Below are positions 1 through 64,000 of a stretch of 64,000 nucleotides of DNA, piece by piece (positions within the stretch are counted from its first letter, which is position 1; each line of letters opens with the position of its first letter). The translations under genes were made by a program, and so were the position numbers. The DNA is from an uncultured Candidatus Saccharibacteria bacterium. GTDB lineage: Bacteria > Patescibacteriota > Minisyncoccia > Phycocordibacterales > UBA2100. Location of the stretch: NCBI GenBank assembly GCA_964623775.1, contig CAZUVH010000001.1, forward strand, positions 284,784 to 348,783, written 5' to 3'. The notes beneath the pieces were generated by a model. It had not been told where the DNA came from. It searched no databases and saw only the letters and a list, made by a program, of their open reading frames with translations.

Positions 1-995
1 GCGTCGGCAACACACCCAAGCATTTCCAGGATTATGCCGCCGAGTTGAAATCAAGATTCCTCAAAAAGGGTGATTTTGTTGTCGAAGTCGGCGGGAATGA
101 CGGCGTACTTCTCGTGGAGCTTAAGGATGATATGAAAGTGCTCAACATTGAGCCGGCGAAAAACATCGCACCAATCGCGCGATCTCGCGGCGTGGATACG
201 CTCAACGAATTTTTCAATGAGGATATTGCAATAAAAGTTACGGAGAAATACGGTAAGGCAAAAGTCGTACTTGGTAACAACTCGATACCCCATATTTCCG
301 ATCAAGAGAGCGTTATGAAAGGTTTTAAGGAGTTACTTGCCCCTGATGGCGTCGGTGTCATCCAGGCCCACTATCTCGGGTATATACTCGAGGATCTTGG
401 GTATGGTGATATTTACCACGAGCACATGGCGTATTACGCGATGCTGCCGCTCGTGCCTTTTTACAAACGGCTCGGGCTTGAGATATTCGATTACGCGATG
501 AACGATTTTCACGGAGCTTCGATTCGTATCTATTTCGGACACGAGGGTAAGCACCCCGTTTCGCCAAAAGTCGCAGCACTCGTAGAAGAAGAAAAGAAGA
601 AGGGATGGGACAAGCTGGAAACGTATCAGAAGTTTGCGGAGGAAGTAGAGAAATCTAAAAATAAATTGGTCAAAACGCTCGCTGATCTCAAAAAGCAGGG
701 CAAGCATATCGCTGCGTATGGTGCGGCAGCAAAAGCGGTGCCAATTCTCAACTACGCCGGAATTACAGAAAAAGATGTCGAATTTTGCGTAGATGGCTTG
801 CCATCCAAACAAGGCCTTTGCATGCCAATGTCGCACATACCAATCATTTCGCCGGAGGAAGCATCGAAGCGCCAGGTGGATTACTATCTACTACTTGCGT
901 GGACGTTCCGTGATCACATTGCTGAGAAAGAAAAAGACTTCGTCGCGAAGGGCGGCAAATTCATCATGCCGATTGGCAACATCGAAATCTTCTAG
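1..995 (+). CDS. NDP-hexose C-methyltransferase family protein (TylCIII-like), 5'-truncated at window edge
   Basis: The frame is open from position 3 (…VGNTPKHFQDYAAELKSRFLKKGDFVVEVGGNDG…). VVEVGGNDG matches the C-methyltransferase motif I. The C-terminal Rossmann-like 'C-methyltransferase' domain is present (HIAAYGAAAKAVPILNYAGI…VDGLPSKQG…YYLLLAWTF). The N-terminus lies upstream of the window. Confidence 0.75.
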   Translation, partial: VGNTPKHFQDYAAELKSRFLKKGDFVVEVGGNDGVLLVELKDDMKVLNIEPAKNIAPIARSRGVDTLNEFFNEDIAIKVTEKYGKAKVVLGNNSIPHISDQESVMKGFKELLAPDGVGVIQAHYLGYILEDLGYGDIYHEHMAYYAMLPLVPFYKRLGLEIFDYAMNDFHGASIRIYFGHEGKHPVSPKVAALVEEEKKKGWDKLETYQKFAEEVEKSKNKLVKTLADLKKQGKHIAAYGAAAKAVPILNYAGITEKDVEFCVDGLPSKQGLCMPMSHIPIISPEEASKRQVDYYLLLAWTFRDHIAEKEKDFVAKGGKFIMPIGNIEIF

Positions 996-1040
996 TTGGA
1001 TTTCGTTTGCTCAGTTTGGTTAAACCATTATAGTTACTCA

Positions 1041-2198
1041 ATGAGAAGTGAGTTTCTTAGATTTGGGGCCCCGAAATTCGATAAAAAGGAAATCGCCGAG
1101 GTCGTGGATACGCTCAAAAGCGGGTGGGTGACGACGGGTCCCAAGACGCGGAAATTTGAAGAAGATTTTGGAACATACGTTGGGGTTTCGCATGCACTCG
1201 CGCTCAATTCTGGTACAGCCGCACTACATCTGGGACTTTTGGCTGCAGGTGTTGGGCCAGGGGATGAGGTCATCGTACCGGCGATGACATTTGGCGCATC
1301 GGCCAACACGGTCGTCCATTGCGGTGCCAAGCCCGTGTTTGTCGATTGCGAGCGCGACACGATGAATATCGACCCCACGAAAATTGAGGCCGCGATTACG
1401 GGCAAGACGAAGGTGATAATGCCTGTGCATATGGCCGGGCGTGCATGCGACATGGATGCGATATTCGCGATCGCCAAAAAACACAATTTGAAAGTCGTAC
1501 AGGATGCGGCACATGCCGTTGAGACCGAATACAAAGGGAAAAAAGTCGGGGCGTATGGAGATTTCGCCTGCTACAGCTTCCATGCGATCAAGAATCTCAC
1601 CACGGCTGAAGGCGGCATGCTCACGATGGAGGATGGGGCGACGTACAAAAAATGCAAGACGTTATCGCTGCATGGCATGAGTGTCGACGCACATGACAGG
1701 TATGGCACGTCAGGGTACAAGCACTATGAGCATGTGGAAGCAGGTTTTAAATACAACATGATGGACATCCAGGCCTCTCTTGGAATCCACCAGCTCGGGA
1801 AAATCGAGAAGAATTGGAAAAAGCGTCGGAAGATTTGGAACGCATACATGAAAGATTTGAGAGGTTTGCCAATCATTCTCCCCGCTCCCATCCGGAAAGA
1901 TGAGCGTCATGCATACCATATGTTTACGATACTTATCGATACCGATAAGACGGCCGTGACACGCGACCAGTTCTTGAATGAAATGGCGAAGCGAAATATT
2001 GGTACCGGCGTGCACTTTCGCGCCGTTCATTTACACCCGTATTATCGAAAGACGTACGGGTATAAAGAGGGAGATTTTCCCAACGCCGAATGGATCGGCG
2101 ATCGCACCGCATCAATCCCGATAATGCCGTATCTTTCGAAGCAAGATGTGACCGACGTCGTAGAGGCGATCAAGGATATTTTCTCCAAGAACACATGA
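1041..2198 (+). CDS. DegT/DnrJ/EryC1/StrS family PLP-dependent sugar aminotransferase
   Basis: Family motifs are clear (GWVTTGPKTRKFEEDF…ALNSGTAALHLGL…VIVPAMTFGASAN…FSFHAIKNLTTAEGGML). The start is taken at MRSEFLRF (1041), not the upstream ATG at 996 that overlaps the previous gene. Confidence 0.9.
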   Translation: MRSEFLRFGAPKFDKKEIAEVVDTLKSGWVTTGPKTRKFEEDFGTYVGVSHALALNSGTAALHLGLLAAGVGPGDEVIVPAMTFGASANTVVHCGAKPVFVDCERDTMNIDPTKIEAAITGKTKVIMPVHMAGRACDMDAIFAIAKKHNLKVVQDAAHAVETEYKGKKVGAYGDFACYSFHAIKNLTTAEGGMLTMEDGATYKKCKTLSLHGMSVDAHDRYGTSGYKHYEHVEAGFKYNMMDIQASLGIHQLGKIEKNWKKRRKIWNAYMKDLRGLPIILPAPIRKDERHAYHMFTILIDTDKTAVTRDQFLNEMAKRNIGTGVHFRAVHLHPYYRKTYGYKEGDFPNAEWIGDRTASIPIMPYLSKQDVTDVVEAIKDIFSKNT

Positions 2199-3349
2199 GT
2201 CCGGAACCCAGGAAAATAAAAGTCGCCTTGATGAGCTATGCGATGGATGGTCGTCAGGCAAAGGGGAGTGCACTCTCGACCCATAGGCTTGTCGAGAGAC
2301 TCGTTAAGAATCCTGAGCTTGAAGTGACACTCGTCCATTTCGACCCGAGCGACGACCCGCTCTACAAGCAGGCGAGAGAAATTATAATGCCCCAATTCAA
2401 ACTCCCGGCAGGCACCCGTTTTTTTCGTACACTCGCTTTTTTTTGGAAATATCGACACGAAGATTTCGATGTCATCCACTGGTTCCAGTCACGCGTATAT
2501 CCTTTCTTCTGGATGGCACCAGCTCGTAAAATCATCGTGACCGCGCATGCGGGCGGGGATATTACGTCCCCGGGCAAATTCCCGTTTTCTCGCAGAATGT
2601 TCAACTTCGTACTCAAACATTTCAACAATCGTGTCGATGCGCTTGTCGGGGTCTCGAATTTCGGCAGGGAGGAAATCATAGAGGCATATGGGGCAAATCC
2701 GGACAAAGTACACGCACTCATTCACTACAATGGCGGAGCGGAAGAATATAAGCCAATGGACAAAAAACAGGCGCTTGAACACATGCGAGAGAAACACAAT
2801 ATTAGTGGCCCATACATTCTCGATGTCTCGCGGCTCAGTCTTCACAAGAATGTAACGACGCTCATAAAAGCATATATATTGTTGCGAGATCAGTATCCCG
2901 ACCGAAGGGAGTTACTCGTCGTCGCGGGTGGGCCTGATAACGACGCAGAGGCAGTGTATGCACTCGCGCGTGACTCAAAATATGCGGCCGACATCCGCTT
3001 TATCGATTATGTCGCGCAGGAAGACATGAACGCACTTTATTCCGGCGCAGAAGTGTTCGCATTCCCGTCCCTGAGTGAAGGTTTTGGCATGCCGCTCATC
3101 GAGGCATTCGCCTCCGGTACGCCCATCGTGACATCCAATGTTGCTTCGCTGCCGGAAGTGGGCGGAGACGCCGTATTGCTGGTAGATCCAAAAAAATCTG
3201 AGGAACTCGCCAACGCGATACACAGGCTTTTAACAGATGACGATCTCCGAAAGTCATTGATCGAAAAAGGACTTGAGCGCTGTCGTGTATTTACATGGGA
3301 TTTGGCCGCTAAAGAAGTGAGTGATCTCTACAGGCACGTCGCCGGATGA
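2195..3349 (+). CDS. glycosyltransferase family 4 (GT-B, GT1 clan)
   Basis: The C-terminal GT4 signature is present (EGFGMPLIEAFASGTPIVTSNVASLPEVGGDAVLLVDP). The start at MSPEPRKIKV forms an ATGA overlap with the upstream stop. The 2090–2194 extension in the ORF track is not supported. Confidence 0.85.
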   Translation: MSPEPRKIKVALMSYAMDGRQAKGSALSTHRLVERLVKNPELEVTLVHFDPSDDPLYKQAREIIMPQFKLPAGTRFFRTLAFFWKYRHEDFDVIHWFQSRVYPFFWMAPARKIIVTAHAGGDITSPGKFPFSRRMFNFVLKHFNNRVDALVGVSNFGREEIIEAYGANPDKVHALIHYNGGAEEYKPMDKKQALEHMREKHNISGPYILDVSRLSLHKNVTTLIKAYILLRDQYPDRRELLVVAGGPDNDAEAVYALARDSKYAADIRFIDYVAQEDMNALYSGAEVFAFPSLSEGFGMPLIEAFASGTPIVTSNVASLPEVGGDAVLLVDPKKSEELANAIHRLLTDDDLRKSLIEKGLERCRVFTWDLAAKEVSDLYRHVAG

Positions 3350-3380
3350 AGATGTCTGTGAATTGCTATATACTCACTCC

Positions 3381-3746
3381 ATGGAAATGCCGATATCGGA
3401 AATAATCGACCGGTGTAGTATTTTGCAGTTGAAGCGCGAGCGCTTGCCACTACACGATGCTTTGCAGAAAGAGTGTGAGCGTTTCGAGGCACATATTACC
3501 TCGCACCCCCTCCATCAAAGGATTAATGAACACTTGAAGACACTCAAAGAGGTGAATGGGAAAATTTGGGACCTTGAATCGGATATTCGTAAGGGAAAAG
3601 AGGGCGAATTGGGATTAGAGGAGGTCGGCCGCCGGGCACTTGCAATCCGTGATCTGAACGGTGAACGTATTCGACTAAAGAACGCGATTGCAGAAGAAAT
3701 GGGGGAATTTGGAGACGTCAAAGTCGACCACGCGAGTGATTCGTAG
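3381..3746 (+). CDS. hypothetical protein (small, predicted helical/coiled-coil)
   Basis: This 121-aa ORF sits in a tight array between the GT4 and a methyltransferase. It is charged and helical (…GKIWDLESDIRKGKEGELGLEEV…). I recognise no family. Confidence 0.45.
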   Translation: MEMPISEIIDRCSILQLKRERLPLHDALQKECERFEAHITSHPLHQRINEHLKTLKEVNGKIWDLESDIRKGKEGELGLEEVGRRALAIRDLNGERIRLKNAIAEEMGEFGDVKVDHASDS

Positions 3747-3757
3747 ATGCGCTTCAT

Positions 3758-4708
3758 ATGACTCCCACCCCAGCCTCCTGTCCTCTGTGTAATGCGGAAG
3801 CGCCGAAAACTACTGGGCGCACGCACACCGATGGAGCGACAACGTACGCCCAATACGGCTGTGATGCCTGTCTTGTCCAATTTTGGTGGCCTCTTAAGAA
3901 TCCGGGAGCGGAATGGTATCGTACACACGAAAAATACGGCAATCGCAATGCAGATCCCGTGTGGAACGCAACGACGAACCACAAAAAAACGATGACGGTA
4001 CTTTCGAGACCCGGGGCCGTTCTTGATATCGGATGCGGTATCGGCAATTTCCTTTCTCTCGCGAAGGAGAAGGGGTGGCAGATAGCTGGTATCGACTTTG
4101 ATACGGATGCAATCGCATCTGCGAAAAAAGTGACAGAAGTCGACGATTTTGAGGCAGCAGATGTTGTTACATATGCCGCACGTCATCCAGATAGAAAATT
4201 CGACCTTGTGACATTTTTCGATGTTCTCGAACATGTCGATAATCACAATGAATTCATAGGATCGGTAAAATTACTTCTCAAGCCGGGCGGGCATATCGCC
4301 ATGAGCATGCCGTACCGCAAGCACGCACTGTGGCTCATGAGGGCAGATGTGCCGCCGATGCACCTTACGTGCTGGGATCGCGAATCACTGGAGCGCTTCC
4401 TCGATGCGCGGGGTTTTGATGTTGTGTATATGCGCCGTAGTTCCGAAGGTATATGGCCGATCATCATGAAGCTGCGCTTCAGGTACGGGAACTGGTCATC
4501 GCTCGGCGCGGTGAATGTGGCTCGCAAAGCATCAGGCAACTCGTCAGCCGGTCCACGTAATCGCCCACTGCTCGTCCGACTCGTACACATAGCCGCGAAA
4601 GCCAAAGACATTATCCTCTTTGGACTTCCTGCGCTTATTATCTGGCTTGTCATGCTGCCGAGTCCGAAGCGTTACATCGATCTTTTCGCGATTGCCAAGA
4701 TGCGTTGA
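3758..4708 (+). CDS. class I SAM-dependent methyltransferase with N-terminal Cys4 zinc ribbon and C-terminal membrane anchor
   Basis: The N-terminus has CPLCN…GCDAC. Motif I is VLDIGCGIGNF, followed by …LLKPGGHIAM. The C-terminal hydrophobic segment is LFGLPALIIWLVMLP. Confidence 0.8.
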   Translation: MTPTPASCPLCNAEAPKTTGRTHTDGATTYAQYGCDACLVQFWWPLKNPGAEWYRTHEKYGNRNADPVWNATTNHKKTMTVLSRPGAVLDIGCGIGNFLSLAKEKGWQIAGIDFDTDAIASAKKVTEVDDFEAADVVTYAARHPDRKFDLVTFFDVLEHVDNHNEFIGSVKLLLKPGGHIAMSMPYRKHALWLMRADVPPMHLTCWDRESLERFLDARGFDVVYMRRSSEGIWPIIMKLRFRYGNWSSLGAVNVARKASGNSSAGPRNRPLLVRLVHIAAKAKDIILFGLPALIIWLVMLPSPKRYIDLFAIAKMR

Positions 4709-4739
4709 TTGAGCAGTTGTTGTACAGTGACCATACTTT

Positions 4740-5990
4740 ATGCGGTACACCGGAAAAATTCGGTTTGTCGATAGGTACATCGGCTCTATTGTGCTTTTTT
4801 TGTTTACGATCCTGCATTTTTTCCGTCGCGTCCCGAAAGATAGGAAGGTGCAAAATGTTCTCATAATCGAGCTGGTTGAGATGGCGGCAGCAGTCATGGG
4901 ATACGCTTCGGTATTACACATCAAGAAGCAGATACCCGATGCGCGTATATTCGTACTGTGCACTGAAAGTACAAAGGAGGCGTGGATGCTGCTCGACGGA
5001 ATCGATAAAGATGATGTCGTGACACTCGACAATAAAAGCACCCTGACACTTCTCGCATCTATCTGGCGAGCGACACATGCACTATCCAAAAAGAACATCG
5101 ATCTGATACTCGATTTCGAGCTCTTTACACGAATCTCGGCGATTCTCTCGCTGCTCATCAGGACGAAGCTGCGCGCGGGATTCTACGGCTATACGACAGG
5201 TGGGCTCTATCGCGGTAATTTCCTCGATGTGAAATGCAATTTCAACCAGAACATGCATATCAGTAAAAATCTGCTCGCACTCACAAAATCCGCGCTCGAT
5301 CCAAATCCGCAACACTACAATTGGGATGGTCCGATTTTAAATAGTGAAATTGTTGTTCCAGAATATGTATCCGATCCGGTGATGCGCGCAGAAGTAAAGA
5401 AGAAGGTCTATGAGGCAATAGGCGGCAATTCTGAGCACCTCATCGTACTCGCTCCTACTGTCGGTCAGATGCTCCCCATGCGCGATTATCCGAAGGAGAT
5501 GTATGTCGAAGTGATCAAGAAATTACTCGTCGTATATCCGATGCATCACATACTTCTCGTCGGTACCCCGTCCCATAGCGGAGTCGGTAGATTCATAGAA
5601 AAGGCGGTCAGTGCGAAGAAGTGTGTAAATTTCTGTGGCAAGACAGCTACTCTGCGTGAACTCCTAGAGCTCTTTTCCATGGCTGAGCTCCTCATCACCA
5701 ATGACAGTGGTAATCCGCATTTTGCGGCGATGGTCGGACTCAAAAACGTAGCGCTCTTCGGACCGGAGACACCTTTTATGTACGGACCTTTGGGCAAATC
5801 GGTCTGCCTTTTCGATTTTTTCCACTCGAGCCCGAGCATTACCTCATACAATCACAAGAATCCTCCGAGTGATTCCAATGCCTCATTGCGAAGCATCTCG
5901 CCTGAGCGCGTTGTGAAGACGGTGCAACTCCTGATGGAGGGTAATGCGAGATACGGGACGGTCAATAACGAGGTACCATATCTGCTTTAG
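4740..5990 (+). CDS. glycosyltransferase family 9 (ADP-heptose:acceptor heptosyltransferase-like)
   Basis: The GT9 C-terminal motif is present (LLITNDSGNPHFAAMVGLKNVALFGPETP). The N-terminus is VLIIELVEM…GYASVL. The exact start is uncertain (4740 or a downstream ATG). Confidence 0.8.
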   Translation: MRYTGKIRFVDRYIGSIVLFLFTILHFFRRVPKDRKVQNVLIIELVEMAAAVMGYASVLHIKKQIPDARIFVLCTESTKEAWMLLDGIDKDDVVTLDNKSTLTLLASIWRATHALSKKNIDLILDFELFTRISAILSLLIRTKLRAGFYGYTTGGLYRGNFLDVKCNFNQNMHISKNLLALTKSALDPNPQHYNWDGPILNSEIVVPEYVSDPVMRAEVKKKVYEAIGGNSEHLIVLAPTVGQMLPMRDYPKEMYVEVIKKLLVVYPMHHILLVGTPSHSGVGRFIEKAVSAKKCVNFCGKTATLRELLELFSMAELLITNDSGNPHFAAMVGLKNVALFGPETPFMYGPLGKSVCLFDFFHSSPSITSYNHKNPPSDSNASLRSISPERVVKTVQLLMEGNARYGTVNNEVPYLL

Positions 5991-5993
5991 GCA

Positions 5994-6451
5994 GGAATTT
6001 TCAATTTACAATTCTCAATTTCCAATCAATTTACAATGAAGGAAATTTCAAACAAAAAGACTTATGATCTTGAAGAGCGAACGGCCGTTTTTGGCGAGTC
6101 AGTCATTTTGCTTTGCAGGGAAGTAAAGCAGGACGCAATTACTAAGCCGCTAGTAAATCAGCTCGTTCGCTCCGCCACAAGTATTGGTGCAAATTACATG
6201 GAAGCGAACGGCGCTAGTTCGAAGAAAGATTTTGCCAACAAGATCTTTATCTGCAAAAAGGAGACTCAAGAGACGAAACATTGGCTACGAATGCTTGCAA
6301 CAAGTGTTCCAGTGTTGCGCGACGAGATTCGAAAGCTCTGGCAGGAATGTCAAGAATTAACCCTCATATTTCAGAAAATCGCATCTTCAAGCCGGTTGAA
6401 AAATTGAACATTTGACCTTCAATGAAAATTGAAAATTAAGAATTGAAAATT
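5994..6451 (+). mobile_element. putative insertion cassette carrying a four-helix-bundle (23S-IVS-type) gene, bounded by AT-rich 'caatt/gaaaatt' repeat termini
   Basis: The left terminus is aattttcaatttacaattctcaatttccaatcaatttacaATG. The right terminus is caatgaaaattgaaaattaagaattgaaaatt. Both termini recur at 8456–8600 with the gene interior missing. Confidence 0.45.
6036..6407 (+). CDS. four helix bundle protein (TIGR02436-like, '23S rRNA intervening sequence protein' family)
   Basis: The family hallmark is present (…VRSATSIGANYMEANGASSKKDFANKIFICKKETQETKHWLRM…). It is a 123-aa protein, as is typical. Confidence 0.85.
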   Translation: MKEISNKKTYDLEERTAVFGESVILLCREVKQDAITKPLVNQLVRSATSIGANYMEANGASSKKDFANKIFICKKETQETKHWLRMLATSVPVLRDEIRKLWQECQELTLIFQKIASSSRLKN

Positions 6452-6478
6452 CCTCATGTTTTGAGGTACTATTAAAAC

Positions 6479-7372
6479 ATGAGGATTTTAGTCACGGGCG
6501 GTACAGGATTTATTGGCTCAAATATCGTCGAGGCGCTTATTGCGCGCGGCGATGAGGTATTGATCACGGGACACGACGCAGAGCAGCAACCAAAGGGATT
6601 TACCGGAAAATTCTTGCAACCGTCGCTCATCGGTATAGATTGGGATTCGATAGGATCCCTTGACGCCGTCATCCATGAGGCTGCGATCAACGAGACGCAA
6701 TCGAAGGACGAAAAGGAAATGATGCGTGCCAACGTGGATTCCTCACTCGCACTTTTTGAATATACTGTAAAAAATGGCTGCAAGCGAATTGTGTACGCAT
6801 CGTCGACAGCCGTATATGGTGACGGGCCGACACCATACAAGGAAGACCAAGAACTGCAGCCACTTACACCCTATGCCAAATCGAAGGCCAAACTTGACGC
6901 TGAAGTGAAGAAATTTGCCACAAATAATCCGTCCATAACAATCGTCGGTCTGCGGTATTGCAACGTCTATGGACCGGGCGAGTCACATAAAGGTAATCGC
7001 GCGAGCATGATCTACCAGCTGGCGCAGCAGATGAAAAAAGGAAATCCGCGACTTTTCAAATCTGGTGAACAAAAACGCGACTTTATTTATGTAAAGGATG
7101 TTGTCGTTGCAAACCTCCTGGCGCTCGAATCAAAAGAAAATGCCCTTGTAAATTGCGGCTCGGGCACTGCGTCATCGTTTAATGAGATTGTCGCGATTCT
7201 GAATACGGAAATGAATTTGAGTCGCGTTCCCGAATACTTTGACAATCCTATCGCTGCTACCTACCAAAACCACACCGAGTGTGACATGTCGCTTGCGGAA
7301 CAAAAGCTCGGCTTTATTCCCGCTTTCGATATTAAAAAGGGAATCAAGGATTACGTGGCCTCCGGTCTCTAG
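6479..7372 (+). CDS. hldD: ADP-L-glycero-D-manno-heptose 6-epimerase
   Basis: The N-terminus is MRILVTGGTGFIGSNIV. There is a strong match to E. coli HldD/RfaD across VGLRYCNVYGPGESHKGNRASMIYQLAQQMKKGNPRLFKSGEQKRDFIYVKDV. The gene is 297 aa. Confidence 0.85.
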   Translation: MRILVTGGTGFIGSNIVEALIARGDEVLITGHDAEQQPKGFTGKFLQPSLIGIDWDSIGSLDAVIHEAAINETQSKDEKEMMRANVDSSLALFEYTVKNGCKRIVYASSTAVYGDGPTPYKEDQELQPLTPYAKSKAKLDAEVKKFATNNPSITIVGLRYCNVYGPGESHKGNRASMIYQLAQQMKKGNPRLFKSGEQKRDFIYVKDVVVANLLALESKENALVNCGSGTASSFNEIVAILNTEMNLSRVPEYFDNPIAATYQNHTECDMSLAEQKLGFIPAFDIKKGIKDYVASGL

Positions 7373-7776
7373 TTGTTGAGGATCTTCTTGAGCACGTTGG
7401 TGGTTGATCGGCCCGGTACGACCTTCGCGAGGACGATCTTGCCGCCGGTTTTTTCGACAGCGTCTTTTTCAATAATTTGATCGATAGTGCGATCGCCGCC
7501 TTTTACATGCACATGAGGCTGAAGTTTGCCGAGCCATTCGATCGGCGTCGTTTCATCAAAAATGAAGACCGCGTCAACACACTTAAGAGAGGTAATGATT
7601 TCAGCACGCTCAAGCTCGGTGTTGATGGGGCGAGAGTCGCCTTTGTTGCGTTTGACCGATGCGTCAGAATTGACCCCGACGATCAGGATGTCACCATGGC
7701 GTTTGGCCTCTTCGAGGTAGCGGACGTGGCCGACATGGAGGATGTCGAAGCAGCCGTTGGTGGTCACGACGGTCAT
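7369..7776 (-). CDS. hldC: D-glycero-beta-D-manno-heptose 1-phosphate adenylyltransferase (stand-alone HldE domain II)
   Basis: The sequence is MTVVTTNGCFDILHVGHVRYLEEAK…ILIVGVNSDASVKRNKG…RPIN (HxGH cytidylyltransferase-like fold, RfaE-II pattern). The start is at 7776. The longer ORF extending to 7962 has an unsupported 62-aa extension. Confidence 0.8.
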   Translation of the reverse strand: MTVVTTNGCFDILHVGHVRYLEEAKRHGDILIVGVNSDASVKRNKGDSRPINTELERAEIITSLKCVDAVFIFDETTPIEWLGKLQPHVHVKGGDRTIDQIIEKDAVEKTGGKIVLAKVVPGRSTTNVLKKILNN

Positions 7777-7953
7777 TTTATGGGCTTTTGCAGCCCTGGA
7801 GAGCGCCAATGCCGCCCTAAACGGCAATACTTTCGCTCCAGACGATTTTGCGATACGCTTCGGGAATCGCGGCCTTCCCGCGCTCTTATGGGCTCCAAAA
7901 GCACTATTTTTAACTCTGCGTTTCAACGTCATACAGATGTGGTGGCTCAAAGT

Positions 7954-8475
7954 ATGCAACACATCATGTCGGATGTCGAGAAGTCCGGAAAGTTGCTTGT
8001 GACAGCGCTAAAGAGCGGAAAAAAGGTTTTGGTATGTGGCAATGGAGGCTCCGCTGCCGATAGCCAGCATCTCGCAGCCGAACTATCAGGCCGCTACAAG
8101 AAAGAACGAAAGGCATTAGCCGGAATCGCGCTCACGACTGATACGTCAGCACTTACGGCGATCGGAAACGACTATGGTTTTGAAAATATCTTTAAGCGTC
8201 AGATTGCAGCACTTGGTATGAAAGGCGATGTTCTTGTAGCTTTTTCGACGAGTGGTTCATCGCCCAATATACTCGCGGCGATTGCAGAGGCTCGCGCGTG
8301 CAAAATGAAAGTGATTGTACTCACGGGCATAAAAGGGAGGGGGCTACGCAAAAGTGTCGACGCTCTTATTTGCGTCCCTACCGAAGAAACTGCTCGTATC
8401 CAGGAGATACATGAACTTGTGTATCACTCATGGTGCGAATACATCGATTCAAAATTTCCAATTCCCAATTCCTAA
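7954..8475 (+). CDS. gmhA: D-sedoheptulose 7-phosphate isomerase (SIS domain)
   Basis: There is a near-collinear match to E. coli GmhA (KVLVCGNGGSAADSQHLAAELSGRY…GNDYGFENIFKRQIAALGMKGDVLVAFSTSGSSPNILAAIAEAR…KVIVLTG…ARIQEIHELV). The start could be ATG 7954 or GTG 7942. The last ~8 codons (SKFPIPNS*) are encoded by repeat-element sequence. Confidence 0.9.
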   Translation: MQHIMSDVEKSGKLLVTALKSGKKVLVCGNGGSAADSQHLAAELSGRYKKERKALAGIALTTDTSALTAIGNDYGFENIFKRQIAALGMKGDVLVAFSTSGSSPNILAAIAEARACKMKVIVLTGIKGRGLRKSVDALICVPTEETARIQEIHELVYHSWCEYIDSKFPIPNS

Positions 8476-8600
8476 TTTTCAATCAATTTACAATGAATCA
8501 AGCCTCAAACACATACCACTTAGGTCTAGTTGACGGACTCCTTGAGACATTAAAAATTGATAATTCAATGAAAATTGGAAATTAAAAAATTGAAAATTCT
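8456..8600 (+). mobile_element. decayed second copy of the four-helix-bundle cassette termini (interior deleted; 30-codon remnant ORF 8493–8585)
   Basis: Positions 8456–8492 (aaaatttccaattcccaattcctaattttcaatcaatttacaATG) match 5996–6038. Positions 8562–8600 (aattcaatgaaaattggaaattaaaaaattgaaaattct) match 6415–6451. The remnant ORF reads MNQASNTYHLGLVDGLLETLKIDNSMKIGN. Confidence 0.45.
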
Positions 8601-8606
8601 GAACCT

Positions 8607-9578
8607 ATGAAAAACGATCTCTCAAAACATTTCTCGCAATTTCCCAAGAAGAGGGTACTCGTCATCGGTGATGTAATGCTCGATGAATACATCGGGGGTA
8701 CGGCGGATCGTATCTCACCGGAAGCGCCGATACCGGTGCTTTTGCAGAAAACTGTACGCTACATCCTCGGCGGTGCTGGCAATGTGGCCGCCAATGTCGC
8801 ATCGCTTGGCGGAAAGGTCACTTTGCTCGGCATTGTCGGTAATGACGCGCGGAGTAAGAAACTCAGAGAGCTCTCGCGCGAAAAAAAGATCCAGCCGAAG
8901 TTTGTGAATGACGCAAAACGACCGACCACCACCAAGATCCGCTTTGTGGTCGGTCATCATCAGCTCGTGCGCATGGACATTGAGGAGACCCGATCAATCA
9001 GCGGGGACCTTGAAAACCGCGTCATCAAGGCAATTCGAGCTCTGCCGAAGCACGACATTGTTATCGTCTCGGATTACGCAAAAGGATGTATCACGAAGAA
9101 AGTAATGGATGAATTGCGAAAGAAATTTGGGGCGTCGTCGATTCTCGCCGATATGAAACCCGCGAACGCGCATTTTTTCAAGAATATTCTTGCGATCACA
9201 CCTAATCTAAAAGAGGCAGCCGAACTCACGGGTATTCACGCCACGAATAATGCGCTTGCCGATCGCACCGCAAAATTACTGCAGGAAAGTTTCAATACAT
9301 CCATTATCCTCACGCGCGGTGAGCATGGAGTGACAGTTCTTGAGAAGACCGCAGACAAGCCAGTGCATTTTGGCGCGGAACTCCTCACGGTACGCGATGT
9401 GACTGGCGCGGGCGATACACTCGTCGCTGCGTTTGCGCTCATGTATTCGACAGGAGTTCCATTTGTCGAAGCGGCGGAAGCGGCCAATTTTGCAGCGGGG
9501 ATCGTGGTAGGTGTCGGCGGTACGCACGCGCTCACGAGAAAGGAGTTTCAAAAAAGTTATGATAACTTTACATCATAA
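8607..9578 (+). CDS. hldA: D-glycero-beta-D-manno-heptose 7-phosphate kinase (stand-alone HldE domain I, PfkB family)
   Basis: The N-terminal half is VLVIGDVMLDEYIGGTADRISPEAPIPVL…LGGAGNVAANVASLGGKVTLLGIVGND. The C-terminal PfkB motif is VTGAGDTLVAAFA. Confidence 0.85.
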   Translation: MKNDLSKHFSQFPKKRVLVIGDVMLDEYIGGTADRISPEAPIPVLLQKTVRYILGGAGNVAANVASLGGKVTLLGIVGNDARSKKLRELSREKKIQPKFVNDAKRPTTTKIRFVVGHHQLVRMDIEETRSISGDLENRVIKAIRALPKHDIVIVSDYAKGCITKKVMDELRKKFGASSILADMKPANAHFFKNILAITPNLKEAAELTGIHATNNALADRTAKLLQESFNTSIILTRGEHGVTVLEKTADKPVHFGAELLTVRDVTGAGDTLVAAFALMYSTGVPFVEAAEAANFAAGIVVGVGGTHALTRKEFQKSYDNFTS

Positions 9579-11380
9579 TGGAAGCGATACTCACCAAGCA
9601 TTTTTTTAAGCAGTTCAGTGCTCTTCTGCGCCTCGGCAAGAAGGCGTACGGCCCGTACAAGAAGCAGATTCTCATACTAACCGCACTCGGATTCATAGGA
9701 GGTATTTTCGAGAGTGTCGGTATCAGTGCTGCAATCCCGCTTCTCACATCCGTACTCGCGCTTCACAGTCCTGCATCCGACGTGCTCTCTGTTGCAATGC
9801 AGGGAGTATTTACGTTTCTTGGTGTGCCATTCGTTCCGAGAAATCTTCTCATATTCATCGTGCTGCTCTTCATTGCAAAATCACTGACCTCGCTCTATTT
9901 CAGCTACGTGCAGATCAAGATTACGACGGAATATGATCGCGAGATGCGTGCGCGCACTTTTAGCAGGGTACTGCGGGCGTCGTGGCCGTATTTGATAAAG
10001 CAAAAACTCGGCAATCTCGAGACGCTTCTCATGCTTGATGTTCCGATAAGTACGAGTCTTCTCGTTAAAGTCAGCGCGATGATCACGTTGATTTCAAGTG
10101 TCATCGTGTATTTCATTTTTGCATTCTCAATCTCAGGACTGATCACTGTCATTACATTTGTGATCGGCATTCTCATTTTCTTCTTCATGCGACCGATCAA
10201 TGATCGTGTCCATACGATGGCCAAAGATCGTGCGACCACATACCGAGATACGGTACACCACGTGTCAGAACACGTGAGCGGATTGAAGACCGTAAAGGCA
10301 ATGTACGTAGAGAATGCTGCGATACGTCATGGCGATACTTTGTTTGAGGCGATCAAAGATTACAACCAGCGAATTCAATTCCTCCAGCAGATTGCGGCTC
10401 AGGCAATCCCGCCGATCGGAGTCATCTATATAGGTCTGATTTTGTCACTCGCATTCAAGACACCGTTTATTTCCATCGCCGCATTGCCTGCGGTCCTCTA
10501 TCTCATCTATCGTATTTTCGCCTACATCCAGCAGATGCAAAATAACTTCCAATCGATAAGCGAATACATTCCACACCTTGAACGAGTTATTTACTACGAC
10601 AGTATGGCAGATGATACGCGAGAGGTCGTCTCTGGCTCGTCGCCCTTCTCGTTCTCGAAGGAGATATCTTTTGAGAATGTTTCTTTTTCGTACGATGGTG
10701 CAAAAAATGTTCTCGATAATGTGACTCTCTCAATCCCCAAGGGATCCATGGTCGGAATTGTGGGACCTTCCGGTGCCGGTAAGACCACGTGCGTCGACCT
10801 CATGCTTCGACTCCTCGAGCCCTCAAGTGGTTCAATAAAATTGGACGGTGTGCACAGTAGTGATATCGCTCTCAAGGACTGGCGCCGACACATCGCGTTC
10901 GTATCGCAAGATCTCTTTCTTATTCACGGCACCATAAGGGACAATATCCGCTTTTATGACGACACCATTACCGATGATGGTATCTGGAAGGCGGCGGAAA
11001 TGGCACGAATTGCTGATTTTATCCGCGAGTGTCCGGAAGGACTTGATACAGCTGTTGGCGATCGGGGCATCATGCTCTCCGCTGGCCAGCGTCAAAGAAT
11101 CGTCATCGCTCGGGCACTCGCGCGTCAACCTGAAGTCCTTATTCTCGACGAGGCGACGAGTGCGCTCGACAATGAATCTGAGGCGCACATCAAGCGTGTC
11201 ATTCAGGAATTGAAGGGCCAGCTTACCATCGTCGCGATCGCCCACAGGCTCTCGACGATCATGGATTCAGATCAGCTCATAGTCTTGCAGGATGGTCGTG
11301 TCGTCGAGACTGGCGCGCCAAAAGAGCTCCTTGGAAATACGAATTCGTATTTCTACAAGGTCTATACGATCGGCCAGTAG
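9578..11380 (+). CDS. ABC transporter, fused permease/ATP-binding exporter (MsbA/PglK-like)
   Basis: The N-terminal half has ~6 TM helices. The C-terminal half has Walker A GPSGAGKTT, the signature LSAGQRQRIVIARAL and Walker B ILILDEATSALD. Its ATG overlaps the hldA stop (TAATGG). Confidence 0.9.
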   Translation: MEAILTKHFFKQFSALLRLGKKAYGPYKKQILILTALGFIGGIFESVGISAAIPLLTSVLALHSPASDVLSVAMQGVFTFLGVPFVPRNLLIFIVLLFIAKSLTSLYFSYVQIKITTEYDREMRARTFSRVLRASWPYLIKQKLGNLETLLMLDVPISTSLLVKVSAMITLISSVIVYFIFAFSISGLITVITFVIGILIFFFMRPINDRVHTMAKDRATTYRDTVHHVSEHVSGLKTVKAMYVENAAIRHGDTLFEAIKDYNQRIQFLQQIAAQAIPPIGVIYIGLILSLAFKTPFISIAALPAVLYLIYRIFAYIQQMQNNFQSISEYIPHLERVIYYDSMADDTREVVSGSSPFSFSKEISFENVSFSYDGAKNVLDNVTLSIPKGSMVGIVGPSGAGKTTCVDLMLRLLEPSSGSIKLDGVHSSDIALKDWRRHIAFVSQDLFLIHGTIRDNIRFYDDTITDDGIWKAAEMARIADFIRECPEGLDTAVGDRGIMLSAGQRQRIVIARALARQPEVLILDEATSALDNESEAHIKRVIQELKGQLTIVAIAHRLSTIMDSDQLIVLQDGRVVETGAPKELLGNTNSYFYKVYTIGQ

Positions 11381-11404
11381 CTCGCTAGGGGAGGATGCTA
11401 TACT

Positions 11405-12049
11405 ATGACCCTCATGAGGTCTCCTTTTGTGACTATCATCGACTACGGCATGGGTAACGTCGGATCAGTACGCAATGCCCTCGAAGCGCTCGGGGCCAAG
11501 GTAAAAATATCGTCCACTCGGGAGGATATTGAGGGCGCGACGCATCTCGTCTTGCCCGGCGTCGGCTCCTTCACGGAAGGAATGAAAAACTTGGAAAAGA
11601 GCGGCGCAATCCAACCATTAACGGAAGCTGTTATCCGGGATAAAAAACCGATTCTTGGCCTTTGTCTTGGGATGCAGATGCTTGCTGAGACGGGTCAGGA
11701 AGGTGGCACCACAAAAGGCTTGGGGTGGGTCAAGGGTGTTGTGAAGCGTCTTGATGTGGATGAAGCCAGATTCCATGTACCACACATCGGGTGGAATGAC
11801 GTCGAGGCGAAATCAACATCTGTCTTGCTCGCAGGTATTAAGCGCACGATCTTTTATTTTGTGCATAGCTATTGTTTCTTTGCTGCAAGCGACACTGTTG
11901 TTGCTGGCACGACGGAGTACGGAGAAAAATTTGCCACAGTCGTCGAGCAAGGCAATATTTTTGGTGTCCAGTTTCATCCTGAGAAGAGCCAGGAGGATGG
12001 ACTGTCGCTCCTGAAGAATTTTTTACGGGTTAGCAACGCTGTGGTATGA
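11405..12049 (+). CDS. HisH-like glutamine amidotransferase (imidazole glycerol phosphate synthase subunit H homolog, WbuY/PseA-partner type)
   Basis: The sequence is IIDYGMGNVGSVRNALEALGA…LPGVGSF…LGLCLGMQML…VQFHPEKS. The 3' end overlaps the next gene. Confidence 0.85.
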   Translation: MTLMRSPFVTIIDYGMGNVGSVRNALEALGAKVKISSTREDIEGATHLVLPGVGSFTEGMKNLEKSGAIQPLTEAVIRDKKPILGLCLGMQMLAETGQEGGTTKGLGWVKGVVKRLDVDEARFHVPHIGWNDVEAKSTSVLLAGIKRTIFYFVHSYCFFAASDTVVAGTTEYGEKFATVVEQGNIFGVQFHPEKSQEDGLSLLKNFLRVSNAVV

Positions 12050-13224
12050 AAAAAAATTTCGATCACACGCGCATTCTCAATAATCTCAGGCGCTGCACGC
12101 GCTGTACGCTTCCCGAAACGCACGAGACTATTCAGTTCGATGAAGAGGGTGTGTGCAACATTTGTCACAATGCTACGTACAAGAAGGAGAAGGTGGACTG
12201 GAAGCATCGTCGGAATGAACTCGAGAAATTGGTTGAGCAACACCGAGGTAAAGGCGATTATGACTGCCTCGTCCCTTTCAGTGGTGGCAAGGATTCTACA
12301 TTCACACTCTGGTATATCGTGCGGGAGCTCGGATTGAAGCCGCTTGTCGCCAGCTTCGATCACGGTTTCTATAGGCCTGGCACACTCGAGAACAATGAGC
12401 GGACGATGCGCAAACTCGGTGTTGATTTCATAAAATTTCGCACCGATTGGCGCATAGTGCGCAAACTCATGCTCGAGTCACTTCGACGAAAGGGTGATTT
12501 TGATTGGCACGCTCATGTGGGCACTTTCGTATTTCCCTTACAGGTGGCCGTAAAGTACCAGATCCCCCTTATTTTCAAGGGAGAGCCGACCTCGGAATAT
12601 ACGGCGTATTCTTCTTACGAGGAGATTGAAGAACAGGATGTGAAGAAACACCACCAGATCAATGATCTAGGTATCGCCGCAGAAGATATGGCGGGGTTCT
12701 TGAAAAAAGACGGCGTTACGCTTCGAGATCTAAAGGCGTACATCTACCCTGGGGCACGCGAAGTGCGGGCGCTCGGAGTACGTCAGGTGCCTCTCGGCTC
12801 GTTCATTCCATGGGATGTGCAATCAAATTACGAGATTATTCATCGCGAACTTGACTGGCAAGGGGCGCGGGTTGAAGGCGTGCCGCCGCAATATCCTTAC
12901 GAGAAGGTCGAATACCAGCTGCAAGGACAGCGCGACTACATCAAATTCATCAAGCGCGGATACGCCCGCACGACGCACCTCACGAGCATCGATATCCGCA
13001 ATGGTCGCATGACCCGCGAAGAAGCGGTGAAGCTCATAGAAAAGTACGAGGGTAAGCGGCCGCAGAGTCTGCCGTATCTCCTAAAAATACTTGGGATCGA
13101 CGAGAAGGAATGGCGGGAGATCGCCGTGACGCAAGCCATCCCTCCGTATGTGCACGATTTCTCAAAAGAACAGGATGACGAAGTGCTTCCGGATATGGCG
13201 CAGTGGGAGCAAAATCCGGACTAA
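12046..13224 (+). CDS. N-acetyl sugar amidotransferase (WbuX/PseA-like, PP-loop ATPase; TIGR03573-type)
   Basis: A Cys-rich N-terminus (CTRCTLPETHE…GVCNICHN) is followed by the PP-loop FSGGKDST. It is paired with HisH/HisF homologs. Confidence 0.8.
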   Translation: MKKNFDHTRILNNLRRCTRCTLPETHETIQFDEEGVCNICHNATYKKEKVDWKHRRNELEKLVEQHRGKGDYDCLVPFSGGKDSTFTLWYIVRELGLKPLVASFDHGFYRPGTLENNERTMRKLGVDFIKFRTDWRIVRKLMLESLRRKGDFDWHAHVGTFVFPLQVAVKYQIPLIFKGEPTSEYTAYSSYEEIEEQDVKKHHQINDLGIAAEDMAGFLKKDGVTLRDLKAYIYPGAREVRALGVRQVPLGSFIPWDVQSNYEIIHRELDWQGARVEGVPPQYPYEKVEYQLQGQRDYIKFIKRGYARTTHLTSIDIRNGRMTREEAVKLIEKYEGKRPQSLPYLLKILGIDEKEWREIAVTQAIPPYVHDFSKEQDDEVLPDMAQWEQNPD

Positions 13225-13254
13225 ATATGCCCCAACACACGAAATGACCTTGTT

Positions 13255-13524
13255 ATGTTCTACGTATACATATTGAAAAGCCGCAAAGATGAAAAATTGT
13301 ACATTGGATACACCAGTGATTTGAAGCGGCGTGTTTCCGAACATAACGAAGGTCAGAACATCTCCACAAAACCCAGACGACCGCTCGATTTGCTATATTA
13401 CGAGGCATACATGTCTCAGGCAGATGCAAAAAAGCGCGAATTTAATCTGAAGAATTCTGCCGGTGCCAAAACTGCACTTAAACGTCGATTACCAGCAAGC
13501 CTGAGACTAGGTCATTTCGTGTGA
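13255..13524 (+). CDS. GIY-YIG nuclease family small protein
   Basis: The sequence MFYVYILKSRKDEKLYIGYTSDLKRRVSEHNEG is a canonical GIY-YIG motif. The 89-aa ORF is wedged between the amidotransferase and the HisF-like gene. Its stop overlaps the next start region. Confidence 0.8.
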   Translation: MFYVYILKSRKDEKLYIGYTSDLKRRVSEHNEGQNISTKPRRPLDLLYYEAYMSQADAKKREFNLKNSAGAKTALKRRLPASLRLGHFV

Positions 13525-13529
13525 GGGGT

Positions 13530-14300
13530 ATGCTCAAAGTGCGCGTCATTCCCGTGCTACTTCTCAAAGACGAGCGCCTGGTCAAGCCGATTAAGTTCGG
13601 CGAAGGTGGCGAGCGCGATGTCGGATGGCCCGTTACCACTGCCCGTATCTACAACTCCCAGGATGCTGACGAGCTCATTTTTCTTGATGTCGAGGCATCT
13701 ATGCACGGCCGAGAATTTCTCGCGTCGACATTGCGAGAGATCGCCTCGGATTGCTTCGTGCCAATTACCGCAGGTGGCGGTATTCGATCCTTGAAGGCGA
13801 TTCAGGACGTGCTTTCGCTTGGGGCGGACAAGGTATCAATAAATGCCTATGCCGTCGAGAACCCCGCTTTCATTACGGAAGCTTCAGAGCGTTTCGGCGC
13901 GCAATGTATCGTGGTCTCAATTGACGTACGAAAAAAAGTGGATGGTTCTTGCGAGGTTTTCACGCATCGCGGCACTGTCCCGACAGGTCTCGAGCCCGTC
14001 GAGTGGGCAAAGCGTGTCGCTGAGCTCGGTGCAGGGGAGATATTATTAACGTCGATCGATCGAGAGGGCACTCTATCGGGGTACGATCTTGAGCTTACTC
14101 GCCTCGTATCGGAATCGGTGCGCATCCCTGTCATAGCGCACGGTGGTGCCGGGACCAGACAGCATTTTGTCGATGCTGTGCAGCAGGCAGGGGTTTCAGC
14201 TGTAGCCGGGGCGTCCATTTTCCACTTCTCGGATTCGAATCTTTCACAGGTAAAGTCGTTTATGTATAATGCCGGCCTTCCTGTACGGCCCGTTGTATGA
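13530..14300 (+). CDS. HisF-like cyclase subunit homolog (WbuZ type)
   Basis: The sequence is MLKVRVIPVLLLKDERLVK…DELIFLDV…ITAGGGIRS…SIDREGTLSGYDLEL…IAHGGAG. ATG 13530 is preferred over GTG 13521. Confidence 0.85.
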   Translation: MLKVRVIPVLLLKDERLVKPIKFGEGGERDVGWPVTTARIYNSQDADELIFLDVEASMHGREFLASTLREIASDCFVPITAGGGIRSLKAIQDVLSLGADKVSINAYAVENPAFITEASERFGAQCIVVSIDVRKKVDGSCEVFTHRGTVPTGLEPVEWAKRVAELGAGEILLTSIDREGTLSGYDLELTRLVSESVRIPVIAHGGAGTRQHFVDAVQQAGVSAVAGASIFHFSDSNLSQVKSFMYNAGLPVRPVV

Positions 14301-14848
14301 CAAAAAAGATTCCTGCAAAAATACTTAGAGGCGAAAAGTGTTCGATTCGTCCTATCGCTTTGTCTGATGTCACCTCAAAGTATGTGCGGTGGCTGAACGA
14401 CAAAGAGGTCAATCAGTATCTTGAAAGCCGATTTTCTCGCGCGACGCTTCCTGGAGTGCGTGCGTACATCAAAAAGGCGATCAAGGATTCGGACACGTAC
14501 TTATTTGCGATTATCGATTCAAAAACAGGTGAACATATAGGCAACATCAAACTTGGCCCAGTCAATCTGCACCACCAATGCGCAGAGATCGGTTTTTTCA
14601 TCGGTGAGAAAAGCTTCTGGGGGAAGGGCTATGCGAGTGAGGCGATCCGACTTATTGAGCAATTTGCCTTTAACGATTTGAAGCTGCATAAACTTACCGC
14701 TGGTGCATATGCCAACAATATCGGGTCAGTGAAACTTCTTGAGAAATGTGGATTTAAAAAGGAGGGTGTCATGAAAGACAACTGTTTCTTTGAGGGCGGA
14801 TTTGTCGATGGTATTCGATTCGGTAAACTTAGTGGACGTAAGATATGA
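14297..14848 (+). CDS. GNAT family N-acetyltransferase (RimJ/RimL-like)
   Basis: The GNAT core is IDSKTGEHIGNIKLGPV…GFFIGEKSFWGKGYASEAIRLIEQFAFNDLKLHKL. Confidence 0.75.
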   Translation: MTKKIPAKILRGEKCSIRPIALSDVTSKYVRWLNDKEVNQYLESRFSRATLPGVRAYIKKAIKDSDTYLFAIIDSKTGEHIGNIKLGPVNLHHQCAEIGFFIGEKSFWGKGYASEAIRLIEQFAFNDLKLHKLTAGAYANNIGSVKLLEKCGFKKEGVMKDNCFFEGGFVDGIRFGKLSGRKI

Positions 14849-16272
14849 AAATAGCGCTATTGTGGACTACACCGGATGAAAAAATAAAAGTGGTACTTGA
14901 CGCGTTCAAAGATGCGGGTCATGAAGTAGTCTACTGGGTTGCTTTCGATGAAAACAAACATCTCATCCCAAATGGCGCAATATTTCATAATCATTTTGAT
15001 GCACTCTCTGCACTTCCTGCAGACAGTTTCAAGAATACAAAGTTCGACCCGCCTTCGGCGGGGTTGATTAAAAAAATGTATCGCACTGAGTCCCTCACGC
15101 TCTCCATGATGAATAAGCATTACAAAGATGCGCCAGTTGACGAGCGACGGCATGTGTACTACACAATGCTTTCGTATTGGAATCGCGTTCTCGACGAGAC
15201 CAAACCCGACGTGGTTATCTTTGGGATCATCCCGCACACGATTTACAATTTTGTTCTTCACGAACTCGCGCTCGAAAAGGGAATCAAGACCGTAAGTTTT
15301 GAGGATATCTGGGTAATTCACAGGACTCTCGTATTTCGTAATTTTTGGAAGGGCAGTGAGGAGTTGCAGGAGGTAATAAAAAGAACGGCAAATAAGCCTA
15401 TTTCTGAAAAAGATTTGAGCGAAGAAATGCGCGAGTATTGGGGCAGCCTGGTCGGTAAAACGCCATATGTCGAGCAGCCGTTCATTGCATTACAGCGCAG
15501 GATGGGCGCTGGCTTGGGCTTATTAGCGCATCGCCTTAAAGTCGCTTTGAGAACTCTTGCTAACGGCACTTTTTTTAAATTTGTGTGGGGTTTTGTTTTG
15601 CGAGTCGGGAAACCAAATCTCATTAGGGAATATGCGCACCATATTACAGAAGTTGATTGGGATACTCCTTTTGTATATTTTCCGCTGCACTATCAGCCGG
15701 AGCGCACGACAATGCCGCAAGGAGACATGTATCACGACCAGTTGCTCGTCATTGAAACTCTCTCCGCTTCGCTGCCGGATGGATGGAAAATCTATGTGAA
15801 AGAGCATCCGATGCAATGGTTGATCAGCAACAAGGAACGATATTCTTCATCGCGTTATCGCGGGTATTACGAGAGAATTGCGGCGATACCTAATGTGCTG
15901 CTCGCACCACTTTCTACAGATTCTTTTACACTCATCGAACGCTCAAAAACTGTTGCGGCAATCACCGGAACTGCTGGCTGGGAGGCACTCTCCAAAGGCA
16001 AGTGCACACTCCTTTTTGGTATGCCATGGTATCGCGATTGTCCGGGCGTGTATCGTATCGACTCAGTAGAGTCGTGCAAAAAAGCTCTCGGGGCCATCAA
16101 GGGTGGCGCTCAAGCCGCAAAAGGAGATCTGTTGCGATTTTTGAAGGCATACGATGAGGTTAGTGTACGTGCCTACATCGAACCACCTCTCGAAGATAAG
16201 CCCCTCATCGATGCTGACGAAAACATCCGGATTCTGGCGAAGTACGCGTGCGATTTTCTTAAGAAACTCTGA
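14845..16272 (+). CDS. KpsS/KpsC-like capsule-polysaccharide-synthesis family protein (Capsule_synth/GT107-like), putative CMP-nonulosonate transferase
   Basis: Motifs align to E. coli KpsS: FVYFPLHYQPERT (cf. LAVLQVYNDSQ), IYVKEHPMQ (cf. VIKHHPMD) and VAAITGTAGWEAL (cf. VVTINSTAGISAL). The start uses an ATGA overlap. Confidence 0.6.
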   Translation: MKIALLWTTPDEKIKVVLDAFKDAGHEVVYWVAFDENKHLIPNGAIFHNHFDALSALPADSFKNTKFDPPSAGLIKKMYRTESLTLSMMNKHYKDAPVDERRHVYYTMLSYWNRVLDETKPDVVIFGIIPHTIYNFVLHELALEKGIKTVSFEDIWVIHRTLVFRNFWKGSEELQEVIKRTANKPISEKDLSEEMREYWGSLVGKTPYVEQPFIALQRRMGAGLGLLAHRLKVALRTLANGTFFKFVWGFVLRVGKPNLIREYAHHITEVDWDTPFVYFPLHYQPERTTMPQGDMYHDQLLVIETLSASLPDGWKIYVKEHPMQWLISNKERYSSSRYRGYYERIAAIPNVLLAPLSTDSFTLIERSKTVAAITGTAGWEALSKGKCTLLFGMPWYRDCPGVYRIDSVESCKKALGAIKGGAQAAKGDLLRFLKAYDEVSVRAYIEPPLEDKPLIDADENIRILAKYACDFLKKL

Positions 16273-16292
16273 TCGTTTGTTAAGATGCAGCA

Positions 16293-17438
16293 ATGATCCT
16301 TTACGAATTCGAGGGAAAGGGAATATTAGAAAAAGCGGGGGTCAGTGTACCTCGGTCGCAGCTTCTTACTTCGTCCGATGAGCGAATCACACTACTATTC
16401 CCGGCCGTTCTAAAGGCGCAGGTACTCTCGGGGAAAAGAGCTGTTGCGGGGGGGATTGTGATCGTCGCCAACGCAGCTGACGCGAAGAAATCTCTTGCAG
16501 AAATGTTTGGCAAGACAATTAATAATGAGAAAGTCGAAAAGATTCTTGTCGAGGAGAGGGTGGATATCGATAAGGAATTCTACGTTTCAATTTCCTACGA
16601 CACTGACACAAGGTCGCCGATACTTTCGATATCAGAATCCGGCGGGACGGGAATCGAGGAAAGGGGTGTTACCGTTGCCCCTATTGATATTCTCGAGAGG
16701 AGTGTCAAATCCGACATCATTGACGGTAAGGTACTAGAGGCTCTTATCGAGACCTTTTTTTCGTCGGACTGCACACTTCTTGAAGTCAATCCGCTCGTGC
16801 GCACCAAAAGTGGTGCTTGGGTTGCGCTTGATGCGAAAATTAAACTTGATGACGAAGCAAAAGCTCGTCATAAGGATTGGACCTATCCACTGAGATTTCC
16901 CTCGGGGAGGACACCGACTCCGCGTGAGATCGATGCAAAAAAAATTGACGATGGCGATTATCGCGGTACAGCAGGGTCCGCGTATTTTGATTTAGATGGC
17001 GACATTGCCATCTTGTCGTCGGGGGGTGGAGTATCACTGACGGCCATGGACGCTCTCATTGCTGTAGGAGGTAAGCCTGCCAACTTTACGGAGTACTCCG
17101 GGAATCCGCCCAAGGAAAAAGTAGTGAAGCTTACGAAAATCGTGCTCTCAAAACCGAATATACGAGGTTTGTGGGTAGTCGGGACTGTCGCTGCAAATTT
17201 CACCGACATTTTCGAGACGCTGTCGGGATTAATCGAAGGATTGCGCGAAGCAGAAAAGGAATTGGGAAAAAAATTCGATTTCCCGATCGTCATCAGACGC
17301 GGCGGACCGCGGGATAAAGAAGCGTTTGAAATGCTACGACAGGTGAAGGATTTCAATCTGATACTTCAGGGGGAAGAAGTTTCCATCGCACAATCAGCGA
17401 GCGTCGTTTACCGTTTAACGAGATCGAGCACGGTATGA
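16293..17438 (+). CDS. succinyl-CoA synthetase beta-subunit-like ATP-grasp protein (ATP-citrate lyase/citryl-CoA synthetase large-subunit type)
   Basis: Conserved motifs are EVNPLV and SGGGVSLTAMD. GGKPANFTEYSG parallels E. coli SucC GGEPANFLDVGG. Confidence 0.8.
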   Translation: MILYEFEGKGILEKAGVSVPRSQLLTSSDERITLLFPAVLKAQVLSGKRAVAGGIVIVANAADAKKSLAEMFGKTINNEKVEKILVEERVDIDKEFYVSISYDTDTRSPILSISESGGTGIEERGVTVAPIDILERSVKSDIIDGKVLEALIETFFSSDCTLLEVNPLVRTKSGAWVALDAKIKLDDEAKARHKDWTYPLRFPSGRTPTPREIDAKKIDDGDYRGTAGSAYFDLDGDIAILSSGGGVSLTAMDALIAVGGKPANFTEYSGNPPKEKVVKLTKIVLSKPNIRGLWVVGTVAANFTDIFETLSGLIEGLREAEKELGKKFDFPIVIRRGGPRDKEAFEMLRQVKDFNLILQGEEVSIAQSASVVYRLTRSSTV

Positions 17439-18328
17439 ATCTAAACAAAGGCGTGAAAATAATTGGACAGGGCATAACGGGCAGCGAGGGTTCGCGTGCA
17501 GCTCAGTGGATGCTCGAGTACGGTACGAATCTTGTAGCTGGCGTCACCCCGGGCAAAGGCGGACAGACGGTATGCGGTACGATTCCTGTGTTCAACACGG
17601 TCAAAGAGGCGCAGGATGCAGTAGGACCGATTGACGCCACGGTGGTGTTTGCACCGCCCATGCGGTCCAAAGACGCTGTTGTTGAGGCGATTGATGCGGG
17701 CGTAAAATTGCTAATCGTGATTGCGGAAAAAATCCCGACCCACGACGGCGCCTACATGTATGCGTACGCAAAAAAGCACGGAGCGCAAATCATAGGTCCC
17801 AATACGACTGGCATTGTCAATCCATCAAAAAAGATAAAAGTGGGATTGATGGGCGGCGGTGAGCCGCTCCGGATGTTCCAGCCCGGAGATGTTGCTATCG
17901 TCTCGAAATCAGGAAGCGTGGCTGCCGAAATCGGCGGGATGCTCAAGCGAGCGGGCAGAGGTGTTTCTTGGGCGGTGGGGATCGGCGGAGACAGGATCAT
18001 TGGCTCAACGTACGTGGATATTTTGACCGAGCTTGAAAAGGATGATGATACAAAAATCTCAGTAATTTTTGGAGAGTTGGGCGGTACCTATGAGGAACAG
18101 CTTGCGGTAGCGATAAAGGACGGCAGGATCAAGAAACCGGTCGTTGCATTTATTGCAGGGGAATTTACCGCCTCACTCCCGAGTGAGGTGCAATTTGGAC
18201 ACGCCGGTGCCATAATCGAAGGCGAGCGCGGGAAACCAGAGCATAAAAGAAAAGTGCTTCGCGACTCTGGAGCCCATGTCGCAAATACGATCGATGAGAT
18301 CGTGTCGCTGGTTAAAAAACACATCTAA
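17435..18328 (+). CDS. succinyl-CoA synthetase alpha-subunit-like CoA-binding protein
   Basis: It is collinear with E. coli SucD (KIIGQGITGSEGS…GVTPGKGGQTV…PVFNTVKEA…GPNTTGIVNP…VGIGGD…). The phospho-histidine motif GHAGAII is present. Confidence 0.85.
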   Translation: MNLNKGVKIIGQGITGSEGSRAAQWMLEYGTNLVAGVTPGKGGQTVCGTIPVFNTVKEAQDAVGPIDATVVFAPPMRSKDAVVEAIDAGVKLLIVIAEKIPTHDGAYMYAYAKKHGAQIIGPNTTGIVNPSKKIKVGLMGGGEPLRMFQPGDVAIVSKSGSVAAEIGGMLKRAGRGVSWAVGIGGDRIIGSTYVDILTELEKDDDTKISVIFGELGGTYEEQLAVAIKDGRIKKPVVAFIAGEFTASLPSEVQFGHAGAIIEGERGKPEHKRKVLRDSGAHVANTIDEIVSLVKKHI

Positions 18329-18330
18329 CC

Positions 18331-19014
18331 ATGGCAATCACCATAACGCACAAAGACCCGAACGATGAGACCTCTCCGGCAATGTTTGGAGCACAGGAGC
18401 TGCTTTCGTACGGGAAAACAGCGCGTTTTTCCGAACTCGTGCTGGAGTCGCTCATGGGAGAAAAACCGAGCGACGAGCAGAAACGCATGTTTGATCTCAT
18501 TCTCAATCTTTGTTTTGATCACGGACCAAATTCTCCATCATCTTCGGCAACGATTGCTGCTGCAAAAGAGGGCAAGAGCATGGGGGAAGCGGTTGCTGCG
18601 GGCATTGCACAGATCAACGATAGTCACGGCGGAGCAGGCGAACCGCTCATGAAGATTTTATATTCGATTCAGAGGAGCGAAACGACCGCTCCCGAAATTG
18701 TCGGACAGTATAAAAAAGATGGAAAAAGAATGCCCGGCTATGGCCACAGGGTGTATAAAGACGCTGATCCCAGGGCGCAAGAGCTACTGGCAGAGGTTCG
18801 AAAAATTTCTCACGGCGGCGACTTTGCTGATTATGCCGAAGAAATCCGAAAAGAGATCGAGAATCAGCTCGGAAAAAAATTGCCCATTAATATTGATGGC
18901 GCAATCGCGGTGACACTTTGCGCGCTCGGGATGCCTCCGGAGAGCGGAAAAGCGGTATTCATTGTCGCACGTTCGGCGGGTCTCTGCGCCCACTTCCTCA
19001 ACAACTCGAAATAG
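18331..19014 (+). CDS. citrate-synthase-like domain protein (citryl-CoA lyase / ATP-citrate-lyase C-terminal domain type)
   Basis: It carries citrate synthase signatures (SHGGAGEPLMKIL and PGYGHRVYKDADPRAQ). Only the 227-aa C-terminal CS-like portion is present. Confidence 0.7.
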   Translation: MAITITHKDPNDETSPAMFGAQELLSYGKTARFSELVLESLMGEKPSDEQKRMFDLILNLCFDHGPNSPSSSATIAAAKEGKSMGEAVAAGIAQINDSHGGAGEPLMKILYSIQRSETTAPEIVGQYKKDGKRMPGYGHRVYKDADPRAQELLAEVRKISHGGDFADYAEEIRKEIENQLGKKLPINIDGAIAVTLCALGMPPESGKAVFIVARSAGLCAHFLNNSK

Positions 19015-19074
19015 CGCCCCCGCGTATATTTCCTGGTATTGGCGCACCGCTGTCTCAAGGTGTATTCTCATTAG

Positions 19075-20394
19075 ATGAGAGGAAAGGGAATAAAAAAGTC
19101 TGAGGCCCTCTGGAAAAAGGCACAAAAAGTCGTTCATGGCAGCGTACCGCTCCTGTCTAAAAAGCCGACGCGTTTTTTGCGCGAAGGGTGGCCCGCGTAT
19201 TTCAAAAAGGCAAAAGGAATTCAGGTAACTGATCTTGATGGCAATACATACCTAGATTTTTCTATGATGGGTGTCGGACCAAATCTTCTCGGGTATGCAG
19301 ATGGTGACGTAAATGCTGCGGTCAAAAAAATAGTTGATGCTGGAAATCAGTCGACACTGAATTCACCGGAAGAAGTGGAGCTTGCTGAAGAATTGCTGCG
19401 CCTGCATCCGTGGGCAGGTCAGGTGCGTTATGCGCGTGCAGGCGGTGAAATGGCCGCTGTTGCTATCCGTGTCGCTCGCGCACACACTGGCAAGGATACA
19501 GTCGCTATTTGCGGATACAGCGGCTGGCACGACTGGTATCTCGCCGCAAATCTAGCGAAAGACAAAAATCTTGATGGCCACCTCATGCCGGGGTTACAGC
19601 CAGTGGGAGTGCCTCGCGGATTGCACGGTACTGTGCTCACCTTCAATTACAACCACATCGAAGAGCTCGAAAAAATAGTTGCAGAGCATGAAATCGGCAC
19701 TATTGCTATGGAACCAATGCGTCATCACGAACCGGAAAATGGGTTTCTTCAAAAAGTGCGTGAAATAGCGGATCGGATCGGTGCTGTACTTATCTTCGAC
19801 GAAATATCTTCCGGTTTTCGACTCGGCTTTCCAGGTGCACATACGCGGCTCGGAGTTACTCCCGATATTGTGGTTTACAGTAAGGCGATGGCCAACGGAT
19901 ATCCAATGGCGGCTTTGGTCGGTAAAACTGAGATCATGAAAGAAGCGGAGGCGTCTTTCATCAGCAGTACATTCCACTCCGAGCGATTGGGACCTGCGGC
20001 TGCACTCGCAACAATTAAGAAAATGCGGAAAGTAAAAATAACCCCATACGTCGATACAATGGGCTGGAAGATCGGAAAGATCTGGCAGAGGGTAGGAAAA
20101 AAATACAATTTACCTATTATCGTAGAGGGCCCGGGTGCGCTTATTAATTTCACCTTCGATCACCCCGACGCCACTGCACTTAAGGCCCTCTATACGCAAG
20201 AAATGCTGAAAGAAGGCTATCTCGCCAGCGCAGTCATATACGTAAGTTATGCTCACAAAGAGGCGCATCTTAAGAGTTTTGAAAAGGCGGTTGACCGCGT
20301 GTTCAAATTCCTTACAGAACGCATAGACCAAAAAGACGTCTCCCGGCATCTGAAAGGGGGTTTGCCGGAATCCGGATTTAAGCGACTCACCTAA
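19075..20394 (+). CDS. class III aminotransferase (glutamate-1-semialdehyde 2,1-aminomutase-like)
   Basis: It matches HemL-family aminotransferase III (…VTDLDGNTYLDFSMMGVGPNLLGYADGDV…YARAGGEMAAVAIRVAR…ICGYSGWHDWYL…IFDEISSGFR…VVYSKAMANGYPMAALVG). Confidence 0.8.
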   Translation: MRGKGIKKSEALWKKAQKVVHGSVPLLSKKPTRFLREGWPAYFKKAKGIQVTDLDGNTYLDFSMMGVGPNLLGYADGDVNAAVKKIVDAGNQSTLNSPEEVELAEELLRLHPWAGQVRYARAGGEMAAVAIRVARAHTGKDTVAICGYSGWHDWYLAANLAKDKNLDGHLMPGLQPVGVPRGLHGTVLTFNYNHIEELEKIVAEHEIGTIAMEPMRHHEPENGFLQKVREIADRIGAVLIFDEISSGFRLGFPGAHTRLGVTPDIVVYSKAMANGYPMAALVGKTEIMKEAEASFISSTFHSERLGPAAALATIKKMRKVKITPYVDTMGWKIGKIWQRVGKKYNLPIIVEGPGALINFTFDHPDATALKALYTQEMLKEGYLASAVIYVSYAHKEAHLKSFEKAVDRVFKFLTERIDQKDVSRHLKGGLPESGFKRLT

Positions 20395-20447
20395 GACCCT
20401 TCAGTTACGTTTGAAATGGGGACCCTAATGCTATATAGTGCTTCTCT

Positions 20448-21437
20448 ATGAACTCTAAACACCTCGCAGGGAAGAATATTCTCATAACGGGAGGTACCGG
20501 TACCTTTGGTACTGCGATGACTCGGCACCTTTTGGATACGACCGACGTACGGAGGGTGACTATTTTCAGCAGAGATGAATACAAGCAGAGCGTGATGGCG
20601 GGAAATTTTGGTAACGATCCGAGGCTCAATTTTTTTCTTGGTGATATTCGTGACGCTGCTCGATTGCGTCGCGCTTTCAATCAAATCGATATCGTCATAC
20701 ATGCCGCAGCTCTTAAGCAGGTTCCTGCGCTCGAATATAATCCGACCGAAGCGATTGATACAAACATCACAGGAACGAAAAATGTGATCGATGCCGCGCT
20801 TGATCGAGATGTCGAACGCGTACTCGTTGTTTCCAGCGACAAGGCCGTCCAGCCCGTCAATCTCTATGGCGCTACAAAAATGTGCGCGGAACGCTTGGCA
20901 ATCGCGGCGAACGTATACCGGGGTAAAAAAGGAAAGACGCGTATCAGTGCAGTGCGCTATGGCAACGTGATCGGAAGTCGCGGGTCGCTCATAGAGCTTA
21001 TTGAGAAACAGAGGGCAAGCGGCGTACTGCCACTCACCGATCCGCGTATGACGCGTTTCTGGCTCCATATCGGTGACGTGATGGGACTAGTTACGGAAAT
21101 ACTCGCCATTATGGAAGGTGGCGAGATCTTCGTCCCGAAAATGAAAAGTCTTCGCGTCGAAGATGTGATGCGCGTCGTAGCGCCTGAGTGCAAGATCAAG
21201 GTTGTCGGTATGCGACCCGGAGAAAAGTTGCACGAAACCCTCGTTACAGAGCACGAGGCCACCCGAACCAAAGATATTGGAAATCTCTATGTTGTTTTGC
21301 CGGAATTTCATTCATGGAGCTCGAAAGTTTCAATTTTCGCAAATAAGAGGTCGTTTGACGCAAAGGAGATATACGTGAGCAACAATGAAAAGTATCTGCT
21401 TGGACAAAAGGACGTAAAAAAGATACTCAAACTATAG
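20448..21437 (+). CDS. pseB: UDP-N-acetylglucosamine 4,6-dehydratase (inverting), PseB/FlaA1 type
   Basis: It is collinear with H. pylori PseB (ILITGGTGTFG…FSRDEYKQS…RLNFFLGDIRD…HAAALKQVPALEYNP…DKAVQPVNLYGATKMC…VRYGNVIGSRGS…MTRFW…GGEIFVPKM…GMRPGEKLHE). Confidence 0.85.
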   Translation: MNSKHLAGKNILITGGTGTFGTAMTRHLLDTTDVRRVTIFSRDEYKQSVMAGNFGNDPRLNFFLGDIRDAARLRRAFNQIDIVIHAAALKQVPALEYNPTEAIDTNITGTKNVIDAALDRDVERVLVVSSDKAVQPVNLYGATKMCAERLAIAANVYRGKKGKTRISAVRYGNVIGSRGSLIELIEKQRASGVLPLTDPRMTRFWLHIGDVMGLVTEILAIMEGGEIFVPKMKSLRVEDVMRVVAPECKIKVVGMRPGEKLHETLVTEHEATRTKDIGNLYVVLPEFHSWSSKVSIFANKRSFDAKEIYVSNNEKYLLGQKDVKKILKL

Positions 21438-21475
21438 TTGTTTCGTGATAAGTGGTAGTGCGATACTATCCTGAT

Positions 21476-22396
21476 ATGGCGGATCGGAAATCAAAGCTCG
21501 TACTCGGTACGGTGCAGCTCGGGATGCCGTACGGCGTCAACAACGCTACGGGCCAGCCGTCGATAGACGAAGCCTTTTCAATACTTGATATGGCTTTTGA
21601 CGCGGGGATCGATACTTTCGATACCGCATATGCATACGGGAACTCCGAAGAGGTGATCGGAAAGTGGCTTGTAAACCGGGGTAAAAGAGGTGTGCGCGTC
21701 ATTACGAAATTCATGCCGACCGCGCTCGCTGAAAATCAGCAGGCCTCGCCAGCCGACATCATCGAAGGACAGCTACATACATCTTTGAAACGACTCGGAG
21801 TAGAAAGCGTGGAGGGTTACTTACTCCCCACGCCTCAGTATCTCTATTCGGCTGGCGTAATCGAAGGTCTGCGACACGTAAAAGCCCGGGGCCTTACGCG
21901 CAATATTGGTGTGTCGATTTACGATGAAGAGGACGCTCTCAAGGTTGTTGATATGGGAATCGATTACATTCAAATTTCTTACAATGCGCTTGATCAACGT
22001 CTTGATAAAACAGATTTCTTCCAAAGGGCAGAGCGCAGGGGTGTTACCGTTTTTGCGCGAGGGCCATTTCTTCAGGGACTCCTCCTGATGGACCCTGAAC
22101 AAATCCCTCAGCATCTACTCTACACAAAGGAATACGTAGTTCGTTTTCGAGCGATCGCCCAGAGTCATGCACTTACTCCACACCAGGCAGCACTCATGTT
22201 CGTCTACCGCCAACCAGGTATTGCCCGGATTGTTTTTGGTGTGGAGAAGTTGACGCAACTCGAGGAGGGTCTTGAGTCGGTCAAAATGGCTGAGAAAAGT
22301 TCAGACGACAATCTCGTAGCGGAAATTAGAAACGCGTTTAAGAACATTGACCGCTCAGTGGTCAATCCAACTTTATGGAACAAAAAAAAGAATTAA
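21476..22396 (+). CDS. aldo/keto reductase
   Basis: AKR motifs are present (LGTVQLGMPYG…DTAYAYGNSEEVIGKWL). The start is at MADRKSK. Confidence 0.8.
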   Translation: MADRKSKLVLGTVQLGMPYGVNNATGQPSIDEAFSILDMAFDAGIDTFDTAYAYGNSEEVIGKWLVNRGKRGVRVITKFMPTALAENQQASPADIIEGQLHTSLKRLGVESVEGYLLPTPQYLYSAGVIEGLRHVKARGLTRNIGVSIYDEEDALKVVDMGIDYIQISYNALDQRLDKTDFFQRAERRGVTVFARGPFLQGLLLMDPEQIPQHLLYTKEYVVRFRAIAQSHALTPHQAALMFVYRQPGIARIVFGVEKLTQLEEGLESVKMAEKSSDDNLVAEIRNAFKNIDRSVVNPTLWNKKKN

Positions 22397-22401
22397 GATC
22401 C

Positions 22402-22956
22402 ATGATCGTCGTGCTCGCCTCTGATATTAAAAAAGAGGGTAATTTGTGGGCGCTCGACGAATGGTCGCTCATAAGAGTAGCGGCGGGCGAATGCTTCTAT
22501 AAGAAAGACCCATCGGACCGCGTGATTGTCGTAGGGGGCGGCAGCCCAGGCGACGACCGACCGACGGTGGCCTCTCTCATGAGCCGATATCTCATTGATA
22601 AGGGAGTACCTGAGTCGGCAATAGTGTCTGAAGATACCTCTCTCTCGACGTTGCAGGAGTTGCTGCAAGTGCAAGGTTTTACTGAGGAGACGGGGCCGAA
22701 AGACATCAGTATAATCTCAAGTGAGTGGCATTTAGAGAGAGTTAGAGCCATACTTGAGTACTTTCCAAAGCTCTCAACGCTGAATAAGTCTGCGCCAAGT
22801 TTTCTTGCCGCCGAAGATATACTTTTGCGCGAAAACCCAGTCGAATGGGAAAACTTTATCGAAAAATCACGTAAAAATCCAGAGACGGAAACTCGGCGAG
22901 CCAATGAAAAAAAGGGCGTCGCTCAAATTATCGACGGGACCTATCACTACCGATAG
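22402..22956 (+). CDS. DUF218 (YdcF/SanA/ElyC-like) domain protein
   Basis: The pattern VIVVGGGS…SLMSRYLIDKGVPESAIVSEDTSLST…ISSEWHLERV is typical of DUF218. Confidence 0.55.
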   Translation: MIVVLASDIKKEGNLWALDEWSLIRVAAGECFYKKDPSDRVIVVGGGSPGDDRPTVASLMSRYLIDKGVPESAIVSEDTSLSTLQELLQVQGFTEETGPKDISIISSEWHLERVRAILEYFPKLSTLNKSAPSFLAAEDILLRENPVEWENFIEKSRKNPETETRRANEKKGVAQIIDGTYHYR

Positions 22957-22985
22957 CGCCAATTTACCGGACTCGCAATCAAGTT

Positions 22986-23744
22986 CTATTTCCGGATACC
23001 TTGTCGCGGATATTCTTTTTCATGCAGCGTATTGAGCGCAGCAACATTGGGATTTTGGTCGAGAAATTCTATTACGTCAGGGACGCTGATGATGCGATTT
23101 GACGTAGAGAATCGATCATAGAGCTTCGAAATAAGTTCATAATCTTCCTGATAGTCGAGGGTGAGCCGATATTGTGGACGCGCAAAAATTCCGCGTGCTT
23201 CTACCATCTTCCCGATGCGGAATTCACCCGTTTTGTTTTCATGAATATAAGGGGTCACATGTTCTCGTTCATAGATCTCCCGAGCCTCGGTACACGCCTT
23301 CTCAAGCGCCTTGAATGAAAAGACCTCACAGTCCAATCCGCGCGGAAACGTACGTTCTCCGGGGAGGGCGTTGCTTACGTAATCACATTTCCCATGTTTG
23401 TACACGTCTATGACCTCGGTGATGATACTGGGGTCGAGAAGGGGGCAGTCGCTAGTGATCCGTACGATAGTTTCAATTTTAAATTGCTGTGCAGCGTCGA
23501 AATAGCGCGAAAGAACGTCGTCTCGCGATCCGCGAAAACAAGAATATCTGTTTCGCGAGCAAAAATCGGCAATCGCGTCATCTTCTGTCTCAGTGGTCGT
23601 CGCTACAATGACGGAGTCGATGCCGCGTACCTGTTTGACGCGTTCAATGACATGCTGGAGTACCGGCTTGCCTGCAAGTGATAAAAGCACTTTGCCTGGA
23701 AGACGCGTGGAACTCATGCGAGCTTGGATGATGACTCCGATCAT
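22986..23744 (-). CDS. acylneuraminate cytidylyltransferase family protein (PseF/SpsF-like CMP-sugar synthetase)
   Basis: The N-terminus is MIGVIIQARMSSTRLPGKVL. Further motifs are …VIVATT…FRGS..DVLSRY and …RITSDCPLLD. The start is at M32 of the listed ORF (23744). Confidence 0.75.
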   Translation of the reverse strand: MIGVIIQARMSSTRLPGKVLLSLAGKPVLQHVIERVKQVRGIDSVIVATTTETEDDAIADFCSRNRYSCFRGSRDDVLSRYFDAAQQFKIETIVRITSDCPLLDPSIITEVIDVYKHGKCDYVSNALPGERTFPRGLDCEVFSFKALEKACTEAREIYEREHVTPYIHENKTGEFRIGKMVEARGIFARPQYRLTLDYQEDYELISKLYDRFSTSNRIISVPDVIEFLDQNPNVAALNTLHEKEYPRQGIRK

Positions 23745-23805
23745 GTTGTCACTATATATCCCGAAGCACCTTAGCAAAAGTACACTTGCAAGAGCGGTTA
23801 AATTA

Positions 23806-23834
23806 TTGACAGCATCTACACTGTCCGCTAACGT
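23806..23834 (+). promoter_or_regulatory. candidate sigma70-like promoter (TTGACA-17-TAACGT) for the downstream cytidylyltransferase gene
   Basis: TTGACA lies at 23806–23811. A 17-nt spacer follows, then TAACGT at 23829–23834, 6 nt before ATG 23841. The -10 element is weak. Confidence 0.3.
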
Positions 23835-23840
23835 CACCCT

Positions 23841-24584
23841 ATGTTGACCGCTATAGTGCAGGCGAGGATGTCCTCGACAAGACTCCCCGGGAAAGTTCTA
23901 AAAGAAGTCCACAATAGGCCACTACTTTCCTACCTCATTGAGCGTTTACAGAGGGTGTCTGAAATAGAGAAGATCGTCGTAGCAACCACTGATAGTGTCG
24001 CTGATGATGCGATCGCCGAGTACTGCAAAAAAAATGGAATTTCTGTTTTCCGTGGATCGGAAAACGATGTACTCGATCGTTACATGAAGGCTGCCATGGA
24101 ATACAGCGCAAATCCCATAGTCCGCATCACAGGTGATTGCCCACTACTTGATGTTGATACGGTGCAAAAGCTGATCGAAGTGTATAAAAAAGGTGGGGTC
24201 GATTATGTGGTGACGGGGCAGTCTTTTACTGAGGGATTTGATTGTGAAATTTTTTCCCAAAAAATGCTCGAACTCTCTCATGTAAATGCCACAAAGTCGT
24301 CCGAGCGCGAACATGCAACACTGTATATGTACACTCATCCCGAGGTGTGTAGAAAATTCATCCTTGAAAATTCAACAGACGACAGTAGTTACCGCGTGAC
24401 AGTCGACGAACCGGAGGACTTTGCTGTGGTGAAAACTATCATTGAAGGTATCTATCCGAATAATTCAGAATTCACCGCAGGCGACATTAAAAATTTTTTA
24501 GACTCCCACCCTGAGATCAGAGACCTTAATAAGGGCATTGTTCGGAATGAAGGTCTCCTTAAATCGCTAGCAGATGAGAAGTAA
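23841..24584 (+). CDS. acylneuraminate cytidylyltransferase family protein (PseF/SpsF-like), paralog of 22986–23744, divergently transcribed
   Basis: The N-terminus is MLTAIVQARMSSTRLPGKVL. Further motifs are …VVATT…FRGSENDVLDRY and …RITGDCPLLD. Confidence 0.75.
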   Translation: MLTAIVQARMSSTRLPGKVLKEVHNRPLLSYLIERLQRVSEIEKIVVATTDSVADDAIAEYCKKNGISVFRGSENDVLDRYMKAAMEYSANPIVRITGDCPLLDVDTVQKLIEVYKKGGVDYVVTGQSFTEGFDCEIFSQKMLELSHVNATKSSEREHATLYMYTHPEVCRKFILENSTDDSSYRVTVDEPEDFAVVKTIIEGIYPNNSEFTAGDIKNFLDSHPEIRDLNKGIVRNEGLLKSLADEK

Positions 24585-24594
24585 TTGAAATTTC

Positions 24595-25749
24595 ATGAGT
24601 ATGAAAGAAATCCAATATCGAGATCGCTCTTGTGATTGCTGTGGAAGCGTAGATCTGGAAAAGGTGTGGGACTATACTTACAATGCAAGAACAAAAAATG
24701 AGACGTACTTATGGCAAGTCACGAATGTCATTTGCCAGCATTGTGGTTTCGCGTTCGTCTCTCCGGTCCCTAAGCAGGAGAGCCTTGCTGATTATTACGC
24801 CAACTCCTTTGTTTCGCAGCAGGCGGAATTTTATTATTCCATCTCAAAAAGAGTCCAGCTCATCCGTAAATACACACCCTTGAGAAGGAGATCGCTTTTT
24901 GTCGAGGTGGGAAGCAACAATGACACGAAATTCCAAGAGGAATTAACAAAAGTAGTTGAGTATCACAATGTGGAGATCAATAAAAGCGCAGAAGCAGACT
25001 CTCGATCACTCACTGAGATATTGCCAAATAGCGTTGATATTGCAGCATTGTATTTTGTACTTGAACATATTCCCGACCTGAAAAATTTTCTCGTACAGTG
25101 CAGTGTAGTGTTGAAAGAACACGGAATATTGATCATTGAAGTGCCAGACGCATCCTTGTATGACGAGAGAAATGAAGGCCTTGTATTATGGGAGCACACA
25201 AATCATTTCACACCAAAGACGCTTGAGTATGTAGCCAGTCTCAACGGATTGCAGCTCCTCGAAGCGGGGCATGAGGCGTGCTCAAGAGATTTCGGATTTG
25301 CAGCCGTTTTTGAAAAAAAGACCGGGCCTATCGAGGTTCAAAAACCAGGTGCAGAAGAATACAGAAACACGTTATCGAAAATGCGCGCGGGCGTTAAGAA
25401 ATATGAAATTCGAAACGAAAAACTCAACGAGGTGAGACGCAAGATTGCCGCCACCGCAATCGCGGGAAAAAAAGTAACTTTGTGGGGCGCAACGAGTGTG
25501 TGCCAGGATCTTTTGAGCGGTTATGAATTACCGGAGTCCGTTTCCGTCGTGGACTCTGCTTTGCAAAAGAAGGATTTTTTGTCCGATAAGGGTGTTCAGG
25601 TGCGTTTACCGCAAGACGCATTTGCGCATATCGCGGAGACGGATCTTTTCGTAATAAACACGCAAGATTATAAAGAGGATATCCTTAATGACATCAAAAA
25701 AATGACAGGCAGGACATTAAATGAAAGTGAGTATATAGTGGTCAAATAA
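24595..25749 (+). CDS. C-methyltransferase family protein (TylCIII-like architecture: Zn-ribbon + MTase-like + C-methyltransferase C-terminal domain)
   Basis: The N-terminus has CDCCGS…CQHCG. Motif I is degenerate (LFVEVGSNND). The C-terminal domain (KKVTLWGATSVCQDLL…) resembles the C-terminal domains of the ORFs at 1–995 and 44761–46035. Confidence 0.6.
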   Translation: MSMKEIQYRDRSCDCCGSVDLEKVWDYTYNARTKNETYLWQVTNVICQHCGFAFVSPVPKQESLADYYANSFVSQQAEFYYSISKRVQLIRKYTPLRRRSLFVEVGSNNDTKFQEELTKVVEYHNVEINKSAEADSRSLTEILPNSVDIAALYFVLEHIPDLKNFLVQCSVVLKEHGILIIEVPDASLYDERNEGLVLWEHTNHFTPKTLEYVASLNGLQLLEAGHEACSRDFGFAAVFEKKTGPIEVQKPGAEEYRNTLSKMRAGVKKYEIRNEKLNEVRRKIAATAIAGKKVTLWGATSVCQDLLSGYELPESVSVVDSALQKKDFLSDKGVQVRLPQDAFAHIAETDLFVINTQDYKEDILNDIKKMTGRTLNESEYIVVK

Positions 25750-25769
25750 GGCTGAAATTTCGCTACCAT

Positions 25770-26984
25770 ATGCCCAAAAAGCGCCAAAAAAGAATACTGT
25801 TTATTGGGGCCGGTCCCTACCAAAAAAAGGGGATCGAGACTGCCAAGAAAATGGGTCTGTACGTAATCGCGGCGGATGGCAATCCCAACGCTCCAGGACT
25901 TCCCCTGGCTGATAAGGAATACGATGTCAACGTGACGGATGTAAATGCGAATTTGGAAATCGCGCGAAAGGAAAAGATCGATGGCGTATGTGCCGTAGCA
26001 TCTGATATAAGCATGCGAAGTGTCGCGACCATCAGCGAGATCCTCGGACTTCCCGGGATTTCGCGCGACGTAGCAGAAAGATGTCTTGATAAAGAGCTGA
26101 TGAGAAAGGCATTTGTCGCCGCTGGCGTCCCCTCGCCGAAGTCGTTTGCGGTCTATACAGTGCCCGAATTACTCAAAATCTCCAAACAACTTTCGTTCCC
26201 TGTTGTAATCAAGCCCTCTGACAGTGCCGGAAGCAGGGGAGTGAGAAGGGTGGATAGTCAAAAGGGTCTCAAAGACGCTTTTGAGAATGCAGTCGGACTC
26301 TCCTCGCAAAAAAAGGTGATTATCGAAGAGTTCATGGAAGGTGTTGAATGTTCAGTAGAAGCGTTTGTGGTGGGAGGAGAGATCCACATAATTACACTTT
26401 CCGATAAAGTGCGGACCAAGCCGCCAATCCTCACCGACATTGAGGTCTCTTTCCCCTCGGCCTATCCTGAAAAAATTCAGAAAGAAATTATCGATGTTGC
26501 AAAGCGCGCAATACGAGCAGTGGGCGTCAAGGATGCGCCGATTCACATGGAGCTGATGATGACAAAAAGCGGTCCAGTACCTGTAGAGCTTGCAGCACGC
26601 GGCCCCGGTTTTAAATTGTTTACCGATATCATTCCGGAGGTGACCGGTATAAATGTACTGAAAGCATTGATTGACCTCTCGGTCGGAAAGAAACCTGTCC
26701 TTCGTCGTGCAAAACATAAAGCATCCGTGATCAGATTCTTCTCGACAGAGGTCGCTGGTACGGTGAAGTCAATCGAGGGCGTGGAAGAAATACGGAAAAT
26801 GCGAGGCGTATACGAAATAATCATGTATGTAAATCCAGGTGATCGGGCCCGTGCACTCACGAGCGGACAGGATCGGCTCGGACACATCATTTCTATGGCG
26901 CCGTCTCTCGCGGAAGCTCATACGGTCGTAGAGAGGGCCCTTGCGAGATTATCGATCGAGATTACACCCGATGCTAAAAAATAA
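25770..26984 (+). CDS. ATP-grasp domain protein (carboxylate–amine ligase type)
   Basis: The sequence is RILFIGAGPYQ…LMRKAFVAAGVPSPKSF…SFPVVIKPSDSAGSRGV…IIEEFMEGVECSVEAFVV (pre-ATP-grasp plus ATP-grasp). Confidence 0.75.
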   Translation: MPKKRQKRILFIGAGPYQKKGIETAKKMGLYVIAADGNPNAPGLPLADKEYDVNVTDVNANLEIARKEKIDGVCAVASDISMRSVATISEILGLPGISRDVAERCLDKELMRKAFVAAGVPSPKSFAVYTVPELLKISKQLSFPVVIKPSDSAGSRGVRRVDSQKGLKDAFENAVGLSSQKKVIIEEFMEGVECSVEAFVVGGEIHIITLSDKVRTKPPILTDIEVSFPSAYPEKIQKEIIDVAKRAIRAVGVKDAPIHMELMMTKSGPVPVELAARGPGFKLFTDIIPEVTGINVLKALIDLSVGKKPVLRRAKHKASVIRFFSTEVAGTVKSIEGVEEIRKMRGVYEIIMYVNPGDRARALTSGQDRLGHIISMAPSLAEAHTVVERALARLSIEITPDAKK

Positions 26985-28164
26985 CAGCAATAAGAATTTT
27001 TTCTCCGAGCGCATCCTTCGCGTGCCGCCTTCCGGTACGATCGTATTAACCGATCGGGTACGAGAAATGAAAAAGGCTGGTGAAGATGTTGTTGATCTTA
27101 CGGTAGGGGAACCCAATTTTGATACACCCGTAGCAATAAAAGAAGCCGCTATCAGCGCGTTGAAAAAAGGCGAGACGAAATATGGCCCGAGTGCAGGGCT
27201 TTCTGAGCTGCGAAAGCTTATTGCAAAAAAGCTGCAATCAGAAAATAAAATAAATGTTGAAGAAAAAAATATATTAGTCACGCCGGGCGGCAAACAAGGA
27301 CTCGTGTATGCCTTCATGTCACTACTCAATGAGGGCGACGAAGTTGTCATCCCGGAGCCGACATGGGTAAGTTATTCTGCGATGGTCACGATCGCCGGTG
27401 GCGTACCTGTTGCGGTCGCGACTACTGAAGAGAATGGTTTTAAGGCGGACATACGAGATATTGAGTCGGCTATTACTAAACGGACGAAGCTCCTTGTCCT
27501 GGTAAATCCGGGTAATCCGACCGGAGTTCTTTATACAAAAAAGGATCTTGAGCGGATCGCAGAAGTGGTTGCCAAGCATGACCTTATTGTCGTTGCTGAT
27601 GAAATCTACGAAAAGATAGTTTTTGACAGTGTGCAATTTGTCAGTTTTGCCTCGCTTCCTGGTATGTTCCAAAGAACCGTCACCATCAATGGTTTCTCAA
27701 AGTCTCATGCGATGACTGGGTGGCGGCTCGGGTATGCGGCTGCGCCGGCGCCGATAATTGAAAAGATGCTCATCCTCCAGCAACAAATGGCGACGTGTCC
27801 GAATTCGTTCTCGCAATACGGAGCCGTGTATGCCTATTCGCACGAAATGCCTGAAGTAAAAAATATGGCCAGAGAATATGAGCGGCGTAGAAATACTTTC
27901 TACGAAGAAATAGAAAAAATACCGATGTATTCTGCATTACGACCCGAGGGATCGTTCTATTTATTTCTTAATGTTAAGAAATTCAAAAAAAATTCCCTCA
28001 GGGTAGCAGAAGAACTGCTGAAGACGGTAAAGCTTGCGACGGTGCCGGGGTCGTCATTTGGCGAGGCTGGCGAAGGGTACTTGCGACTCTCGTTCGCGAC
28101 GTCGGATAAAAACCTGAAAGAGGCAGTTTTGCGTCTGAAAAAATTCGCAGAACTCGCACATTAA
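26971..28164 (+). CDS. class I/II (aspartate-aminotransferase family) PLP-dependent aminotransferase
   Basis: The AAT-I lysine motif is present (TINGFSKSHAMTGWRLGYAAAP). The N-terminus is …FSERILRVPPSGTIVLTDRVREMKKAGEDVVDLTVGEPNFDTP. The start at 26971 overlaps the upstream gene by 14 nt. Confidence 0.85.
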   Translation: MLKNNSNKNFFSERILRVPPSGTIVLTDRVREMKKAGEDVVDLTVGEPNFDTPVAIKEAAISALKKGETKYGPSAGLSELRKLIAKKLQSENKINVEEKNILVTPGGKQGLVYAFMSLLNEGDEVVIPEPTWVSYSAMVTIAGGVPVAVATTEENGFKADIRDIESAITKRTKLLVLVNPGNPTGVLYTKKDLERIAEVVAKHDLIVVADEIYEKIVFDSVQFVSFASLPGMFQRTVTINGFSKSHAMTGWRLGYAAAPAPIIEKMLILQQQMATCPNSFSQYGAVYAYSHEMPEVKNMAREYERRRNTFYEEIEKIPMYSALRPEGSFYLFLNVKKFKKNSLRVAEELLKTVKLATVPGSSFGEAGEGYLRLSFATSDKNLKEAVLRLKKFAELAH

Positions 28165-28204
28165 CTGGCTTTGAATATCGTCCAGACTGGACTATATTCC
28201 TTAT

Positions 28205-29209
28205 ATGGAGGCTTTTCAGAAAGTGAACATTTTGGACTGCACGCTCCGTGATGGGAGCTATGCTGTTGACTATACATTTACCGCAGAAGACACGGCTAAA
28301 ATATGCACTGCCCTAGAGGGCGCGGGTGTTGAATATATAGAAATCGGTCACGGGGTCGGATTCAATGGCTCCGAAAAACACGGCAAGGCTGTCGCGACAG
28401 ACGAGGAGTATATAAGAGCGGCGGCAAGCGTTCTTAAAAAATCGAAATTCGGGATGTTCTGTATCCCCGGCATAGCCCGTCTCGAAGATCTTGATATGGC
28501 AGTAAGGTATGGAATGGGGTTTGTCCGCGTCGGCACCAATGTCAGTGAGGCCGAACAGTCAGAGCCTTTTATACGCAAGGCAAAGCAGCTCGGTATGCAT
28601 GTCAGCTTTAATATGATGAAGTCGTATGCCTTGCCTATAGATGAAGTCGTAAAAAAGGCGACGCTCGCGCGCAACTACGGTGCCGATGTCGTATCCGTTA
28701 TTGATTCAGCGGGTGGTATGTTGCCTGACGAGGTCTATGAATATGTCTCCAAGATCAAAAAAGAAGTCACGGGTATTGAGGTGGGTTTCCATGGGCACAA
28801 CAATTTGATGCTTGCGATGGCCAATTCTTTGGCGGCCGTCAAGGCAGGGGCGACATTCATAGACGCAACACTTCAGGGCATTGGAAGGAGTGTCGGTAAT
28901 ACACAGGCGGAGATACTGGTGCTTTTGCTCAATAAACTAGGATACAGGACGGGTATTGATGCGATAAAAATGATGGATGCGGGAGATTCGATCGTACGCC
29001 CGCTCATGCCGCAAGCGACAGGAATAGATTCGCTCAGTGCCACACTCGGAGCTGCTCAGTTCCATTCGAGCTTTCTTCCGATCGTCCAAAAGGTCGCAAA
29101 GGAACAAAGTATCGACGTCCGAAAACTGATCGGCGAAATTAGTAAGATCGATCGAATTACAGTGACTGAGGATCTCGCGAATAAAGTCGCGTCACAACTA
29201 AAAAAGTAA
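28205..29209 (+). CDS. HMGL-like (DRE-TIM) aldolase, 4-hydroxy-2-oxovalerate aldolase (DmpG/MhpE)-type
   Basis: The N-terminus ILDCTLRDGSYAVDYTF and the motifs …VEYIEIGHG…GFHGHNNLMLAMANSLAAVKAGA match DmpG/MhpE. At 334 aa it has no LeuA-type C-terminal domain. Confidence 0.75.
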   Translation: MEAFQKVNILDCTLRDGSYAVDYTFTAEDTAKICTALEGAGVEYIEIGHGVGFNGSEKHGKAVATDEEYIRAAASVLKKSKFGMFCIPGIARLEDLDMAVRYGMGFVRVGTNVSEAEQSEPFIRKAKQLGMHVSFNMMKSYALPIDEVVKKATLARNYGADVVSVIDSAGGMLPDEVYEYVSKIKKEVTGIEVGFHGHNNLMLAMANSLAAVKAGATFIDATLQGIGRSVGNTQAEILVLLLNKLGYRTGIDAIKMMDAGDSIVRPLMPQATGIDSLSATLGAAQFHSSFLPIVQKVAKEQSIDVRKLIGEISKIDRITVTEDLANKVASQLKK

Positions 29210-29214
29210 TAATC

Positions 29215-30378
29215 ATGAGCGCAAAGAAAGGTAAAAAGGATTTGATCCCGTACTCTCGTCAAACTGTCGATGCGGACGACATACGTGAAGTTGTTAAGAC
29301 CCTGAAGGCGCCGTTTCTTACGCAAGGGCCAAAAATCAAAGAATTTGAAGCGTTGGTTGCAAAATTTACAGGTACACGATTCGCCGTTGCGTTCTCAAAT
29401 GGCACGACCGCTCTTCATGCGGCCTATTCTGCTGCAGGCATCCGCGCGAATGACGAGGTCATCGTTCCCGCCCTGACGTTTGCTGCCACAAGCAATGCCG
29501 CTTTGTATCTCGGTGCGAAACCAGTCTTTGCAGATAGTGATATTCATACGGGCAATGTTGATCCGGCTGCGGTAGAGAGAAATGTAACGGGAAAAACGAA
29601 GGCGATTGTGGCGGTGGATTATGCGGGCAATCCCGCTGATCTTGCCGGGATGCGCAATATTGCCAAGAAACATAACCTTGTATTTATCGAAGATGGCGCC
29701 CAGAGCCTTGGCGCGACCTATCAGAAGCGATCCGTTGGTACGCAGGCAGACATGACGATGTTTAGCTTCCATCCGGTCAAATCAATTACCACGGCGGAGG
29801 GCGGGATAATCGTCACAGATAATGAGCGATACTACGAACATCTCATGATGTTTCGTACGCACGGAATGACTGCGGATTCAAAAAAAATGAATAACAAAAC
29901 GTATGCCAAATGGCACCGAGAGATGCATGTTCTCGGCAATAACTACCGTCTGAGTGATGTTCATGCTGCACTTGGTGTATCGCAGATGCGCAAACTACGA
30001 GGATTTATCGTTAAGCGGCGCGCGGCGGCGAAACGATATTTTTCGCTACTCAAAAATTTCGAGGGAATAAAGTTGCCGCCAATAGAGATTCTCGAATCGT
30101 CCGCGTGGCACCTTTTTCCAGTGCATGTGAATCCCCGTCACCGCGACGCGATTTTCAATGGACTTTTGGCAGCGGGCATCGGTGTGCAAGTTCATTATCT
30201 ACCGGTCTATATGCATCCGTACTACCAAGGTCTCGGATACCAAGAAGGGATTTGTCCAAATGCGGAGAAGTACGCCTTCTCAGAAATCTCGATACCGTTG
30301 TTTCCCGGTATTACACAGCGAGAGCAAGTTTACATCGCCAAGACCCTGATCAGGCTCGTGAAGGACCTCGATCGCTAG
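29215..30378 (+). CDS. pseC: UDP-4-amino-4,6-dideoxy-N-acetyl-beta-L-altrosamine transaminase-like DegT aminotransferase
   Basis: It is collinear with H. pylori PseC (…KTKAIVAVDYAGNPADL…FSFHPVKSITTAEGGIIVTDNERYYEHLMMFRTHGM…NYRLSDVHAALGVSQ…GIGVQVHYLPVY…). Confidence 0.85.
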   Translation: MSAKKGKKDLIPYSRQTVDADDIREVVKTLKAPFLTQGPKIKEFEALVAKFTGTRFAVAFSNGTTALHAAYSAAGIRANDEVIVPALTFAATSNAALYLGAKPVFADSDIHTGNVDPAAVERNVTGKTKAIVAVDYAGNPADLAGMRNIAKKHNLVFIEDGAQSLGATYQKRSVGTQADMTMFSFHPVKSITTAEGGIIVTDNERYYEHLMMFRTHGMTADSKKMNNKTYAKWHREMHVLGNNYRLSDVHAALGVSQMRKLRGFIVKRRAAAKRYFSLLKNFEGIKLPPIEILESSAWHLFPVHVNPRHRDAIFNGLLAAGIGVQVHYLPVYMHPYYQGLGYQEGICPNAEKYAFSEISIPLFPGITQREQVYIAKTLIRLVKDLDR

Positions 30379-30418
30379 AGAGCTCGAAACACGCCGTTTT
30401 ACGGGCTATAGTGAGAAT

Positions 30419-31027
30419 ATGATCGCCATCGTTGATTATGGAATGGGGAACGTTAGATCAATGGTAAACGCGCTTGCGCGTATCGGCGCAGAAGGCATCG
30501 TTACATCAAAAGACAAAGATTTTGCACGTGCCACGCATATTATTTTCCCAGGTGTCGGAGCATTCAGTGATGGAATGCGTGAATTACATACGAGGGGAAT
30601 CATCCCGCTCCTTGAGCGTGAGGTATTGAAGCGAAAAAAGCCGTTTCTCGGAGTGTGTTTGGGCATGCAGTTGCTCATGGAAAAAGGTGAAGAAGGTGGC
30701 GAGATAGATGGTCTCGGATGGATATCTGGGAGGACGCGACGTCTTAGGGTCGACGAGCTCAAATTTCGTTTACCGCATATAGGGTGGAATGACGTACGCG
30801 TCAATGACTCAAAATTATTCACCGAAGTGAGTGCGCTCGATTTCTACTTCGTGCACAGCTTCGTGGTCGATCCCGAAGACGCGACGCTTGTCACAGGGAC
30901 TTGTGATTACGGTGAATCGTTCGTTGCGAGTGTGCAAAAGAACAACATATACGGCGTCCAGTTTCATCCGGAAAAAAGTCAGAAGAGTGGTTCACGGGTA
31001 CTCAAGAATTTTGTAAGCCTATGCTGA
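30419..31027 (+). CDS. HisH-like glutamine amidotransferase (second copy)
   Basis: The sequence is MIAIVDYGMGNVRSMVNAL…FPGVGAFSDGM…LGVCLGMQLLM…VQFHPEKS. Confidence 0.85.
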   Translation: MIAIVDYGMGNVRSMVNALARIGAEGIVTSKDKDFARATHIIFPGVGAFSDGMRELHTRGIIPLLEREVLKRKKPFLGVCLGMQLLMEKGEEGGEIDGLGWISGRTRRLRVDELKFRLPHIGWNDVRVNDSKLFTEVSALDFYFVHSFVVDPEDATLVTGTCDYGESFVASVQKNNIYGVQFHPEKSQKSGSRVLKNFVSLC

Positions 31028-31770
31028 AGATTCGTATAATTCCCACGCTCACAGTCAAGGCGGAGCGATTGGTAAAAAGTGTTAAATTCGAGAACCACCG
31101 AAATATTGGGAGCTCAATTGCGGCGGTACGAGTTTTCAATGCGCGCGACGTTGACGAGCTCGTCTTTCTGGATATCGATGCGCGTATGCGGGGTATTGAT
31201 ACGAGGTTACTCGAAGATGTGACAAAAGAATGCTGCATGCCGGTGACACTTGGTGGCGGCGTGAAAACCCTCGAAGACTTCAAAAAGATGCTCGCGATCG
31301 GGGCAGATAAGGTTGCAATAAATACTGTCGCTCTCGATGATCCCGATCTTATCGATGCGGCATCAAAAAGGTATGGAGCTCAATGCGTCGTCGTCTCGAT
31401 TGATGTCCGAAAAATCAATAGTGCGTACGAAGTATTTGGATGTGGTGGCAAGCAGGCAAGCGGAAAGGATCCGGTCGCCTGGGCAAAGGAAGTTGAGAAA
31501 CGAGGTGCTGGGGAGATTTTACTCACCTCGATTGATAACGATGGAGTTATGGAGGGATATGATCTCGAATTGATCAAAAAGGTCTCCTCTGCTGTGAGGA
31601 TACCCATCATTGCTTCGGGCGGAGCGGGGATACCAGCGCATTGTGTCGAGGCTGTTACCGCAGGCGCTTCTGCCGTCGCGGCAGCGAGCATCTTTCAGTA
31701 CACACAAACGACGCCGTCATCGATAAAGGAAGCGTTGAGGAATGCCGGTTTCCCCACGCGGGCCTCATAG
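31021..31770 (+). CDS. HisF-like cyclase subunit homolog (second copy)
   Basis: The sequence is MLKIRIIPTLTVKAERLVK…DELVFLDIDA…TLGGGVKT…SIDNDGVMEGYDLEL…IASGGAG. The start overlaps the upstream stop. Confidence 0.85.
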   Translation: MLKIRIIPTLTVKAERLVKSVKFENHRNIGSSIAAVRVFNARDVDELVFLDIDARMRGIDTRLLEDVTKECCMPVTLGGGVKTLEDFKKMLAIGADKVAINTVALDDPDLIDAASKRYGAQCVVVSIDVRKINSAYEVFGCGGKQASGKDPVAWAKEVEKRGAGEILLTSIDNDGVMEGYDLELIKKVSSAVRIPIIASGGAGIPAHCVEAVTAGASAVAAASIFQYTQTTPSSIKEALRNAGFPTRAS

Positions 31771-31819
31771 GCGCTTAAATTGGCATTCACGTGTTATTTC
31801 TGTAAGATGGTGAGCAACT

Positions 31820-32473
31820 ATGGGACGTACGAAGAAAACGAAGCAAATATCGCATTGGGCGGGTAAAAACGGTAATGCGTATGTAGACCGTAATCCGCAG
31901 ACCACAAAACAAATGGAGAGCCTCTACGCGAAAGATTATGGTGTAAGCCGAAGTTCGATGGATAAAGAATTTTTAAAATCGTTCAACAAGAAGAGTGCGT
32001 CCATTCTCGAAGTGGGGGCGAACGTTGGTACGCAGCTGCAATTTTTGCACGAGCACGGGTTTGCAAAACTTCTTGGCATCGATGTGAATCGCCACGCCAT
32101 AAAAGAAGCAAAGCGTCTTCGCCCGGACGTGGATATTATCGAGGCGTCGGGTTTTGACCTGCCGTTTAAAGACGGAGCGTTTGACCTCGTCTATACTTCA
32201 GGCGTTCTCATTCATATCTCACCAAAAGATATTAAAGACATCATTCGTGAGATGTATCGCGTGTCCCGAAAATATATTTGGGGATTCGAATACTATGCGC
32301 CGAAATATACAGCGGTGACCTACCGCGGAAAAAAGGATCTTTTATGGAAGACGGATTTTGCGGCGCTTTTCCAAAAAGAATTTCCGGATCTAAAAGTCGT
32401 GAAGGAAAAGATCTATAAAATGTCAGACGGTGTAAACGCGACCAAGATGTATTTATTGAAAAAAAGTAACTAA
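31820..32473 (+). CDS. class I SAM-dependent methyltransferase (pseudaminic-acid-biosynthesis-associated methylase-like)
   Basis: Motif I is SILEVGANVGTQL, followed by …LLGIDVN…LVYTSGVLIHISP. The 217-aa gene is embedded between HisF-like and PseA-like genes. That placement matches the ~210-aa methyltransferase family described next to Pse genes. Confidence 0.7.
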   Translation: MGRTKKTKQISHWAGKNGNAYVDRNPQTTKQMESLYAKDYGVSRSSMDKEFLKSFNKKSASILEVGANVGTQLQFLHEHGFAKLLGIDVNRHAIKEAKRLRPDVDIIEASGFDLPFKDGAFDLVYTSGVLIHISPKDIKDIIREMYRVSRKYIWGFEYYAPKYTAVTYRGKKDLLWKTDFAALFQKEFPDLKVVKEKIYKMSDGVNATKMYLLKKSN

Positions 32474-32474
32474 C

Positions 32475-33632
32475 ATGCTCCGGTATTGTACGAAATGCGT
32501 AATGCCCGATACAAAACCTGATCTTTCATTTGACGAAGACGGGGTGTGCGACGCGTGTCGCTCGGCTTCGCATAAGGGTGAAATAGACTGGAGTGCGCGC
32601 GAGGAAGAATTTAAGGACCTGGTGGCAAGGTTCAAAAATAGCGATGGTACGAAGTATGACTGTATTATTCCGATATCGGGCGGGAAGGATAGTCACTACC
32701 AGGCGTTTATGGCCCGAAAATACGGACTCAATCCGCTCATGGTTCATTTCGAGCCCACGATGCGCACCGATCTCGGTCTGAAAAATCTCGAAAATATTCG
32801 CCAATTCGGAGACGTGATCGAGCTCAGGAAAAATCCGTCAGTATACAGAAAAATGGCCGTCGAAGGGTTTCGTCGTGTCGGCGACAATGAGTGGCCGAAT
32901 CACGTGGGTATTTTCACGTTTCCGATAAGAATTGCGGTTGCCTATAAAATACCACTCATTATTTGGGGCGAGAATTCTCAGCTCGAATATGGCGGCCCGA
33001 AGGCGGCCCGAATGAAGAATGTACTCGATCGTCGGTGGCTCGAAGAATTTGGCGGGCTCCTCGGACTACGCATTGAGGACATGATTGGCGTAGACGGTAT
33101 CAAGCATGAAGACCTCATCTCGTTTTTCTATCCGAGTGAGACAGAATTGAAAGATGCGGGAATCACAGGGGTCTTTTTGGGGTATTACTTCAAATGGGAT
33201 GCTCGGTCGCAGGTCAAGCTCATGCAGGAGCATGGTTTTTCTCTGAAAAAAGGGAAGCCAGTCGAGGGCACATATACGCATTATGAAAATTTGGATGAAG
33301 CGACCGTTGCCGTTCACGACTATCTCAAGTTCGTAAAATTTGGATTTGGAAGGACCACTGACCACGTGTGTCTTGATATAAGAAATGGCCGGATGACCAG
33401 GGATGAGGGCGTGAGACTCGTAAAAAAATACGACGGCAAATTGCCAAAAATCTCCATCACTGATTTTCTGAAGTTTTCCGGCATGTCTCGAAAAGAGTTT
33501 GATGGCGTGGTGGATTCATTTACCAATAAGGCGCTTTTCAAGACCGATGCAAAAGGGAGGTTACTTCGAGACAAGAGCGGCAGCTTGATTAAAAAGTATT
33601 CAGATTACGCGATTGAGGCTCAGCGTGGCTGA
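32475..33632 (+). CDS. N-acetyl sugar amidotransferase (WbuX/PseA-like, second copy)
   Basis: The N-terminus is CTKCVMPDTKPDLSFDEDGVCDACRS. The PP-loop is ISGGKDSHY. Its overall collinearity with 12046–13224 makes it a paralog. Confidence 0.8.
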   Translation: MLRYCTKCVMPDTKPDLSFDEDGVCDACRSASHKGEIDWSAREEEFKDLVARFKNSDGTKYDCIIPISGGKDSHYQAFMARKYGLNPLMVHFEPTMRTDLGLKNLENIRQFGDVIELRKNPSVYRKMAVEGFRRVGDNEWPNHVGIFTFPIRIAVAYKIPLIIWGENSQLEYGGPKAARMKNVLDRRWLEEFGGLLGLRIEDMIGVDGIKHEDLISFFYPSETELKDAGITGVFLGYYFKWDARSQVKLMQEHGFSLKKGKPVEGTYTHYENLDEATVAVHDYLKFVKFGFGRTTDHVCLDIRNGRMTRDEGVRLVKKYDGKLPKISITDFLKFSGMSRKEFDGVVDSFTNKALFKTDAKGRLLRDKSGSLIKKYSDYAIEAQRG

Positions 33633-33647
33633 AGTGACATACGTAAT

Positions 33648-34112
33648 ATGGACCAACCCCTTACGTTGCGACGAGTTACGAAAGACGATGCGAAACTTCT
33701 TTATGAGTGGCGTAACGACGAGGAGACCCGGAAACAGTCTCAAAGTATCACACCTGTTGAGTGGGATGAGCATGCGCACTGGATCGAAAACTCACTAAAA
33801 AATCCTGATCGAATTCTTGTCATTGCCGAACGCGGGGGCACGCCCGTTGGCACATGCCGGGCTGATGTGCGAGCCGACGGTTTTACGGAGATATCATACA
33901 CAATTGCTCCGCAGGAGAGAGGCAGGGGACTGAGTAAGCCAATGGTCCAACAGTTCGTAAAAGAATATTTAGAGGGGCGGCGCTTGGCCGCACACATAAA
34001 AAAGGGACACAAGCAGTCAGAGTCGGTTGTAATTGCTCTCGGGATGAAGCCTTTTTTGGAGATACCATCAAAAGACCAAAATGACACCAGGCTGATCGTC
34101 GAGTGGCGATGA
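33648..34112 (+). CDS. small GNAT acetyltransferase, PseH-like (UDP-4-amino-sugar N-acetyltransferase candidate)
   Basis: The 154-aa sequence is LRRVTKDDAKLLYEWRNDEETRKQS…ILVIAERGGTPVGTCR. It lies between PseA-like and NeuB-family genes. Its size and pattern resemble PseH. Confidence 0.55.
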   Translation: MDQPLTLRRVTKDDAKLLYEWRNDEETRKQSQSITPVEWDEHAHWIENSLKNPDRILVIAERGGTPVGTCRADVRADGFTEISYTIAPQERGRGLSKPMVQQFVKEYLEGRRLAAHIKKGHKQSESVVIALGMKPFLEIPSKDQNDTRLIVEWR

Positions 34113-34140
34113 AACCTCGAAGCGTGTACTATTCTGCCAT

Positions 34141-35181
34141 ATGCAGATAGGTAAGCGGAAGATTGGTAAGGGGCAACCTGTTTTCGTTATTGCCGAGATA
34201 TCGGGCAACCACAATCAGGACATTAATCGCGCCTACGCGATTATTGATGCCGCTGCTGAAGCGGGTGCAGATGCCGTAAAACTTCAAACCTATACGCCGG
34301 ATACCATTACTATCGATTCAGACCAGGAGTATTTTGTAGTTAGGTACAAGAATCCAGATTGGAAGGGCAAAACGTTGTTTCAGTTGTATGGAGAAGCATA
34401 TACACCTTGGGATTGGCAGCCTAAATTAAAGGAATACGCTGAAAAAAAGGGCCTCATTTGTTTCTCATCGCCATTTGATACCACATCCGTTGATTTTTTG
34501 GAGAAAATGCACGTTCCGGCGTATAAAGTCGCCTCTCCCGAGGTTGTTGATGTGCCACTTCTCGAGAGAATAGGTAAGACAAAAAAACCCGTCATTATGT
34601 CGCGCGGGATGGCGAAGCCCGACGAATTACGTTTTGCTATCAAGACCCTAAAAGGGAGCGGTACTAAAGAGGTGGCGATTCTACACTGCGTGAGCGCATA
34701 TCCCGCAATACCTGAGGAGATGAATCTTGCGACCATTCCAGATATCTCAAAACGTTTTAATGTGGTCGCGGGCCTTTCTGATCATACGCTCGGGATCGAG
34801 GTGCCTGTGGCCGCCGTTGCATTAGGGGCATTGATAATCGAGAAACATCTTACGATGAAACGATTTGATGGAGGTCCTGATGCATCCTTCTCTCTTGAGC
34901 CATCCGAATTCAAAGCGATGGTTTCGGCGATTCGAATTACTGAAAAGTCTGTCGGTAAGCCGATGTATACGTTGCTCGCAGAAGAGAATATCCTCGGTAG
35001 AAAATCTTTATTTATTGTGAAAGATGTAAAAAAGGGAGATTTGTTTACTCCGGAGAACGTTAGATCGATTCGCCCCGGCCATGGACTTGCGCCAAAGTAT
35101 TACAAAAAAGTAATAGGTAAGCGTGCAAAGATGGATGCAAAGAGGGGCACACCACTTTCTCGGGGCCACGTGAGCATATAA
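34141..35181 (+). CDS. pseI: NeuB-family nonulosonic acid synthase (pseudaminic acid synthase candidate) with C-terminal SAF domain
   Basis: The sequence is PVFVIAEISGNHNQDINRAYAIIDAAAEAGADAVKLQTY…GLSDHTLGIEVPVAAVALGA. The C-terminal SAF domain is LFIVKDVKKGDLFTPENVRSIRPG. The assignment as pseI, as opposed to neuB or legI, rests on the co-located pseB/pseC. Confidence 0.8.
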   Translation: MQIGKRKIGKGQPVFVIAEISGNHNQDINRAYAIIDAAAEAGADAVKLQTYTPDTITIDSDQEYFVVRYKNPDWKGKTLFQLYGEAYTPWDWQPKLKEYAEKKGLICFSSPFDTTSVDFLEKMHVPAYKVASPEVVDVPLLERIGKTKKPVIMSRGMAKPDELRFAIKTLKGSGTKEVAILHCVSAYPAIPEEMNLATIPDISKRFNVVAGLSDHTLGIEVPVAAVALGALIIEKHLTMKRFDGGPDASFSLEPSEFKAMVSAIRITEKSVGKPMYTLLAEENILGRKSLFIVKDVKKGDLFTPENVRSIRPGHGLAPKYYKKVIGKRAKMDAKRGTPLSRGHVSI

Positions 35182-35189
35182 TACAAGGT

Positions 35190-35969
35190 ATGGTCATTGA
35201 CGGGCACGTCCATATCTGGGATTCCTCGGACAAAGGATACACAAAAGGCGACGGGTCACTGGAGACGCTTCTAAAAAAAATGGATGAAAATCCAGAGATA
35301 GGGAAGGTCGTGCTCCTGCCCATATCGCCTTTTGTAAGCAATAGTTATATCGGTAAAGTTTGCGCCGAACATCCCGATAAGCTTATCGGTTTTGCGTCAG
35401 TCGATCCGAAGAGTGATACGGCGGTTGAGACGTTTGGGCGTGATGTGCGCCAATATGGTCTTCGAGGTCTCAAATTGCATCCTCGCGTCCAACAGATGGC
35501 AGCATCCGATGAAAGGATTGTAAAGCTGGTAAAAAAAGCAGCTGAGCTGAATGTGCCCGTGCTCATTGATTGTTTCCCGCAAGACACTGCTGCGTTCCCT
35601 GTCGAGAATTTGTTCCCAGAAAGAATCGGTGAACTTGCGCAAAAAGTGCCGGAGGCAAAAATTATTATGGCGCACGTGGGTGGGTACAAAATTATGGATG
35701 CCTTCGCCGTCGCGAAGGCGCGCCAGAACATATACTTCGACTTCTCTTTTTCGCCGCATTATTACAAAGGCTCTTCCATAGAACAGGATCTGGTCTTTGT
35801 ATTGAAAAAGATTGGCTCGAAGCGTTGCATATACGGATCCGATTATCCGGAGGTGTCCATGAAAGAGTCGCTTGAAATCGCGAAGGAGATGGTTGAGAAA
35901 GCGGGCTTTAGCGCTGAGGATAAAGAGTATTTTTTTGGCAAAACACTATTGTCGTTGCTCCCTGCTTAA
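35190..35969 (+). CDS. amidohydrolase-2 family metal-dependent hydrolase (TIM barrel)
   Basis: The N-terminus is MVIDGHVHIWD. Further motifs are …GLRGLKLHP and …IMAHVGG…GSDYP. Confidence 0.65.
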   Translation: MVIDGHVHIWDSSDKGYTKGDGSLETLLKKMDENPEIGKVVLLPISPFVSNSYIGKVCAEHPDKLIGFASVDPKSDTAVETFGRDVRQYGLRGLKLHPRVQQMAASDERIVKLVKKAAELNVPVLIDCFPQDTAAFPVENLFPERIGELAQKVPEAKIIMAHVGGYKIMDAFAVAKARQNIYFDFSFSPHYYKGSSIEQDLVFVLKKIGSKRCIYGSDYPEVSMKESLEIAKEMVEKAGFSAEDKEYFFGKTLLSLLPA

Positions 35970-35973
35970 ATTC

Positions 35974-36591
35974 ATGGATAAAAAAGATAAAGAAGAGGCG
36001 ATACGGCGCTACGAAAGCAGGCTCGAAGAATTTGGCGAGTCGATGAAAGCACTGGGGTGGAGAAATGAGGAGCAGCAAAAGCTGCGTTTCAAGATTCTTG
36101 CTGAGATCGGCGATTTGCGCGGAAAAAAAATTCTCGATGTGGGCTGCGGCTTCGGGGATTTTTACGGCTATTTGAAAGAGCGGGGCATCGAGACAGATTT
36201 CACAGGTTATGATGTTACCCCGAAGTTTATTGATGTAGCGAAAAAGAAATACCCGGAGGCAAAGTTTAAGGTCATGGACATACAGTCTGACAAAGTCGGG
36301 GAGTCGTTCGATTACGTTTTTTCATCAGGCGTTTTTAATCACGCGATCACTGATAATATGAAATTTACCGAAGATATGATAAAAAAGATGTTCGACCTCG
36401 CGAAGATCGGTGTGGCGACGAATATGATGACCGATAAAGTTGATTTTAAAGACGAGCATCTCTTCTATTATTCACCTGAAGAAATGCTCGCGTATGCAAA
36501 GAAAATCTCGGGCAACGCGGAATTGCGAGAAAATTATGGATTGTATGAATTCAGCTTGTATATAAGGCATCAAGCGGAGCCAGCCAGCTAA
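35974..36591 (+). CDS. class I SAM-dependent methyltransferase
   Basis: Motif I is KILDVGCGFGDF, followed by …FDYVFSSGVFNH. The start is at MDKKDKEE. The 35872–35973 extension overlaps the amidohydrolase and is not supported. Confidence 0.75.
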   Translation: MDKKDKEEAIRRYESRLEEFGESMKALGWRNEEQQKLRFKILAEIGDLRGKKILDVGCGFGDFYGYLKERGIETDFTGYDVTPKFIDVAKKKYPEAKFKVMDIQSDKVGESFDYVFSSGVFNHAITDNMKFTEDMIKKMFDLAKIGVATNMMTDKVDFKDEHLFYYSPEEMLAYAKKISGNAELRENYGLYEFSLYIRHQAEPAS

Positions 36592-36598
36592 CTCTTTT

Positions 36599-38134
36599 AT
36601 GCATTCACTTCGTGGAAAACGCGTCCTTATGATCCAGCAGCGAAGCTGGGGCGTGAATGTCGGTCACCATATTGCAAAAGAGCTTCAAAACGAGGGATGT
36701 CTTCTTGCTGCCGTCACGTATAAGAAAAGCATGCACGCGTTCCATGCATCCCAGAAAGACGTTCGTTATGAAATGTTGATCAGCAACGATGCGGTGTACG
36801 AAAATCCGGAGATGTATATAAAGGAGTCTCCCAAGAGTCTTTCGGAGATCACTGAGGCTCTTGGTATCGAAAGCATATGGCCACTCGTCGCGGGCTCGAG
36901 GGAAGTCACCCGGTCATATGGCGAAAAGTATTTTTTTGCCGGAAGGCAGCAGATGTCTGACGATGAGATCATCCACTATATTCAAGGCGCTTTTGCGTAT
37001 GCCACAGAAATATTTGACACTTTTAAGCCGGATGTAATCGTGGCGCCGCTCATAGCAGAGCCATCACATATGATCTTGTATCACCTCGGGCGGATGCGCG
37101 GGATCTATCCCGTCATCGCTACGGATTCAAAAGTTCGCGGAGTATTTATCGTGGTCACGAGTCCTTGGGAAGATTCCGGGCCCTTCTTCGATCGAATCAA
37201 GGAGCTCAATGATGGAATTGAAAGTAAGAATGCGGCTCGAGCACAGGAATACATTCGACGCTTCAGGGAGAAATTTATGCCGCCCCTTTGGGCGGACCGT
37301 TTTCTTCAAGTAGGGTCACTCTGGAAGAGGATTCGTTCAGAGCTTGCGCCATACCGGCTTATATTTCAGTGGTATGTAAACCCTAATTCGAACTGTGATT
37401 GTGTAAAGCCACTTGGCCCCACGCTCGATTGTAGACCCCCGCGAATCATCCTGCGCGACCACTACACAAAGCTAATGCGGACCAGGGCAGCGAAGAAATT
37501 CCCATATTTCCCGCCTGATCGCGTGAAGGAATACGCGTATTATCCTTTGCAGGTCGAGCCGGAAACCACGCTCGATATTATGGCGCTGAATTTTAGCGAT
37601 CAACGTGAGCTAATCCGCAACATCGCACTTTCCCTTCCAGGGGGGATGACGCTCGTCGTCAAAGATCATCCCGCGATGCTTGGGCTGCGCACAGCGGAGT
37701 ACCTTGAAGATATATCTCGCATGCCTAATGTAAAATTGGTGGACTATCGAATACCCAATGAAAGATTGATTCGTTCGGCGTCGCTTGTATTGGCACCGAA
37801 TGCGACGGCTCATGCTGAGGCGACTATGTACGGTATCCCGGGCGTTCAATTCGGACGTCAGGGGACGACACTCAAGCTCCCGAACGTCATCCGGCACACG
37901 GACTACACGACGCTTCCCGCACGCATTGCGGAGCACCTGAGGAAGAAATTCGATACCGCCGAATATGAGCAGTTATTGAACAATTTTGTAGCCTCAGCCT
38001 ATGATGTGGGGGTAGAGACTGACTATTCCAAGGCGTGGGACTACGGAAAAAAAGAGGAACTCGATGCCATGTGGCGACTCTACAGAGGTGGAATCGAGCA
38101 CGTCTTGCAAAAGAGTGCGCGTGACACAGGCTGA
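36599..38134 (+). CDS. KpsS/KpsC-like capsule-polysaccharide-synthesis family protein (second paralog), putative CMP-nonulosonate transferase
   Basis: The motifs YAYYPLQVEPETT, TLVVKDHPAM and VLAPNATAHAEAT match the same family as 14845–16272. Confidence 0.6.
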   Translation: MHSLRGKRVLMIQQRSWGVNVGHHIAKELQNEGCLLAAVTYKKSMHAFHASQKDVRYEMLISNDAVYENPEMYIKESPKSLSEITEALGIESIWPLVAGSREVTRSYGEKYFFAGRQQMSDDEIIHYIQGAFAYATEIFDTFKPDVIVAPLIAEPSHMILYHLGRMRGIYPVIATDSKVRGVFIVVTSPWEDSGPFFDRIKELNDGIESKNAARAQEYIRRFREKFMPPLWADRFLQVGSLWKRIRSELAPYRLIFQWYVNPNSNCDCVKPLGPTLDCRPPRIILRDHYTKLMRTRAAKKFPYFPPDRVKEYAYYPLQVEPETTLDIMALNFSDQRELIRNIALSLPGGMTLVVKDHPAMLGLRTAEYLEDISRMPNVKLVDYRIPNERLIRSASLVLAPNATAHAEATMYGIPGVQFGRQGTTLKLPNVIRHTDYTTLPARIAEHLRKKFDTAEYEQLLNNFVASAYDVGVETDYSKAWDYGKKEELDAMWRLYRGGIEHVLQKSARDTG

Positions 38135-38161
38135 CCAAACTCAAGCGATACTCGTTGTGGT

Positions 38162-39199
38162 TTATCGGCTTTCCTTCCTCAGCCTCTCGTAGTCCGATTT
38201 TGCCATCATTTGTACGAGCTCCTCAAAAGAGGTTTTTGGCTTCCATCCCAATTTTTTCGCAGCTTTTGAAGGGTCACCACGGAGCCAATTAACTTCACGC
38301 GGACGGTAGAATTTTTTATCTATTGAGAGAATCGTGCTGCCTTTCTCGTCGACGCCGATCTCCTTGAGCCCCGACCCCTTCCATGTAATTTTCATATCAA
38401 GCGCCCGTGCTGTGGCTTCGACGAACTCCCTGACCGTGTGCGAAACTCCGGTAGCGATCACAAAATCATCCGGCTTTTTTTGCTGCAGCATCAGGTGCAT
38501 CATCTGCACATAGTCGCCGGCAAAACCCCAGTCCCGCTTCGCTTCGAGATTGCCAAGGGCAAAACTTTTTTGAAGCCCTAACTTTATTTTTGCGAGCGAA
38601 ATAGTGATTTTACGAGTCACAAAATGCTCTCCGCGTCGGGGAGACTCGTGATTGAAAAGAATGCCCGAGCAAATGTAGAGCCCGTGCTTTTCCCGGTACG
38701 AGACGACAAAGTCTTCATGTGCCTTTAGCTTCGCCTCACCGTATGGTGATACGGGTACAAATGGTGATTTTTCATTTTGTGGAGGTGGGGTCGATCCGTA
38801 CATTTCACTCGTCGAAGCTTGGTATATACGTGCTCTCGGCACAATTTTCATCGCTTCATGCACGAGACGTCCAAGTCCGAAATAATCTATCTCGAGCGTT
38901 TCCTCCGGACAAAGAAAGGAAATACCGACATCAGACTGAGCGGCCAGATTGTAGATCTCATCAGGCTTCGATGTCTCCAATGCTCTCGCCAAAGATGCGC
39001 TATCGCGTAAGTTGCCATAGCAAAGATGAAATTTTTTTGACGGTATCAGGGTGCGAAGCCGGGAAGTCGGATCCGAACTCGATCGCCGGAGCAATCCCCA
39101 GACCTCGTACCCGAGCGAAAGCAAGTGCTCAGCAAGATACGAACCATCTTGACCGGTAATACCGGTAATCAGCGCCCGTTTCTGCTTTTTAGACCTCAT
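38162..39199 (-). CDS. gmd: GDP-mannose 4,6-dehydratase
   Basis: The sequence is ALITGITGQDGSYLAEHLL…YEVWGLLRRSSS…IYNLAAQSDVGISF…QASTSEMYG…NHESPRRGE. The start is at MRSKKQK (39199). Confidence 0.9.
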   Translation of the reverse strand: MRSKKQKRALITGITGQDGSYLAEHLLSLGYEVWGLLRRSSSDPTSRLRTLIPSKKFHLCYGNLRDSASLARALETSKPDEIYNLAAQSDVGISFLCPEETLEIDYFGLGRLVHEAMKIVPRARIYQASTSEMYGSTPPPQNEKSPFVPVSPYGEAKLKAHEDFVVSYREKHGLYICSGILFNHESPRRGEHFVTRKITISLAKIKLGLQKSFALGNLEAKRDWGFAGDYVQMMHLMLQQKKPDDFVIATGVSHTVREFVEATARALDMKITWKGSGLKEIGVDEKGSTILSIDKKFYRPREVNWLRGDPSKAAKKLGWKPKTSFEELVQMMAKSDYERLRKESR

Positions 39200-39207
39200 G
39201 ACTGCGG

Positions 39208-39236
39208 ATTTTATCTTGCGCGACCCTATTTCGCAA
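39208..39236 (-). promoter_or_regulatory. candidate promoter for gmd (minus strand TTGCGA-17-TAAAAT, ~8 nt before ATG)
   Basis: The reverse complement of 39231–39236 is TTGCGA. A 17-nt spacer follows. The reverse complement of 39208–39213 is TAAAAT. Confidence 0.35.
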
Positions 39237-39353
39237 CGACCAATTTTTCTTGCCCGTACTCGGGCATAGAAACAATGGAAGTACTCTTGTGGTGCGACCA
39301 ATTTTTCTTAGGGCTTTGCCCTTAGAAACAATGGAAGTGCCCTTGTGGCGCGA
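39236..39353. repeat. two tandem ~58-bp direct repeats, each containing a short hairpin (gcccgTACTcgggc / agggcTTTgccct)
   Basis: Unit 1 is cgaccaatttttctt[gcccgtactcgggcat]agaaacaatggaagtactcttgtggtgcg. Unit 2 is cgaccaatttttctt[agggctttgcccttag]aaacaatggaagtgcccttgtggcgcg. They lie between the GT4 stop and the gmd start. Confidence 0.8.
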
Positions 39354-40541
39354 CTACTCCTTGATCAGATTTTGGTAAAAACTGAGCCACTCCGCACTTC
39401 GTTCAGCACCTCTCATTGTGGCGAGTGTTGCCTTGCCGCCATTTTGCAGCCGTTGGCATAGATCTGGATCTCGCATCACGTCTTCGATTCCCCCCGCAAG
39501 TGCGTGTGGGTCCTCTGGTCTTACAAGATACGCATTCTCGCCATGAGTCAGAAAATCTGTGAGCGCGTCCACGCGAGAGGCGATCACGGGCTTATTCATC
39601 TCAAACGCTTCGAGCGGGACGAGTCCGTACCCTTCGTATCTCGAAGGCACTATGATAAGTGAGCTTTTCTCAAATACGCTTTTTAGATCCGTATTCGAAG
39701 GAACTCTGCCGAGAAAGACGACACGATCGCGTATATCAAGTGAATCGACAAGATGCGCGAACTCGTCTGTTTCGATGAGTGAAGATGAGCTTACAAAAAC
39801 GAATTTCGGGAGCACCTCGCGTGAGACATGTGGTATCGCGCGAAGAAGTATGTCCCACCCCTTACGCGGTTTCATCTGGCCGACGAAAAGCCCGTATGAT
39901 TCCTGCGGAAGTCGTCCGACAATCCCGCTGGGTACCTCGGTTGTTTCCCAGCGTTGCTCGTCAGCCACCAAGGGGATATAGCGGGCATTTTTGATCCCGA
40001 GTTCTTGAGCGATTGGTATGTTGTGTTTGGAATAAAAAACCACCGCGTCGGCATGCATGAGCGGCCAGTGGAAAAAATAACTACGCCACGCCTTAAAAGC
40101 GAATCGTTTCGGGACGCGCTCGTATGCGATGGGCTTTCCGAGCGGATCGTCACGATCCTCGACAAGGTAGTGGTCGTGAAGAAGCCCAGCTTCGGTGAAA
40201 GCGACCGGAATTCCAAAAATTTTTGCAAGCATTGCCGCAACGACACCGACCCTGTTGTTACGCAGCATGTGGACGTGAACAGCATCCGGGCGCTCCGTAA
40301 TCATGAGCACTACCACACGCAGCACGCCAGAAAGAAAACTGCGATATTTATGTACATGTACGCCTGACACTGTAGAGTTGGGCATCTCACCTTTTTCCAT
40401 CCGAGCGATTCCCAGCACCCGCCAGCCGTTCTTGGCCAGCATCCTGCTCAGGATGAATTCCGGAAACATCGTGAGGCGATCGTTGAAACCATAGGGGATC
40501 ACGACGAGGATGGTTGGTTGTTTCGTCATGGTTTTACACAA
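39354..40541 (-). CDS. glycosyltransferase family 4
   Basis: The C-terminal GT4 motif is present (FVSSSSLIETDEF…LIIVPSRYEGYGLVPLEAFEMNKPVIASRVDALTDFL…GENAYLV). Confidence 0.85.
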   Translation of the reverse strand: MCKTMTKQPTILVVIPYGFNDRLTMFPEFILSRMLAKNGWRVLGIARMEKGEMPNSTVSGVHVHKYRSFLSGVLRVVVLMITERPDAVHVHMLRNNRVGVVAAMLAKIFGIPVAFTEAGLLHDHYLVEDRDDPLGKPIAYERVPKRFAFKAWRSYFFHWPLMHADAVVFYSKHNIPIAQELGIKNARYIPLVADEQRWETTEVPSGIVGRLPQESYGLFVGQMKPRKGWDILLRAIPHVSREVLPKFVFVSSSSLIETDEFAHLVDSLDIRDRVVFLGRVPSNTDLKSVFEKSSLIIVPSRYEGYGLVPLEAFEMNKPVIASRVDALTDFLTHGENAYLVRPEDPHALAGGIEDVMRDPDLCQRLQNGGKATLATMRGAERSAEWLSFYQNLIKE

Positions 40542-41338
40542 AACACATTAACAGACCCCTCTTTTTCAGGATACTTTCGTATCGAGTCCGCGTAGGGCTT
40601 TTTCAAGACGATCGGTCCCGTGTCCGTGATGACGTGGAGCTGATAGCCATATCTGTCAAAAATATCCAAAAATGCCTCGGGCGTTTTGCCCGAGCGCGAA
40701 AGCGCCGACGGATTATACTCACACACAATACTGGGCGAATCGGTGCGCAATGTCTCTTGCATGCCTTCAAGCGCGCTCCACTCGCCACCCTCTATATCCA
40801 TCTTTATGAGGTGTATTCTTCGGATGCCGTGTTTCCTTTTGAAGATATCAAGCGTTGTGCCCCTCACTGTCGTATGGGTCGCATTATCGGCGCCGACTGT
40901 GGTATGGCAGCCAGTTGACCCCACGACGTGAAAAAAGGAAATCGGCCCCTCTTTTGAAGTGAGCGCCTCGGGAATGGTTTCAACAGTACTAAATCGCGCT
41001 GTATTTTTACGCAGAAGAGCGAGATTTTCCGTGTCGGGTTCAAAGGCATATACTCGACCTTTTGAGCCGACTCGAGTCGCCATGAGCCGAGTGAAGTAGC
41101 CAATGTGCGCCCCCGCATCGACAACCACCATACCTTCTTTGGTAATGCGACGTAAAAGTCGCGATGTCCCGCGTTCGTATGAACCACTGAGCATCTCCCA
41201 CTTCCATCGCCAGCTGAATTTTTTTGGAAACGAAAAGCCTGCGAATGTCGCCAAGAGTGAGACAACGCCCGATATGAAAAGTTTCGCGACGAAGCGCATC
41301 ATGGTCATCTTACACGCGAAAACGGTATTTGACATCAC
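40526..41338 (-). CDS. FkbM-family SAM-dependent methyltransferase with N-terminal TM anchor
   Basis: The Methyltransf_21 pattern is present (VVDAGAHIGYFTRLMATRVGSKGRVYAFEPDTENLALLRKN…IKMDIEGGEWSAL). The N-terminus is hydrophobic (FISGVVSLLATFAGF). Confidence 0.75.
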   Translation of the reverse strand: MMSNTVFACKMTMMRFVAKLFISGVVSLLATFAGFSFPKKFSWRWKWEMLSGSYERGTSRLLRRITKEGMVVVDAGAHIGYFTRLMATRVGSKGRVYAFEPDTENLALLRKNTARFSTVETIPEALTSKEGPISFFHVVGSTGCHTTVGADNATHTTVRGTTLDIFKRKHGIRRIHLIKMDIEGGEWSALEGMQETLRTDSPSIVCEYNPSALSRSGKTPEAFLDIFDRYGYQLHVITDTGPIVLKKPYADSIRKYPEKEGSVNVFCVKP

Positions 41339-41379
41339 TGGCGTTTCTTGGTTTTAAGTGATATTTTGCCCTCTATACC

Positions 41380-42183
41380 ATGGCAAAATCTGACTCAAAA
41401 GGGAGCATCAGCTGGGTAGCGGTATCCGGCGGTTTTGATCCGATCCATATCGGACATGTACGAATGTTAGAGGAGGCCAAAAAATTGGCGGATAAGCTCG
41501 TAGTCATAGTCAATAACGACAATTGGCTTCGCGACAAGAAAGGATACGTGTTCATGCCTCAAAAGGAGCGAGCCGAACTCATCAAATCGTTTCCGTTTGT
41601 AGATAAAGTGGTCGTAACCGATCACAAGAAAAACGATCCGGACAGGAGTGTGGTTCGCGCTCTCGCAAAAATAAAACCAGCGATATTTGCGAACGGGGGA
41701 GATCGAAAAGGTGTACAAGACATTCCTGAAGCACTCCTATGTAAAAAAATGGGCATCAAAATGGTTTTCAATGTCGGATATGGAGGCAAGGTGCAGTCGT
41801 CTTCTTGGATGATTAAAGACGTGAGTCGTAATTTCCTACGGAGCGTTCGTCCATGGGGAGAATTTTATAGCTGGGACAAAGGTGAGCAGTGGAATCTAAA
41901 AACGATCTACATACAGGCCGGCAAGCGACTCTCTCTCCAGTATCACAATCACCGCTCGGAGCTCTGGACACTCGTGCAGGGGGACGCGACTGCCACGATC
42001 GAAGCAAATGGTGAGCTCAAACGCATTCCGCTTATGGTCGGGCAGACCTTTGTCGTACCGAGTCGTGCCCATCATCGTCTCGAATCAAAAAAAGGCGGCA
42101 TACTTGTGGAAGTCGCGCTCGGAAATTTTGATGAAAACGATATTGTGCGCCTCCACGACGATCATGGTCGCACTGGAGCGTGA
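41380..42183 (+). CDS. fusion protein: HIGH-motif cytidylyl/adenylyl-transferase-like domain + type-II phosphomannose-isomerase (ManC C-terminal) cupin domain
   Basis: The N-terminal ~150 aa are WVAVSGGFDPIHIGHVRMLEEAKKLADKLVVIVNNDNWL (HldE-II/TagD-like). The C-terminal ~110 aa are RPWGEFYSWDKGEQWNLKTIYIQAGKRLSLQYHNHRSELWTLVQG…HRLES…VEVALGNFDENDIVRLHDDHGR (ManC PMI cupin signature). Confidence 0.7.
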   Translation: MAKSDSKGSISWVAVSGGFDPIHIGHVRMLEEAKKLADKLVVIVNNDNWLRDKKGYVFMPQKERAELIKSFPFVDKVVVTDHKKNDPDRSVVRALAKIKPAIFANGGDRKGVQDIPEALLCKKMGIKMVFNVGYGGKVQSSSWMIKDVSRNFLRSVRPWGEFYSWDKGEQWNLKTIYIQAGKRLSLQYHNHRSELWTLVQGDATATIEANGELKRIPLMVGQTFVVPSRAHHRLESKKGGILVEVALGNFDENDIVRLHDDHGRTGA

Positions 42184-42274
42184 ACACCGTTTTGCCCCTT
42201 GATTTACGTTACGTTTGTGCCCTATTGACCCCGCGCATTTTTTGAACCAAGATGCACGTGTCAGGCCATATTTC

Positions 42275-43084
42275 ATGAAAAAAAGCGCTAAAATACCAGC
42301 CATTAAGGACATACCCGTAGTCATTTTCTGCGGAGGTAAGGGGACGCGCCTCCGAGAGGAGACTGAGATCATTCCAAAACCAATGGTGCGCATCGGTGAT
42401 AAACCGATCCTGTGGCACATTATGAAGATTTACTACACACAGGGATTTCGCAATTTTATTCTCTTGCTTGGATATAAAGGTGAAAAGATCAAGGATTATT
42501 TTTCAAACTACATGCTCTATGCGAGCGACCTGACGCTTTCGCGCGACGCATGGGGCATGGAAACGAGCTATCATAAAAAGCCGGCCGAAGACTGGCGCAT
42601 TACTTTTGTAGAAACCGGACCCGACACCATGACGGGGGGTCGATTGAAAAGAATAGAGTCTTTCATTCGGGCACCTTTTTTTATGCTCACATATGGTGAT
42701 GGTGTCGCCAACGTCAATTTGAAGGAGCTTATTAAAACGCATTCCGAAAAAGAAGCTCTGGTCACGATCACGGGAGTACATCCACCAGCGCGATTTGGAG
42801 AATTGCATATCGATGACGGGCACGTGGTTGCTTTCAATGAAAAACCAAAAACGGACGCGCTCATCAACGGAGGTTTTTTTGCTGTGGACCGCAAAGTCTT
42901 CAAGCACATACCAAAAGGAGATGAAATCAATTTTGAGATGGATGTACTGCCAGGCATCGCAAAGGATTCAAGAATGGCCGCGCATCGTCATGAAGACTAT
43001 TGGCAATGTATGGATACGATTCGTGACATGGAAGTGCTCAATGAGAAGTGGGCAAGTGGGAAGGCGCCCTGGAAAATATGGTAA
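42275..43084 (+). CDS. rfbF: glucose-1-phosphate cytidylyltransferase
   Basis: It is collinear with Salmonella RfbF/DdhA (VVIFCGGKGTRLREETEIIPKPMVRIGDKPILWHIMKIY…TGPDTMTGGRLKR…TYGDGVANVN…INGGFF…WQCMDTIRD…GKAPWKIW). Confidence 0.9.
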   Translation: MKKSAKIPAIKDIPVVIFCGGKGTRLREETEIIPKPMVRIGDKPILWHIMKIYYTQGFRNFILLLGYKGEKIKDYFSNYMLYASDLTLSRDAWGMETSYHKKPAEDWRITFVETGPDTMTGGRLKRIESFIRAPFFMLTYGDGVANVNLKELIKTHSEKEALVTITGVHPPARFGELHIDDGHVVAFNEKPKTDALINGGFFAVDRKVFKHIPKGDEINFEMDVLPGIAKDSRMAAHRHEDYWQCMDTIRDMEVLNEKWASGKAPWKIW

Positions 43085-44043
43085 AAGATTTTTGGGCCGG
43101 TCGACGCGTGCTCGTGACCGGGGGCGCGGGATTCATCGGATACGCGCTCGCACGCAAACTCCTGGCATCGGGTGCCAAGGTCTCGATTCTTGATATACGA
43201 CCACTTCCTCCGTATGCGACCAAAGAAGAGAAAAAGAAATTCCACTTTGTACGCGGGAGCGTGACTTCGGAAAAGACGGTCGGCGCCATTCTAAAGAGCA
43301 AGAAGATACAGACCGTATTTCATTTGGCCGCGGAGGCGATCGTAGATCGAGCGCTCCACGACCCTGAAAACGCACTTGACTCAAATATTCGCGGGACATG
43401 GGTGCTTCTTGAGAGCGTCCGACAATCGAGGGGTGTGGAAGATATTGTTATCGCGTCCTCTGATCACGTGTACGGAACTGATGCAAAGCCCCCGTTCCAC
43501 GAGAGCTCTCCGCTCGGGGGGAGTAGTCCATACGATATATCAAAAAGTTGCACAGATTTGATCGCAAAGATGTATGCGAAGACGTTCGGGCTACCCATTG
43601 TGATTGCACGCTGCGGCAACGTTTTTGGGCCCGGGGACATGAATTGGACGAGGCTCATACCCGATGCACTGCGCTCACTCTCAAGTGGTAAGCCGCTACA
43701 ACTCCGCAGCAATGGGAAGTTTTCCCGCGACTATGTGTATATCGATGATGTTGTCGATGCGTATATCGCGCTTGCGCGAAATCTTCGGAAGAAGAATTTA
43801 CATGGCGAAGCATTCAACTTTGCCTTTGGAAAACCACTTTCGGTAAAAGCCGTCCTACGGCACATCAAAGAGGGCGCAGGACGATCGGTCCCTTTTACGA
43901 TTGCGAATACCGCACGGCACGAAATCAAGTCGTTGCATTTGGATTCCACAAAAGCAAAACGCATCCTTTCGTGGGCACCTTCCGTATCACGAGAAGAGGG
44001 CTTTAGACGGACTATTGCGTGGTATGCTGATTTCTTCAGTTAG
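43078..44043 (+). CDS. rfbG: CDP-glucose 4,6-dehydratase
   Basis: The N-terminus MVKDFWAGRRVLVTGGAGFIG is collinear with RfbG/DdhB. There is a 7-nt overlap with rfbF. Confidence 0.85.
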   Translation: MVKDFWAGRRVLVTGGAGFIGYALARKLLASGAKVSILDIRPLPPYATKEEKKKFHFVRGSVTSEKTVGAILKSKKIQTVFHLAAEAIVDRALHDPENALDSNIRGTWVLLESVRQSRGVEDIVIASSDHVYGTDAKPPFHESSPLGGSSPYDISKSCTDLIAKMYAKTFGLPIVIARCGNVFGPGDMNWTRLIPDALRSLSSGKPLQLRSNGKFSRDYVYIDDVVDAYIALARNLRKKNLHGEAFNFAFGKPLSVKAVLRHIKEGAGRSVPFTIANTARHEIKSLHLDSTKAKRILSWAPSVSREEGFRRTIAWYADFFS

Positions 44044-44046
44044 ACC

Positions 44047-44742
44047 ATGAGCAGAACGGAACTATCCATCGTCCTCCCCGCATACAACGAATCCGAGCAT
44101 CTTCTGAATGTCGTCAGCGAAATGGCGAGTGTGTTCAATGCGTCAGGGATCTCGTATGAAATTCGTGTCGTGGATAATGGCTCGACTGATTCCACCGAAG
44201 AAGTCATCAAGAAAATCGAAGCAGAAAACCCACACGTCTCCCATCTTCATTTGGAAAAGAATCGCCACTACGGCGGCGGGATCCTTGCGGGACTTGAGGG
44301 CGCAAAAGGTGAGGTGGTTGGGTGGGCGGATGCGGATGGGCAGGTAGACCCAAGGACTATTGTGCAGCTATACAAGGAGATGCGTGAAAAGGGGCTTGAA
44401 TTGGGAAAAGCCGTGCGCGTCGTGCGGCCCGAGGCGCTCGGTAGACGCATCCAGACGAAAGTCTACAACATACTTTTTCGAATTTTTTTCCTCACTTCGT
44501 ATACCGATATGAATGCAAAGCCAAAATTACTTACTCGCAGAGCTGTAGACATCTTGCAGTTACAATCGCACGATTTCTTTCTCGATCCCGAATTCGTGAT
44601 AAAAGCTCTCAGGAATCATGTGCCGATATGCGAGGTTCCCACTGTATGGCGAGAGCGTCAGAGCGGGCGGACCCGTATCCACGTATTGGCCGCACTTCAA
44701 TTTTTGAAATCAATGGTGGTGTATCGGCTCGGATTGAAGTAA
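44047..44742 (+). CDS. glycosyltransferase family 2, polyprenol-phosphate sugar transferase type (DPM1/ArnC-like)
   Basis: The sequence is LSIVLPAYNESEHL…RVVDNGSTDST…GGGILAGLEGAKGEVVGWADADGQ. Confidence 0.8.
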   Translation: MSRTELSIVLPAYNESEHLLNVVSEMASVFNASGISYEIRVVDNGSTDSTEEVIKKIEAENPHVSHLHLEKNRHYGGGILAGLEGAKGEVVGWADADGQVDPRTIVQLYKEMREKGLELGKAVRVVRPEALGRRIQTKVYNILFRIFFLTSYTDMNAKPKLLTRRAVDILQLQSHDFFLDPEFVIKALRNHVPICEVPTVWRERQSGRTRIHVLAALQFLKSMVVYRLGLK

Positions 44743-44760
44743 TATAGTGATCCAATACAT

Positions 44761-46035
44761 ATGAAATATCCAGCGCACCACTTCGTAAAAACCGGACACA
44801 TCACGCATTGCCAGGTATGCAATGGCAAAAAGCTTCACACCATTTTGGATCTCGGTCACCAGCCACTGTGCGACACGCTTCTTACGGAAAAGACGCTCCA
44901 TGAGCCCGAAAAGACATATCCGCTCCGCATGATCTGGTGCGAGAGCTGCACCAACGTCCAGATTGATTACTGCGTCGACGGAAAAGAGGTCTACCACCCG
45001 AAGTATCCTTATAAAAGCGGTGTCACCAAAGAGCTCGTCGCATACCAAGTCAAAATAGCGGAAGGTCTCATCAAAAAATTCGGGTTGAAAAAAGGCGACC
45101 TCGTCGTTGATGTCGGATCCAATGACGGGACGCTTCTCAGTGGTTTCAGGGGCACGGGCGTCAAATTTCTCGGTGTTGAGCCTACTGATATCGCAAAAAT
45201 TGCACGAAAGAACGGTATTCCGACGGTGCAAGCCTTTTTCGACATTAAAACTGCGCGTGAAATAAAGAAAAAGCATGGGCCCGCGTCGGTTGTCGTGACG
45301 ACAAACACGTTTGCTCACATGCAGACACTCGGCGAATTTATCATGGGTGCCCACACGCTCCTTAAGAACGATGGCGTGTTCGTCGCCGAGACACATTATC
45401 TTCTCAACGTCATTGAAGGCGGACAGTTCGATACGATCTATCACGAACACTTGCGCACCTATTGCCTGCGCTCCCTCGTGAGGCTTTTTGATCAATACGA
45501 TTTCACCGTGATCGACGTCGAGCGGGGAGACAGATATGGCGGCAATATCCGCGTGTACGTGCAGAAGGGTAAGGGAAGAAAGGTCTCAAAGGCAGTCGAA
45601 GATTTGCTTGCTCTTGAGAAAAAGTCCGGTCTAGACAAGCTTTCCACCTACACCGTTTTCGCCGATCGCGTGAAAAAGGCGCGGCTGCATTTCATGGACT
45701 TTCTGATTCAGACAAAAGGGGCTGGGAAATCAATTGTAGGCAACTCATGTCCTGGCCGGTGCGCGACACTCCTTAATTATTACGGTGTCGACCGCGAAAT
45801 GATCCCGTATCTCGCGGAACAGCCTGCCTCGCTGAAGCTCGGGCACTATGCCCCCGGCACACACATACCAGTCGTTAATAATCAACGTCTTATCGACGAG
45901 CAACCTGATTACGTAGTGCTCATGGCATGGCACTATGCGCAGCCGATCATGGAACAATTGAAGGCACGCGGACTCCGGTCAGATTTTGTCATCCCACTGC
46001 CTGATTTTCGCATTGTGAAAAATTCGGAAGTATAG
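44761..46035 (+). CDS. NDP-hexose C-methyltransferase (TylCIII-like)
   Basis: The N-terminal zinc ribbon is CQVCNG…CESC. Motif I is LVVDVGSNDGTLL. The C-terminal C-methyltransferase domain is GKSIVGNSCPGRCATLLNYYGV…YVVLMAWHY. Confidence 0.8.
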   Translation: MKYPAHHFVKTGHITHCQVCNGKKLHTILDLGHQPLCDTLLTEKTLHEPEKTYPLRMIWCESCTNVQIDYCVDGKEVYHPKYPYKSGVTKELVAYQVKIAEGLIKKFGLKKGDLVVDVGSNDGTLLSGFRGTGVKFLGVEPTDIAKIARKNGIPTVQAFFDIKTAREIKKKHGPASVVVTTNTFAHMQTLGEFIMGAHTLLKNDGVFVAETHYLLNVIEGGQFDTIYHEHLRTYCLRSLVRLFDQYDFTVIDVERGDRYGGNIRVYVQKGKGRKVSKAVEDLLALEKKSGLDKLSTYTVFADRVKKARLHFMDFLIQTKGAGKSIVGNSCPGRCATLLNYYGVDREMIPYLAEQPASLKLGHYAPGTHIPVVNNQRLIDEQPDYVVLMAWHYAQPIMEQLKARGLRSDFVIPLPDFRIVKNSEV

Positions 46036-46042
46036 TGTCAGT

Positions 46043-46966
46043 ATGGCGAGTATCCGTGTTGCCGTGCTCGGCGCGAGCGGTATCGGAAGATTCCATGTCA
46101 GGGAATTTTTGCGCGCAGGCACCGATGTTGTTTCTATTCTCGGGAGTTCCTCCGAGAGCGCGCAAAATACTGCTACTGCGATTGCGAAGGAATTTGGTAC
46201 GCACCCTCGCGCGTATTCAGATCTCGACACGCTTCTCGAAGAGGAGAAACTCGATGCGGTTTCGATTTGTACTCCGCCACGCCTACATTTTGAGCAGATT
46301 AAACAGTGTCTAAATGCGAAGCTGCATGTTCTTTGCGAGAAGCCCCTTGTGTACGATGGATCGTCCGATACGGGTCCGCAGATCGAAAAACTCTTTCGTC
46401 TCGCGCAGAATCAAGACCGTATTCTTTCCGTAAACACCCAATGGCCCTCGGTTCTCCCGGTGGTATCGCAGTTTGTTGATCTTTCGGATGTGAAAAGTTT
46501 TTCATTTTCATCGCAGCCTGGTGAAGCGGGCGTTGAAATGCTTTTCGATCATCTGCCCCATGCGAATAGCATGCTTGTAAAAATGATTCCAAGAGGTCGA
46601 GTTGCCGATATCTCTTTCGAGATGAAATCATCTAAGGCTATATCGGTTTCGTTCGACTACCATGCAGACGGTTCGGTGTGTCATGTGAGCTATTTATTCC
46701 AGTTCAAAAAAGAGAGACCACGTGATCTTGCGTTTGCTATCAACGACGTGACGTTTGAGCGAGAAATCAAGGGAGGGTATTCGCAGGCGCTCGTAGTAAA
46801 CGGGGAAGCAGTCGCGATAGAAGATCCGTTCAAAACGTCCATCAGTAAATTCGTGAGCGCGATACAAGGAGAAGGAGCGCCCCTCGTTAGCGAGAGGGAA
46901 ATTATTGAGAATGCACACCTACAAGATGCCCTTGTGGCTGCATTCATGACACAATTTGACCAATAG
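46043..46966 (+). CDS. Gfo/Idh/MocA family NAD(P)-dependent oxidoreductase
   Basis: The sequence is IRVAVLGASGIGRFHVREF…AVSICTPPRLHFEQIKQCLNAKLHVLCEKPL. Confidence 0.8.
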   Translation: MASIRVAVLGASGIGRFHVREFLRAGTDVVSILGSSSESAQNTATAIAKEFGTHPRAYSDLDTLLEEEKLDAVSICTPPRLHFEQIKQCLNAKLHVLCEKPLVYDGSSDTGPQIEKLFRLAQNQDRILSVNTQWPSVLPVVSQFVDLSDVKSFSFSSQPGEAGVEMLFDHLPHANSMLVKMIPRGRVADISFEMKSSKAISVSFDYHADGSVCHVSYLFQFKKERPRDLAFAINDVTFEREIKGGYSQALVVNGEAVAIEDPFKTSISKFVSAIQGEGAPLVSEREIIENAHLQDALVAAFMTQFDQ

Positions 46967-47005
46967 TGAATCGGCGATGATACTATTCGGACTTCACGCA
47001 TTTTT

Positions 47006-47863
47006 ATGACCATCACACCCGAGTTGGAAAAAATCCTTGCATGTCCGCACTGCCGTGCCCGCCTACAGACATCCGCAGCAAGTTATATATGCAACACGTG
47101 CGGCAAGGAATATCGAAAGGCGGCGAGTCAGGCCATTTTTGAGACAATAAAATCGAGCGAAAGTAAGGAAGCGGGCGATACACTTTTTTTTACGGTCAAA
47201 AATTTCTTCAAGGCACACGTACCTTGGATTTTTCGGATGGTGTACGAGATCGTGGCGATCGACGTGGGGCCGAAGGCACGCAAACTCGTAGAAAAACTTC
47301 CGGAGAATGCCGTCATTGTAAATGTGGGTTCCGGCGTGAGACATGTCCATCCTCGCGTCATTAATCTCGACCTCAATATGGAGCAAGGCGTCGATCTCGT
47401 CGCAAGTGCGTACCAACTCCCATTCCAAAATGAAAGTGTGGATCTCGTGATCTCTGAGTCCATGCTTGAGCACCTCGAACATCCGGAAATTGCTGTTCAG
47501 GAAATGCATCGCGTTTTAAAGAAAAGTGGCAGAGTGTATATCCTGACACCCTTTATGGTCGGATTTCATTCCTCCCCGAACGATTTTTATCGGTGGACAA
47601 TTCCGGGTATGAAGATCTTTTTGAAGGACTTTGAGGTCACTGAGACGGGGGTTGCCGTGGGGCCGACGTGTGCCCTTACATGGATGATGCGTGAGTGGCT
47701 CGCGATCCTTCTCTCATTTGGTATCAGACCCCTCTACCAAGTATGGTCGCTCTTATTTTTGATACTTTTACTGCCTCTAAACGTCCTCGACCTAGTCCTT
47801 TCTCGGTACAGTTTTAGCTCCCAGATCGCAATGTCCTACTTTTGGATCGCGAGGAAGAAGTAG
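47006..47863 (+). CDS. class I SAM-dependent methyltransferase with N-terminal Trm112-like zinc ribbon and C-terminal TM helices
   Basis: The N-terminus has CPHCRARL…CNTCG. The MTase core is VNVGSGVRH…VDLVISESMLEHLEHP…LKKSGRVYI. The C-terminus is hydrophobic (SLLFLILLLPLNVLDLVL). Confidence 0.75.
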   Translation: MTITPELEKILACPHCRARLQTSAASYICNTCGKEYRKAASQAIFETIKSSESKEAGDTLFFTVKNFFKAHVPWIFRMVYEIVAIDVGPKARKLVEKLPENAVIVNVGSGVRHVHPRVINLDLNMEQGVDLVASAYQLPFQNESVDLVISESMLEHLEHPEIAVQEMHRVLKKSGRVYILTPFMVGFHSSPNDFYRWTIPGMKIFLKDFEVTETGVAVGPTCALTWMMREWLAILLSFGIRPLYQVWSLLFLILLLPLNVLDLVLSRYSFSSQIAMSYFWIARKK

Positions 47864-47880
47864 GGGTATAATGCGACATC

Positions 47881-48732
47881 ATGAATTCGTGCACCATCTG
47901 TGGCTCACAAGACTTTGTACCGTTTAGTACGAAAAATGGCCACAGCATTATTCGCTGCACCGCTTGCGATCTCATATTCGTGTATCCAATACTCGCAGCT
48001 CCGCGAGAAATATATGACCGCAATTATTTCGATGGAGCGGCGAACGGATTTGGCTATACAAATTACGACGAGGACAAGGAGCCAATGCGGCCTGTTTTTT
48101 CAAAATATATTGAAATAATTGATGAGGAGCTTGCGGGGGAAAAGGGCAGGCTGCTTGATGTGGGTGCAGCGACAGGTTTTTTTGTAGCGATGGCTCAAGA
48201 AGCGGGGTATGAGGCGGAGGGGGTCGACATTTCCGAGCACGCTGCCGGAGTGGGCCGGGCAAAAGGCCGCAAAGTGCATGCGGGCACAATCGAGGACATA
48301 CATGGCGTGTACGACTGCATTACAATGCTTGATCTCATCGAGCACGTACCTGATCCGCGATCTGTCATAAAAAAAGCGGCTGCACTTTTGAGAAGCGGGG
48401 GAGTGCTTGTGATTAATGCACCAGACGCGGGAAGTCTGTTGGCCCGAATGCTCGGTAAGCGTTGGCACTTGATTTCCCCACCTGAGCATCTCCATTATTT
48501 CAATCGAAATAACATGCGAAGACTTCTTGAGGAAGAGGGTTTCGAGGTCGTCCGTATCACCACGATCGGAAAATGGTTCACGCTCAAGTACATTTTCAAG
48601 GTGCTTGGTCGGAGCACGCATATCGGGCTGTTTCAGAAAATGAGTGCACTTTTTTCCCATTGGACGCTTGCACGATTTTCGATACCTCTCAATTTGCGCG
48701 ACAATATGTTTGTGATAGCTAAACGATCATGA
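47881..48732 (+). CDS. class I SAM-dependent methyltransferase with N-terminal zinc ribbon
   Basis: The N-terminus has CTICGS…CTACD. Motif I is LLDVGAATGFF, followed by …CITMLDLIEHVPDP…LLRSGGVLVI. Confidence 0.75.
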   Translation: MNSCTICGSQDFVPFSTKNGHSIIRCTACDLIFVYPILAAPREIYDRNYFDGAANGFGYTNYDEDKEPMRPVFSKYIEIIDEELAGEKGRLLDVGAATGFFVAMAQEAGYEAEGVDISEHAAGVGRAKGRKVHAGTIEDIHGVYDCITMLDLIEHVPDPRSVIKKAAALLRSGGVLVINAPDAGSLLARMLGKRWHLISPPEHLHYFNRNNMRRLLEEEGFEVVRITTIGKWFTLKYIFKVLGRSTHIGLFQKMSALFSHWTLARFSIPLNLRDNMFVIAKRS

Positions 48733-50486
48733 TCCGAATCTTGCGAGACCGCATACTTCTCATCACTGTTTTTGTAACGGTGCTGCTTTCGCTTGTGCCC
48801 CTCGTCCAATATCCTTCGTCGGGGAGCAGTTTTGAAGGATTTGTGTATGGGCGCTACATGGACTATTACTACACATCAGTGGCGCGAGAAGTGTATGACG
48901 GGTATCCGCTTCTAGGGAACCCGTTTTTTTATGAGCATAGGGAGTCAATAGCGCCTGCAATGATCCTCCCTTTTCAGATATATGCACTGCCATTGTTTGC
49001 GGGCTTCTCGCTTGCCGCGACCTCCATTTTCAATTTCAGTCTCTGGAGCGTGATTTTCGTGGCCGCCCTCTATCTTATCTTGAGACGACTCACCATTCCT
49101 TCAATATGGGCCGCTGTTGGGAGCGTGTTTGTGTATCTCATCATGTATGGACAGCTTATCCGGGTGGTCTCCATGGAAATGGTGCACCCCGTGTTTCTGC
49201 TTTTCATACTACTTTTCTTTTATTGGTGGGATAAGCCCGGAAAGTATCGCGACACAATCCTCTCACTCGTCATCGCATTCAGTATTTATATATACCCCTA
49301 CTTGCTGCACGTAATTTTCTGGTTCCTAATTATCGTCTTCGGCCAGCTGCTCTATGTGCGTGACAGTGAACGGACCAGGCGTGCGCTCATGGTTGGATTA
49401 ATTACTACGGCGCTCTGCATACCATTCCTGGTGATCACCTGGATCCAGGTGAATAATCCGTATTACGTCGAGTCACTGCTCCGTATCGGCTTAGGGTACA
49501 CACATATACCCTCAGGAGAGGTTGTGCGCGGTGCTATGCGTATATTCCCGATGATCGCGCTTGCGCTCTTGAGCTGGGTGTGGATCTTTCGCAAGAAAAA
49601 TCTCTCAAGTGCCCCGCACCTTTTTCATCTCCTTATTCTTGGAATCGCGATATGGATATCATCCACTGAGAATGTGATCACGGGTCTCGATCTGGAGACG
49701 GCGTCGCATGTCGAGAGGTTCGTCATGCTCTGGTTTTCGATCATGTCGGTCGTTGCTTTGTATTTTCTGTATAGTGCGCGACGCGACATCGCATTCATGA
49801 GTAGTGGTAAAAAGATCACACTCGGACTTCTTGCGGCACTCGTTTTTCTACTTGCGATACCGTATGTAAAAAAAATTGATCCGGCCATACGAGACGCTGA
49901 TGCGAATCGCCTGAAAGCCCAGAAGGCCACGGCAGTGCTACCTGCCTTGCGGTGGCTTGATGCCAGCGCGAAAGGCGCTGTAGTCTGGACGAACCCAGAG
50001 ACCGACCTCAATGCTCATGTGTCGGTGCTCACGACGCAATATACTCTTTTCGGCACCGGTCATTTACATCTCATGCCCACGAGGGACGTTGAAGATCGGT
50101 ATCTCATCGCGCACTCGGCGGGGGAAGTTACACTCGAAAGTATTACAGCTGACGTGTGGGATCACAGTGGTGTAGGTGCCGCGATTGATACACCAAATAC
50201 ACTCAATCGCAGTGTAAAGTTGTGCCGACTTCTCCGACTTCACTATTTTGGTCGCGAGTGTGGCAATCTCACGAATGCGCGGATACTCTATGCAGAGAAT
50301 TATGCGGCCATGTATAACAGGTTTACGAATGAGATTCGGCCACATCTTGCAGAGCAACTTAAAAAATACCACGTCGACTATGTCATTCGAGATACACAAA
50401 CCGACAACGACTTTCATCCCGAGCGTATGGTAAAAATGGAGCTTGTGTATTCAGACGACCGTTTTGAAATCTACAAGACAATATAG
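48729..50486 (+). CDS. polytopic membrane protein with C-terminal soluble domain (candidate GT-C-fold glycosyltransferase)
   Basis: The 585-aa protein has ~10–12 TM segments. Its first extracytoplasmic loop carries the acidic/aromatic motif AREVYDGYPLLGNPFFYEH. The C-terminal ~200 aa are hydrophilic. It is a paralog of the next gene. Confidence 0.4.
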   Translation: MIRILRDRILLITVFVTVLLSLVPLVQYPSSGSSFEGFVYGRYMDYYYTSVAREVYDGYPLLGNPFFYEHRESIAPAMILPFQIYALPLFAGFSLAATSIFNFSLWSVIFVAALYLILRRLTIPSIWAAVGSVFVYLIMYGQLIRVVSMEMVHPVFLLFILLFFYWWDKPGKYRDTILSLVIAFSIYIYPYLLHVIFWFLIIVFGQLLYVRDSERTRRALMVGLITTALCIPFLVITWIQVNNPYYVESLLRIGLGYTHIPSGEVVRGAMRIFPMIALALLSWVWIFRKKNLSSAPHLFHLLILGIAIWISSTENVITGLDLETASHVERFVMLWFSIMSVVALYFLYSARRDIAFMSSGKKITLGLLAALVFLLAIPYVKKIDPAIRDADANRLKAQKATAVLPALRWLDASAKGAVVWTNPETDLNAHVSVLTTQYTLFGTGHLHLMPTRDVEDRYLIAHSAGEVTLESITADVWDHSGVGAAIDTPNTLNRSVKLCRLLRLHYFGRECGNLTNARILYAENYAAMYNRFTNEIRPHLAEQLKKYHVDYVIRDTQTDNDFHPERMVKMELVYSDDRFEIYKTI

Positions 50487-50490
50487 GCCT

Positions 50491-52251
50491 ATGAAGGAAT
50501 TTCTAAAAACGCACAGGATCGCGATGCTCCTCACGCTATTTGTCGGAACTGTCATAGGATTACCCTCGATTCTCGCTCCGCTTGCGATCGGAAGTGCCTA
50601 TCTAGGCATCCCGTTTCTCCCCCTCAGTGATGAATATTTTTACATGTCTCGCATTCGCGAAGTGCTCGACGGTCACCTGTGGACAAATGCGCCGTACGTC
50701 TACGAGTACAAAAGCCTTCTCTCGCCTACATTTCCGGTCAATGAGTGGCTCTATGCAATCCCCGCACTCGTGTTTGGCCTGATCCCCGTCGTAGTAGCGA
50801 GCAAGTTTGTTCTGCCCGCGCTTTTATTTGTATTTTCGTATTTTCTTTTCCTCAGCGTATTCAGACGGGACGATGAGACTACCAGGTGGAGCGCGATTGC
50901 CGGCTCTCTCGTTATTGTATTGGGAACAGAATTTGTTAATTACAGTTATGTTTTCGGCATCTTGGATGGAACGAAGTATCCGATTGAAAATGGATGGACA
51001 CGACTGGTTAACCCGGTAATGGGCGGCGTGCAATTGCTTGCCTTTTTGTTTCTCATTGCAGAAGTGTGGAACCGAGGATGGCGCTATGCGCATATTGCAG
51101 CGGGCATAGTGCTTGCGGGCATGGTCGGGTATTTCTTCAGTTTTGGTCTGGCCCTGTCCATGCTTGCGACACTTTTCCTTTTTGCGCTTGCGAGAAAAGA
51201 ATACAATGTCGCTCGTGCCCTTTTCACGACGGGGGCACTCTCCATTTTTCTCGACGCGTGGTGGTGGTACAAGATGCTCTTTTCGCTCGGTGGGGAAGAG
51301 GGGGCGGCACTGGCCATGCGCAACGGCATGTTTTTCACGCATGAGCCCGTTCTCAACAAAGCACTACTTGCATCCACTGTCGTTGTCGGCGCACTCTTTT
51401 GCTATGTGTACTTTTTCTTGCGCAGGCGCGAGTACATTCGAGAGTATCTCTTTGCTTTCGCCCTCGTCGTGGCTGGCTGGATTGCGTTTAATGAGCAGGT
51501 AATAACGGGGCGACAGGTCTGGCACCATCACTTTATGCAATACACAGTGCCAATGGGGGTTGCGGCAATAATAATAGCGGGATACTACACATTCAGGCAT
51601 CTGAGGTATCTATGGATCTTCGGTACCGGAAGTCTTGCGACCGTTTGCATCGCCTACGGTCTTTATGCCGTCACTGCATACACAGCACCATGGGATATAG
51701 ATCGTCATATCCATGTTCAACGTGCAGCACTTTATACGACATGGTTCCAGCAGAATGCACCCAAAGATTGTGTGGTCCTCGCGAACCCAAACGATATCGA
51801 TGTGTTCGATGAGGAGCGTCTCATCCCCACGTTCTCGCATTGCAATACGTATACCGTTGATTTCGTCCCATTCGGAATTACGCGAGAACGTATCGAGCAC
51901 AATTATTTATTACAACTGCGTATGCGTGGGGTAAGCGCAGCGGGCGTCCGTGAACATCTTTTGGGGCAAGGTGTATGGATTCGTCAGTATTTTTCTTCAG
52001 ATTGGCACCAGGTCTTTGGCTATGAGCGTGGCATGGAGCCGTGGATTCTTGATCGTATTGATCGACTTACGGAGGCATATCAGCATTTCATGAAAGTACC
52101 GCTCGAAACTCAGATCAAGAAATATCGTGTCGACTACATCCTTTCGGAAGGACCACTTCCGAGAAAATTGCTTGCCGAACTACCAGATCTCAAGCTCGTT
52201 GCTTCTCCCGGCATGTACCGCATCTATCAATTTACAGAGTCCGGAGAGTAG
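50491..52251 (+). CDS. polytopic membrane protein, paralog of 48729–50486 (candidate GT-C-fold glycosyltransferase)
   Basis: It shares the loop motif IREVLDGHLWTNAPYVYEY and a related C-terminal tail (KYRVDYILSEG…YRIYQF vs KYHVDYVIRDT…FEIYKT). The start is at MKEFLK. Confidence 0.4.
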   Translation: MKEFLKTHRIAMLLTLFVGTVIGLPSILAPLAIGSAYLGIPFLPLSDEYFYMSRIREVLDGHLWTNAPYVYEYKSLLSPTFPVNEWLYAIPALVFGLIPVVVASKFVLPALLFVFSYFLFLSVFRRDDETTRWSAIAGSLVIVLGTEFVNYSYVFGILDGTKYPIENGWTRLVNPVMGGVQLLAFLFLIAEVWNRGWRYAHIAAGIVLAGMVGYFFSFGLALSMLATLFLFALARKEYNVARALFTTGALSIFLDAWWWYKMLFSLGGEEGAALAMRNGMFFTHEPVLNKALLASTVVVGALFCYVYFFLRRREYIREYLFAFALVVAGWIAFNEQVITGRQVWHHHFMQYTVPMGVAAIIIAGYYTFRHLRYLWIFGTGSLATVCIAYGLYAVTAYTAPWDIDRHIHVQRAALYTTWFQQNAPKDCVVLANPNDIDVFDEERLIPTFSHCNTYTVDFVPFGITRERIEHNYLLQLRMRGVSAAGVREHLLGQGVWIRQYFSSDWHQVFGYERGMEPWILDRIDRLTEAYQHFMKVPLETQIKKYRVDYILSEGPLPRKLLAELPDLKLVASPGMYRIYQFTESGE

Positions 52252-52289
52252 TTGGACGCTTTCAGGGGGCGGGGTACAATGTCGCCCAT

Positions 52290-54500
52290 ATGCTCGAAAA
52301 AATTCTGCGTGGGATAGTCATTACCGGAGTTTTCAGTTTGCCGTTCGTTTGCCTCATTGTCGCGTCATCGATGTTCTTCCCTTTCATTACGGGTAAGAAT
52401 TTCGCGTTCCGCATCATTGTAGACATTATCGTCGGCGCGTGGCTTGCCCTTGCACTTGTCAACGAAAAATATCGTCCCCGTCGATCCTGGATCCTGGGGA
52501 CATTCGCTCTATTTGTACTCATAATGGCGATAGCAAATGCGCAGGGCGTCTATCCCTTCAAGAGCTTCTGGAGCAACTACGAACGCATGGACGGGTGGGT
52601 CACGATTGCCCACACACTGGCATACCTCGTCGTGGCCGCATCAGTGATCGCAAGTGAGAGAATGTGGCGATCCCTGTTTCAGGTCAATCTCGGCGTATCA
52701 GTGTTCTTGAGTGCGTATGGGTTAATGCAGTTGGCGGGGCTCTCTGCACTGGGTCAGGGGGGGAAAGCTGGACTTGCTACAGCTCGTATCGATGCGACTT
52801 TTGGAAACCCGATCTATTTGGCGGTGTACATGCTTTTCAATATCGCGTTCGCCGCACTCCTGTGGGTCCAGATGTCACAGGTACGGCCGGCAGGTAAGCG
52901 CTTGATGCCGTCGCTCTTTTACGGCGGAGTCATTTTATTCGATACATTGGCACTCCTTCTCACTGCGACACGCGGTGCGATGTTCGGGCTCATTGGAGGA
53001 GCGCTGCTCGCCTTGCTGCTCGTGGCCTTTTTCCAAGGGACTCGACGAATACGGACTATCGCAGTCGCATCTCTTGTGGCCGTCGTTGTCTTTGGCGTTG
53101 CCATCAAGCTCGGTAAAGATACGCCACTCGTAAAGAGCATAGGATTCATTGATCGTCTCGCGCAGACAAATCTGGGGGGTACCGTAGAGACCCGATTTCT
53201 CAATGCGGGTATGGCGTGGCAGGGAGTGAAAGAGCGTCCACTCCTTGGTTGGGGGCAGGAAAATTACGCCATTGTTTTCGATAAATATTTCGATCCTCGC
53301 ATGTACCGTGCGGAACCGTGGTTTGACCGAACGCACAACGTCATATTTGACTGGTTCGTTACGGGCGGCATCCTCGGACTTCTCTCGTATCTCTCAATTC
53401 TCGCAGCTGCACTGTGGCTGATTTGGATGCGGGGGATACTTTCGATTCCTGAACGAGCGATATTCACCGGGCTTCTCGCGGGCTATACATTTCAAAACCT
53501 CACGGTTTTTGACAATGTGACCAGTTATATACTTTTTGCGACTGTGCTCGCATACATTGTCTGGCGCGAGCGCGAGGCGGGGAAAAATGCGCCGCTCTTC
53601 ACGAAAAAGCTTCTGCCCGAAAATAGTCTGCCGTTTGTCGCTGTAATCGCAGGTATCGTCACGTTTGCTGCCGTATGGTGGATCAATATTCCCGCGTTGC
53701 AGGCCAATTGGACGCTTCTCAAGGCAGTAGCGCCGCAGCAGGCCGGTGTCACAAAGAATCTCGAATACTTCAAGCAGGCGATCGCATACGGCACGATGGG
53801 CACACAGGAGGCTCGTGAGCAGATCGCGCAGATCTCCGTGCAGGTGCAGGGCTCGAAGCTCGACAATTCGATCAAGCAGGAGTTCTTCAACCTGGCAACT
53901 TCCGAGATGAAAAAGCAAAGCGCAGAGTCGCCGCTTGATGCGCGATTCCCACTCTTCCTCGGGTCTGTCCTCGACGCGTATGGTCAGCATGACGCAGCTG
54001 CAGCCGCTTTCCAGCGGGCACATGAGCTCTCGCCGGCCAAACAAAGCATTCTGTACCTCATGGCGCAAAACGCGATGACGCGTGGTGACAGTGCAGCCGC
54101 ACTGCAACATTTGAAGACAGCGTATGAGGTCCTTCCGGCAAACATAGAAGCACGACTCAACTATGCCGCGATGGCGATCCAGCTGAAGCAGGACGCGCTC
54201 GCCGATGAGTTGCTTGCGCCAGTCATGGCGACAGGGGAGGCGGCCAACAATAAAGTCGCATCCGCGTATCTCGCACGTGGCCGCTACGACAAGATTGCGC
54301 AGATCTGGGAATCGCACATCGTGGCAGTACCGACCGATCTGCAAGGATACTTCACGCTCGCCGCCGCCTATTACGCACTCGGCAACAAGGAAAAATCGAT
54401 CGAAGCTTTACAAAAGGCAAAGGCCGCTATCCCAGCTTCGGCACAACAGGTTGATTCACTCATCATTGAGATTCAAAACGGCACGGTGAAGTTGCAGTAG
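52290..54500 (+). CDS. O-antigen ligase family (Wzy_C) membrane protein fused to C-terminal TPR repeats
   Basis: The N-terminal ~430 aa are multi-TM with Wzy_C-like loop regions (…TFGNPIYLAVYMLFNIAF…LLLTATRGAMFGL…). The C-terminal ~280 aa are helical repeats (…AAAAFQRAHELSPAKQSILYLMAQNAMTRGDSAAALQHLKTAYEVLPANIEARLNYAAM…). Confidence 0.7.
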   Translation: MLEKILRGIVITGVFSLPFVCLIVASSMFFPFITGKNFAFRIIVDIIVGAWLALALVNEKYRPRRSWILGTFALFVLIMAIANAQGVYPFKSFWSNYERMDGWVTIAHTLAYLVVAASVIASERMWRSLFQVNLGVSVFLSAYGLMQLAGLSALGQGGKAGLATARIDATFGNPIYLAVYMLFNIAFAALLWVQMSQVRPAGKRLMPSLFYGGVILFDTLALLLTATRGAMFGLIGGALLALLLVAFFQGTRRIRTIAVASLVAVVVFGVAIKLGKDTPLVKSIGFIDRLAQTNLGGTVETRFLNAGMAWQGVKERPLLGWGQENYAIVFDKYFDPRMYRAEPWFDRTHNVIFDWFVTGGILGLLSYLSILAAALWLIWMRGILSIPERAIFTGLLAGYTFQNLTVFDNVTSYILFATVLAYIVWREREAGKNAPLFTKKLLPENSLPFVAVIAGIVTFAAVWWINIPALQANWTLLKAVAPQQAGVTKNLEYFKQAIAYGTMGTQEAREQIAQISVQVQGSKLDNSIKQEFFNLATSEMKKQSAESPLDARFPLFLGSVLDAYGQHDAAAAAFQRAHELSPAKQSILYLMAQNAMTRGDSAAALQHLKTAYEVLPANIEARLNYAAMAIQLKQDALADELLAPVMATGEAANNKVASAYLARGRYDKIAQIWESHIVAVPTDLQGYFTLAAAYYALGNKEKSIEALQKAKAAIPASAQQVDSLIIEIQNGTVKLQ

Positions 54501-54639
54501 AGAATTTTTTCCCCGGACAATCTCGTCATTTGCACTTCTCTCGGTGCAGTTGAAATGATATTTTAAGAGATCAAAAAGAGATAAAGAAAAGATAAAGTGA
54601 TTGTTTGCACAGCGGCGGGCACGTATGTATAGTGCCGCC

Positions 54640-57471
54640 ATGAATTTGCGCAGGGTCGCGTTGATGGTACTTATATTGGCAGCCACTTCCTCTGCGACGC
54701 CCGCTTTCGCCTCCACTCTCCCCGACACCTGTGGCGCCTACGATAGTGGCCAATCGGGAGGCATCTTCGACCCGGCGGGGGATAGCACTGAATATTCTTC
54801 GGATGGGTATCTCATCTACCGTCTCCATCTCAAAAACCCCTCTGCCCCGGGCGATACTTTCAATCTTAGATTCCAATATTTTCTGGACACATGCAGAGAT
54901 GTCACGCTCTTTGCAAGCGGACCGCTCGTCACTTTGCCAGCAGGCGTCAGCGACGTCAGTATTCGCTTCACGTCGAGAACAGAGTACGGTATCTGGGACG
55001 ACACACACGAGACGCTTCTTAATCAGGTCTCGATCGAATCGTACCCCGCGTATATCAGCATCAGACCCACCCTCATCGCTTCGCCGACCTCGTTCTACAT
55101 CGGCCACACGCACAAAATCTATCGTGATGGCGTGCCCCCGATTGTCGAGAGTGCCGTGGAGAAGCCTGCCGCTTGTCCGCCACTCCAGGTACAGACGGAT
55201 GGCCTGTGGTTTGACCATGGATACGAACGTGCCGAATACGTGGACGGCCTCTTGCGCGTCCACTTGCGCTTCCTCGACAGAGTAGTCCCTGCCGACAATT
55301 TCCCACGTTTCAACTTCCGGCAAGGCGTTGTACCGGTGACGAACGAAGATTGCACATTCAGTGCGCCACTCAATTCTTTGCCTTCAATCATCGCTCCGTA
55401 TCACAGCTGGTACTATTCGTACCGTTTTATCGATGCGACGCACTGGGTAATGTGGGACGATGAGAGAAACGTGCCGTTCTCAGACGTGTCGGGACTCTGC
55501 AATAGCTGCTCCGGCACCATTCCCGAAGGTACGAAGTACGTCTACTGGCTCGGCGACCGCAACGGCCGCTTCATGCGCACCACCCCATTCCCGCCGGTGG
55601 AACCGACGACGAGAATTGACCCCGTCATCATGATTCCCGGTATTTTGGGGTCAGATTATAACGAGAACGGGGAATTAGTTATGGACCCGATCTTGCACAA
55701 ATACGATGATCTGATCGCGACGTTGGATGCCAATGTTTACACTCAAGGCACGGACCTCTTCACGTTCCCATACAATTGGCGCTTATCGAATATGCATACG
55801 GCACTGCTGCTTAAGGCGAAGATCGATGAGGTTAAGGCGATTTGCCAGTGCGATAAAGTCGATCTCGTCGCGCACTCGATGGGCGGTCTCGTTGCACGAC
55901 AGTACATTCAATCGAGTAGCTATGAAAACGATGTTGATCAGCTAATCTTCCTCGGAACGCCTCACCGTGGTGCGCCCAACTCTTATTTAATGTGGGAAGG
56001 TGGTGAGGTCGAAGCTGGCTTAAGGGATAGGGCGATGGAGCACATTTTGGGACAAGAGGCGCATGAACAAGGTTATGACGATCTGTTTGATTATGTGCGA
56101 AATGAGCCGATTACCTCAGTTCGCGAACTTTTACCTGTCTATGATTACGTTTTCGATAACGGAGACTTGCGTGACTACCCGGAAAATTATCCGACCAACC
56201 CATTTCTCGAAAACCTCAACGCCAACGTAAACGAGCTTCTTGGTTCAGGAGTTTCGATCAGCAATATTGTCGGAGAAAATGGGAGTAACGAGACAATAAT
56301 CGGCATTAATGCAACAAACGGTATGCAGTATTTGCCAATGTGGGAGCATGGCTACCCGGAGAATTTTTATCTTAATTTTGGAGATCATGGATTAGTGCGC
56401 GGTCAAGGTGACGGAACCGTTCCATTCGCAAGTGCCACGTTCGTTGCAGAAAATGTTTCAACGACCACATTCGAGCACACCGCAATACCTGAAGAGGCTC
56501 AGGCAGAGATTTACGAAATCCTTACGGGTGAATCGGCTACGACACTCGTCGACAACTGGAACCTAGTAAACGCCAAACTACTCTTCTTTAAAATGTTTTC
56601 TCCAGCGGATTTTTATGTCATGGCGCCGGATGGCAAGAAGGTCGGAAAAAATGTGCCCGAATCAGAAAAGATCCCTGGTTCATTCTATAGCGGATTCACC
56701 TCTGGCCCGGAATATGTCACGATTCTCAACCCGCTCGATGGAGAGTACAAAATCGTGACGGAAGGCACAGGCAGCGGATCATATACAGTCGAAGCAGCAC
56801 TCCTGAGTGATGAGGAGGTCGTCGAATCTTCGTTTACGGGCAACACCACCTCTGGTTTACTCACGGAGCTCAATGTCGTTCTTGATAGTAATAATCCGAA
56901 CGAGATCGAGGTCACGCCGACCGACACAGAGTCGCCGATCATAAACATCGTATCTCCTGAGGAACGAGACTACGAGCGCTCGCTGCAGCTGGCAGTTAAC
57001 ATATCAGCACAAGACTCGTCAGGCGTATTTGCGCTCGAAACCATACTTGGCACTACGACGATTCCGAACATCGGAGTCGTTGATCTCTTTTTTCTCAAAC
57101 TCGGGACGCACACACTGGCCGTATCTTCCTCCGATAACGTCGGCAATGCGACGACATCAAATCGCACATTCAAAATCATCGCAACGGCGAGCAGTACGCT
57201 TTCGGACATTGATCGTACGTATGCTCTCGGATGGATGACGGAAAAAATTCACAAAACTGTCAGTAAGAAGTTCAAAGCCATAACCAAAATTTCAAAAAAA
57301 GTCGAGAGACGAACTGACGGAAGACCGAATGGAGAGAAGCTACAGATGGTGGTTGATAAGATCCTTGCGCACGCTATGCTTAATGAGCTGCAGAGATACC
57401 GAAGCAGGGGACTCAGTGAGCAGGCTTACCAATTATTAAGAGAGGATATTCTGTGGCTCATTAATAACTAA
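54640..57471 (+). CDS. large secreted alpha/beta-hydrolase (lipase class 2 / LCAT/PGAP1-like esterase domain) with extended N- and C-terminal regions
   Basis: It has a signal peptide (MNLRRVALMVLILAATSSATPAFA). The central lipase-like core is PVIMIPGILGSDYN…FTFPYNWRLS…VDLVAHSMGGLVARQYI…IFLGTPHRGAP (nucleophile elbow GHSMGG type). The start at 54640 is preferred over 54601. Confidence 0.65.
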   Translation: MNLRRVALMVLILAATSSATPAFASTLPDTCGAYDSGQSGGIFDPAGDSTEYSSDGYLIYRLHLKNPSAPGDTFNLRFQYFLDTCRDVTLFASGPLVTLPAGVSDVSIRFTSRTEYGIWDDTHETLLNQVSIESYPAYISIRPTLIASPTSFYIGHTHKIYRDGVPPIVESAVEKPAACPPLQVQTDGLWFDHGYERAEYVDGLLRVHLRFLDRVVPADNFPRFNFRQGVVPVTNEDCTFSAPLNSLPSIIAPYHSWYYSYRFIDATHWVMWDDERNVPFSDVSGLCNSCSGTIPEGTKYVYWLGDRNGRFMRTTPFPPVEPTTRIDPVIMIPGILGSDYNENGELVMDPILHKYDDLIATLDANVYTQGTDLFTFPYNWRLSNMHTALLLKAKIDEVKAICQCDKVDLVAHSMGGLVARQYIQSSSYENDVDQLIFLGTPHRGAPNSYLMWEGGEVEAGLRDRAMEHILGQEAHEQGYDDLFDYVRNEPITSVRELLPVYDYVFDNGDLRDYPENYPTNPFLENLNANVNELLGSGVSISNIVGENGSNETIIGINATNGMQYLPMWEHGYPENFYLNFGDHGLVRGQGDGTVPFASATFVAENVSTTTFEHTAIPEEAQAEIYEILTGESATTLVDNWNLVNAKLLFFKMFSPADFYVMAPDGKKVGKNVPESEKIPGSFYSGFTSGPEYVTILNPLDGEYKIVTEGTGSGSYTVEAALLSDEEVVESSFTGNTTSGLLTELNVVLDSNNPNEIEVTPTDTESPIINIVSPEERDYERSLQLAVNISAQDSSGVFALETILGTTTIPNIGVVDLFFLKLGTHTLAVSSSDNVGNATTSNRTFKIIATASSTLSDIDRTYALGWMTEKIHKTVSKKFKAITKISKKVERRTDGRPNGEKLQMVVDKILAHAMLNELQRYRSRGLSEQAYQLLREDILWLINN

Positions 57472-57482
57472 AGTTTATTACG

Positions 57483-57869
57483 ATGATTCTAAAAATTGCA
57501 AAAAACATCGTTCTGATAGTGATTGCGGCAGTCGCAGGCCACTTTCTCGCAGTTCCGTTCGGAGCCGCATTATCACAAATACTCTCTATCGGAGGCTCAT
57601 ATGGCGGCGATGTTCTAGAGTATTACATGTTTGGCGTTTGCATTTCCCTTACATTTTTTATCTGTCTTCTCTTTTCGACATTTGGCGACAAATATAAATT
57701 CTGGTGGACAGGTGTCGCGCTGCTACCAGTCTTGTGGCTTGAAATGCAGTTGGCAGCAATCTTAATAATTTTCTCAGCGATTTTTGGGGGTATTGGTTGG
57801 TGGCTCGGCAGATTGTTAAGCGGTTATCTGACAAAGGTTGCGCCATCGTTCATGACGAAACTTTCTTGA
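57483..57869 (+). CDS. small hypothetical membrane protein (3–4 TM)
   Basis: The 128-aa ORF is hydrophobic (IVLIVIAAVAGHFLAVPFGAAL…CISLTFFICLLFSTF…LLPVLWLEMQLAAILIIFSAIFGGIGWWLGRLL). Confidence 0.45.
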   Translation: MILKIAKNIVLIVIAAVAGHFLAVPFGAALSQILSIGGSYGGDVLEYYMFGVCISLTFFICLLFSTFGDKYKFWWTGVALLPVLWLEMQLAAILIIFSAIFGGIGWWLGRLLSGYLTKVAPSFMTKLS

Positions 57870-57981
57870 TACATCCGGGGCCAGGATACTGGGAGACGTT
57901 GCGTTCAGGACGAAAAGAACTATAATCACTGATGTGAGTGCCACACAATACGTGTGAACGTGTAGCACAAAGAAAGTCACC

Positions 57982-58015
57982 AAAAAAGCACCATCCGAAA
58001 GGAAGGTGCTTTTTG
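57982..58015. terminator. bidirectional Rho-independent terminator (A-tract / stem with GNRA loop / T-tract)
   Basis: The sequence is aaaaaagcaccatcc-GAAA-ggaaggtgcttttt. The stem halves are agcacc(a)tcc and gga(a)ggtgct. Confidence 0.7.
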
Positions 58016-58026
58016 GTTGTATATGC

Positions 58027-58237
58027 AGGGCACACTGCGGAGGACGGGGTGAATTACGACTATAAAGGAGTAATTCACGGCCGCAGCGAGAAGGCGAGCG
58101 AGGCGGGGTCGCGCAATTTTTCAGCAGAAAAATATGCGTGACCGAGCAGCTCGCGCACGTACGATTCAGGGCACACTGCGGAGGACGGGTGCGAGCTCCA
58201 AAGTGAAAGTCGATGTGAGTGCCGCCGCCCTCCGCAG
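58027..58237. repeat. two direct copies of GGGCACACTGCGGAGGACGG(G)TG (58027, 58168) plus one inverted partial copy (58222–58235); additional hairpin GAATTAC…GTAATTC (58051–58076)
   Basis: The repeats are verified in the sequence. The second copy and the inverted copy can form a 14/15-bp stem with a ~33-nt loop. Confidence 0.75.
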
Positions 58238-58512
58238 TAAGTCCTGAATACTGCATTCAGAGTAGCATCACCATTTACACGCACAAGTGTGGCTGTGATT
58301 AAGAAAAATTTTCGAGCAAAATAAAGTTTCAAAAAACATTCTGAAAATTTTCTCGAAAAAATATTTTATATAAAAGTTATCCACACAAAAAAATATTTTT
58401 CACTCGTAAACATCACATGAGTGCAATAATTAATAAAACGCTCTTCGCATCATAAATGTGCGAGTGCGGGTCGAGCTTAGCACTCCAAGTAAAAGTGATC
58501 ACTGAAAATACT

Positions 58513-58560
58513 ATGGCAAAGAAGAAGAAGGCAAAGGCGAAGAAAAAGAAGCGCCTCTAA
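58513..58560 (+). CDS. 15-codon lysine-rich mini-ORF (MAKKKKAKAKKKKRL), speculative
   Basis: ATG is at 58513 and TAA at 58558–58560. A strong terminator follows immediately. There is no obvious Shine-Dalgarno sequence. Confidence 0.2.
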   Translation: MAKKKKAKAKKKKRL

Positions 58561-58566
58561 TCTCCT

Positions 58567-58600
58567 GAAGATCCCTCCAACCGGAGGGATCTTCTTTTAT
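58567..58600 (+). terminator. Rho-independent terminator (12-bp GC-rich stem, AACC loop, T-tract)
   Basis: The sequence is gaagatccctcc-aacc-ggagggatcttc-ttttat. Confidence 0.75.
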
Positions 58601-58712
58601 ATCGATGTGAATTGATGTAAATCTTATGATTTCAGAACTCCTCGGTCCGGCAACTTAAAAGAACACATTCCTTTATGTTGCACTCACCCTACGTCGCCTG
58701 TAGGATAACCCA

Positions 58713-61292
58713 ATGGCATTTTGGAGGCGTTTTATAGGTGATGAAAATACGGCCGCGCTTAAGCGTGCTGAGCCGATTGTGGCAAAGGTTAACGCCCTTG
58801 AGGACTCCATAAAGGCACTTTCCGACCTGGAGCTCAGGGATAAAACGACCGAGTTTAAGAACCGTTTTGCGGCTGGCGAGTCGCTTGATGATATGGCACC
58901 CGAAGCCTTTGCGGTTGTCCGAGAAGCCTCGCGGCGCACGCTCGGCCAGCGGCACTTCGATGTGCAGCTCATCGGAGGCATGATCCTGCACAATGGCGAT
59001 ATCGCCGAGATGCGCACCGGAGAAGGCAAGACGCTCGTCGCGACACTCCCTGCATATTTGAATGCACTGACCGGTAAGGGCGTCCACATTGTCACCGTCA
59101 ACGACTACCTGTCGAGGCGCGATGGGGTTTGGATGGGGCAGATATATGATGCGCTCGGCCTTTCTGTTGGCATCATCAACCACGAAGCGTCGTTCCTCTA
59201 CGATCCCTCATTACGCAAGAATCCGGACGACACAGTGGCTGACGACGCCATACGCGATGAGACAGGAAGCTTCAAAGTCGTGCACGAATTCATGCGCCCC
59301 TGCACGAGGCATGAAGCGTATGCCGCCGATATTACATACGGGACCAACAACGAATTCGGCTTTGATTACTTGCGCGACAATTTGGAATACGAGCCCGAGC
59401 GCCTGAGGCAGCGTGTGCCTGATAAGGGAGGCTATCATTTTGCGATCGTAGACGAGATCGACTCCATATTGATCGACGAGGCGCGCACGCCGCTCATTAT
59501 CTCGGCTCCGATCTCTGATGCCGAGTCGCTCTACGGGCGTTTTGCCGAGATCGCGGCAAGCCTATCTCGGGACGAGGATTACGTGGTCGACGAGAAACAT
59601 CGCTCAATCGCACTCACTGATAGCGGTATCGAGAAGGCGCAGGCCAAACTCGGCATCGACAATATATATACGGATGCAGGCATCAAGTACGTGCATCATC
59701 TCGAGACCGCTGTCCGCGCCAAGGCGCTCTACCATCGCGACAAAGACTACGTGATCAATGGCGGGGAAGTCGTTATTGTCGACGAGCTCACCGGCAGAAT
59801 GCAGCCGGGCAGACGTTGGGCCGAGGGTTTGCACCAAGCGATAGAGGCGAAAGAGGGTGTCTCGGTTCAGCAAGAATCGCGTACATTTGCCTCAATTACG
59901 TTCCAAAATTACTTCCGTCTCTACGATAAATTGGCCGGCATGACGGGCACCGCCATCACCTCGTCGGAGGAGTTCTACAAGGTATACGGGCTGAATACTG
60001 TCGTTGTACCGACCAATAAAAAGACTGAGCGAAAGGATTCTGAAGACCTCATCTTTCAGACAGAGTCAGGCAAGATGAAGGCAATCGCAAAGCGCGTGAA
60101 AGAGCTGCACGACAGAGGGCAGCCGGTGCTCATCGGCACCGCATCAGTCGAAAAGAACGAGCTCCTCTCGGTCTACTTCAAGCAGGAGGGGATACCGCAC
60201 GAGATTTTGAATGCAAAGAACCACGAGCGCGAGGGCGAGATCATTGCGCAGGCAGGAAGAAAGGGTGGCGTGACAGTCGCCACCAACATGGCTGGTCGCG
60301 GCGTCGACATCAAGCTTGGCGGGAATCCGGCGACTCCTGAAGAGTACGAGGAGGTCAAGACACGCGGCGGTCTTTTCGTACTCGGTACCGAAAGACATGA
60401 GGCGCGCCGTATCGACAACCAGTTGCGCGGTCGCGCTGGTCGTCAGGGCGATCCTGGCGAGACTCAATTTTACGTGTCACTCGAGGACTCGCTCATGCGT
60501 GTATTTGCGTCCGATGTAATCAAGCGTGTGATGGGCACTTTCAAGATCCCAGAAGATGAGCCGATCTACAATTCCATGATCACGCGTGCACTTGAAAAGG
60601 CGCAGACGCGCATCGAGGAGATCAATTTCGACTCGCGAAAACACGTACTTTCGTACGATGACGTTTTGAATATTCAAAGGCAGAGCATTTATGCCCGTCG
60701 CCGCACTCTTTTGATCGGAGGCGCTGCTGCAGTCGACGAGGAGCTCGCGCGTATTGCCGAAGCGGAGACCGTCCAGTTTGAAGTGAACGCTGAGGGCGAG
60801 CAGGTTGAGGTAAAGACAGAAGCATTCTCTACGGTTATCGAAAGAAAGAAAGGAGAGTTTGGCGAATCATTCCACATGGCAGTACGCCGGTTCCTTCTCC
60901 AGACCATCGATTATCTCTGGGTGGAAAATCTCGAAGCAATGGAATACTTACGCTCGAGCGTAAATCTGCGGGCATACGGACAGCGTGATCCACTTGTCGA
61001 ATACAAGAAAGAGGGCCTGAGACTCTTCCGGGGCATGGAGGATACGTACACGGCTCATGTCAAAAACATACTGCCCAATATCACGCCGCAGGGGGCACCG
61101 GTCGCCCGCGAGAGCCAAGTTATCCACAAAGCGGCAGCGGCTATTACATCGAATTCTGGCAACGCACCGAAGACCGAGTATGGTAGAAACGATCACGTTG
61201 TCATCACGAATGGAGTCGAGCGGAAGGAAATGAAATACAAAAAAGCGGAGCCCCTCTTGGCGAGCGGAGAGTGGAAGATAGTCCGAGAATAA
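58713..61292 (+). CDS. secA: preprotein translocase ATPase SecA
   Basis: The sequence is …MRTGEGKTLVATLPAYLNALTGKGVHIVTVNDYL…MTGTA…NMAGRGVDIKLGG. The 859-aa protein has no C-terminal CxxC zinc finger. Confidence 0.95.
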   Translation: MAFWRRFIGDENTAALKRAEPIVAKVNALEDSIKALSDLELRDKTTEFKNRFAAGESLDDMAPEAFAVVREASRRTLGQRHFDVQLIGGMILHNGDIAEMRTGEGKTLVATLPAYLNALTGKGVHIVTVNDYLSRRDGVWMGQIYDALGLSVGIINHEASFLYDPSLRKNPDDTVADDAIRDETGSFKVVHEFMRPCTRHEAYAADITYGTNNEFGFDYLRDNLEYEPERLRQRVPDKGGYHFAIVDEIDSILIDEARTPLIISAPISDAESLYGRFAEIAASLSRDEDYVVDEKHRSIALTDSGIEKAQAKLGIDNIYTDAGIKYVHHLETAVRAKALYHRDKDYVINGGEVVIVDELTGRMQPGRRWAEGLHQAIEAKEGVSVQQESRTFASITFQNYFRLYDKLAGMTGTAITSSEEFYKVYGLNTVVVPTNKKTERKDSEDLIFQTESGKMKAIAKRVKELHDRGQPVLIGTASVEKNELLSVYFKQEGIPHEILNAKNHEREGEIIAQAGRKGGVTVATNMAGRGVDIKLGGNPATPEEYEEVKTRGGLFVLGTERHEARRIDNQLRGRAGRQGDPGETQFYVSLEDSLMRVFASDVIKRVMGTFKIPEDEPIYNSMITRALEKAQTRIEEINFDSRKHVLSYDDVLNIQRQSIYARRRTLLIGGAAAVDEELARIAEAETVQFEVNAEGEQVEVKTEAFSTVIERKKGEFGESFHMAVRRFLLQTIDYLWVENLEAMEYLRSSVNLRAYGQRDPLVEYKKEGLRLFRGMEDTYTAHVKNILPNITPQGAPVARESQVIHKAAAAITSNSGNAPKTEYGRNDHVVITNGVERKEMKYKKAEPLLASGEWKIVRE

Positions 61293-61400
61293 TTGATCTC
61301 GGCATCCGATATCGTCTTGATCTAGGCGACATCTCGGGGGCTCTCGGTCGCCCCCTATCCACCGCACCGAACACTACGTCAGGGGTAGTCGGTCGATCCC

Positions 61401-61437
61401 CACCACTGCTATTGGCAGTGGTGATTTGTATATTTTT
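61401..61437 (+). terminator. Rho-independent terminator downstream of secA
   Basis: The sequence is caccactgc-tatt-g-gcagtggtg followed by atttgtatattttt. Confidence 0.6.
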
Positions 61438-61553
61438 GCGCGCGATGTTCTCTCGATGGAAAGGGGCGCGACCTCGTTTTATACGTTAGAAACTTGCATG
61501 ACACGGTTTACGAAAATTGGCTTGCAGGGGGAGCGGGTGGTACAGTGTCCGAC

Positions 61554-63008
61554 ATGAGCGAATACGTCCCGACCATAGGTCTTGAGATACACGCCGAGCT
61601 TCGCACCAAGACGAAGATGTTCTGTAATTCAAAGAACGATCCGGACGAGACGCGCCCCAATGTAAACGTGTGCCCCGTGTGCCTAGCGCATCCGGGGACT
61701 CTTCCTGTGGTCAATAAAGAGGCTGTGCGACACGTCCTCAAGGTCGGGCTCGCAATTGGTGCGAAGTTGGCCGACTACACCGAGTTTGATCGCAAGAACT
61801 ATTTCTATCCGGATCTCCCAAAAGGGTATCAGATCAGTCAGTATGAGTACCCGCTCGTTTCAAAAGGGGTACTGAACGGAGTCGAAATTACGCGCATTCA
61901 CCTTGAAGAAGACACGGCGAGTTCGGTGCACGACGAGGCACGCGGGATGACCATGATCGATTACAATCGCGCAGGCGTCCCTTTGATGGAGCTTGTCACC
62001 GAACCAGTCATTCATAGTGCCGAGGAAGCCGGCGCGTTTGCCCGAGAACTCCAGATTCTCCTACGGTATCTCGGCGCAAGCGAAGCGAATATGGAGAAAG
62101 GGGAAATGCGCGTCGAGGCCAATGTATCGGTCAGCAAAACAGGCGAGCTCGGCACGAAGACAGAGATAAAAAATTTAAATTCATTTCGCGCGATGGAGCG
62201 AGCAGTAGCATACGAGATCAAGCGCCAGACCGAGATTTTGGAGCGGGGCGAGAAGGTGGTGCAGCAGACGCTGGGCTGGGACGAGACCAAGCAGCAGACC
62301 TTCCCCCAGCGAATCAAGGAAGGCAGCGCCGACTATCGATATTTCCCTGATCCCGATATACCGTCTTTCAGGCTCAGCGAGGTCGCAGAACTCGCCACGG
62401 AGACACTCCAGTCACGCATGCCCGAGCTACCGTCTCAGCGACGGGAGAGGTATCTCAGTCAGGGCATCAAACCGGGTGATACAGAGCTCTTTGTCAGGGA
62501 GCCATCGCTCGGAGTCTTTTTTGACACCGTTACAAGCGAGATCAGTGACAAAGCACGCATCACACTCGCTGCAAATTACATAGCCAACGACCTCGTAAAC
62601 ATCATACGTACGGATGCAATGACCGGTGCACGAGAAGTCGAAAAACGAGAAACAGACTTACATGCCGAGATCCCCATATCGGCACAGAATTTCAAGAAAA
62701 TTATCGAACTTATAGCGGATGGCAAAATATCATCCCGATCGGCAAAGGATCTTCTAGCGGCGGCAATTTCTGAAAAAAAGGATCCTGAAGTCATAGCGAA
62801 AGAGAGGGATTTATTCCAGAAGAATGACGCAGGTCAGATTGAGATTGTGGTGGACGAAATTTTGGCGAAAAACGGTCCCGTCGTGGCAGACTATAAGGCT
62901 GGTAAGCTGGCAGCGCTCGAATTTCTGGTCGGTCAGGGCATGAAGGCGCTTCGCGGCGCTACAAATCCTCAGGCATTGAGAGAAATGATCCAAAAAAAGC
63001 TCGCGTAA
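61554..63008 (+). CDS. gatB: aspartyl/glutamyl-tRNA(Asn/Gln) amidotransferase subunit B
   Basis: The sequence is MSEYVPTIGLEIHAEL…NVCPVCLAHPGTLPV…NYFYPDLPKGYQISQYEYPL. The C-terminal GatB/YqeY domain is present. The start is at 61554, not 61494. Confidence 0.9.
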   Translation: MSEYVPTIGLEIHAELRTKTKMFCNSKNDPDETRPNVNVCPVCLAHPGTLPVVNKEAVRHVLKVGLAIGAKLADYTEFDRKNYFYPDLPKGYQISQYEYPLVSKGVLNGVEITRIHLEEDTASSVHDEARGMTMIDYNRAGVPLMELVTEPVIHSAEEAGAFARELQILLRYLGASEANMEKGEMRVEANVSVSKTGELGTKTEIKNLNSFRAMERAVAYEIKRQTEILERGEKVVQQTLGWDETKQQTFPQRIKEGSADYRYFPDPDIPSFRLSEVAELATETLQSRMPELPSQRRERYLSQGIKPGDTELFVREPSLGVFFDTVTSEISDKARITLAANYIANDLVNIIRTDAMTGAREVEKRETDLHAEIPISAQNFKKIIELIADGKISSRSAKDLLAAAISEKKDPEVIAKERDLFQKNDAGQIEIVVDEILAKNGPVVADYKAGKLAALEFLVGQGMKALRGATNPQALREMIQKKLA

Positions 63009-63101
63009 ATAGCGGTGAGCAATATCTATCCATAGATAGCGAACGAATACTTCGGCTCGCCGGTCATTGTTAGAGAAAATATCTCGCGGTATACTTCTGG
63101 C

Positions 63102-63980
63102 ATGACAGACGAGCTAACTATTGAAGGAAAGCAGTATATCTCGTCCAAGCGAGCAGCGGATTTAAGCGGTTATGCGCAGGATTATGTCGGCCAACTCGCT
63201 AGAAAGGGGCTTATAGATGCGCAGAGAATCGGTGGACTCTGGTATGTGTTCATGGAATCCCTCGCAAAGTATAAAGAGAAGGCAGATGCGTACGTGCCCA
63301 TACCCCCGCAGGCCATTCATAAGAACGAAAATCCCGACACACTGATCTCATTTGATGGTAAAGACTATGTCTCGGCTGCGAGAGCTGCCGAGATTACCGG
63401 GTATCACCAGGATTATGTGGGGCAACTCGCGCGATCAGGCAAGATCCTATCTCGGCAGGTAGGCAATCGGTGGTATGTGGACCGGGATGGGATATTGGCA
63501 CACAAGGAGGAAAAAGACAGTCTCCTCGGCGCCGTACAATCACAGGCTGTCGGTATAAAGCCCGTCATGCCGAAAACAGAGCCATACATCGATAAAATTC
63601 AGTCTTGGGAGCCTCTCAACTATCAAAATGATTCAGGCGCACTCATCCCTGAGCTCCCCGCAAGAGCAGAGCCAGTAGAAGAGAAAGAGCCAGAAGAAAG
63701 TTCTCAAGAAGACACAGTGGCGCGTGTACCGATTCGGATAGTCGAGAATACAAGGAGACAGGCCGCGCCCATCAAAAACGACCTAAAGAAAATAGCCACA
63801 AAAAGAGCGGGTATACCCAGAAAGACTATATTTTACAGCGTATTTTTAATTACAGTATTTATCGCTCTGGCAGCATTTCTGGTCAGCAGACCATCAAGCG
63901 TCATCATAAGGTACGCGATCTCAGTGGGTGACGTTCTTGAGCCGGTAGTGACCAAAGAGCTCATATACACCCAAAACTAG
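63102..63980 (+). CDS. membrane-anchored protein with two tandem excisionase-type helix-turn-helix (HTH_17-like) repeats
   Basis: Repeat 1 is KQYISSKRAADLSGYAQDYVGQLARKGLIDAQRIGGLWYV. Repeat 2 is KDYVSAARAAEITGYHQDYVGQLARSGKILSRQVGNRWYV. An acidic linker follows. The C-terminal TM segment is IFYSVFLITVFIALAAFLV. Confidence 0.5.
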   Translation: MTDELTIEGKQYISSKRAADLSGYAQDYVGQLARKGLIDAQRIGGLWYVFMESLAKYKEKADAYVPIPPQAIHKNENPDTLISFDGKDYVSAARAAEITGYHQDYVGQLARSGKILSRQVGNRWYVDRDGILAHKEEKDSLLGAVQSQAVGIKPVMPKTEPYIDKIQSWEPLNYQNDSGALIPELPARAEPVEEKEPEESSQEDTVARVPIRIVENTRRQAAPIKNDLKKIATKRAGIPRKTIFYSVFLITVFIALAAFLVSRPSSVIIRYAISVGDVLEPVVTKELIYTQN

Positions 63981-64000
63981 TCCAGCTTGGCACTAGACTC

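Follow-up and report, generated by a model that had tools for sequence, protein, structure and literature searches.

A split ATP-citrate-lyase-like gene trio in Patescibacteria and its candidate role in acetyl-CoA supply for amino-sugar and nonulosonic-acid synthesis

Three translationally coupled genes were found in a 64-kb stretch of DNA from an uncultured Candidatus Saccharibacteria bacterium, a member of the ultra-small CPR/Patescibacteria (the whole stretch analysed, here called the window). As judged from sequence, they are best explained as a minimal, fully split ATP-citrate-lyase (ACL) system of the citryl-CoA synthetase/citryl-CoA lyase (CCS/CCL) type. Such a system would make acetyl-CoA, together with oxaloacetate, from citrate for the N-acetylation of surface sugars; this reading is given a probability of roughly 0.6, and is regarded as the most likely one because the trio adjoins amino-sugar or sialic-acid-like genes in many relatives. 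The analysis shows homology, conserved motifs and fold, the operon structure and recurring gene neighbourhoods. We infer from homology and context the citrate-cleaving direction, the substrate, the assembly of a complex, co-transcription and the part that the trio plays in metabolism. Most of the abundant CPR/Patescibacteria have not been cultured, and little is understood of how they manage carbon and cofactors.

The three genes lie exactly where an earlier reading made from the sequence only had placed them, follow each other directly and are coupled, as claimed there:

16293..17438, plus strand: CCS-beta-like subunit, 381 aa, with ATP-grasp and ACL/CCS-type citrate-binding domain (Pfam, PDB, motifs)
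17435..18328, plus strand: CCS-alpha-like subunit, 297 aa, with CoA-binding Rossmann domain and phospho-histidine loop GHAGAII (Pfam, PDB)
18331..19014, plus strand: citryl-CoA-lyase-like protein, 227 aa, with the large-domain fold of citrate synthase (CS) but not the CS N-terminal part (Pfam, PDB, AF2)

With a total of about 905 aa, the trio is compact, and its lyase is separately encoded. The stop codon of gene 1 and the start codon of gene 2 overlap as ATGA (17435-17438), and gene 3 starts 2 nt past the stop codon of gene 2 (TAAccATG). On the outer sides, 20 nt separate the trio from the KpsS-like gene upstream and 60 nt from the aminotransferase gene downstream. A promoter/terminator scan found no promoter-like sites inside the trio and one weak terminator-like hairpin in gene 1 (16662-16682); sites of both kinds were no commoner than in shuffled sequence, which in fact yielded more hits, and the scan was uninformative. 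The motifs named in the sequence-only reading (GHAGAII, GYGHRVYKDADPRA and HGGAGE) are all present in the trio proteins, and its assignment of the genes to the three modules of CCS plus CCL, or of ACL, was borne out by the domains, the best PDB relatives, the motifs and the lyase fold.

Pfam scores of the trio proteins were far above chance. In the gene 1 protein, ATP-grasp_2 (PF08442, 1.2e-28) was combined with Citrate_bind (PF16114, 4.1e-21), that is, an ATP-grasp with an ACL-type citrate-binding domain, as in a CCS large subunit. Its top PDB match was the large subunit of the Hydrogenobacter thermophilus CCS (6hxq_B, 4.9e-55), followed by AclB (6hxj_A, 4.2e-41) and the beta subunit of succinyl-CoA synthetase (SCS; 1.3e-37). 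The motifs GGGVS, ANFTD and IRRGGP of this protein are common to ACL and CCS. In the form GGGxS/ANFTD/RRGGP they were kept in every CPR CCS-beta sequence that was inspected, and they are the same in Chlorobium AclB; by human ACLY Gly309, Asn346, Thr348 and Arg379, we take them to be citrate-binding residues. The gene 2 protein contains the domains CoA_binding, Ligase_CoA and Succ_CoA_lig (PF02629, PF00549, PF13607), and thereby both the CoA-binding domain and the phospho-histidine loop of a CCS small subunit. It matched SCS-alpha (2yv1, 2.5e-69) and the small subunit of CCS (6hxq_A, 2.4e-62) in the PDB.

It is barely credible that the trio represents a normal succinyl-CoA synthetase (SucCD) with a degenerate CS fragment behind it. 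The gene 2 protein matches SCS-alpha slightly better than CCS-alpha, and SucC and SucD are the top NCBIfam names, but both scores are well under the cutoffs (SucC, 193 vs 370; sucCoAalpha, 289.8 vs 353.2). A SucC equivalog with a succinate site was not found in gene 1, whose product has Citrate_bind and ANFTD/RRGGP and not the SCS motif. The product of the third gene is a complete CCL, folded with high confidence and lacking none of the catalytic residues, and it is co-conserved in about 60 loci. The SCS reading was rejected, being largely refuted by the Citrate_bind domain, the motifs and the sub-cutoff scores. All three trio proteins scored below the curated NCBIfam cutoffs, and no CCS-specific model was matched.

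The gene 3 protein matched Citrate_synt (PF00285, 1.9e-35) in the C-terminal part only (positions 146-346). Its best NCBIfam families were citryl-CoA lyases, all below the cutoff (148.4 vs 212), and its best PDB sequence match was a CCL (6hxp_A, 1.6e-37). The AF2 model had a pLDDT of 94.2; the best fold match was again 6hxp (TMq 0.88, rmsd 2.3 A). The CCL modules of ACLs came next, and full citrate synthases ranked below these. The residues H99, H139, R148, D189 and R214 were invariant in 112 homologues and align with CS His274, His320, Arg329, Asp375 and Arg401, and H64, the equivalent of His238, was conserved in at least 90%. The protein thus is a separate lyase which combines the CS large-domain fold with the His/His/Asp (plus Arg) needed for catalysis, and the loss of catalytic His/Asp residues on which the sequence-only reading would have foundered has not taken place. 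Compared to the H. thermophilus CCL, about 40 aa are missing at the C-terminus (227 vs 268 aa), and the protein ends 13 residues past the Arg401 equivalent. An equivalent of CS Arg421', which presumably sits in the missing segment, is for this reason probably absent, and its loss could alter substrate binding by the lyase. The short C-terminus is family-wide and not particular to the glycan-linked clade.

In the mechanism proposed from homology, the ATP-grasp subunit would bind ATP and citrate, the SucD-like subunit would carry the phospho-histidine (GHAGA) and bind CoA, and both together would make (3S)-citryl-CoA by way of citryl-phosphate. Citryl-CoA would then be split by the CCL-like protein in a retro-Claisen reaction, with the His/His/Asp triad of CS, into acetyl-CoA and oxaloacetate. 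The operon is probably co-transcribed with the amino-sugar pathway genes, and sugar N-acetylation would draw its acetyl donor from the trio, with scavenged citrate as the source.

A different use of the same module had also been considered in the sequence-only reading, namely an unusual acyl-CoA or a sugar-acid as substrate. Citryl-, malyl- or citramalyl-CoA would then serve in an exotic N-acylation of nonulosonic acids (NulO), or the enzyme would act on a sugar-acid. This is quite improbable, since glycan-linked and non-linked copies do not differ in their citrate-binding motifs and catalytic lyase residues, which match those of ACL, and since citryl-CoA would be broken down by a fully competent lyase and would not be left as an acyl donor. 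It is favoured by the consistent location of the window's clade in NulO loci, usually beside a class III aminotransferase, and by the sub-cutoff scores of all three proteins. The missing Arg421' segment of the lyase also speaks for it, but is not specific to the glycan-linked clade. Clade-specific active-site changes hinting at a new substrate were not found in the glycan-linked clade, the catalytic and binding residues being family-wide.

Around the trio, glycan genes make up an island of about 57 kb, and the flanking ORFs matched the earlier placement of the trio between a KpsS-like transferase and an aminotransferase. The relevant genes are:

14297..14848, plus strand: GNAT N-acetyltransferase, 183 aa, candidate acetyl-CoA consumer (Pfam Acetyltransf_3, 1.1e-27)
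14845..16272, plus strand: KpsS-like (Capsule_synth) putative ulosonic-acid transferase, directly upstream of the trio (PF05159, 2.8e-7)
19075..20394, plus strand: class III (glutamate-1-semialdehyde-aminomutase-like) aminotransferase, directly downstream of the trio (PF00202)
20448..21437, plus strand: PseB-like UDP-GlcNAc 4,6-dehydratase, first step of pseudaminic-acid type (TIGR03589 PseB; PF02719)
22375..24584, strand not assigned: DUF218 protein and two CMP-sugar (CTP_transf_3) cytidylyltransferases, NulO activation (Pfam)
25770-28164: aspartate-aminotransferase-like and ATP-grasp ligase genes
33648..35181, plus strand: small GNAT (PseH-like, weak) and NeuB-family nonulosonic acid synthase (Acetyltransf_3; NeuB and SAF, 6.7e-88)

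The island is best explained as a pathway for nonulosonic acids of the pseudaminic/legionaminic type with two GNATs. The first GNAT has weak similarity to PseH (47.6 bits vs a cutoff of 93.1), and the PseB-like protein scored just below its cutoff (TIGR03589, 398.8 vs 407.75 bits). For the aminotransferase, the best NCBIfam and PDB matches were glutamate-1-semialdehyde aminomutases, together with sugar C-6' aminotransferases. Both products of the trio might be used in the window, acetyl-CoA by the GNATs and oxaloacetate via the genes at 25770-28164. No TCA-cycle genes were detected among the scanned ORFs of the window, neither an import system for citrate close to the trio nor any other citrate source was identified, and a tRNA scan of the window found no tRNA genes.

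Many of these neighbours recur beside the trio elsewhere. The same three-gene order was found in about 60 sampled Patescibacteria loci, of which the nearest homologues belong to Candidatus Kaiserbacteria (65-85% for the trio, 80-83% for two neighbour genes). In the Kaiserbacteria loci L004/L005, too, the gene immediately upstream of the trio is of the Capsule_synth type, and another such gene is present on the P0009 contig. A class III aminotransferase adjoins or clusters with the trio on the P0009 contig and in L051, L052, L047 and L040. Homologues of the first GNAT occur in the trio-containing NulO clusters L047 and L036, those of DUF218 and the CMP-transferases flank the trio in L030, L040 and L047, and those of the second GNAT and NeuB adjoin it in L030, L036, L040, L046 and L047. 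In the latter five loci, a NulO core of CMP-transferase, NeuB, DUF218 and GNAT wraps the trio. Within the window's clade (CCL identity of at least 60%), all sampled loci had a NulO/glycan context (window, L004/L053, L051, L052, L054, P0009 contig). In the trio tree, this clade and that of L030/L036/L046/L047 were never grouped in 200 bootstraps, which places the NulO linkage in separate branches. Trio-linked NulO cores with NeuB, CMP-transferase, PseB/PseC-like proteins and GNAT thus occur in at least two of them. Other amino-sugar contexts are the order GlmS-trio-GNAT-HAD-YvcK in L071, L078 and L085, and Mur ligases with YvcK on the flanks in L061, L048 and L038. Tried as a GlcN-6-P N-acetyltransferase, the small GNAT by the trio in the GlmS loci gave only weak and non-specific GNAT matches (GNA1 about 2e-4 among many), and it is left without a name here.

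Neighbours were counted as raw frequencies in 56 non-redundant trio loci. Amino-sugar genes were neighbours in about 20 of them. Within two positions of the trio, no gene was more frequent than GNAT, which was found there in 10 loci, across distant relatives. The recurrence of GNAT, NulO, GlmS/YvcK and Mur genes in relatives lends indirect support to the earlier suggestion that the trio supplies acetyl-CoA to neighbouring GNATs. The loci without glycan genes, about two thirds of all, have lineage-specific housekeeping neighbours (TrpRS, FtsH, NUDIX, CPSase, Fic, sortase, sigma-70, primase), so that the glycan linkage is facultative and the trio, instead of the glycan-locus module first assumed, is a widely conserved operon of Patescibacteria.

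These unrelated neighbours in about 36 of the 56 loci also fit a general housekeeping enzyme of Patescibacteria which cleaves citrate or balances acetyl-CoA and oxaloacetate and has no functional tie to glycans. The place of the trio would then result from growth of the island around an ancestral site in gene-dense genomes. The order Wzy_C-TPR then SecA, common to the window, L030 and L046, suggests such growth of a large island around an older, smaller locus, and some of the adjacency of trio and sugar genes may have arisen by chance in small, gene-dense genomes. This explanation is nevertheless held to be unlikely: GNAT, NeuB, GlmS, YvcK and Mur genes adjoin the trio in at least three differently organised contexts on separate branches of the trio tree, and the gaps are often only about 10-20 nt (NeuB-trio in L030, GlmS-trio in L078), which chance alone can hardly be credited with. 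In the sequence-only reading, a sole housekeeping ACL located in the island by chance would have spoken against a glycan role. The trio may well be the only ACL-type enzyme of the organism, but the central-metabolism neighbours expected in relatives are absent; no TCA-cycle genes were found in the flanks of about 60 related trio loci.

To our knowledge, reduced Patescibacteria/CPR as a group have no TCA cycle and no fatty-acid synthesis. Sugar N-acetyltransferases would therefore be the main users of acetyl-CoA, which would place the trio with amino-sugar pathways. A broader version of the preferred reading is that the main job of this three-polypeptide ACL is to provide acetyl-CoA, derived from citrate of host or environmental origin, for amino-sugar N-acetylation, both for UDP-GlcNAc/peptidoglycan precursors and for nonulosonic-acid glycans; this is put forward tentatively, with the odds somewhat against it. 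The need for a dedicated acetyl-CoA supply is not obvious, as pyruvate:ferredoxin oxidoreductase gives acetyl-CoA in some CPR (PMC9166423).

The chemistry of ACL and CCS/CCL is in principle reversible, and fermenters such as CPR would gain from substrate-level phosphorylation if the trio ran as an ATP-yielding citrate synthase (acetyl-CoA + oxaloacetate + ADP + Pi -> citrate + ATP + CoA). The ACL of Desulfobacter postgatei reportedly runs in this direction, and the lack of a visible citrate import system near the trio would agree with it. Reverse operation would however use oxaloacetate stoichiometrically in organisms without a TCA cycle, and it leaves the recurrent GNAT (acetyl-CoA consumer), hexosamine and NulO neighbours unexplained. 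It is considered very improbable.

The presence of this kind of enzyme in CPR had been noted before. According to a preprint (bioRxiv 10.1101/2022.10.25.513756), CPR and DPANN sequences that carry SCS or CS annotations fall in CCS/CCL clades, and in a 2025 study (PMC12577380), aclAB was enriched in Saccharimonadia MAGs. Probably the trio belongs to the same gene family as these. The parts seen of both sources contain no gene-neighbourhood analysis and no link to glycans or hexosamines, and a literature search for CCS/CCL or ACL with nonulosonic/pseudaminic acid or Patescibacteria glycans found nothing relevant. In view of these sources, the earlier remark that no description was known for either reading in glycan loci has to be qualified; only the coupling to glycan and hexosamine genes appears to be undescribed.

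If the CPR enzymes supply acetyl-CoA for envelopes and glycans and are not relics of carbon fixation, pipelines that take these genes as signs of a reductive TCA cycle or 'aclAB' would need correcting, and citrate would be a metabolite that CPR symbionts may draw from their hosts. A compact, separately encoded ACL would also be of use for structural and evolutionary work on the origin of ACL and citrate synthase. The findings also point to sialic-acid-like glycosylation as a trait that several CPR lineages have conserved.

Among known systems, SucCD has the two-subunit architecture of ATP-grasp and CoA-binding proteins and the phospho-histidine mechanism in common with the trio, and the alpha subunit of the trio is SCS-like and SCS-sized. 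The trio differs in the ACL-type citrate-binding domain of the beta subunit and in the CCL gene that always follows. AclAB (Chlorobium limicola, 6hxj) and ACLY have the same overall chemistry and modules, and the citrate-binding motifs of AclB are identical to those of the trio. The lyase module of ACL is fused to the alpha subunit, whereas in the trio the two are parted by a stop codon and a new ATG between 18328 and 18331, and the lyase is a separate ORF in related loci as well; sequence similarity to ACL is also lower than that to CCS/CCL. In eukaryotes, cytosolic ACLY supplies acetyl-CoA for biosynthetic acetylation. The role proposed here resembles that of ACLY, and by analogy the trio would be its prokaryotic counterpart, tied to glycan synthesis by operon structure. 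CcsAB and Ccl of H. thermophilus and the Aquificae (6hxq, 6hxp) are likewise three separate polypeptides with the same domain set; by sequence they are the closest match to both the beta subunit and the lyase of the trio, by fold to the lyase, and the phospho-histidine loop and CS-type catalytic residues are found in the trio too. The trio proteins are shorter than those of H. thermophilus (381 vs 429, 297 vs 353 and 227 vs 268 aa), the lyases are only about 33% identical, and the beta subunit has the ACL motif ANFTD instead of the Hydrogenobacter ANNTR. H. thermophilus is an organism with a reductive TCA cycle, whereas the trio belongs to non-autotrophic, reduced Patescibacteria and, unlike the H. 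thermophilus genes, has amino-sugar and glycan genes as neighbours.

The operon under study, hereafter the trio, comprises three open reading frames, which were found where a sequence-only reading had placed them, together with the motifs named there (GHAGAII, GYGHRVYKDADPRA and HGGAGE):

16293-17438, citryl-CoA synthetase (CCS) beta-like protein, 381 aa
17435-18328, CCS alpha-like protein, 297 aa
18331-19014, citryl-CoA lyase (CCL)-like protein, 227 aa

The start of gene 2 lies within the stop codon of gene 1 (ATGA overlap), and gene 3 starts two bases past the stop of gene 2. The gaps flanking the trio are 20 nt on the upstream and 60 nt on the downstream side. A scan for promoter- and terminator-like sites, the frequency of which was not above that in shuffled sequence, detected no promoter-like sites inside the trio and a single weak terminator-like hairpin within gene 1 (16662-16682).

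Domains were assigned with Pfam. The CCS beta-like protein contains ATP-grasp_2 and the citrate-binding domain of ATP-citrate lyase (ACL; PF16114). Its top PDB match was the large subunit of Hydrogenobacter thermophilus CCS (6hxq_B, 4.9e-55), followed by Chlorobium AclB (4.2e-41) and the beta subunit of succinyl-CoA synthetase (SCS; 1.3e-37). Its motifs were aligned with those of CPR homologues and of the CCS and AclB fragments from the PDB match. GGGVS, ANFTD and IRRGGP are of the same type as in AclB, and we take them to represent the citrate-contacting Gly309, Asn346/Thr348 and Arg379 of human ACLY. The SucD-like CCS alpha-like protein has CoA-binding and ligase-CoA domains with the phospho-histidine loop, and matched the SCS alpha subunit (2.5e-69) and the CCS small subunit (2.4e-62) about equally well.

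The CCL-like protein covers the citrate-synthase (CS) profile over its C-terminal two thirds only, and its top sequence match was the CCL of H. thermophilus (6hxp, 1.6e-37). The AlphaFold2 model, calculated with 112 homologues as input, was confident (pLDDT 94.2) and resembled 6hxp most closely (TMq 0.88, rmsd 2.3 A), followed by the CCL modules of ACLs and then by complete citrate or methylcitrate synthases. H99, H139, R148, D189 and R214 align with His274, His320, Arg329, Asp375 and Arg401 of CS and do not vary among the 112 sequences; H64, the equivalent of His238, is kept in at least 90% of them. Since only 13 residues follow the Arg401 equivalent, the segment bearing Arg421' of CS is probably absent, and about 40 C-terminal residues of Hydrogenobacter CCL are missing from the whole family of 112 homologues. 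The N-terminal MAxTITH (residues 1-7, 18331-18351) is near-invariant in this family and may contribute to an active site or help the protein dock onto the synthetase.

None of the three proteins reached the NCBI curated cutoffs, and they are thus divergent family members. Judged by domains and residues, the trio groups with the CCS/CCL branch within the ACL/SCS/CS superfamily. The sequence-only reading had therefore identified the modules correctly, as domains, PDB matches, CCL fold and residues agree. An identity as SucCD was rejected as extremely improbable. The same reading had also considered an unusual acyl-CoA or a sugar-acid as substrate; the residues lend this no support, and it is considered very unlikely.

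Exact matches to the trio proteins were found on metagenome contigs only. Patescibacteria (CPR) account for the overwhelming majority of homologues of the CCL-like protein, with Kaiserbacteria (65%), Daviesbacteria, Microgenomates, Woesebacteria, Woykebacteria and Giovannonibacteria as named sources and further homologues from MAGs labelled Saccharibacteria. In all of the approximately 60 loci with enough sequence, the CCS beta-like and alpha-like genes precede the CCL-like gene in constant order. The trio is for this reason regarded as a conserved CPR operon and not as an accessory of one island, and the notion of a locus-specific invention was not borne out. In a Daviesbacteria genome (L007/L015, 8472-9107), a 211-aa DUF2268 ORF lies between the CCS beta-like and alpha-like genes.

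By homology, CCS beta would bind ATP and citrate, the histidine of CCS alpha would be phosphorylated and hand the phosphate to citrate, and CoA would attack the citryl-phosphate. The resulting citryl-CoA would be cleaved by CCL to acetyl-CoA and oxaloacetate. Where TCA cycle and lipid synthesis are absent, acetyl-CoA may serve chiefly as donor for sugar N-acetylation, which would explain the repeated joining of the operon to hexosamine, peptidoglycan-precursor and nonulosonic-acid (NulO) genes and their GNATs.

Flanking regions of 56 non-redundant trio loci were compared by tblastn with the window proteins and clustering of all neighbouring ORFs, followed by Pfam checks. Four kinds of context were distinguished:

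(a) the clade of the window itself, with a CCL identity of 60% or more: window, Kaiserbacteria L004/L053, L051, L052, L054 and the P0009 contig
(b) a separate clade with the trio wedged in the NulO core: L030, L036, L040, L046, L047
(c) a more distant group (about 40% identity): L071, L078, L085; L061, L048, L038; L067, L070, L079, L096; L076
(d) the remaining loci (about 36), mostly of Daviesbacteria/Microgenomates type, with lineage-specific housekeeping neighbours (NUDIX, TrpRS, FtsH, CPSase, Fic, sortase, sigma factor, primase)

All loci of context (a) lie within NulO/glycan loci; a class III aminotransferase gene is adjacent or nearby in four and a Capsule_synth gene is present in three. 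For context (b), the order in Giovannonibacteria L047 is GNAT-PseB-PseC-oxidoreductase-class III aminotransferase-(GT)-CMP-transferase-trio-DUF218-NeuB-GNAT, and in L030 about 10 nt separate the end of NeuB from the trio. NJ analysis of concatenated sequences gave the window's clade 100% bootstrap support and grouped it with clade (b) in 0 of 200 replicates; NulO linkage is therefore not confined to one branch of the trio tree. Within context (c), L071 (5240-12738), L078 and L085/L086 share the arrangement GlmS-trio-GNAT-HAD-YvcK (CofD family). In L061, L048 and L038 the trio has Mur ligases and YvcK as flanking genes, a small GNAT adjoins it in L067, L070, L079 and L096, and L076 combines it with a GNAT, a PseB-like gene and glycosyltransferases. 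YvcK/GlmR regulates GlmS in Bacillus subtilis, and the arrangements with GlmS or Mur ligases may represent a UDP-GlcNAc supply operon.

A housekeeping enzyme placed beside glycan genes by chance is plausible for many loci. This explanation is hard to reconcile with repeated tight linkage in independent arrangements, and is considered rather unlikely. Among genes no more than two positions away from the trio, a GNAT was the most frequent (10/56 loci), and TCA-cycle genes adjoined the trio in none of the loci compared. Operation in reverse, as ATP-yielding citrate synthesis, fits these neighbours poorly and has a very low probability. Supply of acetyl-CoA for the GNATs, as proposed in the sequence-only reading, appears the best supported of its proposals. 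PFOR is an alternative source of acetyl-CoA in some CPR (PMC9166423), which tempers the view of the trio as sole supply.

The glycan island that holds the trio in the window measures about 57 kb, ends at SecA and GatB and contains:

heptose-type SIS and PfkB genes, and an ABC exporter
11405-14300 and 30419-33632, two complete HisH-like/HisF-like/WbuX acetamidino sets
two GNATs (14297-14848 and 33648-34112), and a KpsS-like gene (14845-16272, 475 aa)
a PseB-like gene (398.8 bits vs a cutoff of 407.75), and DegT/PseC-like genes
NeuB, two CMP-transferases, and DUF218 (22375-22956)
methyltransferases, glycosyltransferases, and a Wzy_C-TPR protein

The Wzy_C protein (O-antigen-ligase/O-oligosaccharyltransferase-like), which carries TPR repeats, precedes SecA (52290-54500 and 58713-61292). 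In a bacterium presumed to have no outer membrane, this Wzy_C protein may function as an enzyme of protein O-glycosylation. In L030 and L046, as in the window, Wzy_C-TPR and SecA occur in this order on the downstream side of the NulO/trio genes, which suggests that the window's island is an expansion of an older compact locus. Between the glycan island and SecA, 54601-57471 encodes a 956-aa protein whose alpha/beta-hydrolase domain is LCAT/PGAP1-like (lipase or acyltransferase).

The WbuX proteins of both acetamidino sets scored above cutoff as N-acetyl sugar amidotransferase (TIGR03573); the pairing points to two steps of acetamidino formation, or to an island put together from two NulO modules. 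An 89-aa GIY-YIG (homing-endonuclease-type) ORF (13255-13524) separates the WbuX-like amidotransferase (12046-13224) from its HisF-like partner (13521-14300), and homologues (38-49% identity) are also present in the flanking regions of L009 and L029. In the NulO clusters of L030, L036, L040 and L047, DUF218 is consistently a neighbour of NeuB and the trio; as no PseG-type (GT28-like) UDP-sugar hydrolase was recognised, it might fill the PseG step. The KpsS-like protein and an unannotated 511-aa protein (36599-38134) are paralogues (about 25% identity), and a 516-aa homologue follows the GNAT in L047 (12970-14520). These three proteins, which have no good family assignment, are candidate NulO transferases. 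At 25770-29209, genes for an ATP-grasp L-amino-acid-ligase-like protein, an aspartate-aminotransferase-like protein (NF041091, 2.3e-122, below cutoff) and a 4-hydroxy-2-oxovalerate aldolase (above cutoff) are consecutive. The aminotransferase could use oxaloacetate released by the lyase to provide aspartate for ligation; in relatives, however, these genes do not accompany the trio as conserved neighbours.

CCS/CCL-type genes in CPR are already noted in the literature. A 2022 preprint (bioRxiv 10.1101/2022.10.25.513756) states that CCS/CCL clades include CPR and DPANN sequences with SCS or CS annotations, and a 2025 paper (PMC12577380) names aclAB among the genes enriched in Saccharimonadia. 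The literature search returned no paper tying such genes to NulO, hexosamine or other glycan loci; new here are the recurrent coupling of the trio to amino-sugar pathways and its minimal architecture. Every protein of the Hydrogenobacter CCS/CCL system is longer than its trio counterpart, and the trio is a shortened, fully split form, with no TCA-cycle gene among the scanned ORFs of the window or in the flanks of about 60 related loci.

Follow-up and report, generated by a model that had tools for sequence, protein, structure and literature searches.

A gene trio upstream of pseC predicted to turn pyruvate into a hydroxy-amino acid and join it to a pseudaminic acid-type sugar

The gene trio and its surroundings

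Three genes at positions 25770–29209 of the window (the whole 64-kb stretch of DNA that was analysed) lie directly upstream of pseC, within a co-directional array that opens with a CTP_transf_3 gene. The trio is flanked by genes for WbuX/HisH/WbuZ, a PseB-like protein and PseI. The features considered here are:

20448–21437, + strand: PseB-like UDP-GlcNAc 4,6-dehydratase, acceptor pathway (TIGR03589, 398.8 bits, just under the cut-off of 407.75)
23841–24584, + strand: CTP_transf_3 cytidylyltransferase, probable CMP-nonulosonate synthetase (Pfam, E 1e-32)
24595–25749, + strand: SAM-dependent methyltransferase (Methyltransf_23, Pfam), 384 aa, 20 nt upstream of the ATP-grasp gene
25770–26984, + strand: ATP-grasp carboxylate-amine ligase of the L-amino-acid-ligase type, 404 aa (Pfam and PDB matches)
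26971–28164, + strand: class-I (AspAT subgroup) PLP aminotransferase, 397 aa (Pfam and PDB matches)
28205–29209, + strand: DmpG-type class II (metal-dependent) pyruvate aldolase, 334 aa (HMGL-like, TIGR03217)
29215–30378, + strand: PseC, UDP-4-amino-4,6-dideoxy-N-acetyl-beta-L-altrosamine transaminase (TIGR03588, 432 bits against a cut-off of 423.5)
34141–35181, + strand: PseI pseudaminic acid synthase, acceptor pathway (TIGR03586, 455.8 bits against a cut-off of 340.25)
35190–35969, + strand: Amidohydro_2 metal-dependent hydrolase/hydratase-type protein (Pfam, E 5.4e-31)
35974–36591, + strand: SAM methyltransferase of ~205 aa, starting at ATG 35974 (Pfam)

From the 384-aa methyltransferase gene through the ATP-grasp, aminotransferase and aldolase genes to pseC, the intergenic gaps read from the sequence are 20, -14, 40 and 5 nt; that is, the ATP-grasp gene overlaps the aminotransferase gene by 14 nt, and pseC (29215) begins 5 nt past the aldolase stop codon. 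The aminotransferase length is counted from an ATG, its longest open reading frame beginning at TTG 26941, and independent gene calls in public assemblies with the same sequence also give products of 404, 397 and 334 aa. The original prediction had the coordinates of the three reading frames exactly and, as the profile and PDB matches show, all three enzyme identities right. It also rightly set them directly upstream of pseC, the next gene passing the PseC equivalog cut-off, and its quoted motifs are borne out: the aldolase carries both LRDGSYA and HGHNN, and the aminotransferase has SKSHAMTGWRLGY together with the PLP lysine.

Orthologs of the cytidylyltransferase (57–63% identity) adjoin PseI in three loci of other genomes (L004, L005 and L006). 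No PseG-like hydrolase was found in the window and both GNATs score under the PseH cut-off, so that the pseudaminic acid (Pse) pathway is not fully accounted for. The window also lacks a ~350-aa C-terminal domain, a ~300-aa protein and a divergent DegT-like gene, all of which accompany the aldolase in close relatives.

An aldolase clade related to DmpG

The aldolase matches the HMGL-like family (E 1.9e-44, 152 bits) and the TIGR03217 model for 4-hydroxy-2-oxovalerate aldolase (306.7 bits, cut-off 286). Its best PDB match is DmpG (1nvm, E 2e-55), while homocitrate, isopropylmalate and citramalate synthases match at only E 1e-14 to 1e-21 in the PDB comparison; the choice between a DmpG and a LeuA/CimA placement, which the original prediction had put at stake, thus falls to DmpG. 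Relative to that enzyme, Arg15, Asp16, His196 and His198 are retained, while His21 is replaced by Tyr19 and Tyr291 by His287, and Leu88, Leu90 and Met142 by Phe85, Ile87 and Lys139. The replacements are shared by relatives: Tyr stands at the His21 position in 79 of 80, His at the Tyr291 position in 80 of 80, and Lys139 is invariant (n=80), these exchanged positions lying outside the patterns used to search for relatives. In BphI, Leu87 and Tyr290 fix the C4 stereochemistry and Leu89 the aldehyde length (PMC3962088); the equivalents of all three are altered in the window aldolase. Neither DmpF nor any hydratase or meta-cleavage gene turned up across the 64-kb window.

The clade is distinct from catabolic DmpG, and the enzyme is no ordinary catabolic aldolase. 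Given the exchange of catalytic and stereochemical residues, an altered aldehyde pocket and the absence of DmpF, a true 4-hydroxy-2-oxovalerate aldolase is unlikely. The DmpG-type family named in the original prediction stands, but the two-carbon (acetaldehyde) extension proposed with it is therefore unproven.

The ligase and the aminotransferase

The ATP-grasp protein matches ATP-grasp_4 (E 5.8e-20, 72 bits) and LAL_C2 (E 4.3e-20, 72.2 bits, cut-off 29.4), and its PDB matches are 4dim (E 1.5e-30), the L-amino-acid ligase BL00235 (E 4e-27), RizA and BacD. An identity as biotin carboxylase or PurK, which had been named in advance as fatal to the prediction, was rejected, as was PurT: those models score far under their cut-offs, and the matches to LAL_C2, BL00235, RizA and BacD indicate an amino-acid/amide-ligase type. 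Orthologs of 55–65% identity occur in the Pse-type loci L004, L005, L006, L172 and L173, and five of the six closest have an aldolase within a few genes. The 62%-identical ortholog in L006 has neither aldolase nor aminotransferase within 10 kb, showing that the ligase is not strictly dependent on those two. In L005 and L172, ATP-grasp and aldolase occur without a class-I aminotransferase.

The aminotransferase matches Aminotran_1_2 (E 2.5e-75) and falls below every NCBIfam equivalog cut-off; its nearest PDB entries are the Pyrococcus structures 1dju and 1gd9 (E 1e-102). In L004 and L173 the ATP-grasp gene is followed by an ortholog of it (65% and 47% identity), and in a neighbour-joining tree that includes 80 background loci the window aminotransferase groups with the enzymes of aldolase loci L004, L007, L013 and L015. 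A class-I homolog is present in only 7 of 80 aldolase loci (~10%), so the module does not in general involve transamination: the enzyme had been identified correctly, but its part is accessory rather than core.

Distribution and gene neighbourhoods

In a collection holding one genome per species, at least 544 stretches match the aldolase module, so the arrangement is widespread and not the unusual one-off it was first taken for. The enzyme group to which the aldolase belongs is large and unstudied, occurring beside such sugar genes in hundreds of species, and a literature search found no paper on an aldolase/aminotransferase/ATP-grasp side-chain module. Among the carriers of the module are the cultured strains Chlorobium ferrooxidans DSM 13031, Pseudoalteromonas sp. 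MTN2-4 and Anaerosporobacter mobilis DSM 15930. Within a census sample of 80 species-level genome loci carrying the aldolase clade, a carboxylate-activating ligase is near the aldolase in 68, of the ATP-grasp type in 28 and the AMP-binding type in 40, with both types in none. Independence would predict an overlap of 14 (P ~2e-12 when loci are treated as independent, although they are phylogenetically non-independent, many being from Acidobacteriaceae, and P values therefore overstate the evidence). Where at least 5 kb are available on both sides of the aldolase, a ligase of either type lies within 5 kb in 50 of 54 loci. PseI homologs are found in 26 of the 80 (about a third), PseB homologs in 15, and DegT-type aminotransferases in 34, often directly beside the aldolase. 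As a background, 80 loci picked via the aminotransferase (887 kb) contain two AMP-binding homologs and no homologs of ATP-grasp or PseI.

These counts bear on coincidence as an explanation, in which the glycan locus would by chance contain a 4-hydroxy-2-oxovalerate aldolase of catabolism and an aspartate aminotransferase of housekeeping type. The aldolase does pass the NCBIfam cut-off for that activity, its relatives are so named in public records, and the aminotransferase is 38–44% identical to many seemingly housekeeping enzymes. Against this, the active-site residues are exchanged, DmpF and other meta-cleavage genes are missing, and the association of the aldolase clade with glycan genes is kept across phyla, archaea included, while the background aminotransferase loci are without these neighbours; we regard coincidence as close to refuted.

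Gene order around the trio is kept in L004, L005, L172 and L173, and the distant Syntrophales locus L007 has the order methyltransferase, ATP-grasp, aldolase, class-I aminotransferase. Between the syntenic loci L004 and L006, common proteins are ~80% identical, and the sole difference is the aldolase plus the class-I aminotransferase. These two genes have been gained or lost together between the two loci, which supports the proposed link between them. Among loci of the AMP-binding type, L090 also holds a phosphopantetheinyl transferase and an 84-aa open reading frame, additions that fit an acyl unit loaded and then transferred. The central idea of the original prediction, that an aldolase-made acid is activated and attached in amino-sugar loci, thus gains comparative support from the 68 loci with one type of ligase and none with both.

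It could be argued that there is no single pathway, the ATP-grasp enzyme attaching an ordinary metabolite (e.g. alanine or glutamate) to the nonulosonic acid and another enzyme attaching the product of the aldolase, with or without the aminotransferase. The ligase retained by L006 would suit such a division of labour, as would the glycan locus L008, with a 37%-identical ATP-grasp and no aldolase, and the 40 aldolase loci using an AMP-binding enzyme, which make neither partner obligatory for the other. We nevertheless consider it unlikely: the mutual exclusion of ligase types is hard to explain unless the ligase uses the aldolase-derived acid, and both the proximity of the aldolase to most of the closest ATP-grasp orthologs and the overlap of the ATP-grasp and aminotransferase genes in the window speak for a common pathway.

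The functional unit probably extends past 25770–29209, and is likely to take in the methyltransferase at 24595–25749 and the Amidohydro_2/methyltransferase pair at 35190–36591. The first belongs to a rare family (40 homologs) whose members adjoin the aldolase clade in L007, L024, L034, L043, L049, L085, L090 and L091 and co-occur with both ligase types; it probably tailors the side chain. Among the 28 ATP-grasp-type loci, 13 have a homolog of the Amidohydro_2 protein (61% identical in L005), against none of the 40 AMP-binding-type loci; the protein is a probable member of the same module and may act on the side chain through lactone, lactam or hydration chemistry. For the ~205-aa methyltransferase, a probable tailoring enzyme, the figures are 15 of 28 and 0 of 40; its longest reading frame runs from 35872, but aligning it with the L005 ortholog (68% identical) places the start at ATG 35974.

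Proposed pathway

We judge the chances to be about even that the trio forms the core of a module for the synthesis and ligation of a side chain (acyl donor) within the Pse locus. From the sequences, the trio most likely makes an unusual hydroxy-amino acid from pyruvate and joins it to a sialic-acid-like sugar. By family, the aldolase would add an enolate, formed from pyruvate or, in the manner of RhiG, by decarboxylating oxaloacetate, to an aldehyde, giving a 4-hydroxy-2-oxo acid. Family and co-occurrence suggest that the class-I aminotransferase would convert the C2 oxo group to an amine, yielding a gamma-hydroxy-alpha-amino acid, and the acid may be tailored by the adjacent methyltransferases and perhaps by the Amidohydro_2 protein. 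The ATP-grasp enzyme would then phosphorylate the carboxylate of the acid with ATP, and attack of a sugar amine on the acyl phosphate would form the amide. The most plausible acceptor would be the C4 amine placed by PseC on the UDP-sugar, which becomes N7 of Pse; N5 is probably turned into an acetamidino group by the neighbouring WbuX/HisH/WbuZ set.

The polarity of the last step could be reversed, with the ATP-grasp enzyme activating a sugar carboxylate (of a uronic acid, or nonulosonic C1) that is amidated by the alpha-amine of the aldolase/aminotransferase-derived amino acid. In Campylobacter capsules, an ATP-grasp enzyme amidates glucuronate with an amine supplied by a neighbouring transaminase (Cj1438/Cj1437), and a UDP-sugar dehydrogenase gene opens both L172 and L173. 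This arrangement seems improbable here, as the search of the 64-kb window yielded no UDP-sugar dehydrogenase, the closest relatives of the ATP-grasp protein are L-amino-acid ligases, which activate the carboxylate of an amino acid, and its AMP-type equivalent is an acyl-adenylate former near a phosphopantetheinyl transferase, pointing to activation of a small acid and not of the sugar.

More doubtful still is an aldolase that takes a sugar-derived aldehyde and builds or extends a higher-carbon ulosonic acid, which the aminotransferase and ATP-grasp would then tailor. No genes are assigned to the CMP-activated, C10-backbone ulosonic acids reported from Magnetospirillum (bioRxiv 10.64898/2026.04.20.719630), and the aldolase is often directly beside DegT-type sugar aminotransferases and NeuB homologs. 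PseI, however, is present and sufficient for a C9 backbone, DmpG-family enzymes are known with small aldehydes only (PMC3962088), and the tight coupling to acyl-activating ligases, together with the carrier-protein genes of L090, fits a small acyl unit better.

Comparison with known systems

The closest parallel in logic to the favoured reading, a purpose-built acid ligated to an amino sugar, is the rhizocticin/plumbemycin APPA pathway of Bacillus subtilis ATCC 6633, which likewise combines a DmpG-related aldolase, transamination and an ATP-grasp of the L-amino-acid-ligase type. Its HMGL-like aldolase, RhiG, makes 2-keto-4-hydroxy-5-phosphonopentanoate (PMC8942020), and rhizocticin is assembled by the ATP-grasp ligases RhiM and RhiC (PMC13579937). 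The 64-kb window differs in having neither PEP mutase nor phosphonopyruvate decarboxylase, so the aldehyde is not phosphonoacetaldehyde; the acceptor, an amino acid in that pathway, is presumed to be an amino sugar here. With DmpG, BphI, MhpE and HsaF of aromatic and steroid meta-cleavage, the window aldolase shares the fold and the order of domains (HMGL-like barrel plus communication domain), the metal ligands and the pyruvate-binding arginine, but it lacks the acylating aldehyde dehydrogenase partner and lies in a glycan biosynthesis context.

In chemistry, the nearest known case is the flagellin glycan of Treponema denticola, a Pse-type nonulosonic acid N-acylated with 2-methoxy-4,5,6-trihydroxyhexanoate (PMC13439194), that is, with a 3-deoxy, 4-hydroxylated acyl chain. 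Formally, this chain would derive from a pyruvate–glyceraldehyde aldol adduct by reduction and O-methylation; it carries a 2-methoxy group, whereas the window aminotransferase predicts a 2-amino group. A locus from a Spirochaetota MAG (L079) has aldolase, ATP-grasp and PseI.

By gene order and size, the methyltransferase (384 aa) and ATP-grasp (404 aa) of the window resemble the sfmABCDE operon of Shewanella oneidensis, where a ~395-aa SAM methyltransferase precedes a ~412-aa ATP-grasp_4 protein beside nonulosonic acid genes (PMC3765264). That operon adds a methylatable 236-Da moiety to a 274-Da nonulosonic acid, and loss of its ATP-grasp reduces the flagellin mass shift (PMC3765264). No Shewanella protein is among the listed homologs of the window ATP-grasp and 384-aa methyltransferase, and where the window has aldolase and aminotransferase, sfm has a short NeuB-like protein, a TPP enzyme and a reductase. 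Canonical N-acylation of Pse (PseH acetyltransferase; PseA/WbuX for acetamidino groups) takes place in the same type of locus and on the same presumed acceptor amines, but uses acyl-CoA or amidotransferase chemistry and C2 units, in contrast to the ATP-dependent ligation of a purpose-built hydroxy-amino acid predicted for the window.

Gene organization

The three open reading frames of the proposed module stand where the original prediction placed them, encoding an ATP-grasp ligase, a class-I aminotransferase and an aldolase of 404, 397 and 334 aa. They are identical to the gene calls in public assemblies of the same sequence, and the motifs quoted for the aldolase and the aminotransferase are present. 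All three lie within a co-directional array (23841–38134) in which intergenic gaps do not exceed 49 nt. The methyltransferase and ATP-grasp genes are separated by 20 nt, the ATP-grasp and aminotransferase genes overlap by 14 nt, and gaps of 40 and 5 nt separate the aldolase gene from the aminotransferase gene and pseC. A promoter and terminator scan of 19000–38500 gave site counts equal to those in shuffled sequence.

Genes of the array and its surroundings
Further upstream: split ATP-citrate-lyase-like trio, second HisH/WbuX/WbuZ set, ADP-heptose genes, ABC exporter
Within 19075–22956: PseB-like dehydratase, aldo-keto reductase, DUF218 protein, class-III aminotransferase
From 23841, +: CTP_transf_3 cytidylyltransferase
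24595–25749, +: 384-aa methyltransferase
25770–26984, +: ATP-grasp ligase
26971–28164, +: class-I aminotransferase
28205–29209, +: aldolase
29215–30378, +: PseC
30419–33632, +: HisH, WbuZ, methylase associated with pseudaminic acid (Pse), WbuX
33648–34112, +: GNAT
34141–35181, +: PseI
35190–35969, +: Amidohydro_2 protein
35974–36591, +: ~205-aa methyltransferase
36599–38134, +: 511-aa protein without firm family assignment (end of array)
Downstream: further sugar-modifying genes, Wzy_C-TPR protein, SecA, GatB

Identity and active site of the aldolase

The aldolase is a member of the HMGL-like family (PF00682, 152.4 bits) and, among the Pfam and NCBIfam models, exceeds the cut-offs of TIGR03217 (306.7 against 286) and PRK08195 (331 against 229); the DmpG_comm domain, at 25.1, is slightly below its cut-off of 27. 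Its nearest solved structures are DmpG (1nvm, E 2e-55), 8ih7, HsaF (4jn6) and 4lrs, while the acyl-CoA-dependent homocitrate, isopropylmalate and citramalate synthases in the PDB match at E 1e-14 to 1e-21, which agrees with the predicted DmpG type rather than a LeuA/CimA type. Assignment to LeuA, CimA or homocitrate synthase was rejected, as these models score far under their cut-offs (e.g. TIGR02146, 119.8 against 413.6).

In an alignment with 25 homologs (49–79% identity), the metal ligands Asp16, His196 and His198 (DmpG Asp18, His200 and His202) and the pyruvate-binding Arg15 (DmpG Arg17) are kept and, judged by these residues, metal and pyruvate binding should be retained. Two other positions are exchanged: Tyr19 stands at DmpG His21 (BphI His20), and His287 at DmpG Tyr291 (BphI Tyr290). 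The same tyrosine occurs in 79, and the same histidine in all, of 80 further genomic relatives, retrieved with peptide patterns that did not include the exchanged positions. In addition, DmpG Met142 is replaced by an invariant lysine (Lys139) in the alignment. Work by Baker et al. from 2011 is said to make His20/21 the catalytic base. In BphI, the C4 stereocentre lies between Leu87 and Tyr290, of which Tyr290 imposes 4S specificity, and Leu89 limits the length of the aldehyde (PMC3962088). The equivalents of Leu87, Tyr290 and Leu89 in the window are Phe85, His287 and Ile87, and DmpG is no guide to the aldehyde partner or the stereochemistry of this enzyme.

Genes for DmpF/MhpF (acylating acetaldehyde dehydrogenase) or for meta-cleavage are absent from the 64-kb window and the related loci inspected, and the 64 kb contain nothing similar to a meta-cleavage hydratase. 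A catabolic role of the DmpG kind is rejected on this genomic context and on the active-site changes. The description of the protein as a DmpG homolog holds for its family (TIGR03217) and its metal- and pyruvate-binding residues, but is qualified by the exchanges at His21 and Tyr291 and by the missing DmpF partner. Its relatives are named “4-hydroxy-2-oxovalerate aldolase” in databases, which is probably an over-annotation for the clade.

The ATP-grasp ligase and the class-I aminotransferase

The ATP-grasp protein matches LAL_C2 (72.2 bits, cut-off 29.4) and ATP-grasp_4 (72 bits), and among solved structures it is nearest to 4dim and to the L-amino-acid ligases BL00235 (E 4e-27), RizA (E 1e-16) and BacD (E 6e-16). 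By its fold and C-terminal domain it falls in the L-amino-acid ligase subgroup; such enzymes couple an unprotected L-amino acid, through its carboxylate, to an amine and release ADP and phosphate, an activity that is predicted here. An enzyme of the PurK/biotin-carboxylase type, which would have spoken against amide ligation, is rejected on scores: Biotin_carb domains are absent, and the accC and PurT models reach 49.6 against 768 and 59 against 502. PF02222, at 28 bits, is at its threshold.

The aminotransferase belongs to Aminotran_1_2 (PF00155, 254 bits, E 2.5e-75). Its SKSHAMTGWRLGY motif aligns with SKTFAMTGWRLGF of 1dju, and the Schiff-base lysine lies in the motif SKxxxMTGWR. No NCBIfam model for a named specificity group (aspartate, LL-DAP, methionine or others) reaches its cut-off, the best being NF041091 (408.6 against 550). 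In a neighbour-joining tree without bootstrap it clusters with the aminotransferases of four related loci (L004, L007, L013 and L015), apart from 80 background sequences. A metagenome scan with this protein yielded no additional orthologs, only relatives of 38–44% identity without glycan neighbours.

Genomic neighbours of the aldolase clade

A scan of one genome per species returned at least 600 stretches matching the patterns, of which at least 544 encode relatives of the aldolase. These are spread over many bacterial phyla and several archaeal lineages. The best 80 of the at least 544 (41–53% identity) were taken for a census of neighbouring genes; the majority of these are metagenome-assembled genomes (MAGs), and cultured carriers among them are Chlorobium ferrooxidans DSM 13031, Pseudoalteromonas sp. 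MTN2-4, Anaerosporobacter mobilis DSM 15930 and a Streptomyces.

Homologs within 10 kb of the aldolase at the 80 census loci (tblastn)
ATP-grasp ligase: 28
AMP-binding (adenylate-forming) ligase: 40
Both ligase types: 0
Either ligase type: 68
PseI/NeuB: 26
PseB: 15
DegT-type aminotransferase, often directly adjacent: 34
Class-I aminotransferase: 7

One of the two ligases lies within 5 kb of the aldolase in 50 of the 54 loci that extend at least 5 kb on both sides of it. If the two types occurred independently, both would be expected together in 14 loci rather than in none (P about 2e-12, treating the loci as independent, which they are not, many being Acidobacteriaceae entries). As a control, 80 loci retrieved with the aminotransferase (887 kb) gave no ATP-grasp, two AMP-binding and no PseI homologs. 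The strongest evidence comes from the interchange of two non-homologous carboxylate-activating enzymes beside this aldolase, a pattern indicating that the enzyme makes an acid for activation and attachment. The class-I aminotransferase is an accessory and not a core part of the module.

The two types also differ in their companions. Amidohydro_2 proteins (13 of 28 loci) and ~205-aa methyltransferases (15 of 28) accompany the ATP-grasp type and are not found with the AMP type. The latter instead has PF04199 hydrolases of the cyclase family in 36 loci and DUF4910/DUF2172 proteins in 18. The DUF2172 family is reportedly mentioned along with Cj1295, presumably a member of it, in a Campylobacter survey. 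One AMP-type locus (L090) also encodes a phosphopantetheinyl transferase, an 84-aa ORF and B12-radical-SAM enzymes. The two companion sets look like parallel solutions to the same steps.

In about 39 of the 80 loci, a domain of ~350 aa is fused to the aldolase or follows it (e.g. L025:11003–12130, L007:12230–13288 and L172:13844–15886). It has no Pfam match and only a weak similarity to glutamate-dehydrogenase-type Rossmann proteins (E 0.006). A possible role would be reduction or reductive amination of the aldol product at C2.

Synteny with related loci

At the related locus L004, orthologs are 65% (ATP-grasp ligase and class-I aminotransferase), 69% (aldolase), 72% (PseI), 57% (cytidylyltransferase) and 59% (class-III aminotransferase) identical to the window proteins. 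A locus of the Zambryskibacteria (L006) is syntenic with L004, with shared proteins ~80% identical; the aldolase and the class-I aminotransferase are precisely the two genes missing from it. This joint gain or loss links the two genes to each other, and since the ATP-grasp gene is kept in L006, it can exist without them. At L005, the ATP-grasp, aldolase, PseI, Amidohydro_2 and methyltransferase genes are consecutive, and there is no class-I aminotransferase.

Two further loci, L172 (Uhrbacteria) and L173, share the order PseB, PseC, aldo-keto reductase, class-III aminotransferase, cytidylyltransferase, NeuB, PseG-like, ATP-grasp, followed in L173 but not in L172 by a class-I aminotransferase, and then by a methyltransferase, an unknown protein of ~300 aa, a DegT-like protein and the aldolase fused to the ~350-aa domain. 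In the distant Syntrophales locus L007 the order is 381-aa methyltransferase, ATP-grasp, fused aldolase, class-I aminotransferase. The window itself lacks the fused ~350-aa domain, along with two genes found with the aldolase in its close relatives.

Pseudaminic acid genes in the window

PseC (432, cut-off 423.5) and PseI (455.8, cut-off 340.25) pass their equivalog models, and the PseB-like protein is borderline (398.8 against 407.75). The GNATs at 14297–14848 and 33648–34112 do not reach the PseH cut-off of 93.1 (scores of 47.6 and 35.8), the cytidylyltransferase is at 34 where PseF requires 205.7, and tblastn over 1–64000 found no PseG-like UDP-sugar hydrolase, for which a gene lies beside NeuB in the close relatives L172, L173 and L007. 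On these results, the Pse pathway of the window is one without a recognisable PseG or PseH.

There are two complete HisH, WbuX and WbuZ sets (acetamidino-forming amidotransferases; 11405–14300 and 30419–33632), which points to a second amidino group or to a second, different amidinated sugar. A second CTP_transf_3 cytidylyltransferase (22986–23837, −) is the sole minus-strand gene in the array. The start of its longest ORF and the divergent start at 23841 are 3 nt apart; with residue 35 as the first of the Pfam match, translation probably begins near 23738. In L005 the ortholog neighbours a second NeuB gene, absent from the window. The class-III (glutamate-1-semialdehyde-aminomutase-like) aminotransferase, aldo-keto reductase and DUF218 protein at 19075–22956 recur with PseB, PseC, cytidylyltransferase and NeuB in L004, L006, L009, L079, L172 and L173, and also where the aldolase is absent; together they may define a so far uncharacterised form of the core pathway to nonulosonic acids.

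Inside the glycan array, the three genes at 16293–19014 encode proteins similar to the beta subunit of succinyl-CoA synthetase (with a citrate-binding domain), to an alpha subunit and, at 227 aa, to citryl-CoA lyase; as a set they are reminiscent of a split ATP-citrate lyase, or of citryl-CoA synthetase and lyase. None of 85 related loci has homologs of these genes. The 475-aa (14845–16272) and 511-aa proteins are distant paralogs without firm family assignment; both match a 503-aa protein of L005, itself with a weak Capsule_synth match, and they are candidates for nonulosonic acid transferases. A 736-aa Wzy_C and TPR protein (52290–54500), which may be a glycan ligase or oligosaccharyltransferase, is followed by SecA (58713–61292). 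The same order occurs in the Zambryskibacteria MAG locus, and the Wzy_C-TPR protein is also found in L004; this synteny hints that the window may come from a Patescibacteria-like organism.

Proposed pathway

What we observe are the identities of the genes, the exchanged residues and the pattern of co-occurrence; from these we infer the chemical steps. The aldolase would join an aldehyde to pyruvate, or to an oxaloacetate-derived enolate, the aldol donor of RhiG (PMC8942020), giving a 4-hydroxy-2-oxo acid. The genes at 16293–19014 might, speculatively, be a source of such oxaloacetate and of acetyl-CoA. The aminotransferase would convert the aldol product to a 2-amino acid, to be tailored by the methyltransferases and perhaps by the Amidohydro_2 protein. 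The ATP-grasp enzyme would then form an acyl phosphate and, from it, an amide with a sugar amine. The acceptor would most plausibly be the PseC-installed amine (future N7), because N5 probably becomes acetamidino through the adjacent WbuX/HisH/WbuZ.

What remains of the original prediction, that these enzymes make and attach an amino-acyl substituent, is the identity of the enzymes and the pairing of aldolase with ligase; the aminotransferase proved accessory, and the ATP-grasp gene persists without the aldolase in L006. Taken together, the window may be one case of a large unrecognised pathway family (at least 544 stretches). A DmpG-type aldolase with the His/Tyr exchange would make 3-deoxy-4-hydroxy acids from pyruvate; C2 would undergo reduction, with the fused Rossmann-like domain as a possible catalyst, or, as in the window, transamination by a class-I aminotransferase; and the acid would be methylated and joined to amino sugars, including Pse, by an interchangeable ATP-grasp or adenylate-forming ligase. 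Such a family would supply the missing genetics of orphan N-acyl groups, e.g. the 2-methoxy-4,5,6-trihydroxyhexanoyl group of Treponema denticola flagellin, and a new amino-acyl Pse would be predicted in the source organism. We put this joint reading forward tentatively, as somewhat short of probable.

Significance and comparison with known systems

The nonulosonic acids of flagella, capsules and S-layers differ widely in their N-acyl groups, which shape motility, phage susceptibility and immune recognition, and we know of no genes for most of the non-acetyl substituents. If the joint reading is true, RDGSY plus FHS in a DmpG-like aldolase beside an ATP-grasp or AMP-binding ligase would flag loci for aldol-derived acyl decorations and correct the widespread name of the clade proteins, and biocatalysis would gain a natural scaffold, an aldolase whose stereo-determining residues are altered. 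The aldolase module recurs in hundreds of species, and three cultured organisms open the prediction to mass spectrometry.

The three-enzyme logic is the same as in rhizocticin biosynthesis, with phosphonate genes only on the rhizocticin side. In the rhizocticin-type pathway, PEP mutase and phosphonopyruvate decarboxylase supply phosphonoacetaldehyde; neither was found among the ORFs of at least 150 aa scanned with Pfam or NCBIfam, and a rhizocticin-like phosphonate pathway was rejected.

The Shewanella oneidensis sfm operon, which adds a methylatable moiety to a nonulosonic acid (PMC3765264), resembles the window in having a ~390-aa methyltransferase and then an ATP-grasp gene beside nonulosonic acid genes, a likeness of gene order and sizes only; a homolog search with the 384-aa methyltransferase (40 proteins) gave no link to Shewanella SfmD. 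A literature search found no publication describing the aldolase module with pseudaminic or nonulosonic acid: N-acyl decoration of these sugars is known, while an aldolase-based route to the N-acyl group is undescribed.

In the flagellin glycan of Treponema denticola, a Pse-type sugar is N-acylated with 2-methoxy-4,5,6-trihydroxyhexanoate (PMC13439194). This chain can be read as a pyruvate–glyceraldehyde adduct after reduction and O-methylation and, by analogy, is the type of product expected of the general module of aldolase, Rossmann-like domain, methyltransferase and ligase. Compared with this 2-methoxy chain, the window would be the 2-amino variant.

Follow-up and report, generated by a model that had tools for sequence, protein, structure and literature searches.

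The window (the whole 64 kb stretch of DNA that was analysed) encodes two intact, anciently diverged three-enzyme sets in one cluster, and these are not copies of each other. Each trio comprises an N-acetyl sugar amidotransferase (NASAT; X), a HisH-like glutaminase (H) and a HisF-like barrel (F). It is proposed, with a probability of about 0.6, that they are two non-redundant amidination modules of different ancient clades on a single pseudaminic acid (Pse) pathway, on which Pse would be amidinated with two specificities, the window being a ~50 kb glycan island of an uncultured Patescibacteria (Kaiserbacteria-like) bacterium centred on that pathway. The intact ORFs, the coordinates (11405-14300 and 30419-33632) and the curated-model scores bear out the initial annotation, which had reported both trios and correctly gave their gene orders as H-X-(GIY-YIG)-F and H-F-(methylase)-X (Table 1).

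Table 1. Features of the window, with positions, strand and profile-model matches.
Feature	Position	Strand	Model match
HisH1, glutaminase subunit of trio 1	11405..12049	+	TIGR01855 234.9 bits
X1, N-acetyl sugar amidotransferase, X1 clade	12046..13224	+	TIGR03573 333.2 bits
GIY-YIG small ORF between X1 and HisF1, outside the enzyme system	13255..13524	+	PF01541 61.7 bits
HisF1/WbuZ-like barrel of trio 1	13521..14300	+	WbuZ 290.5 bits
GNAT1, N-acetyltransferase linked to X1-type trios	14297..14848	+	PF13302 97.8 bits
PseB-type UDP-GlcNAc 4,6-dehydratase, single copy in window	20448..21437	+	TIGR03589 398.8 bits, borderline (cutoff 407.75)
Second CTP_transf_3 paralog, divergent orientation	22986..23744	-	KdsB-like 76 bits
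CTP_transf_3 cytidylyltransferase, PseF candidate	23841..24584	+	KdsB-like 68.7 bits; PseF model 34.4 bits
PseC aminotransferase, directly upstream of trio 2	29215..30378	+	TIGR03588 432 bits (cutoff 423.5)
HisH2, class I glutamine amidotransferase (glutaminase subunit) of trio 2	30419..31027	+	TIGR01855, PF00117
HisF2/WbuZ-like (beta-alpha)8 barrel of trio 2, putative ammonia channel	31021..31770	+	WbuZ TIGR03572
MT2, SAM-dependent methylase, 'pseudaminic acid biosynthesis-associated methylase' family	31820..32473	+	TIGR03587, Methyltransf_11/25
X2, N-acetyl sugar amidotransferase (NASAT; WbuX/PseA/WbpG family), X2 clade	32475..33632	+	TIGR03573
GNAT2, N-acetyltransferase beside PseI, PseH candidate	33648..34112	+	PF13302 59.4 bits
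PseI, pseudaminic acid synthase, only NeuB-family gene of window	34141..35181	+	TIGR03586 455.8 bits (cutoff 340)

Family scores and motifs agree with the earlier assignment of both sets to the WbuX/Y/Z-PseA type, the E-values against curated models (1e-60 to 1e-116) lying well past chance. HisH2 reaches 233.8 bits against TIGR01855 (cutoff 105.4) and carries the GVCLGMQ nucleophile elbow and the HPE His-Glu pair, with GLCLGMQ and HPE in HisH1. X2 scores 387.5 bits against the WbuX model TIGR03573 (cutoff 203.2) and possesses a tetracysteine (C5/C8/C25/C28) and the PP-loop SGGKDS, as does X1 (C17/C20/C37/C40 and SGGKDS). These two motifs define the NASAT family, for which an ATP to AMP and PPi chemistry has been proposed (PMC10607449). 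The four genes of trio 2 are uninterrupted ORFs on the + strand, HisH2 overlapping HisF2 by 7 nt, and HisH1 overlaps X1 by 4 nt; such tight packing or overlap fits co-transcription. The start of HisF1 may be the ATG at 13530, the Logan assembly L171 calling this gene from ATG.

The barrels resemble HisF, and the question arises whether the H and F genes encode the organism's genuine histidine enzyme, imidazole glycerol phosphate synthase, given that both H proteins pass the HisH model TIGR01855 and that the hisF model gives the F proteins 258-274 bits. These hisF scores fall under the cutoff (294.55) and under the WbuZ scores; for HisF2 the best NCBIfam match is WbuZ (TIGR03572, 293.2 bits, cutoff 299.7), ahead of hisF (257.6 bits). 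Both F proteins match WbuZ best, though just under its equivalog cutoff, and the AglZ/HisF2 model is their second or third best match. HisF2 keeps the ammonia-gate residues R5, E46, K99 and E167, plus D130, and HisF1 likewise retains its gate, but in place of the catalytic Asp11 of the cyclase the former has Thr and the latter Leu. Throughout NASAT loci the gate residues are invariant, and Asp11 is lost in 143 of 144 HisF-like proteins, which argues that these are not histidine-biosynthesis genes. No other his genes were found within the 64 kb window, and the HisH/HisF pairs adjoin a NASAT gene here, just as they do in 60/60 and 33/34 of the related loci. A role in histidine biosynthesis, also doubted in the initial annotation, can thus practically be dismissed.

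Trio 2 had been described as a second, rearranged copy of trio 1, which is not upheld. Pairwise alignment, the check suggested at the time, does confirm diverged paralogs (37% identity for X, 50% for H and 49% for F), but the trios share only two trivial short matches at the DNA level and represent separate ancient lineages, whose orthologues at 71-81% identity have the same gene orders. X1 and X2 fall in separate deep clades of a NASAT tree, built without PseA, PtmG, WbuX and WbpG, in which LpNASAT, within neither clade, was the sole characterised-family reference. In other Patescibacteria each clade has orthologues at about 70-81% identity (71-76% for X1, which also has 49-57% identical ones across many phyla, and up to 81% for X2), arranged H-X-F-GNAT in L001 and CT-H-F-MT-X in L003, L084 and L112 (CT, cytidylyltransferase; MT, methyltransferase). 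There has been no local rearrangement, and the GIY-YIG gene is the sole local insertion. It is missing from the orthologous locus L001/L002 and has a GC3 of 0.43 compared with 0.57-0.60 in the flanking genes; a 52% identical gene occupies the same position in the gammaproteobacterial locus L070, and the trio 1 arrangement containing it was seen again in two independent assemblies.

The partner proteins follow the same division. HisH2 shares 62% identity with H of L003, an X2-type Kaiserbacteria locus, and 53% with H of L001, which is X1-type; the corresponding values are 68% and 47% for HisF2, whereas HisF1 is 71% identical to F of L001 and 48% to F of L003. By these comparisons each NASAT clade comes with its own, evidently co-diverged HisH/HisF partners. 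Over all loci the nearest neighbour of the partner agreed with the X type in 121/122 cases for F and 117/124 for H, figures that are confounded by taxonomy.

The assignment of the pathway to Pse rests on PseC, PseI and the borderline PseB, because PseG was not found in the window by profile models and PseF and PseH were only weakly recognisable. No second NeuB-family gene was detected in the window by tblastn. Against the PseH model GNAT1 scores 47.6 bits and GNAT2 35.8 bits, both under the cutoff; the adjacency of GNAT2 and PseI is kept in L003, L084 and L112. Several functions are doubled, there being two GNATs, two cytidylyltransferases (the + and - strand CTP_transf_3 paralogs, 41% identical) and two Capsule_synth-like proteins. 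Further amino-sugar genes are a DegT aminotransferase (996-2198), C-methyltransferases and a GFO/IDH/MocA oxidoreductase, with CDP-sugar genes at 42-46 kb.

Surveys of loci seeded on X1 or X2, with flanks limited to 10 kb, describe the surroundings of both clades. X1-type loci (n=60) encode H in 60/60, F in 57/60, a NeuB-family protein in 42/60, and a PseB-family protein and GNAT1 each in 39/60, with the layout PseB-DegT-X1-H-F-GNAT1-CT-AT3-PseI recurring in many phyla; a GNAT1-like/X1-like NASAT fusion protein (P0227) also exists. X2-type loci (n=34) contain H and F in 33/34, the NeuB family in 32/34, a CT gene adjoining the trio in 21/34 and GNAT1 in 7/34. The near-constant occurrence of both clades in PseB/PseC/PseI clusters, together with the single Pse pathway of the window, suggests that both trios tailor Pse, and action of both on Pse and not on a hexosamine is most likely from this gene context.

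A different substrate for trio 1 was nevertheless weighed, namely another N-acetylated sugar such as an amino-deoxyhexose made by the DegT protein or by the CDP-sugar genes, which would parallel WbuXYZ (FucNAm), WbpG (ManNAc3NAmA) or AglXYZ. The NASAT family does include hexosamine and uronic-acid enzymes (PMC10607449), and the window encodes the additional DegT, C-methyltransferase and oxidoreductase genes; furthermore, trio 1 is next to an ABC exporter and heptose genes, with PseC 16 kb further downstream, and 18 of the 60 X1-type loci have no NeuB-family gene inside 10 kb. However, the frequencies and recurrent layout of X1-type loci across many phyla point to Pse, the nearest such locus, L001 (Kaiserbacteria), has bona fide PseB (475 bits) and PseC (473 bits), both over cutoff, and the PseH model is the only sugar-specific match of GNAT1. 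The amidino hexosamine offered in the initial annotation is accordingly disfavoured, and a non-Pse substrate for trio 1 appears improbable.

A second X gene is present in 7/60 X1-type and 2/34 X2-type loci. Counting the window, 13 double-NASAT loci from several phyla were found, of which 11 combine different clades, favouring complementary functions, that is, the two distinct amidination activities that had been predicted and are still the best reading. Few of the surveyed loci combine X1-type with X2-type genes specifically, and complementarity is therefore drawn from the clade-pair statistics. The trios could instead be redundant isozymes acting at one position of one substrate, or one of them could be decaying after a merger of clusters: one trio suffices for most genomes, and in Campylobacter a single HisH/HisF pair serves two NASATs. 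Against this, both trios are full length compared with orthologues, without frameshifts (the initial annotation had seen none either) and with all catalytic and structural motifs kept, the 37% identity of X1 and X2 and their separate deep clades speak against simple redundancy, cross-clade pairs recur independently in several phyla, and the trio 1 arrangement is stable across independent samples. Redundancy or decay is therefore very unlikely.

MT2 clearly belongs to TIGR03587 (182.5 bits, cutoff 112), a hypothetical-equivalog family whose substrate is not known, and its location within a Pse cluster matches the family name. Its orthologues (43-83% identity) occur less than 4 kb from a NASAT gene in 16/34 X2-type loci but in 0/60 X1-type loci (Fisher p = 4.8e-9). 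Its place inside the trio, between F2 and X2 (H-F-MT-X), is kept in the closest relatives among the Patescibacteria; elsewhere its neighbour is pseC or pseF, whether or not a NASAT is present. Family members of 50-56% identity were found in Pse clusters lacking NASAT, HisH and HisF (L163, L164, L166, L169), the amidotransferase being missing from 4/7 methylase-seeded loci. This weakens the earlier suggestion of an N-methyl-acetimidoyl group, as the methylation target need not be an amidine.

From the gene content we infer the enzymatic activity of the two modules, Pse as the substrate of both, and their complementarity. In each, the HisH-like subunit would hydrolyse glutamine and the HisF-like barrel, its gate conserved and Asp11 lost, would conduct ammonia to the NASAT, a predicted zinc-ribbon and PP-loop ATP pyrophosphatase adenylating the N-acetyl carbonyl of a sugar; ammonia would then displace the adenylate to give an acetamidino group, AMP and PPi. 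Module 1 (H1-X1-F1) would be coupled to the acetyltransferase GNAT1, and module 2 (H2-F2-MT2-X2) to the Pse-associated methylase and GNAT2-PseI. The two specificities may concern distinct N positions or distinct derivatives of Pse.

In a more specific scheme, one trio would act at N5 and the other at N7 of the same Pse residue and the methylase would N-methylate one of the amidines, so that the product is a 5,7-di-acetimidoyl Pse with an N-methyl group. One PseB, one PseC and one PseI in the window, the 11/13 cross-clade pairs, the double-X loci L068 and L072 with a single PseI, GNAT and CT each, and the conserved position of MT2 are consistent with it. Natural Pse is amidinated at N5 (T. forsythia Pse5Am7Gra) and at N7 (C. 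jejuni Pse5Ac7Am) (PMC5378307), and N-methylation of the Leg (legionaminic acid) acetimidoyl by PtmH or ORF8 is established (PMC3766260, PMC13306086). Yet a search of the searchable literature found no di-amidino nonulosonate, the paired GNATs, cytidylyltransferases and Capsule_synth-like proteins suit two separate end products equally, and the methylase family dispenses with NASAT in the loci noted above. A di-amidino nonulosonate is possible, while the full scheme on one residue is rather unlikely.

A close parallel is the flagellin locus of Campylobacter jejuni/coli, where two NASAT paralogs also share one nonulosonate glycosylation region, a methyltransferase gene adjoins one amidotransferase, and Pse/Leg are tailored by amidination at the CMP-sugar stage, as is predicted here (PMC13317340, PMC3766260). 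PseA yields CMP-Pse5Ac7Am and PtmG CMP-Leg5Am7Ac, both at that stage (PMC13317340, PMC5378307), and PtmH is an N-methyltransferase giving Leg5AmNMe7Ac (PMC3766260). Legionella ORF8, a cluster-encoded N-methyltransferase for the 5-acetimidoyl of legionaminic acid, is a further precedent for a methylated nonulosonate acetimidoyl (PMC3766260, PMC13306086). Unlike the window, with its single Pse pathway and a HisH/HisF pair for each NASAT, Campylobacter uses one NASAT for Pse and the other for Leg, and each of these sugars has a separate synthase; members of the MT2 family are found without NASAT as well, and the flagellin context is that of Campylobacter, the host here being a CPR bacterium.

The architecture of NASAT, HisH-like glutaminase and HisF-like barrel is shared with WbuX/WbuY/WbuZ (E. 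coli O145, L-FucNAm), WbpG with HisH2/HisF2 (P. aeruginosa O5, ManNAc3NAmA) and AglX/Y/Z (Methanococcus maripaludis) (PMC10607449). These systems modify hexosamine or uronic-acid N-acetyl groups of O-antigen or N-glycan, whereas the clades of the window occur in Pse clusters. Among NASATs, a structure has been solved only for LpNASAT from Legionella pneumophila (PDB 8WEX), which has the tetracysteine and PP-loop in common with X2 (PMC10607449), the alignment of the two spanning 336 residues (E=1.8e-51); its identity is only 32% with X2 and 28% with X1, it belongs to a separate clade and it has Leg, not Pse, as its sugar. The window thus adds a solid, if rather unremarkable, new instance of an enzyme system that is already known and not a new kind of system; with modules 1 and 2 on one Pse pathway, the cluster would combine two Pse-tailoring sets that are each widespread.

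The four genes of the second trio at 30419-33632 lie where the initial annotation had placed them (ORF list and profile searches), as does the first trio at 11405-14300 with its GIY-YIG gene inserted (profile searches), and the methyltransferase inserted in trio 2 is indeed of the pseudaminic-associated type. Each trio encodes an N-acetyl sugar amidotransferase (NASAT) of the WbuX/PseA family, X1 or X2, together with a HisH-like (H) and a HisF-like (F) partner in its own operon-like block, and the four + strand genes of trio 2 are closely packed (ORF list, 29.0-35.5 kb). NASATs have been characterised by a PP-loop SGGxDS and a Zn-binding CxxC...[GN]xCxxC motif (PMC10607449). The PP-loop reads SGGKDS in both X1 and X2, and S79-G80-G81-K82-D83-S84 is invariant in a 10-sequence alignment; the tetracysteine site consists of C5/C8 and G23-V-C25-D-A-C28 in X2 and of C17/C20 and G35-V-C37-N-I-C40 in X1. 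H1 and H2 keep the G-x-C-x-G-x-Q and H-P-E motifs of the Cys-His-Glu signature. Although WbuZ was the top model for F1 and F2, both scored slightly under its equivalog cutoff of 299.7 bits. Scans for promoters and terminators gave no more than chance would, and an Rfam search returned no match.

Features of the two trios and the surrounding glycan island
Feature	Coordinates	Strand	Description
Heptosyltransferase-like gene	4740		ADP-heptose-type gene
HldD-like epimerase	6479		ADP-heptose-type gene
GmhA fusion	7477		ADP-heptose-type gene
HldE kinase domain	8607		ADP-heptose-type gene
ABC exporter	9578-11380		upstream flank of trio 1
H1, HisH-like	11405-12049	+	profile search; TIGR01855 about 234 bits, cutoff about 105
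X1, NASAT	12046-13224	+	TIGR03573 333.2 bits, cutoff 203.2
GIY-YIG ORF	13255-13524	+	89 aa, between X1 and F1
F1, HisF-like	13521-14300	+	WbuZ top model, 290.5 bits
GNAT1	14297-14848		PseH model 47.6 bits, cutoff 93.1; after trio 1, before Capsule_synth-like gene
Capsule_synth-like proteins (two)	14845-16272, 36599-38134	+	large; weakly related to Pfam Capsule_synth (KpsS/KpsC-like)
SucC-like, SucD-like, citryl-CoA-lyase/citrate-synthase-C-terminal-like block	16293-19014	+	within the Pse island
PseB-type dehydratase	20448		398.8 bits, cutoff 407.75; borderline
DUF218 gene	22375-22956	+	
CTP_transf_3 cytidylyltransferase pair	22986-23744, 23841-24584	-, +	head to head, 41% identical
Methyltransferase-like, ATP-grasp ligase, class I (aspartate-type) aminotransferase, 4-hydroxy-2-oxovalerate aldolase	24595-29209	+	cytidylyltransferase to PseC
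PseC	29215		432 bits, cutoff 423.5; directly 5' of trio 2
H2, HisH-like	30419-31027	+	202 aa; class I glutamine amidotransferase, TIGR01855 233.8 bits, cutoff 105.4
F2, HisF-fold barrel	31021-31770	+	249 aa; best model WbuZ 'glycosyl amidation-associated protein' 293.2 bits, hisF 257.6
MT2	31820-32473	+	217 aa; TIGR03587 'pseudaminic acid biosynthesis-associated methylase' 182.5 bits, cutoff 112.05
X2, NASAT	32475-33632	+	385 aa; TIGR03573 WbuX 387.5 bits, cutoff 203.2
GNAT2	33648		PseH model 35.8 bits, cutoff 93.1; directly 3' of trio 2
PseI	34141		455.8 bits, cutoff 340.25; 3' of trio 2 with GNAT2

The H and F genes might have been those of a true imidazole glycerol phosphate synthase, a possibility that the initial annotation had considered unlikely. 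From work on Thermotoga maritima HisF, we take R5, E46, K99 and E167 to be the ammonia gate and Asp11 to be a catalytic residue of the cyclase. The gate residues are kept in F1, F2 and between 142 and 144 of the 144 HisF-like proteins from NASAT loci (L001-L162), and D130 is kept in 143 of these. Asp11 survives in only one of the 144, being replaced by Leu (102), Thr (26) or Gln (15); F1 has Leu at this position and F2 has Thr. Both proteins also score under the 294.55-bit cutoff of the TIGR00735 hisF model (F2 257.6, F1 273.9), and the annotated ORFs of the window include no further his gene. A histidine-biosynthetic role was rejected on these three grounds. Loss of Asp11 with an essentially invariant ammonia gate is a simple discriminator of NASAT-associated HisF paralogs from true HisF, and the H/F set fits a glutaminase and ammonia-channel role feeding the NASAT. 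In the mechanism proposed here from family knowledge and the LpNASAT study (PMC10607449), the HisH-like subunit would hydrolyse glutamine, the HisF-like barrel would pass on the ammonia, and the NASAT, with its zinc ribbon and PP-loop, would adenylate the N-acetyl carbonyl, from which ammonia would displace AMP to leave an acetamidino group. Judging by the analogous cases of Campylobacter and Tannerella, this tailoring probably takes place on the CMP-sugar ahead of transfer.

The description of trio 2 as a second, rearranged copy does not hold, and a recent duplication was rejected. Similarity between the trio regions at the DNA level amounts to two trivial blastn matches (163 nt at 66% and 33 nt at 82%), and the paralogs share 37% (X), 50% (H) and 49% (F) pairwise identity, while the closest orthologues of X2 and X1 reach 81% and 76%, respectively. 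X1, X2 and MT2 have their best homologues in Patescibacteria (Kaiserbacteria, Wildermuthbacteria, Taylorbacteria, Uhrbacteria and others), the basis on which the window was assigned to this group. Both gene orders already exist in single-type Kaiserbacteria loci: L001 and L002 read ABC-Caps-...-H-X-F-GNAT1 without GIY-YIG, and L003 reads ABC-CT-...-Caps-CT-H-F-MT-X-PseB-PseC-...-GNAT2-PseI. F1 matches the F of L001 at 71% identity and that of L003 at 48%, and F2 matches the F of L003 at 68% and that of L001 at 47%, a comparison that provides a clean control for H and F following their X. Across the survey the nearest neighbour was tied to the same X clade for 121 of 122 F and 117 of 124 H proteins, counts that are confounded by taxonomy. 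In a neighbour-joining tree of 157 NASATs, the X1 clade spans many phyla, archaea included, and the X2 clade is, in this sample, mostly from Patescibacteria metagenome contigs; a third clade holds the 'second X' from several loci with two trios, and a fourth holds LpNASAT (PDB 8WEX), which groups with neither X1 nor X2 (28% and 32% identity, respectively). The two trios are thus separate ancient lineages.

The only local rearrangement is the insertion of the GIY-YIG ORF, which overlaps the GTG start of F1, has no counterpart in the orthologous Kaiserbacteria locus and has a GC3 of 0.43 where its neighbours have 0.57-0.60. Two independent read sets, SRR12822863 and SRR12808459, each gave the X1-GIY-YIG-F1-GNAT1 arrangement again on assembly. 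A GIY-YIG gene 52% identical to it also lies directly 5' of the HisF-like gene of an X1-type locus from an unrelated gammaproteobacterium (L070, 14185-14451). It may be a mobile or homing gene tied to wbuZ-like genes.

For a survey of the genomic settings of the two types, reference genomes supplied 79 X1-type loci and metagenomes 80 X2-type loci, those with at least 4 kb on each side being tabulated.

Gene associations of X1-type and X2-type NASAT loci with at least 4 kb on each side
Gene	X1-type (n = 60)	X2-type (n = 34)
HisH-like, within 4 kb	60/60	33/34
HisF-like, within 4 kb	57/60	33/34
NeuB-family, in locus	42/60	32/34
PseB-family, in locus	39/60	27/34
GNAT1, in locus	39/60	7/34
Class-III aminotransferase, in locus	46/60	2/34
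TIGR03587 methylase, within 4 kb	0/60	16/34

A recurrent X1-type layout is PseB-DegT-(AKR)-X1-H-F-GNAT1-CT-AT3-(GNAT2)-PseI, and X2-type loci are laid out as CT-H-F-MT-X or (MT)-CT-X-H-F, the difference in methylase occurrence being significant (Fisher p = 4.8e-9). In the nearest X1-type Kaiserbacteria locus PseB (475 bits) and PseC (473 bits) are each above cutoff. These associations indicate that both NASAT clades belong to pseudaminic acid (Pse)-type pathways, and the amidino hexosamine that the initial annotation had offered as an option is therefore less likely for trio 1, given how often X1-type loci carry NeuB- and PseB-family genes. A JGI metagenome protein of 559 aa (P0227) has an N-terminal GNAT1-like domain (41%) fused to an X1-like NASAT (57%), which suggests that acetylation and amidination of one nitrogen are coupled in the X1-type module.

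The initial annotation had also read the methylase as a sign of an N-methyl-acetimidoyl group. MT2 has PseC upstream of its trio and GNAT2 and PseI downstream, and the tight H-F-MT-X synteny supports its co-function with the trio. N-methylation of an acetimidoyl group is established for the nonulosonate legionaminic acid (Leg): PtmH converts CMP-Leg5Am7Ac into CMP-Leg5AmNMe7Ac, and in Legionella the 5-acetimidoyl group is methylated by ORF8 (PMC3766260, PMC13306086). An analogy of MT2 with this reaction seems reasonable. Among seven loci seeded with the methylase itself (50-56% identity to MT2), a NASAT is present in three, ordered H-F-MT-X (L165), X-H-F-MT (L168) and X-MT (L167), and NASAT, HisH and HisF are all absent within 8 kb on either side in the other four (L163, L164, L166, L169). 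These four carry PseB, PseC and PseI, three of them with a cytidylyltransferase, and L163, L164 and L166 have formyltransferase and PIG-L deacetylase genes instead; such NASAT-less loci occur in Planctomycetota and other Pse clusters. Because four of the seven loci lack a NASAT, the TIGR03587 methylase needs no amidine, and the prediction is weakened. The target is more likely something that Pse derivatives share, or a basic nitrogen whose nature varies, and N-methyl-acetimidoyl as the product of MT2 is doubtful. Against PDB sequences MT2 gave only generic SAM-binding-core matches (E ~4e-8 to phosphoethanolamine N-methyltransferases), and GNAT2 gave none.

Annotation was extended to the remaining coding-strand ORFs of 150 aa or more across the window. 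The glycan island occupies most of 0-50 kb, nearly all on one strand, and trio 2 is embedded in its Pse pathway genes. Searches by tblastn with pathway proteins found a single PseB, a single PseC-type and a single NeuB-family gene in the window, and a second nonulosonate synthase serving trio 1 was rejected on that basis; the searches also found an unrelated DegT at 996-2198. PseF and PseH are only weakly recognisable by profile models, both cytidylyltransferases being far under the PseF cutoff of 205.7 (34.4 and 23.7 bits), and PseG had no match among the ORFs scanned in the window. The DUF218 gene, whose relatives adjoin PseI in many X2-type loci and form a fusion with PseC in L001, could supply the missing step. 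One Capsule_synth-like gene is just 3' of trio 1 and four genes from the ABC exporter, and its L001 homologue adjoins the exporter. Since homologues of these proteins are kept in Kaiserbacteria Pse clusters, they are candidate CMP-Pse-dependent transferases.

A SucC/SucD/lyase trio matching that of the window, with a Citrate_bind domain, is situated between PseB and PseC in an Uhrbacteria Pse cluster (L165, 738-3227). The block resembles a two-step module of the ATP-citrate-lyase type, which may supply acetyl-CoA or another acyl-CoA on site for N-acylation in an organism whose central metabolism is minimal. The genes between the cytidylyltransferase and PseC, of which the aldolase passes NCBIfam cutoffs (306.7 vs 286), could build an unusual hydroxy-amino-acid substituent and attach it to the sugar. 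Besides the ADP-heptose-type genes, the regions 1-9578 and 38162-48732 contain a GDP-mannose 4,6-dehydratase (-), a glucose-1-phosphate cytidylyltransferase, a CDP/dTDP-sugar dehydratase, two sugar C-methyltransferases and several other methyltransferases. This sugar repertoire is unusually rich for a small-genome CPR bacterium.

Two trios in one locus are only moderately unusual, similar double-NASAT clusters occurring in other phyla. Thirteen loci with two NASAT genes were found (the window, L033, L038, L059, L061, L062, L066, L068, L072, L075, L086/087, L116 and L155), and L038, L061, L068 and L075 also have two HisH/HisF pairs. In these four and L072, all nonulosonate clusters of Alphaproteobacteria, Burkholderiales and Magasanikbacteria, the second NASAT is additional to an X1-type trio; it has its own HisH/HisF, in the order H-F-X, in L038, L061, L068 and L075, and it belongs to the third clade in L038, L068, L072 and L075 and to a separate deep branch in L061. 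According to the tree, the two NASATs come from different clades in 11 of the 13 loci, only L062 and L066 having two X1-clade genes. Paralogous NASATs are also known from other genera: the LpNASAT paper, which solved that structure without demonstrated activity, aligned three paralogs from Vibrio vulnificus and two from Campylobacter (PMC10607449), and the Campylobacter PseA and PtmG lead to Pse5Ac7Am and Leg5Am7Ac, respectively (PMC13317340).

Such an excess of different-clade pairs favours complementary specificities over redundancy. It supports the core of the proposal of two distinct amidino groups; of the other parts, the description as a copy does not hold, the hexosamine is less likely and the methyl-amidine has lost support. 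The most far-reaching reading, to which a probability of roughly 0.2 is given, is a Pse amidinated at both N5 and N7, methylated at one of these or elsewhere and presented at the cell surface of an ultra-small CPR bacterium, the X1 and non-X1 clades being N7- and N5-specific enzymes, respectively. With its pairs of GNATs, cytidylyltransferases and Capsule_synth-like proteins, the window suits two separate CMP-Pse derivatives just as well as both groups on one residue. No di-amidino nonulosonate (Pse5Am7Am, Leg5Am7Am or di-N-acetimidoyl) was found in a literature search of the open-access corpus. Tannerella forsythia makes Pse5Am7Gra, and its genome is reported to have no PseA/PtmG homologue (PMC5378307), for which reason it was dropped as a guide to X1-type regiochemistry.

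The finding itself stands, and the genes were read correctly. The NASAT family divides into deep clades, and two NASATs that share a locus tend to be of different clades. To our knowledge no NASAT has been assayed in vitro to date, and two clades on one Pse backbone offer a natural test bed for the assignment of clades to N5 or N7. Untying the TIGR03587 methylase from amidination corrects an attractive but unsupported annotation inference. Amidino, and possibly methylated, Pse makes an otherwise acidic surface zwitterionic or cationic, and in pathogens these sugars affect adhesion, autoagglutination, phage recognition and immune recognition. Patescibacteria have tiny genomes and rely on cell-cell contact with hosts; that they devote about 50 kb to decorated sugars is an example of heavy CPR investment in decorated Pse.
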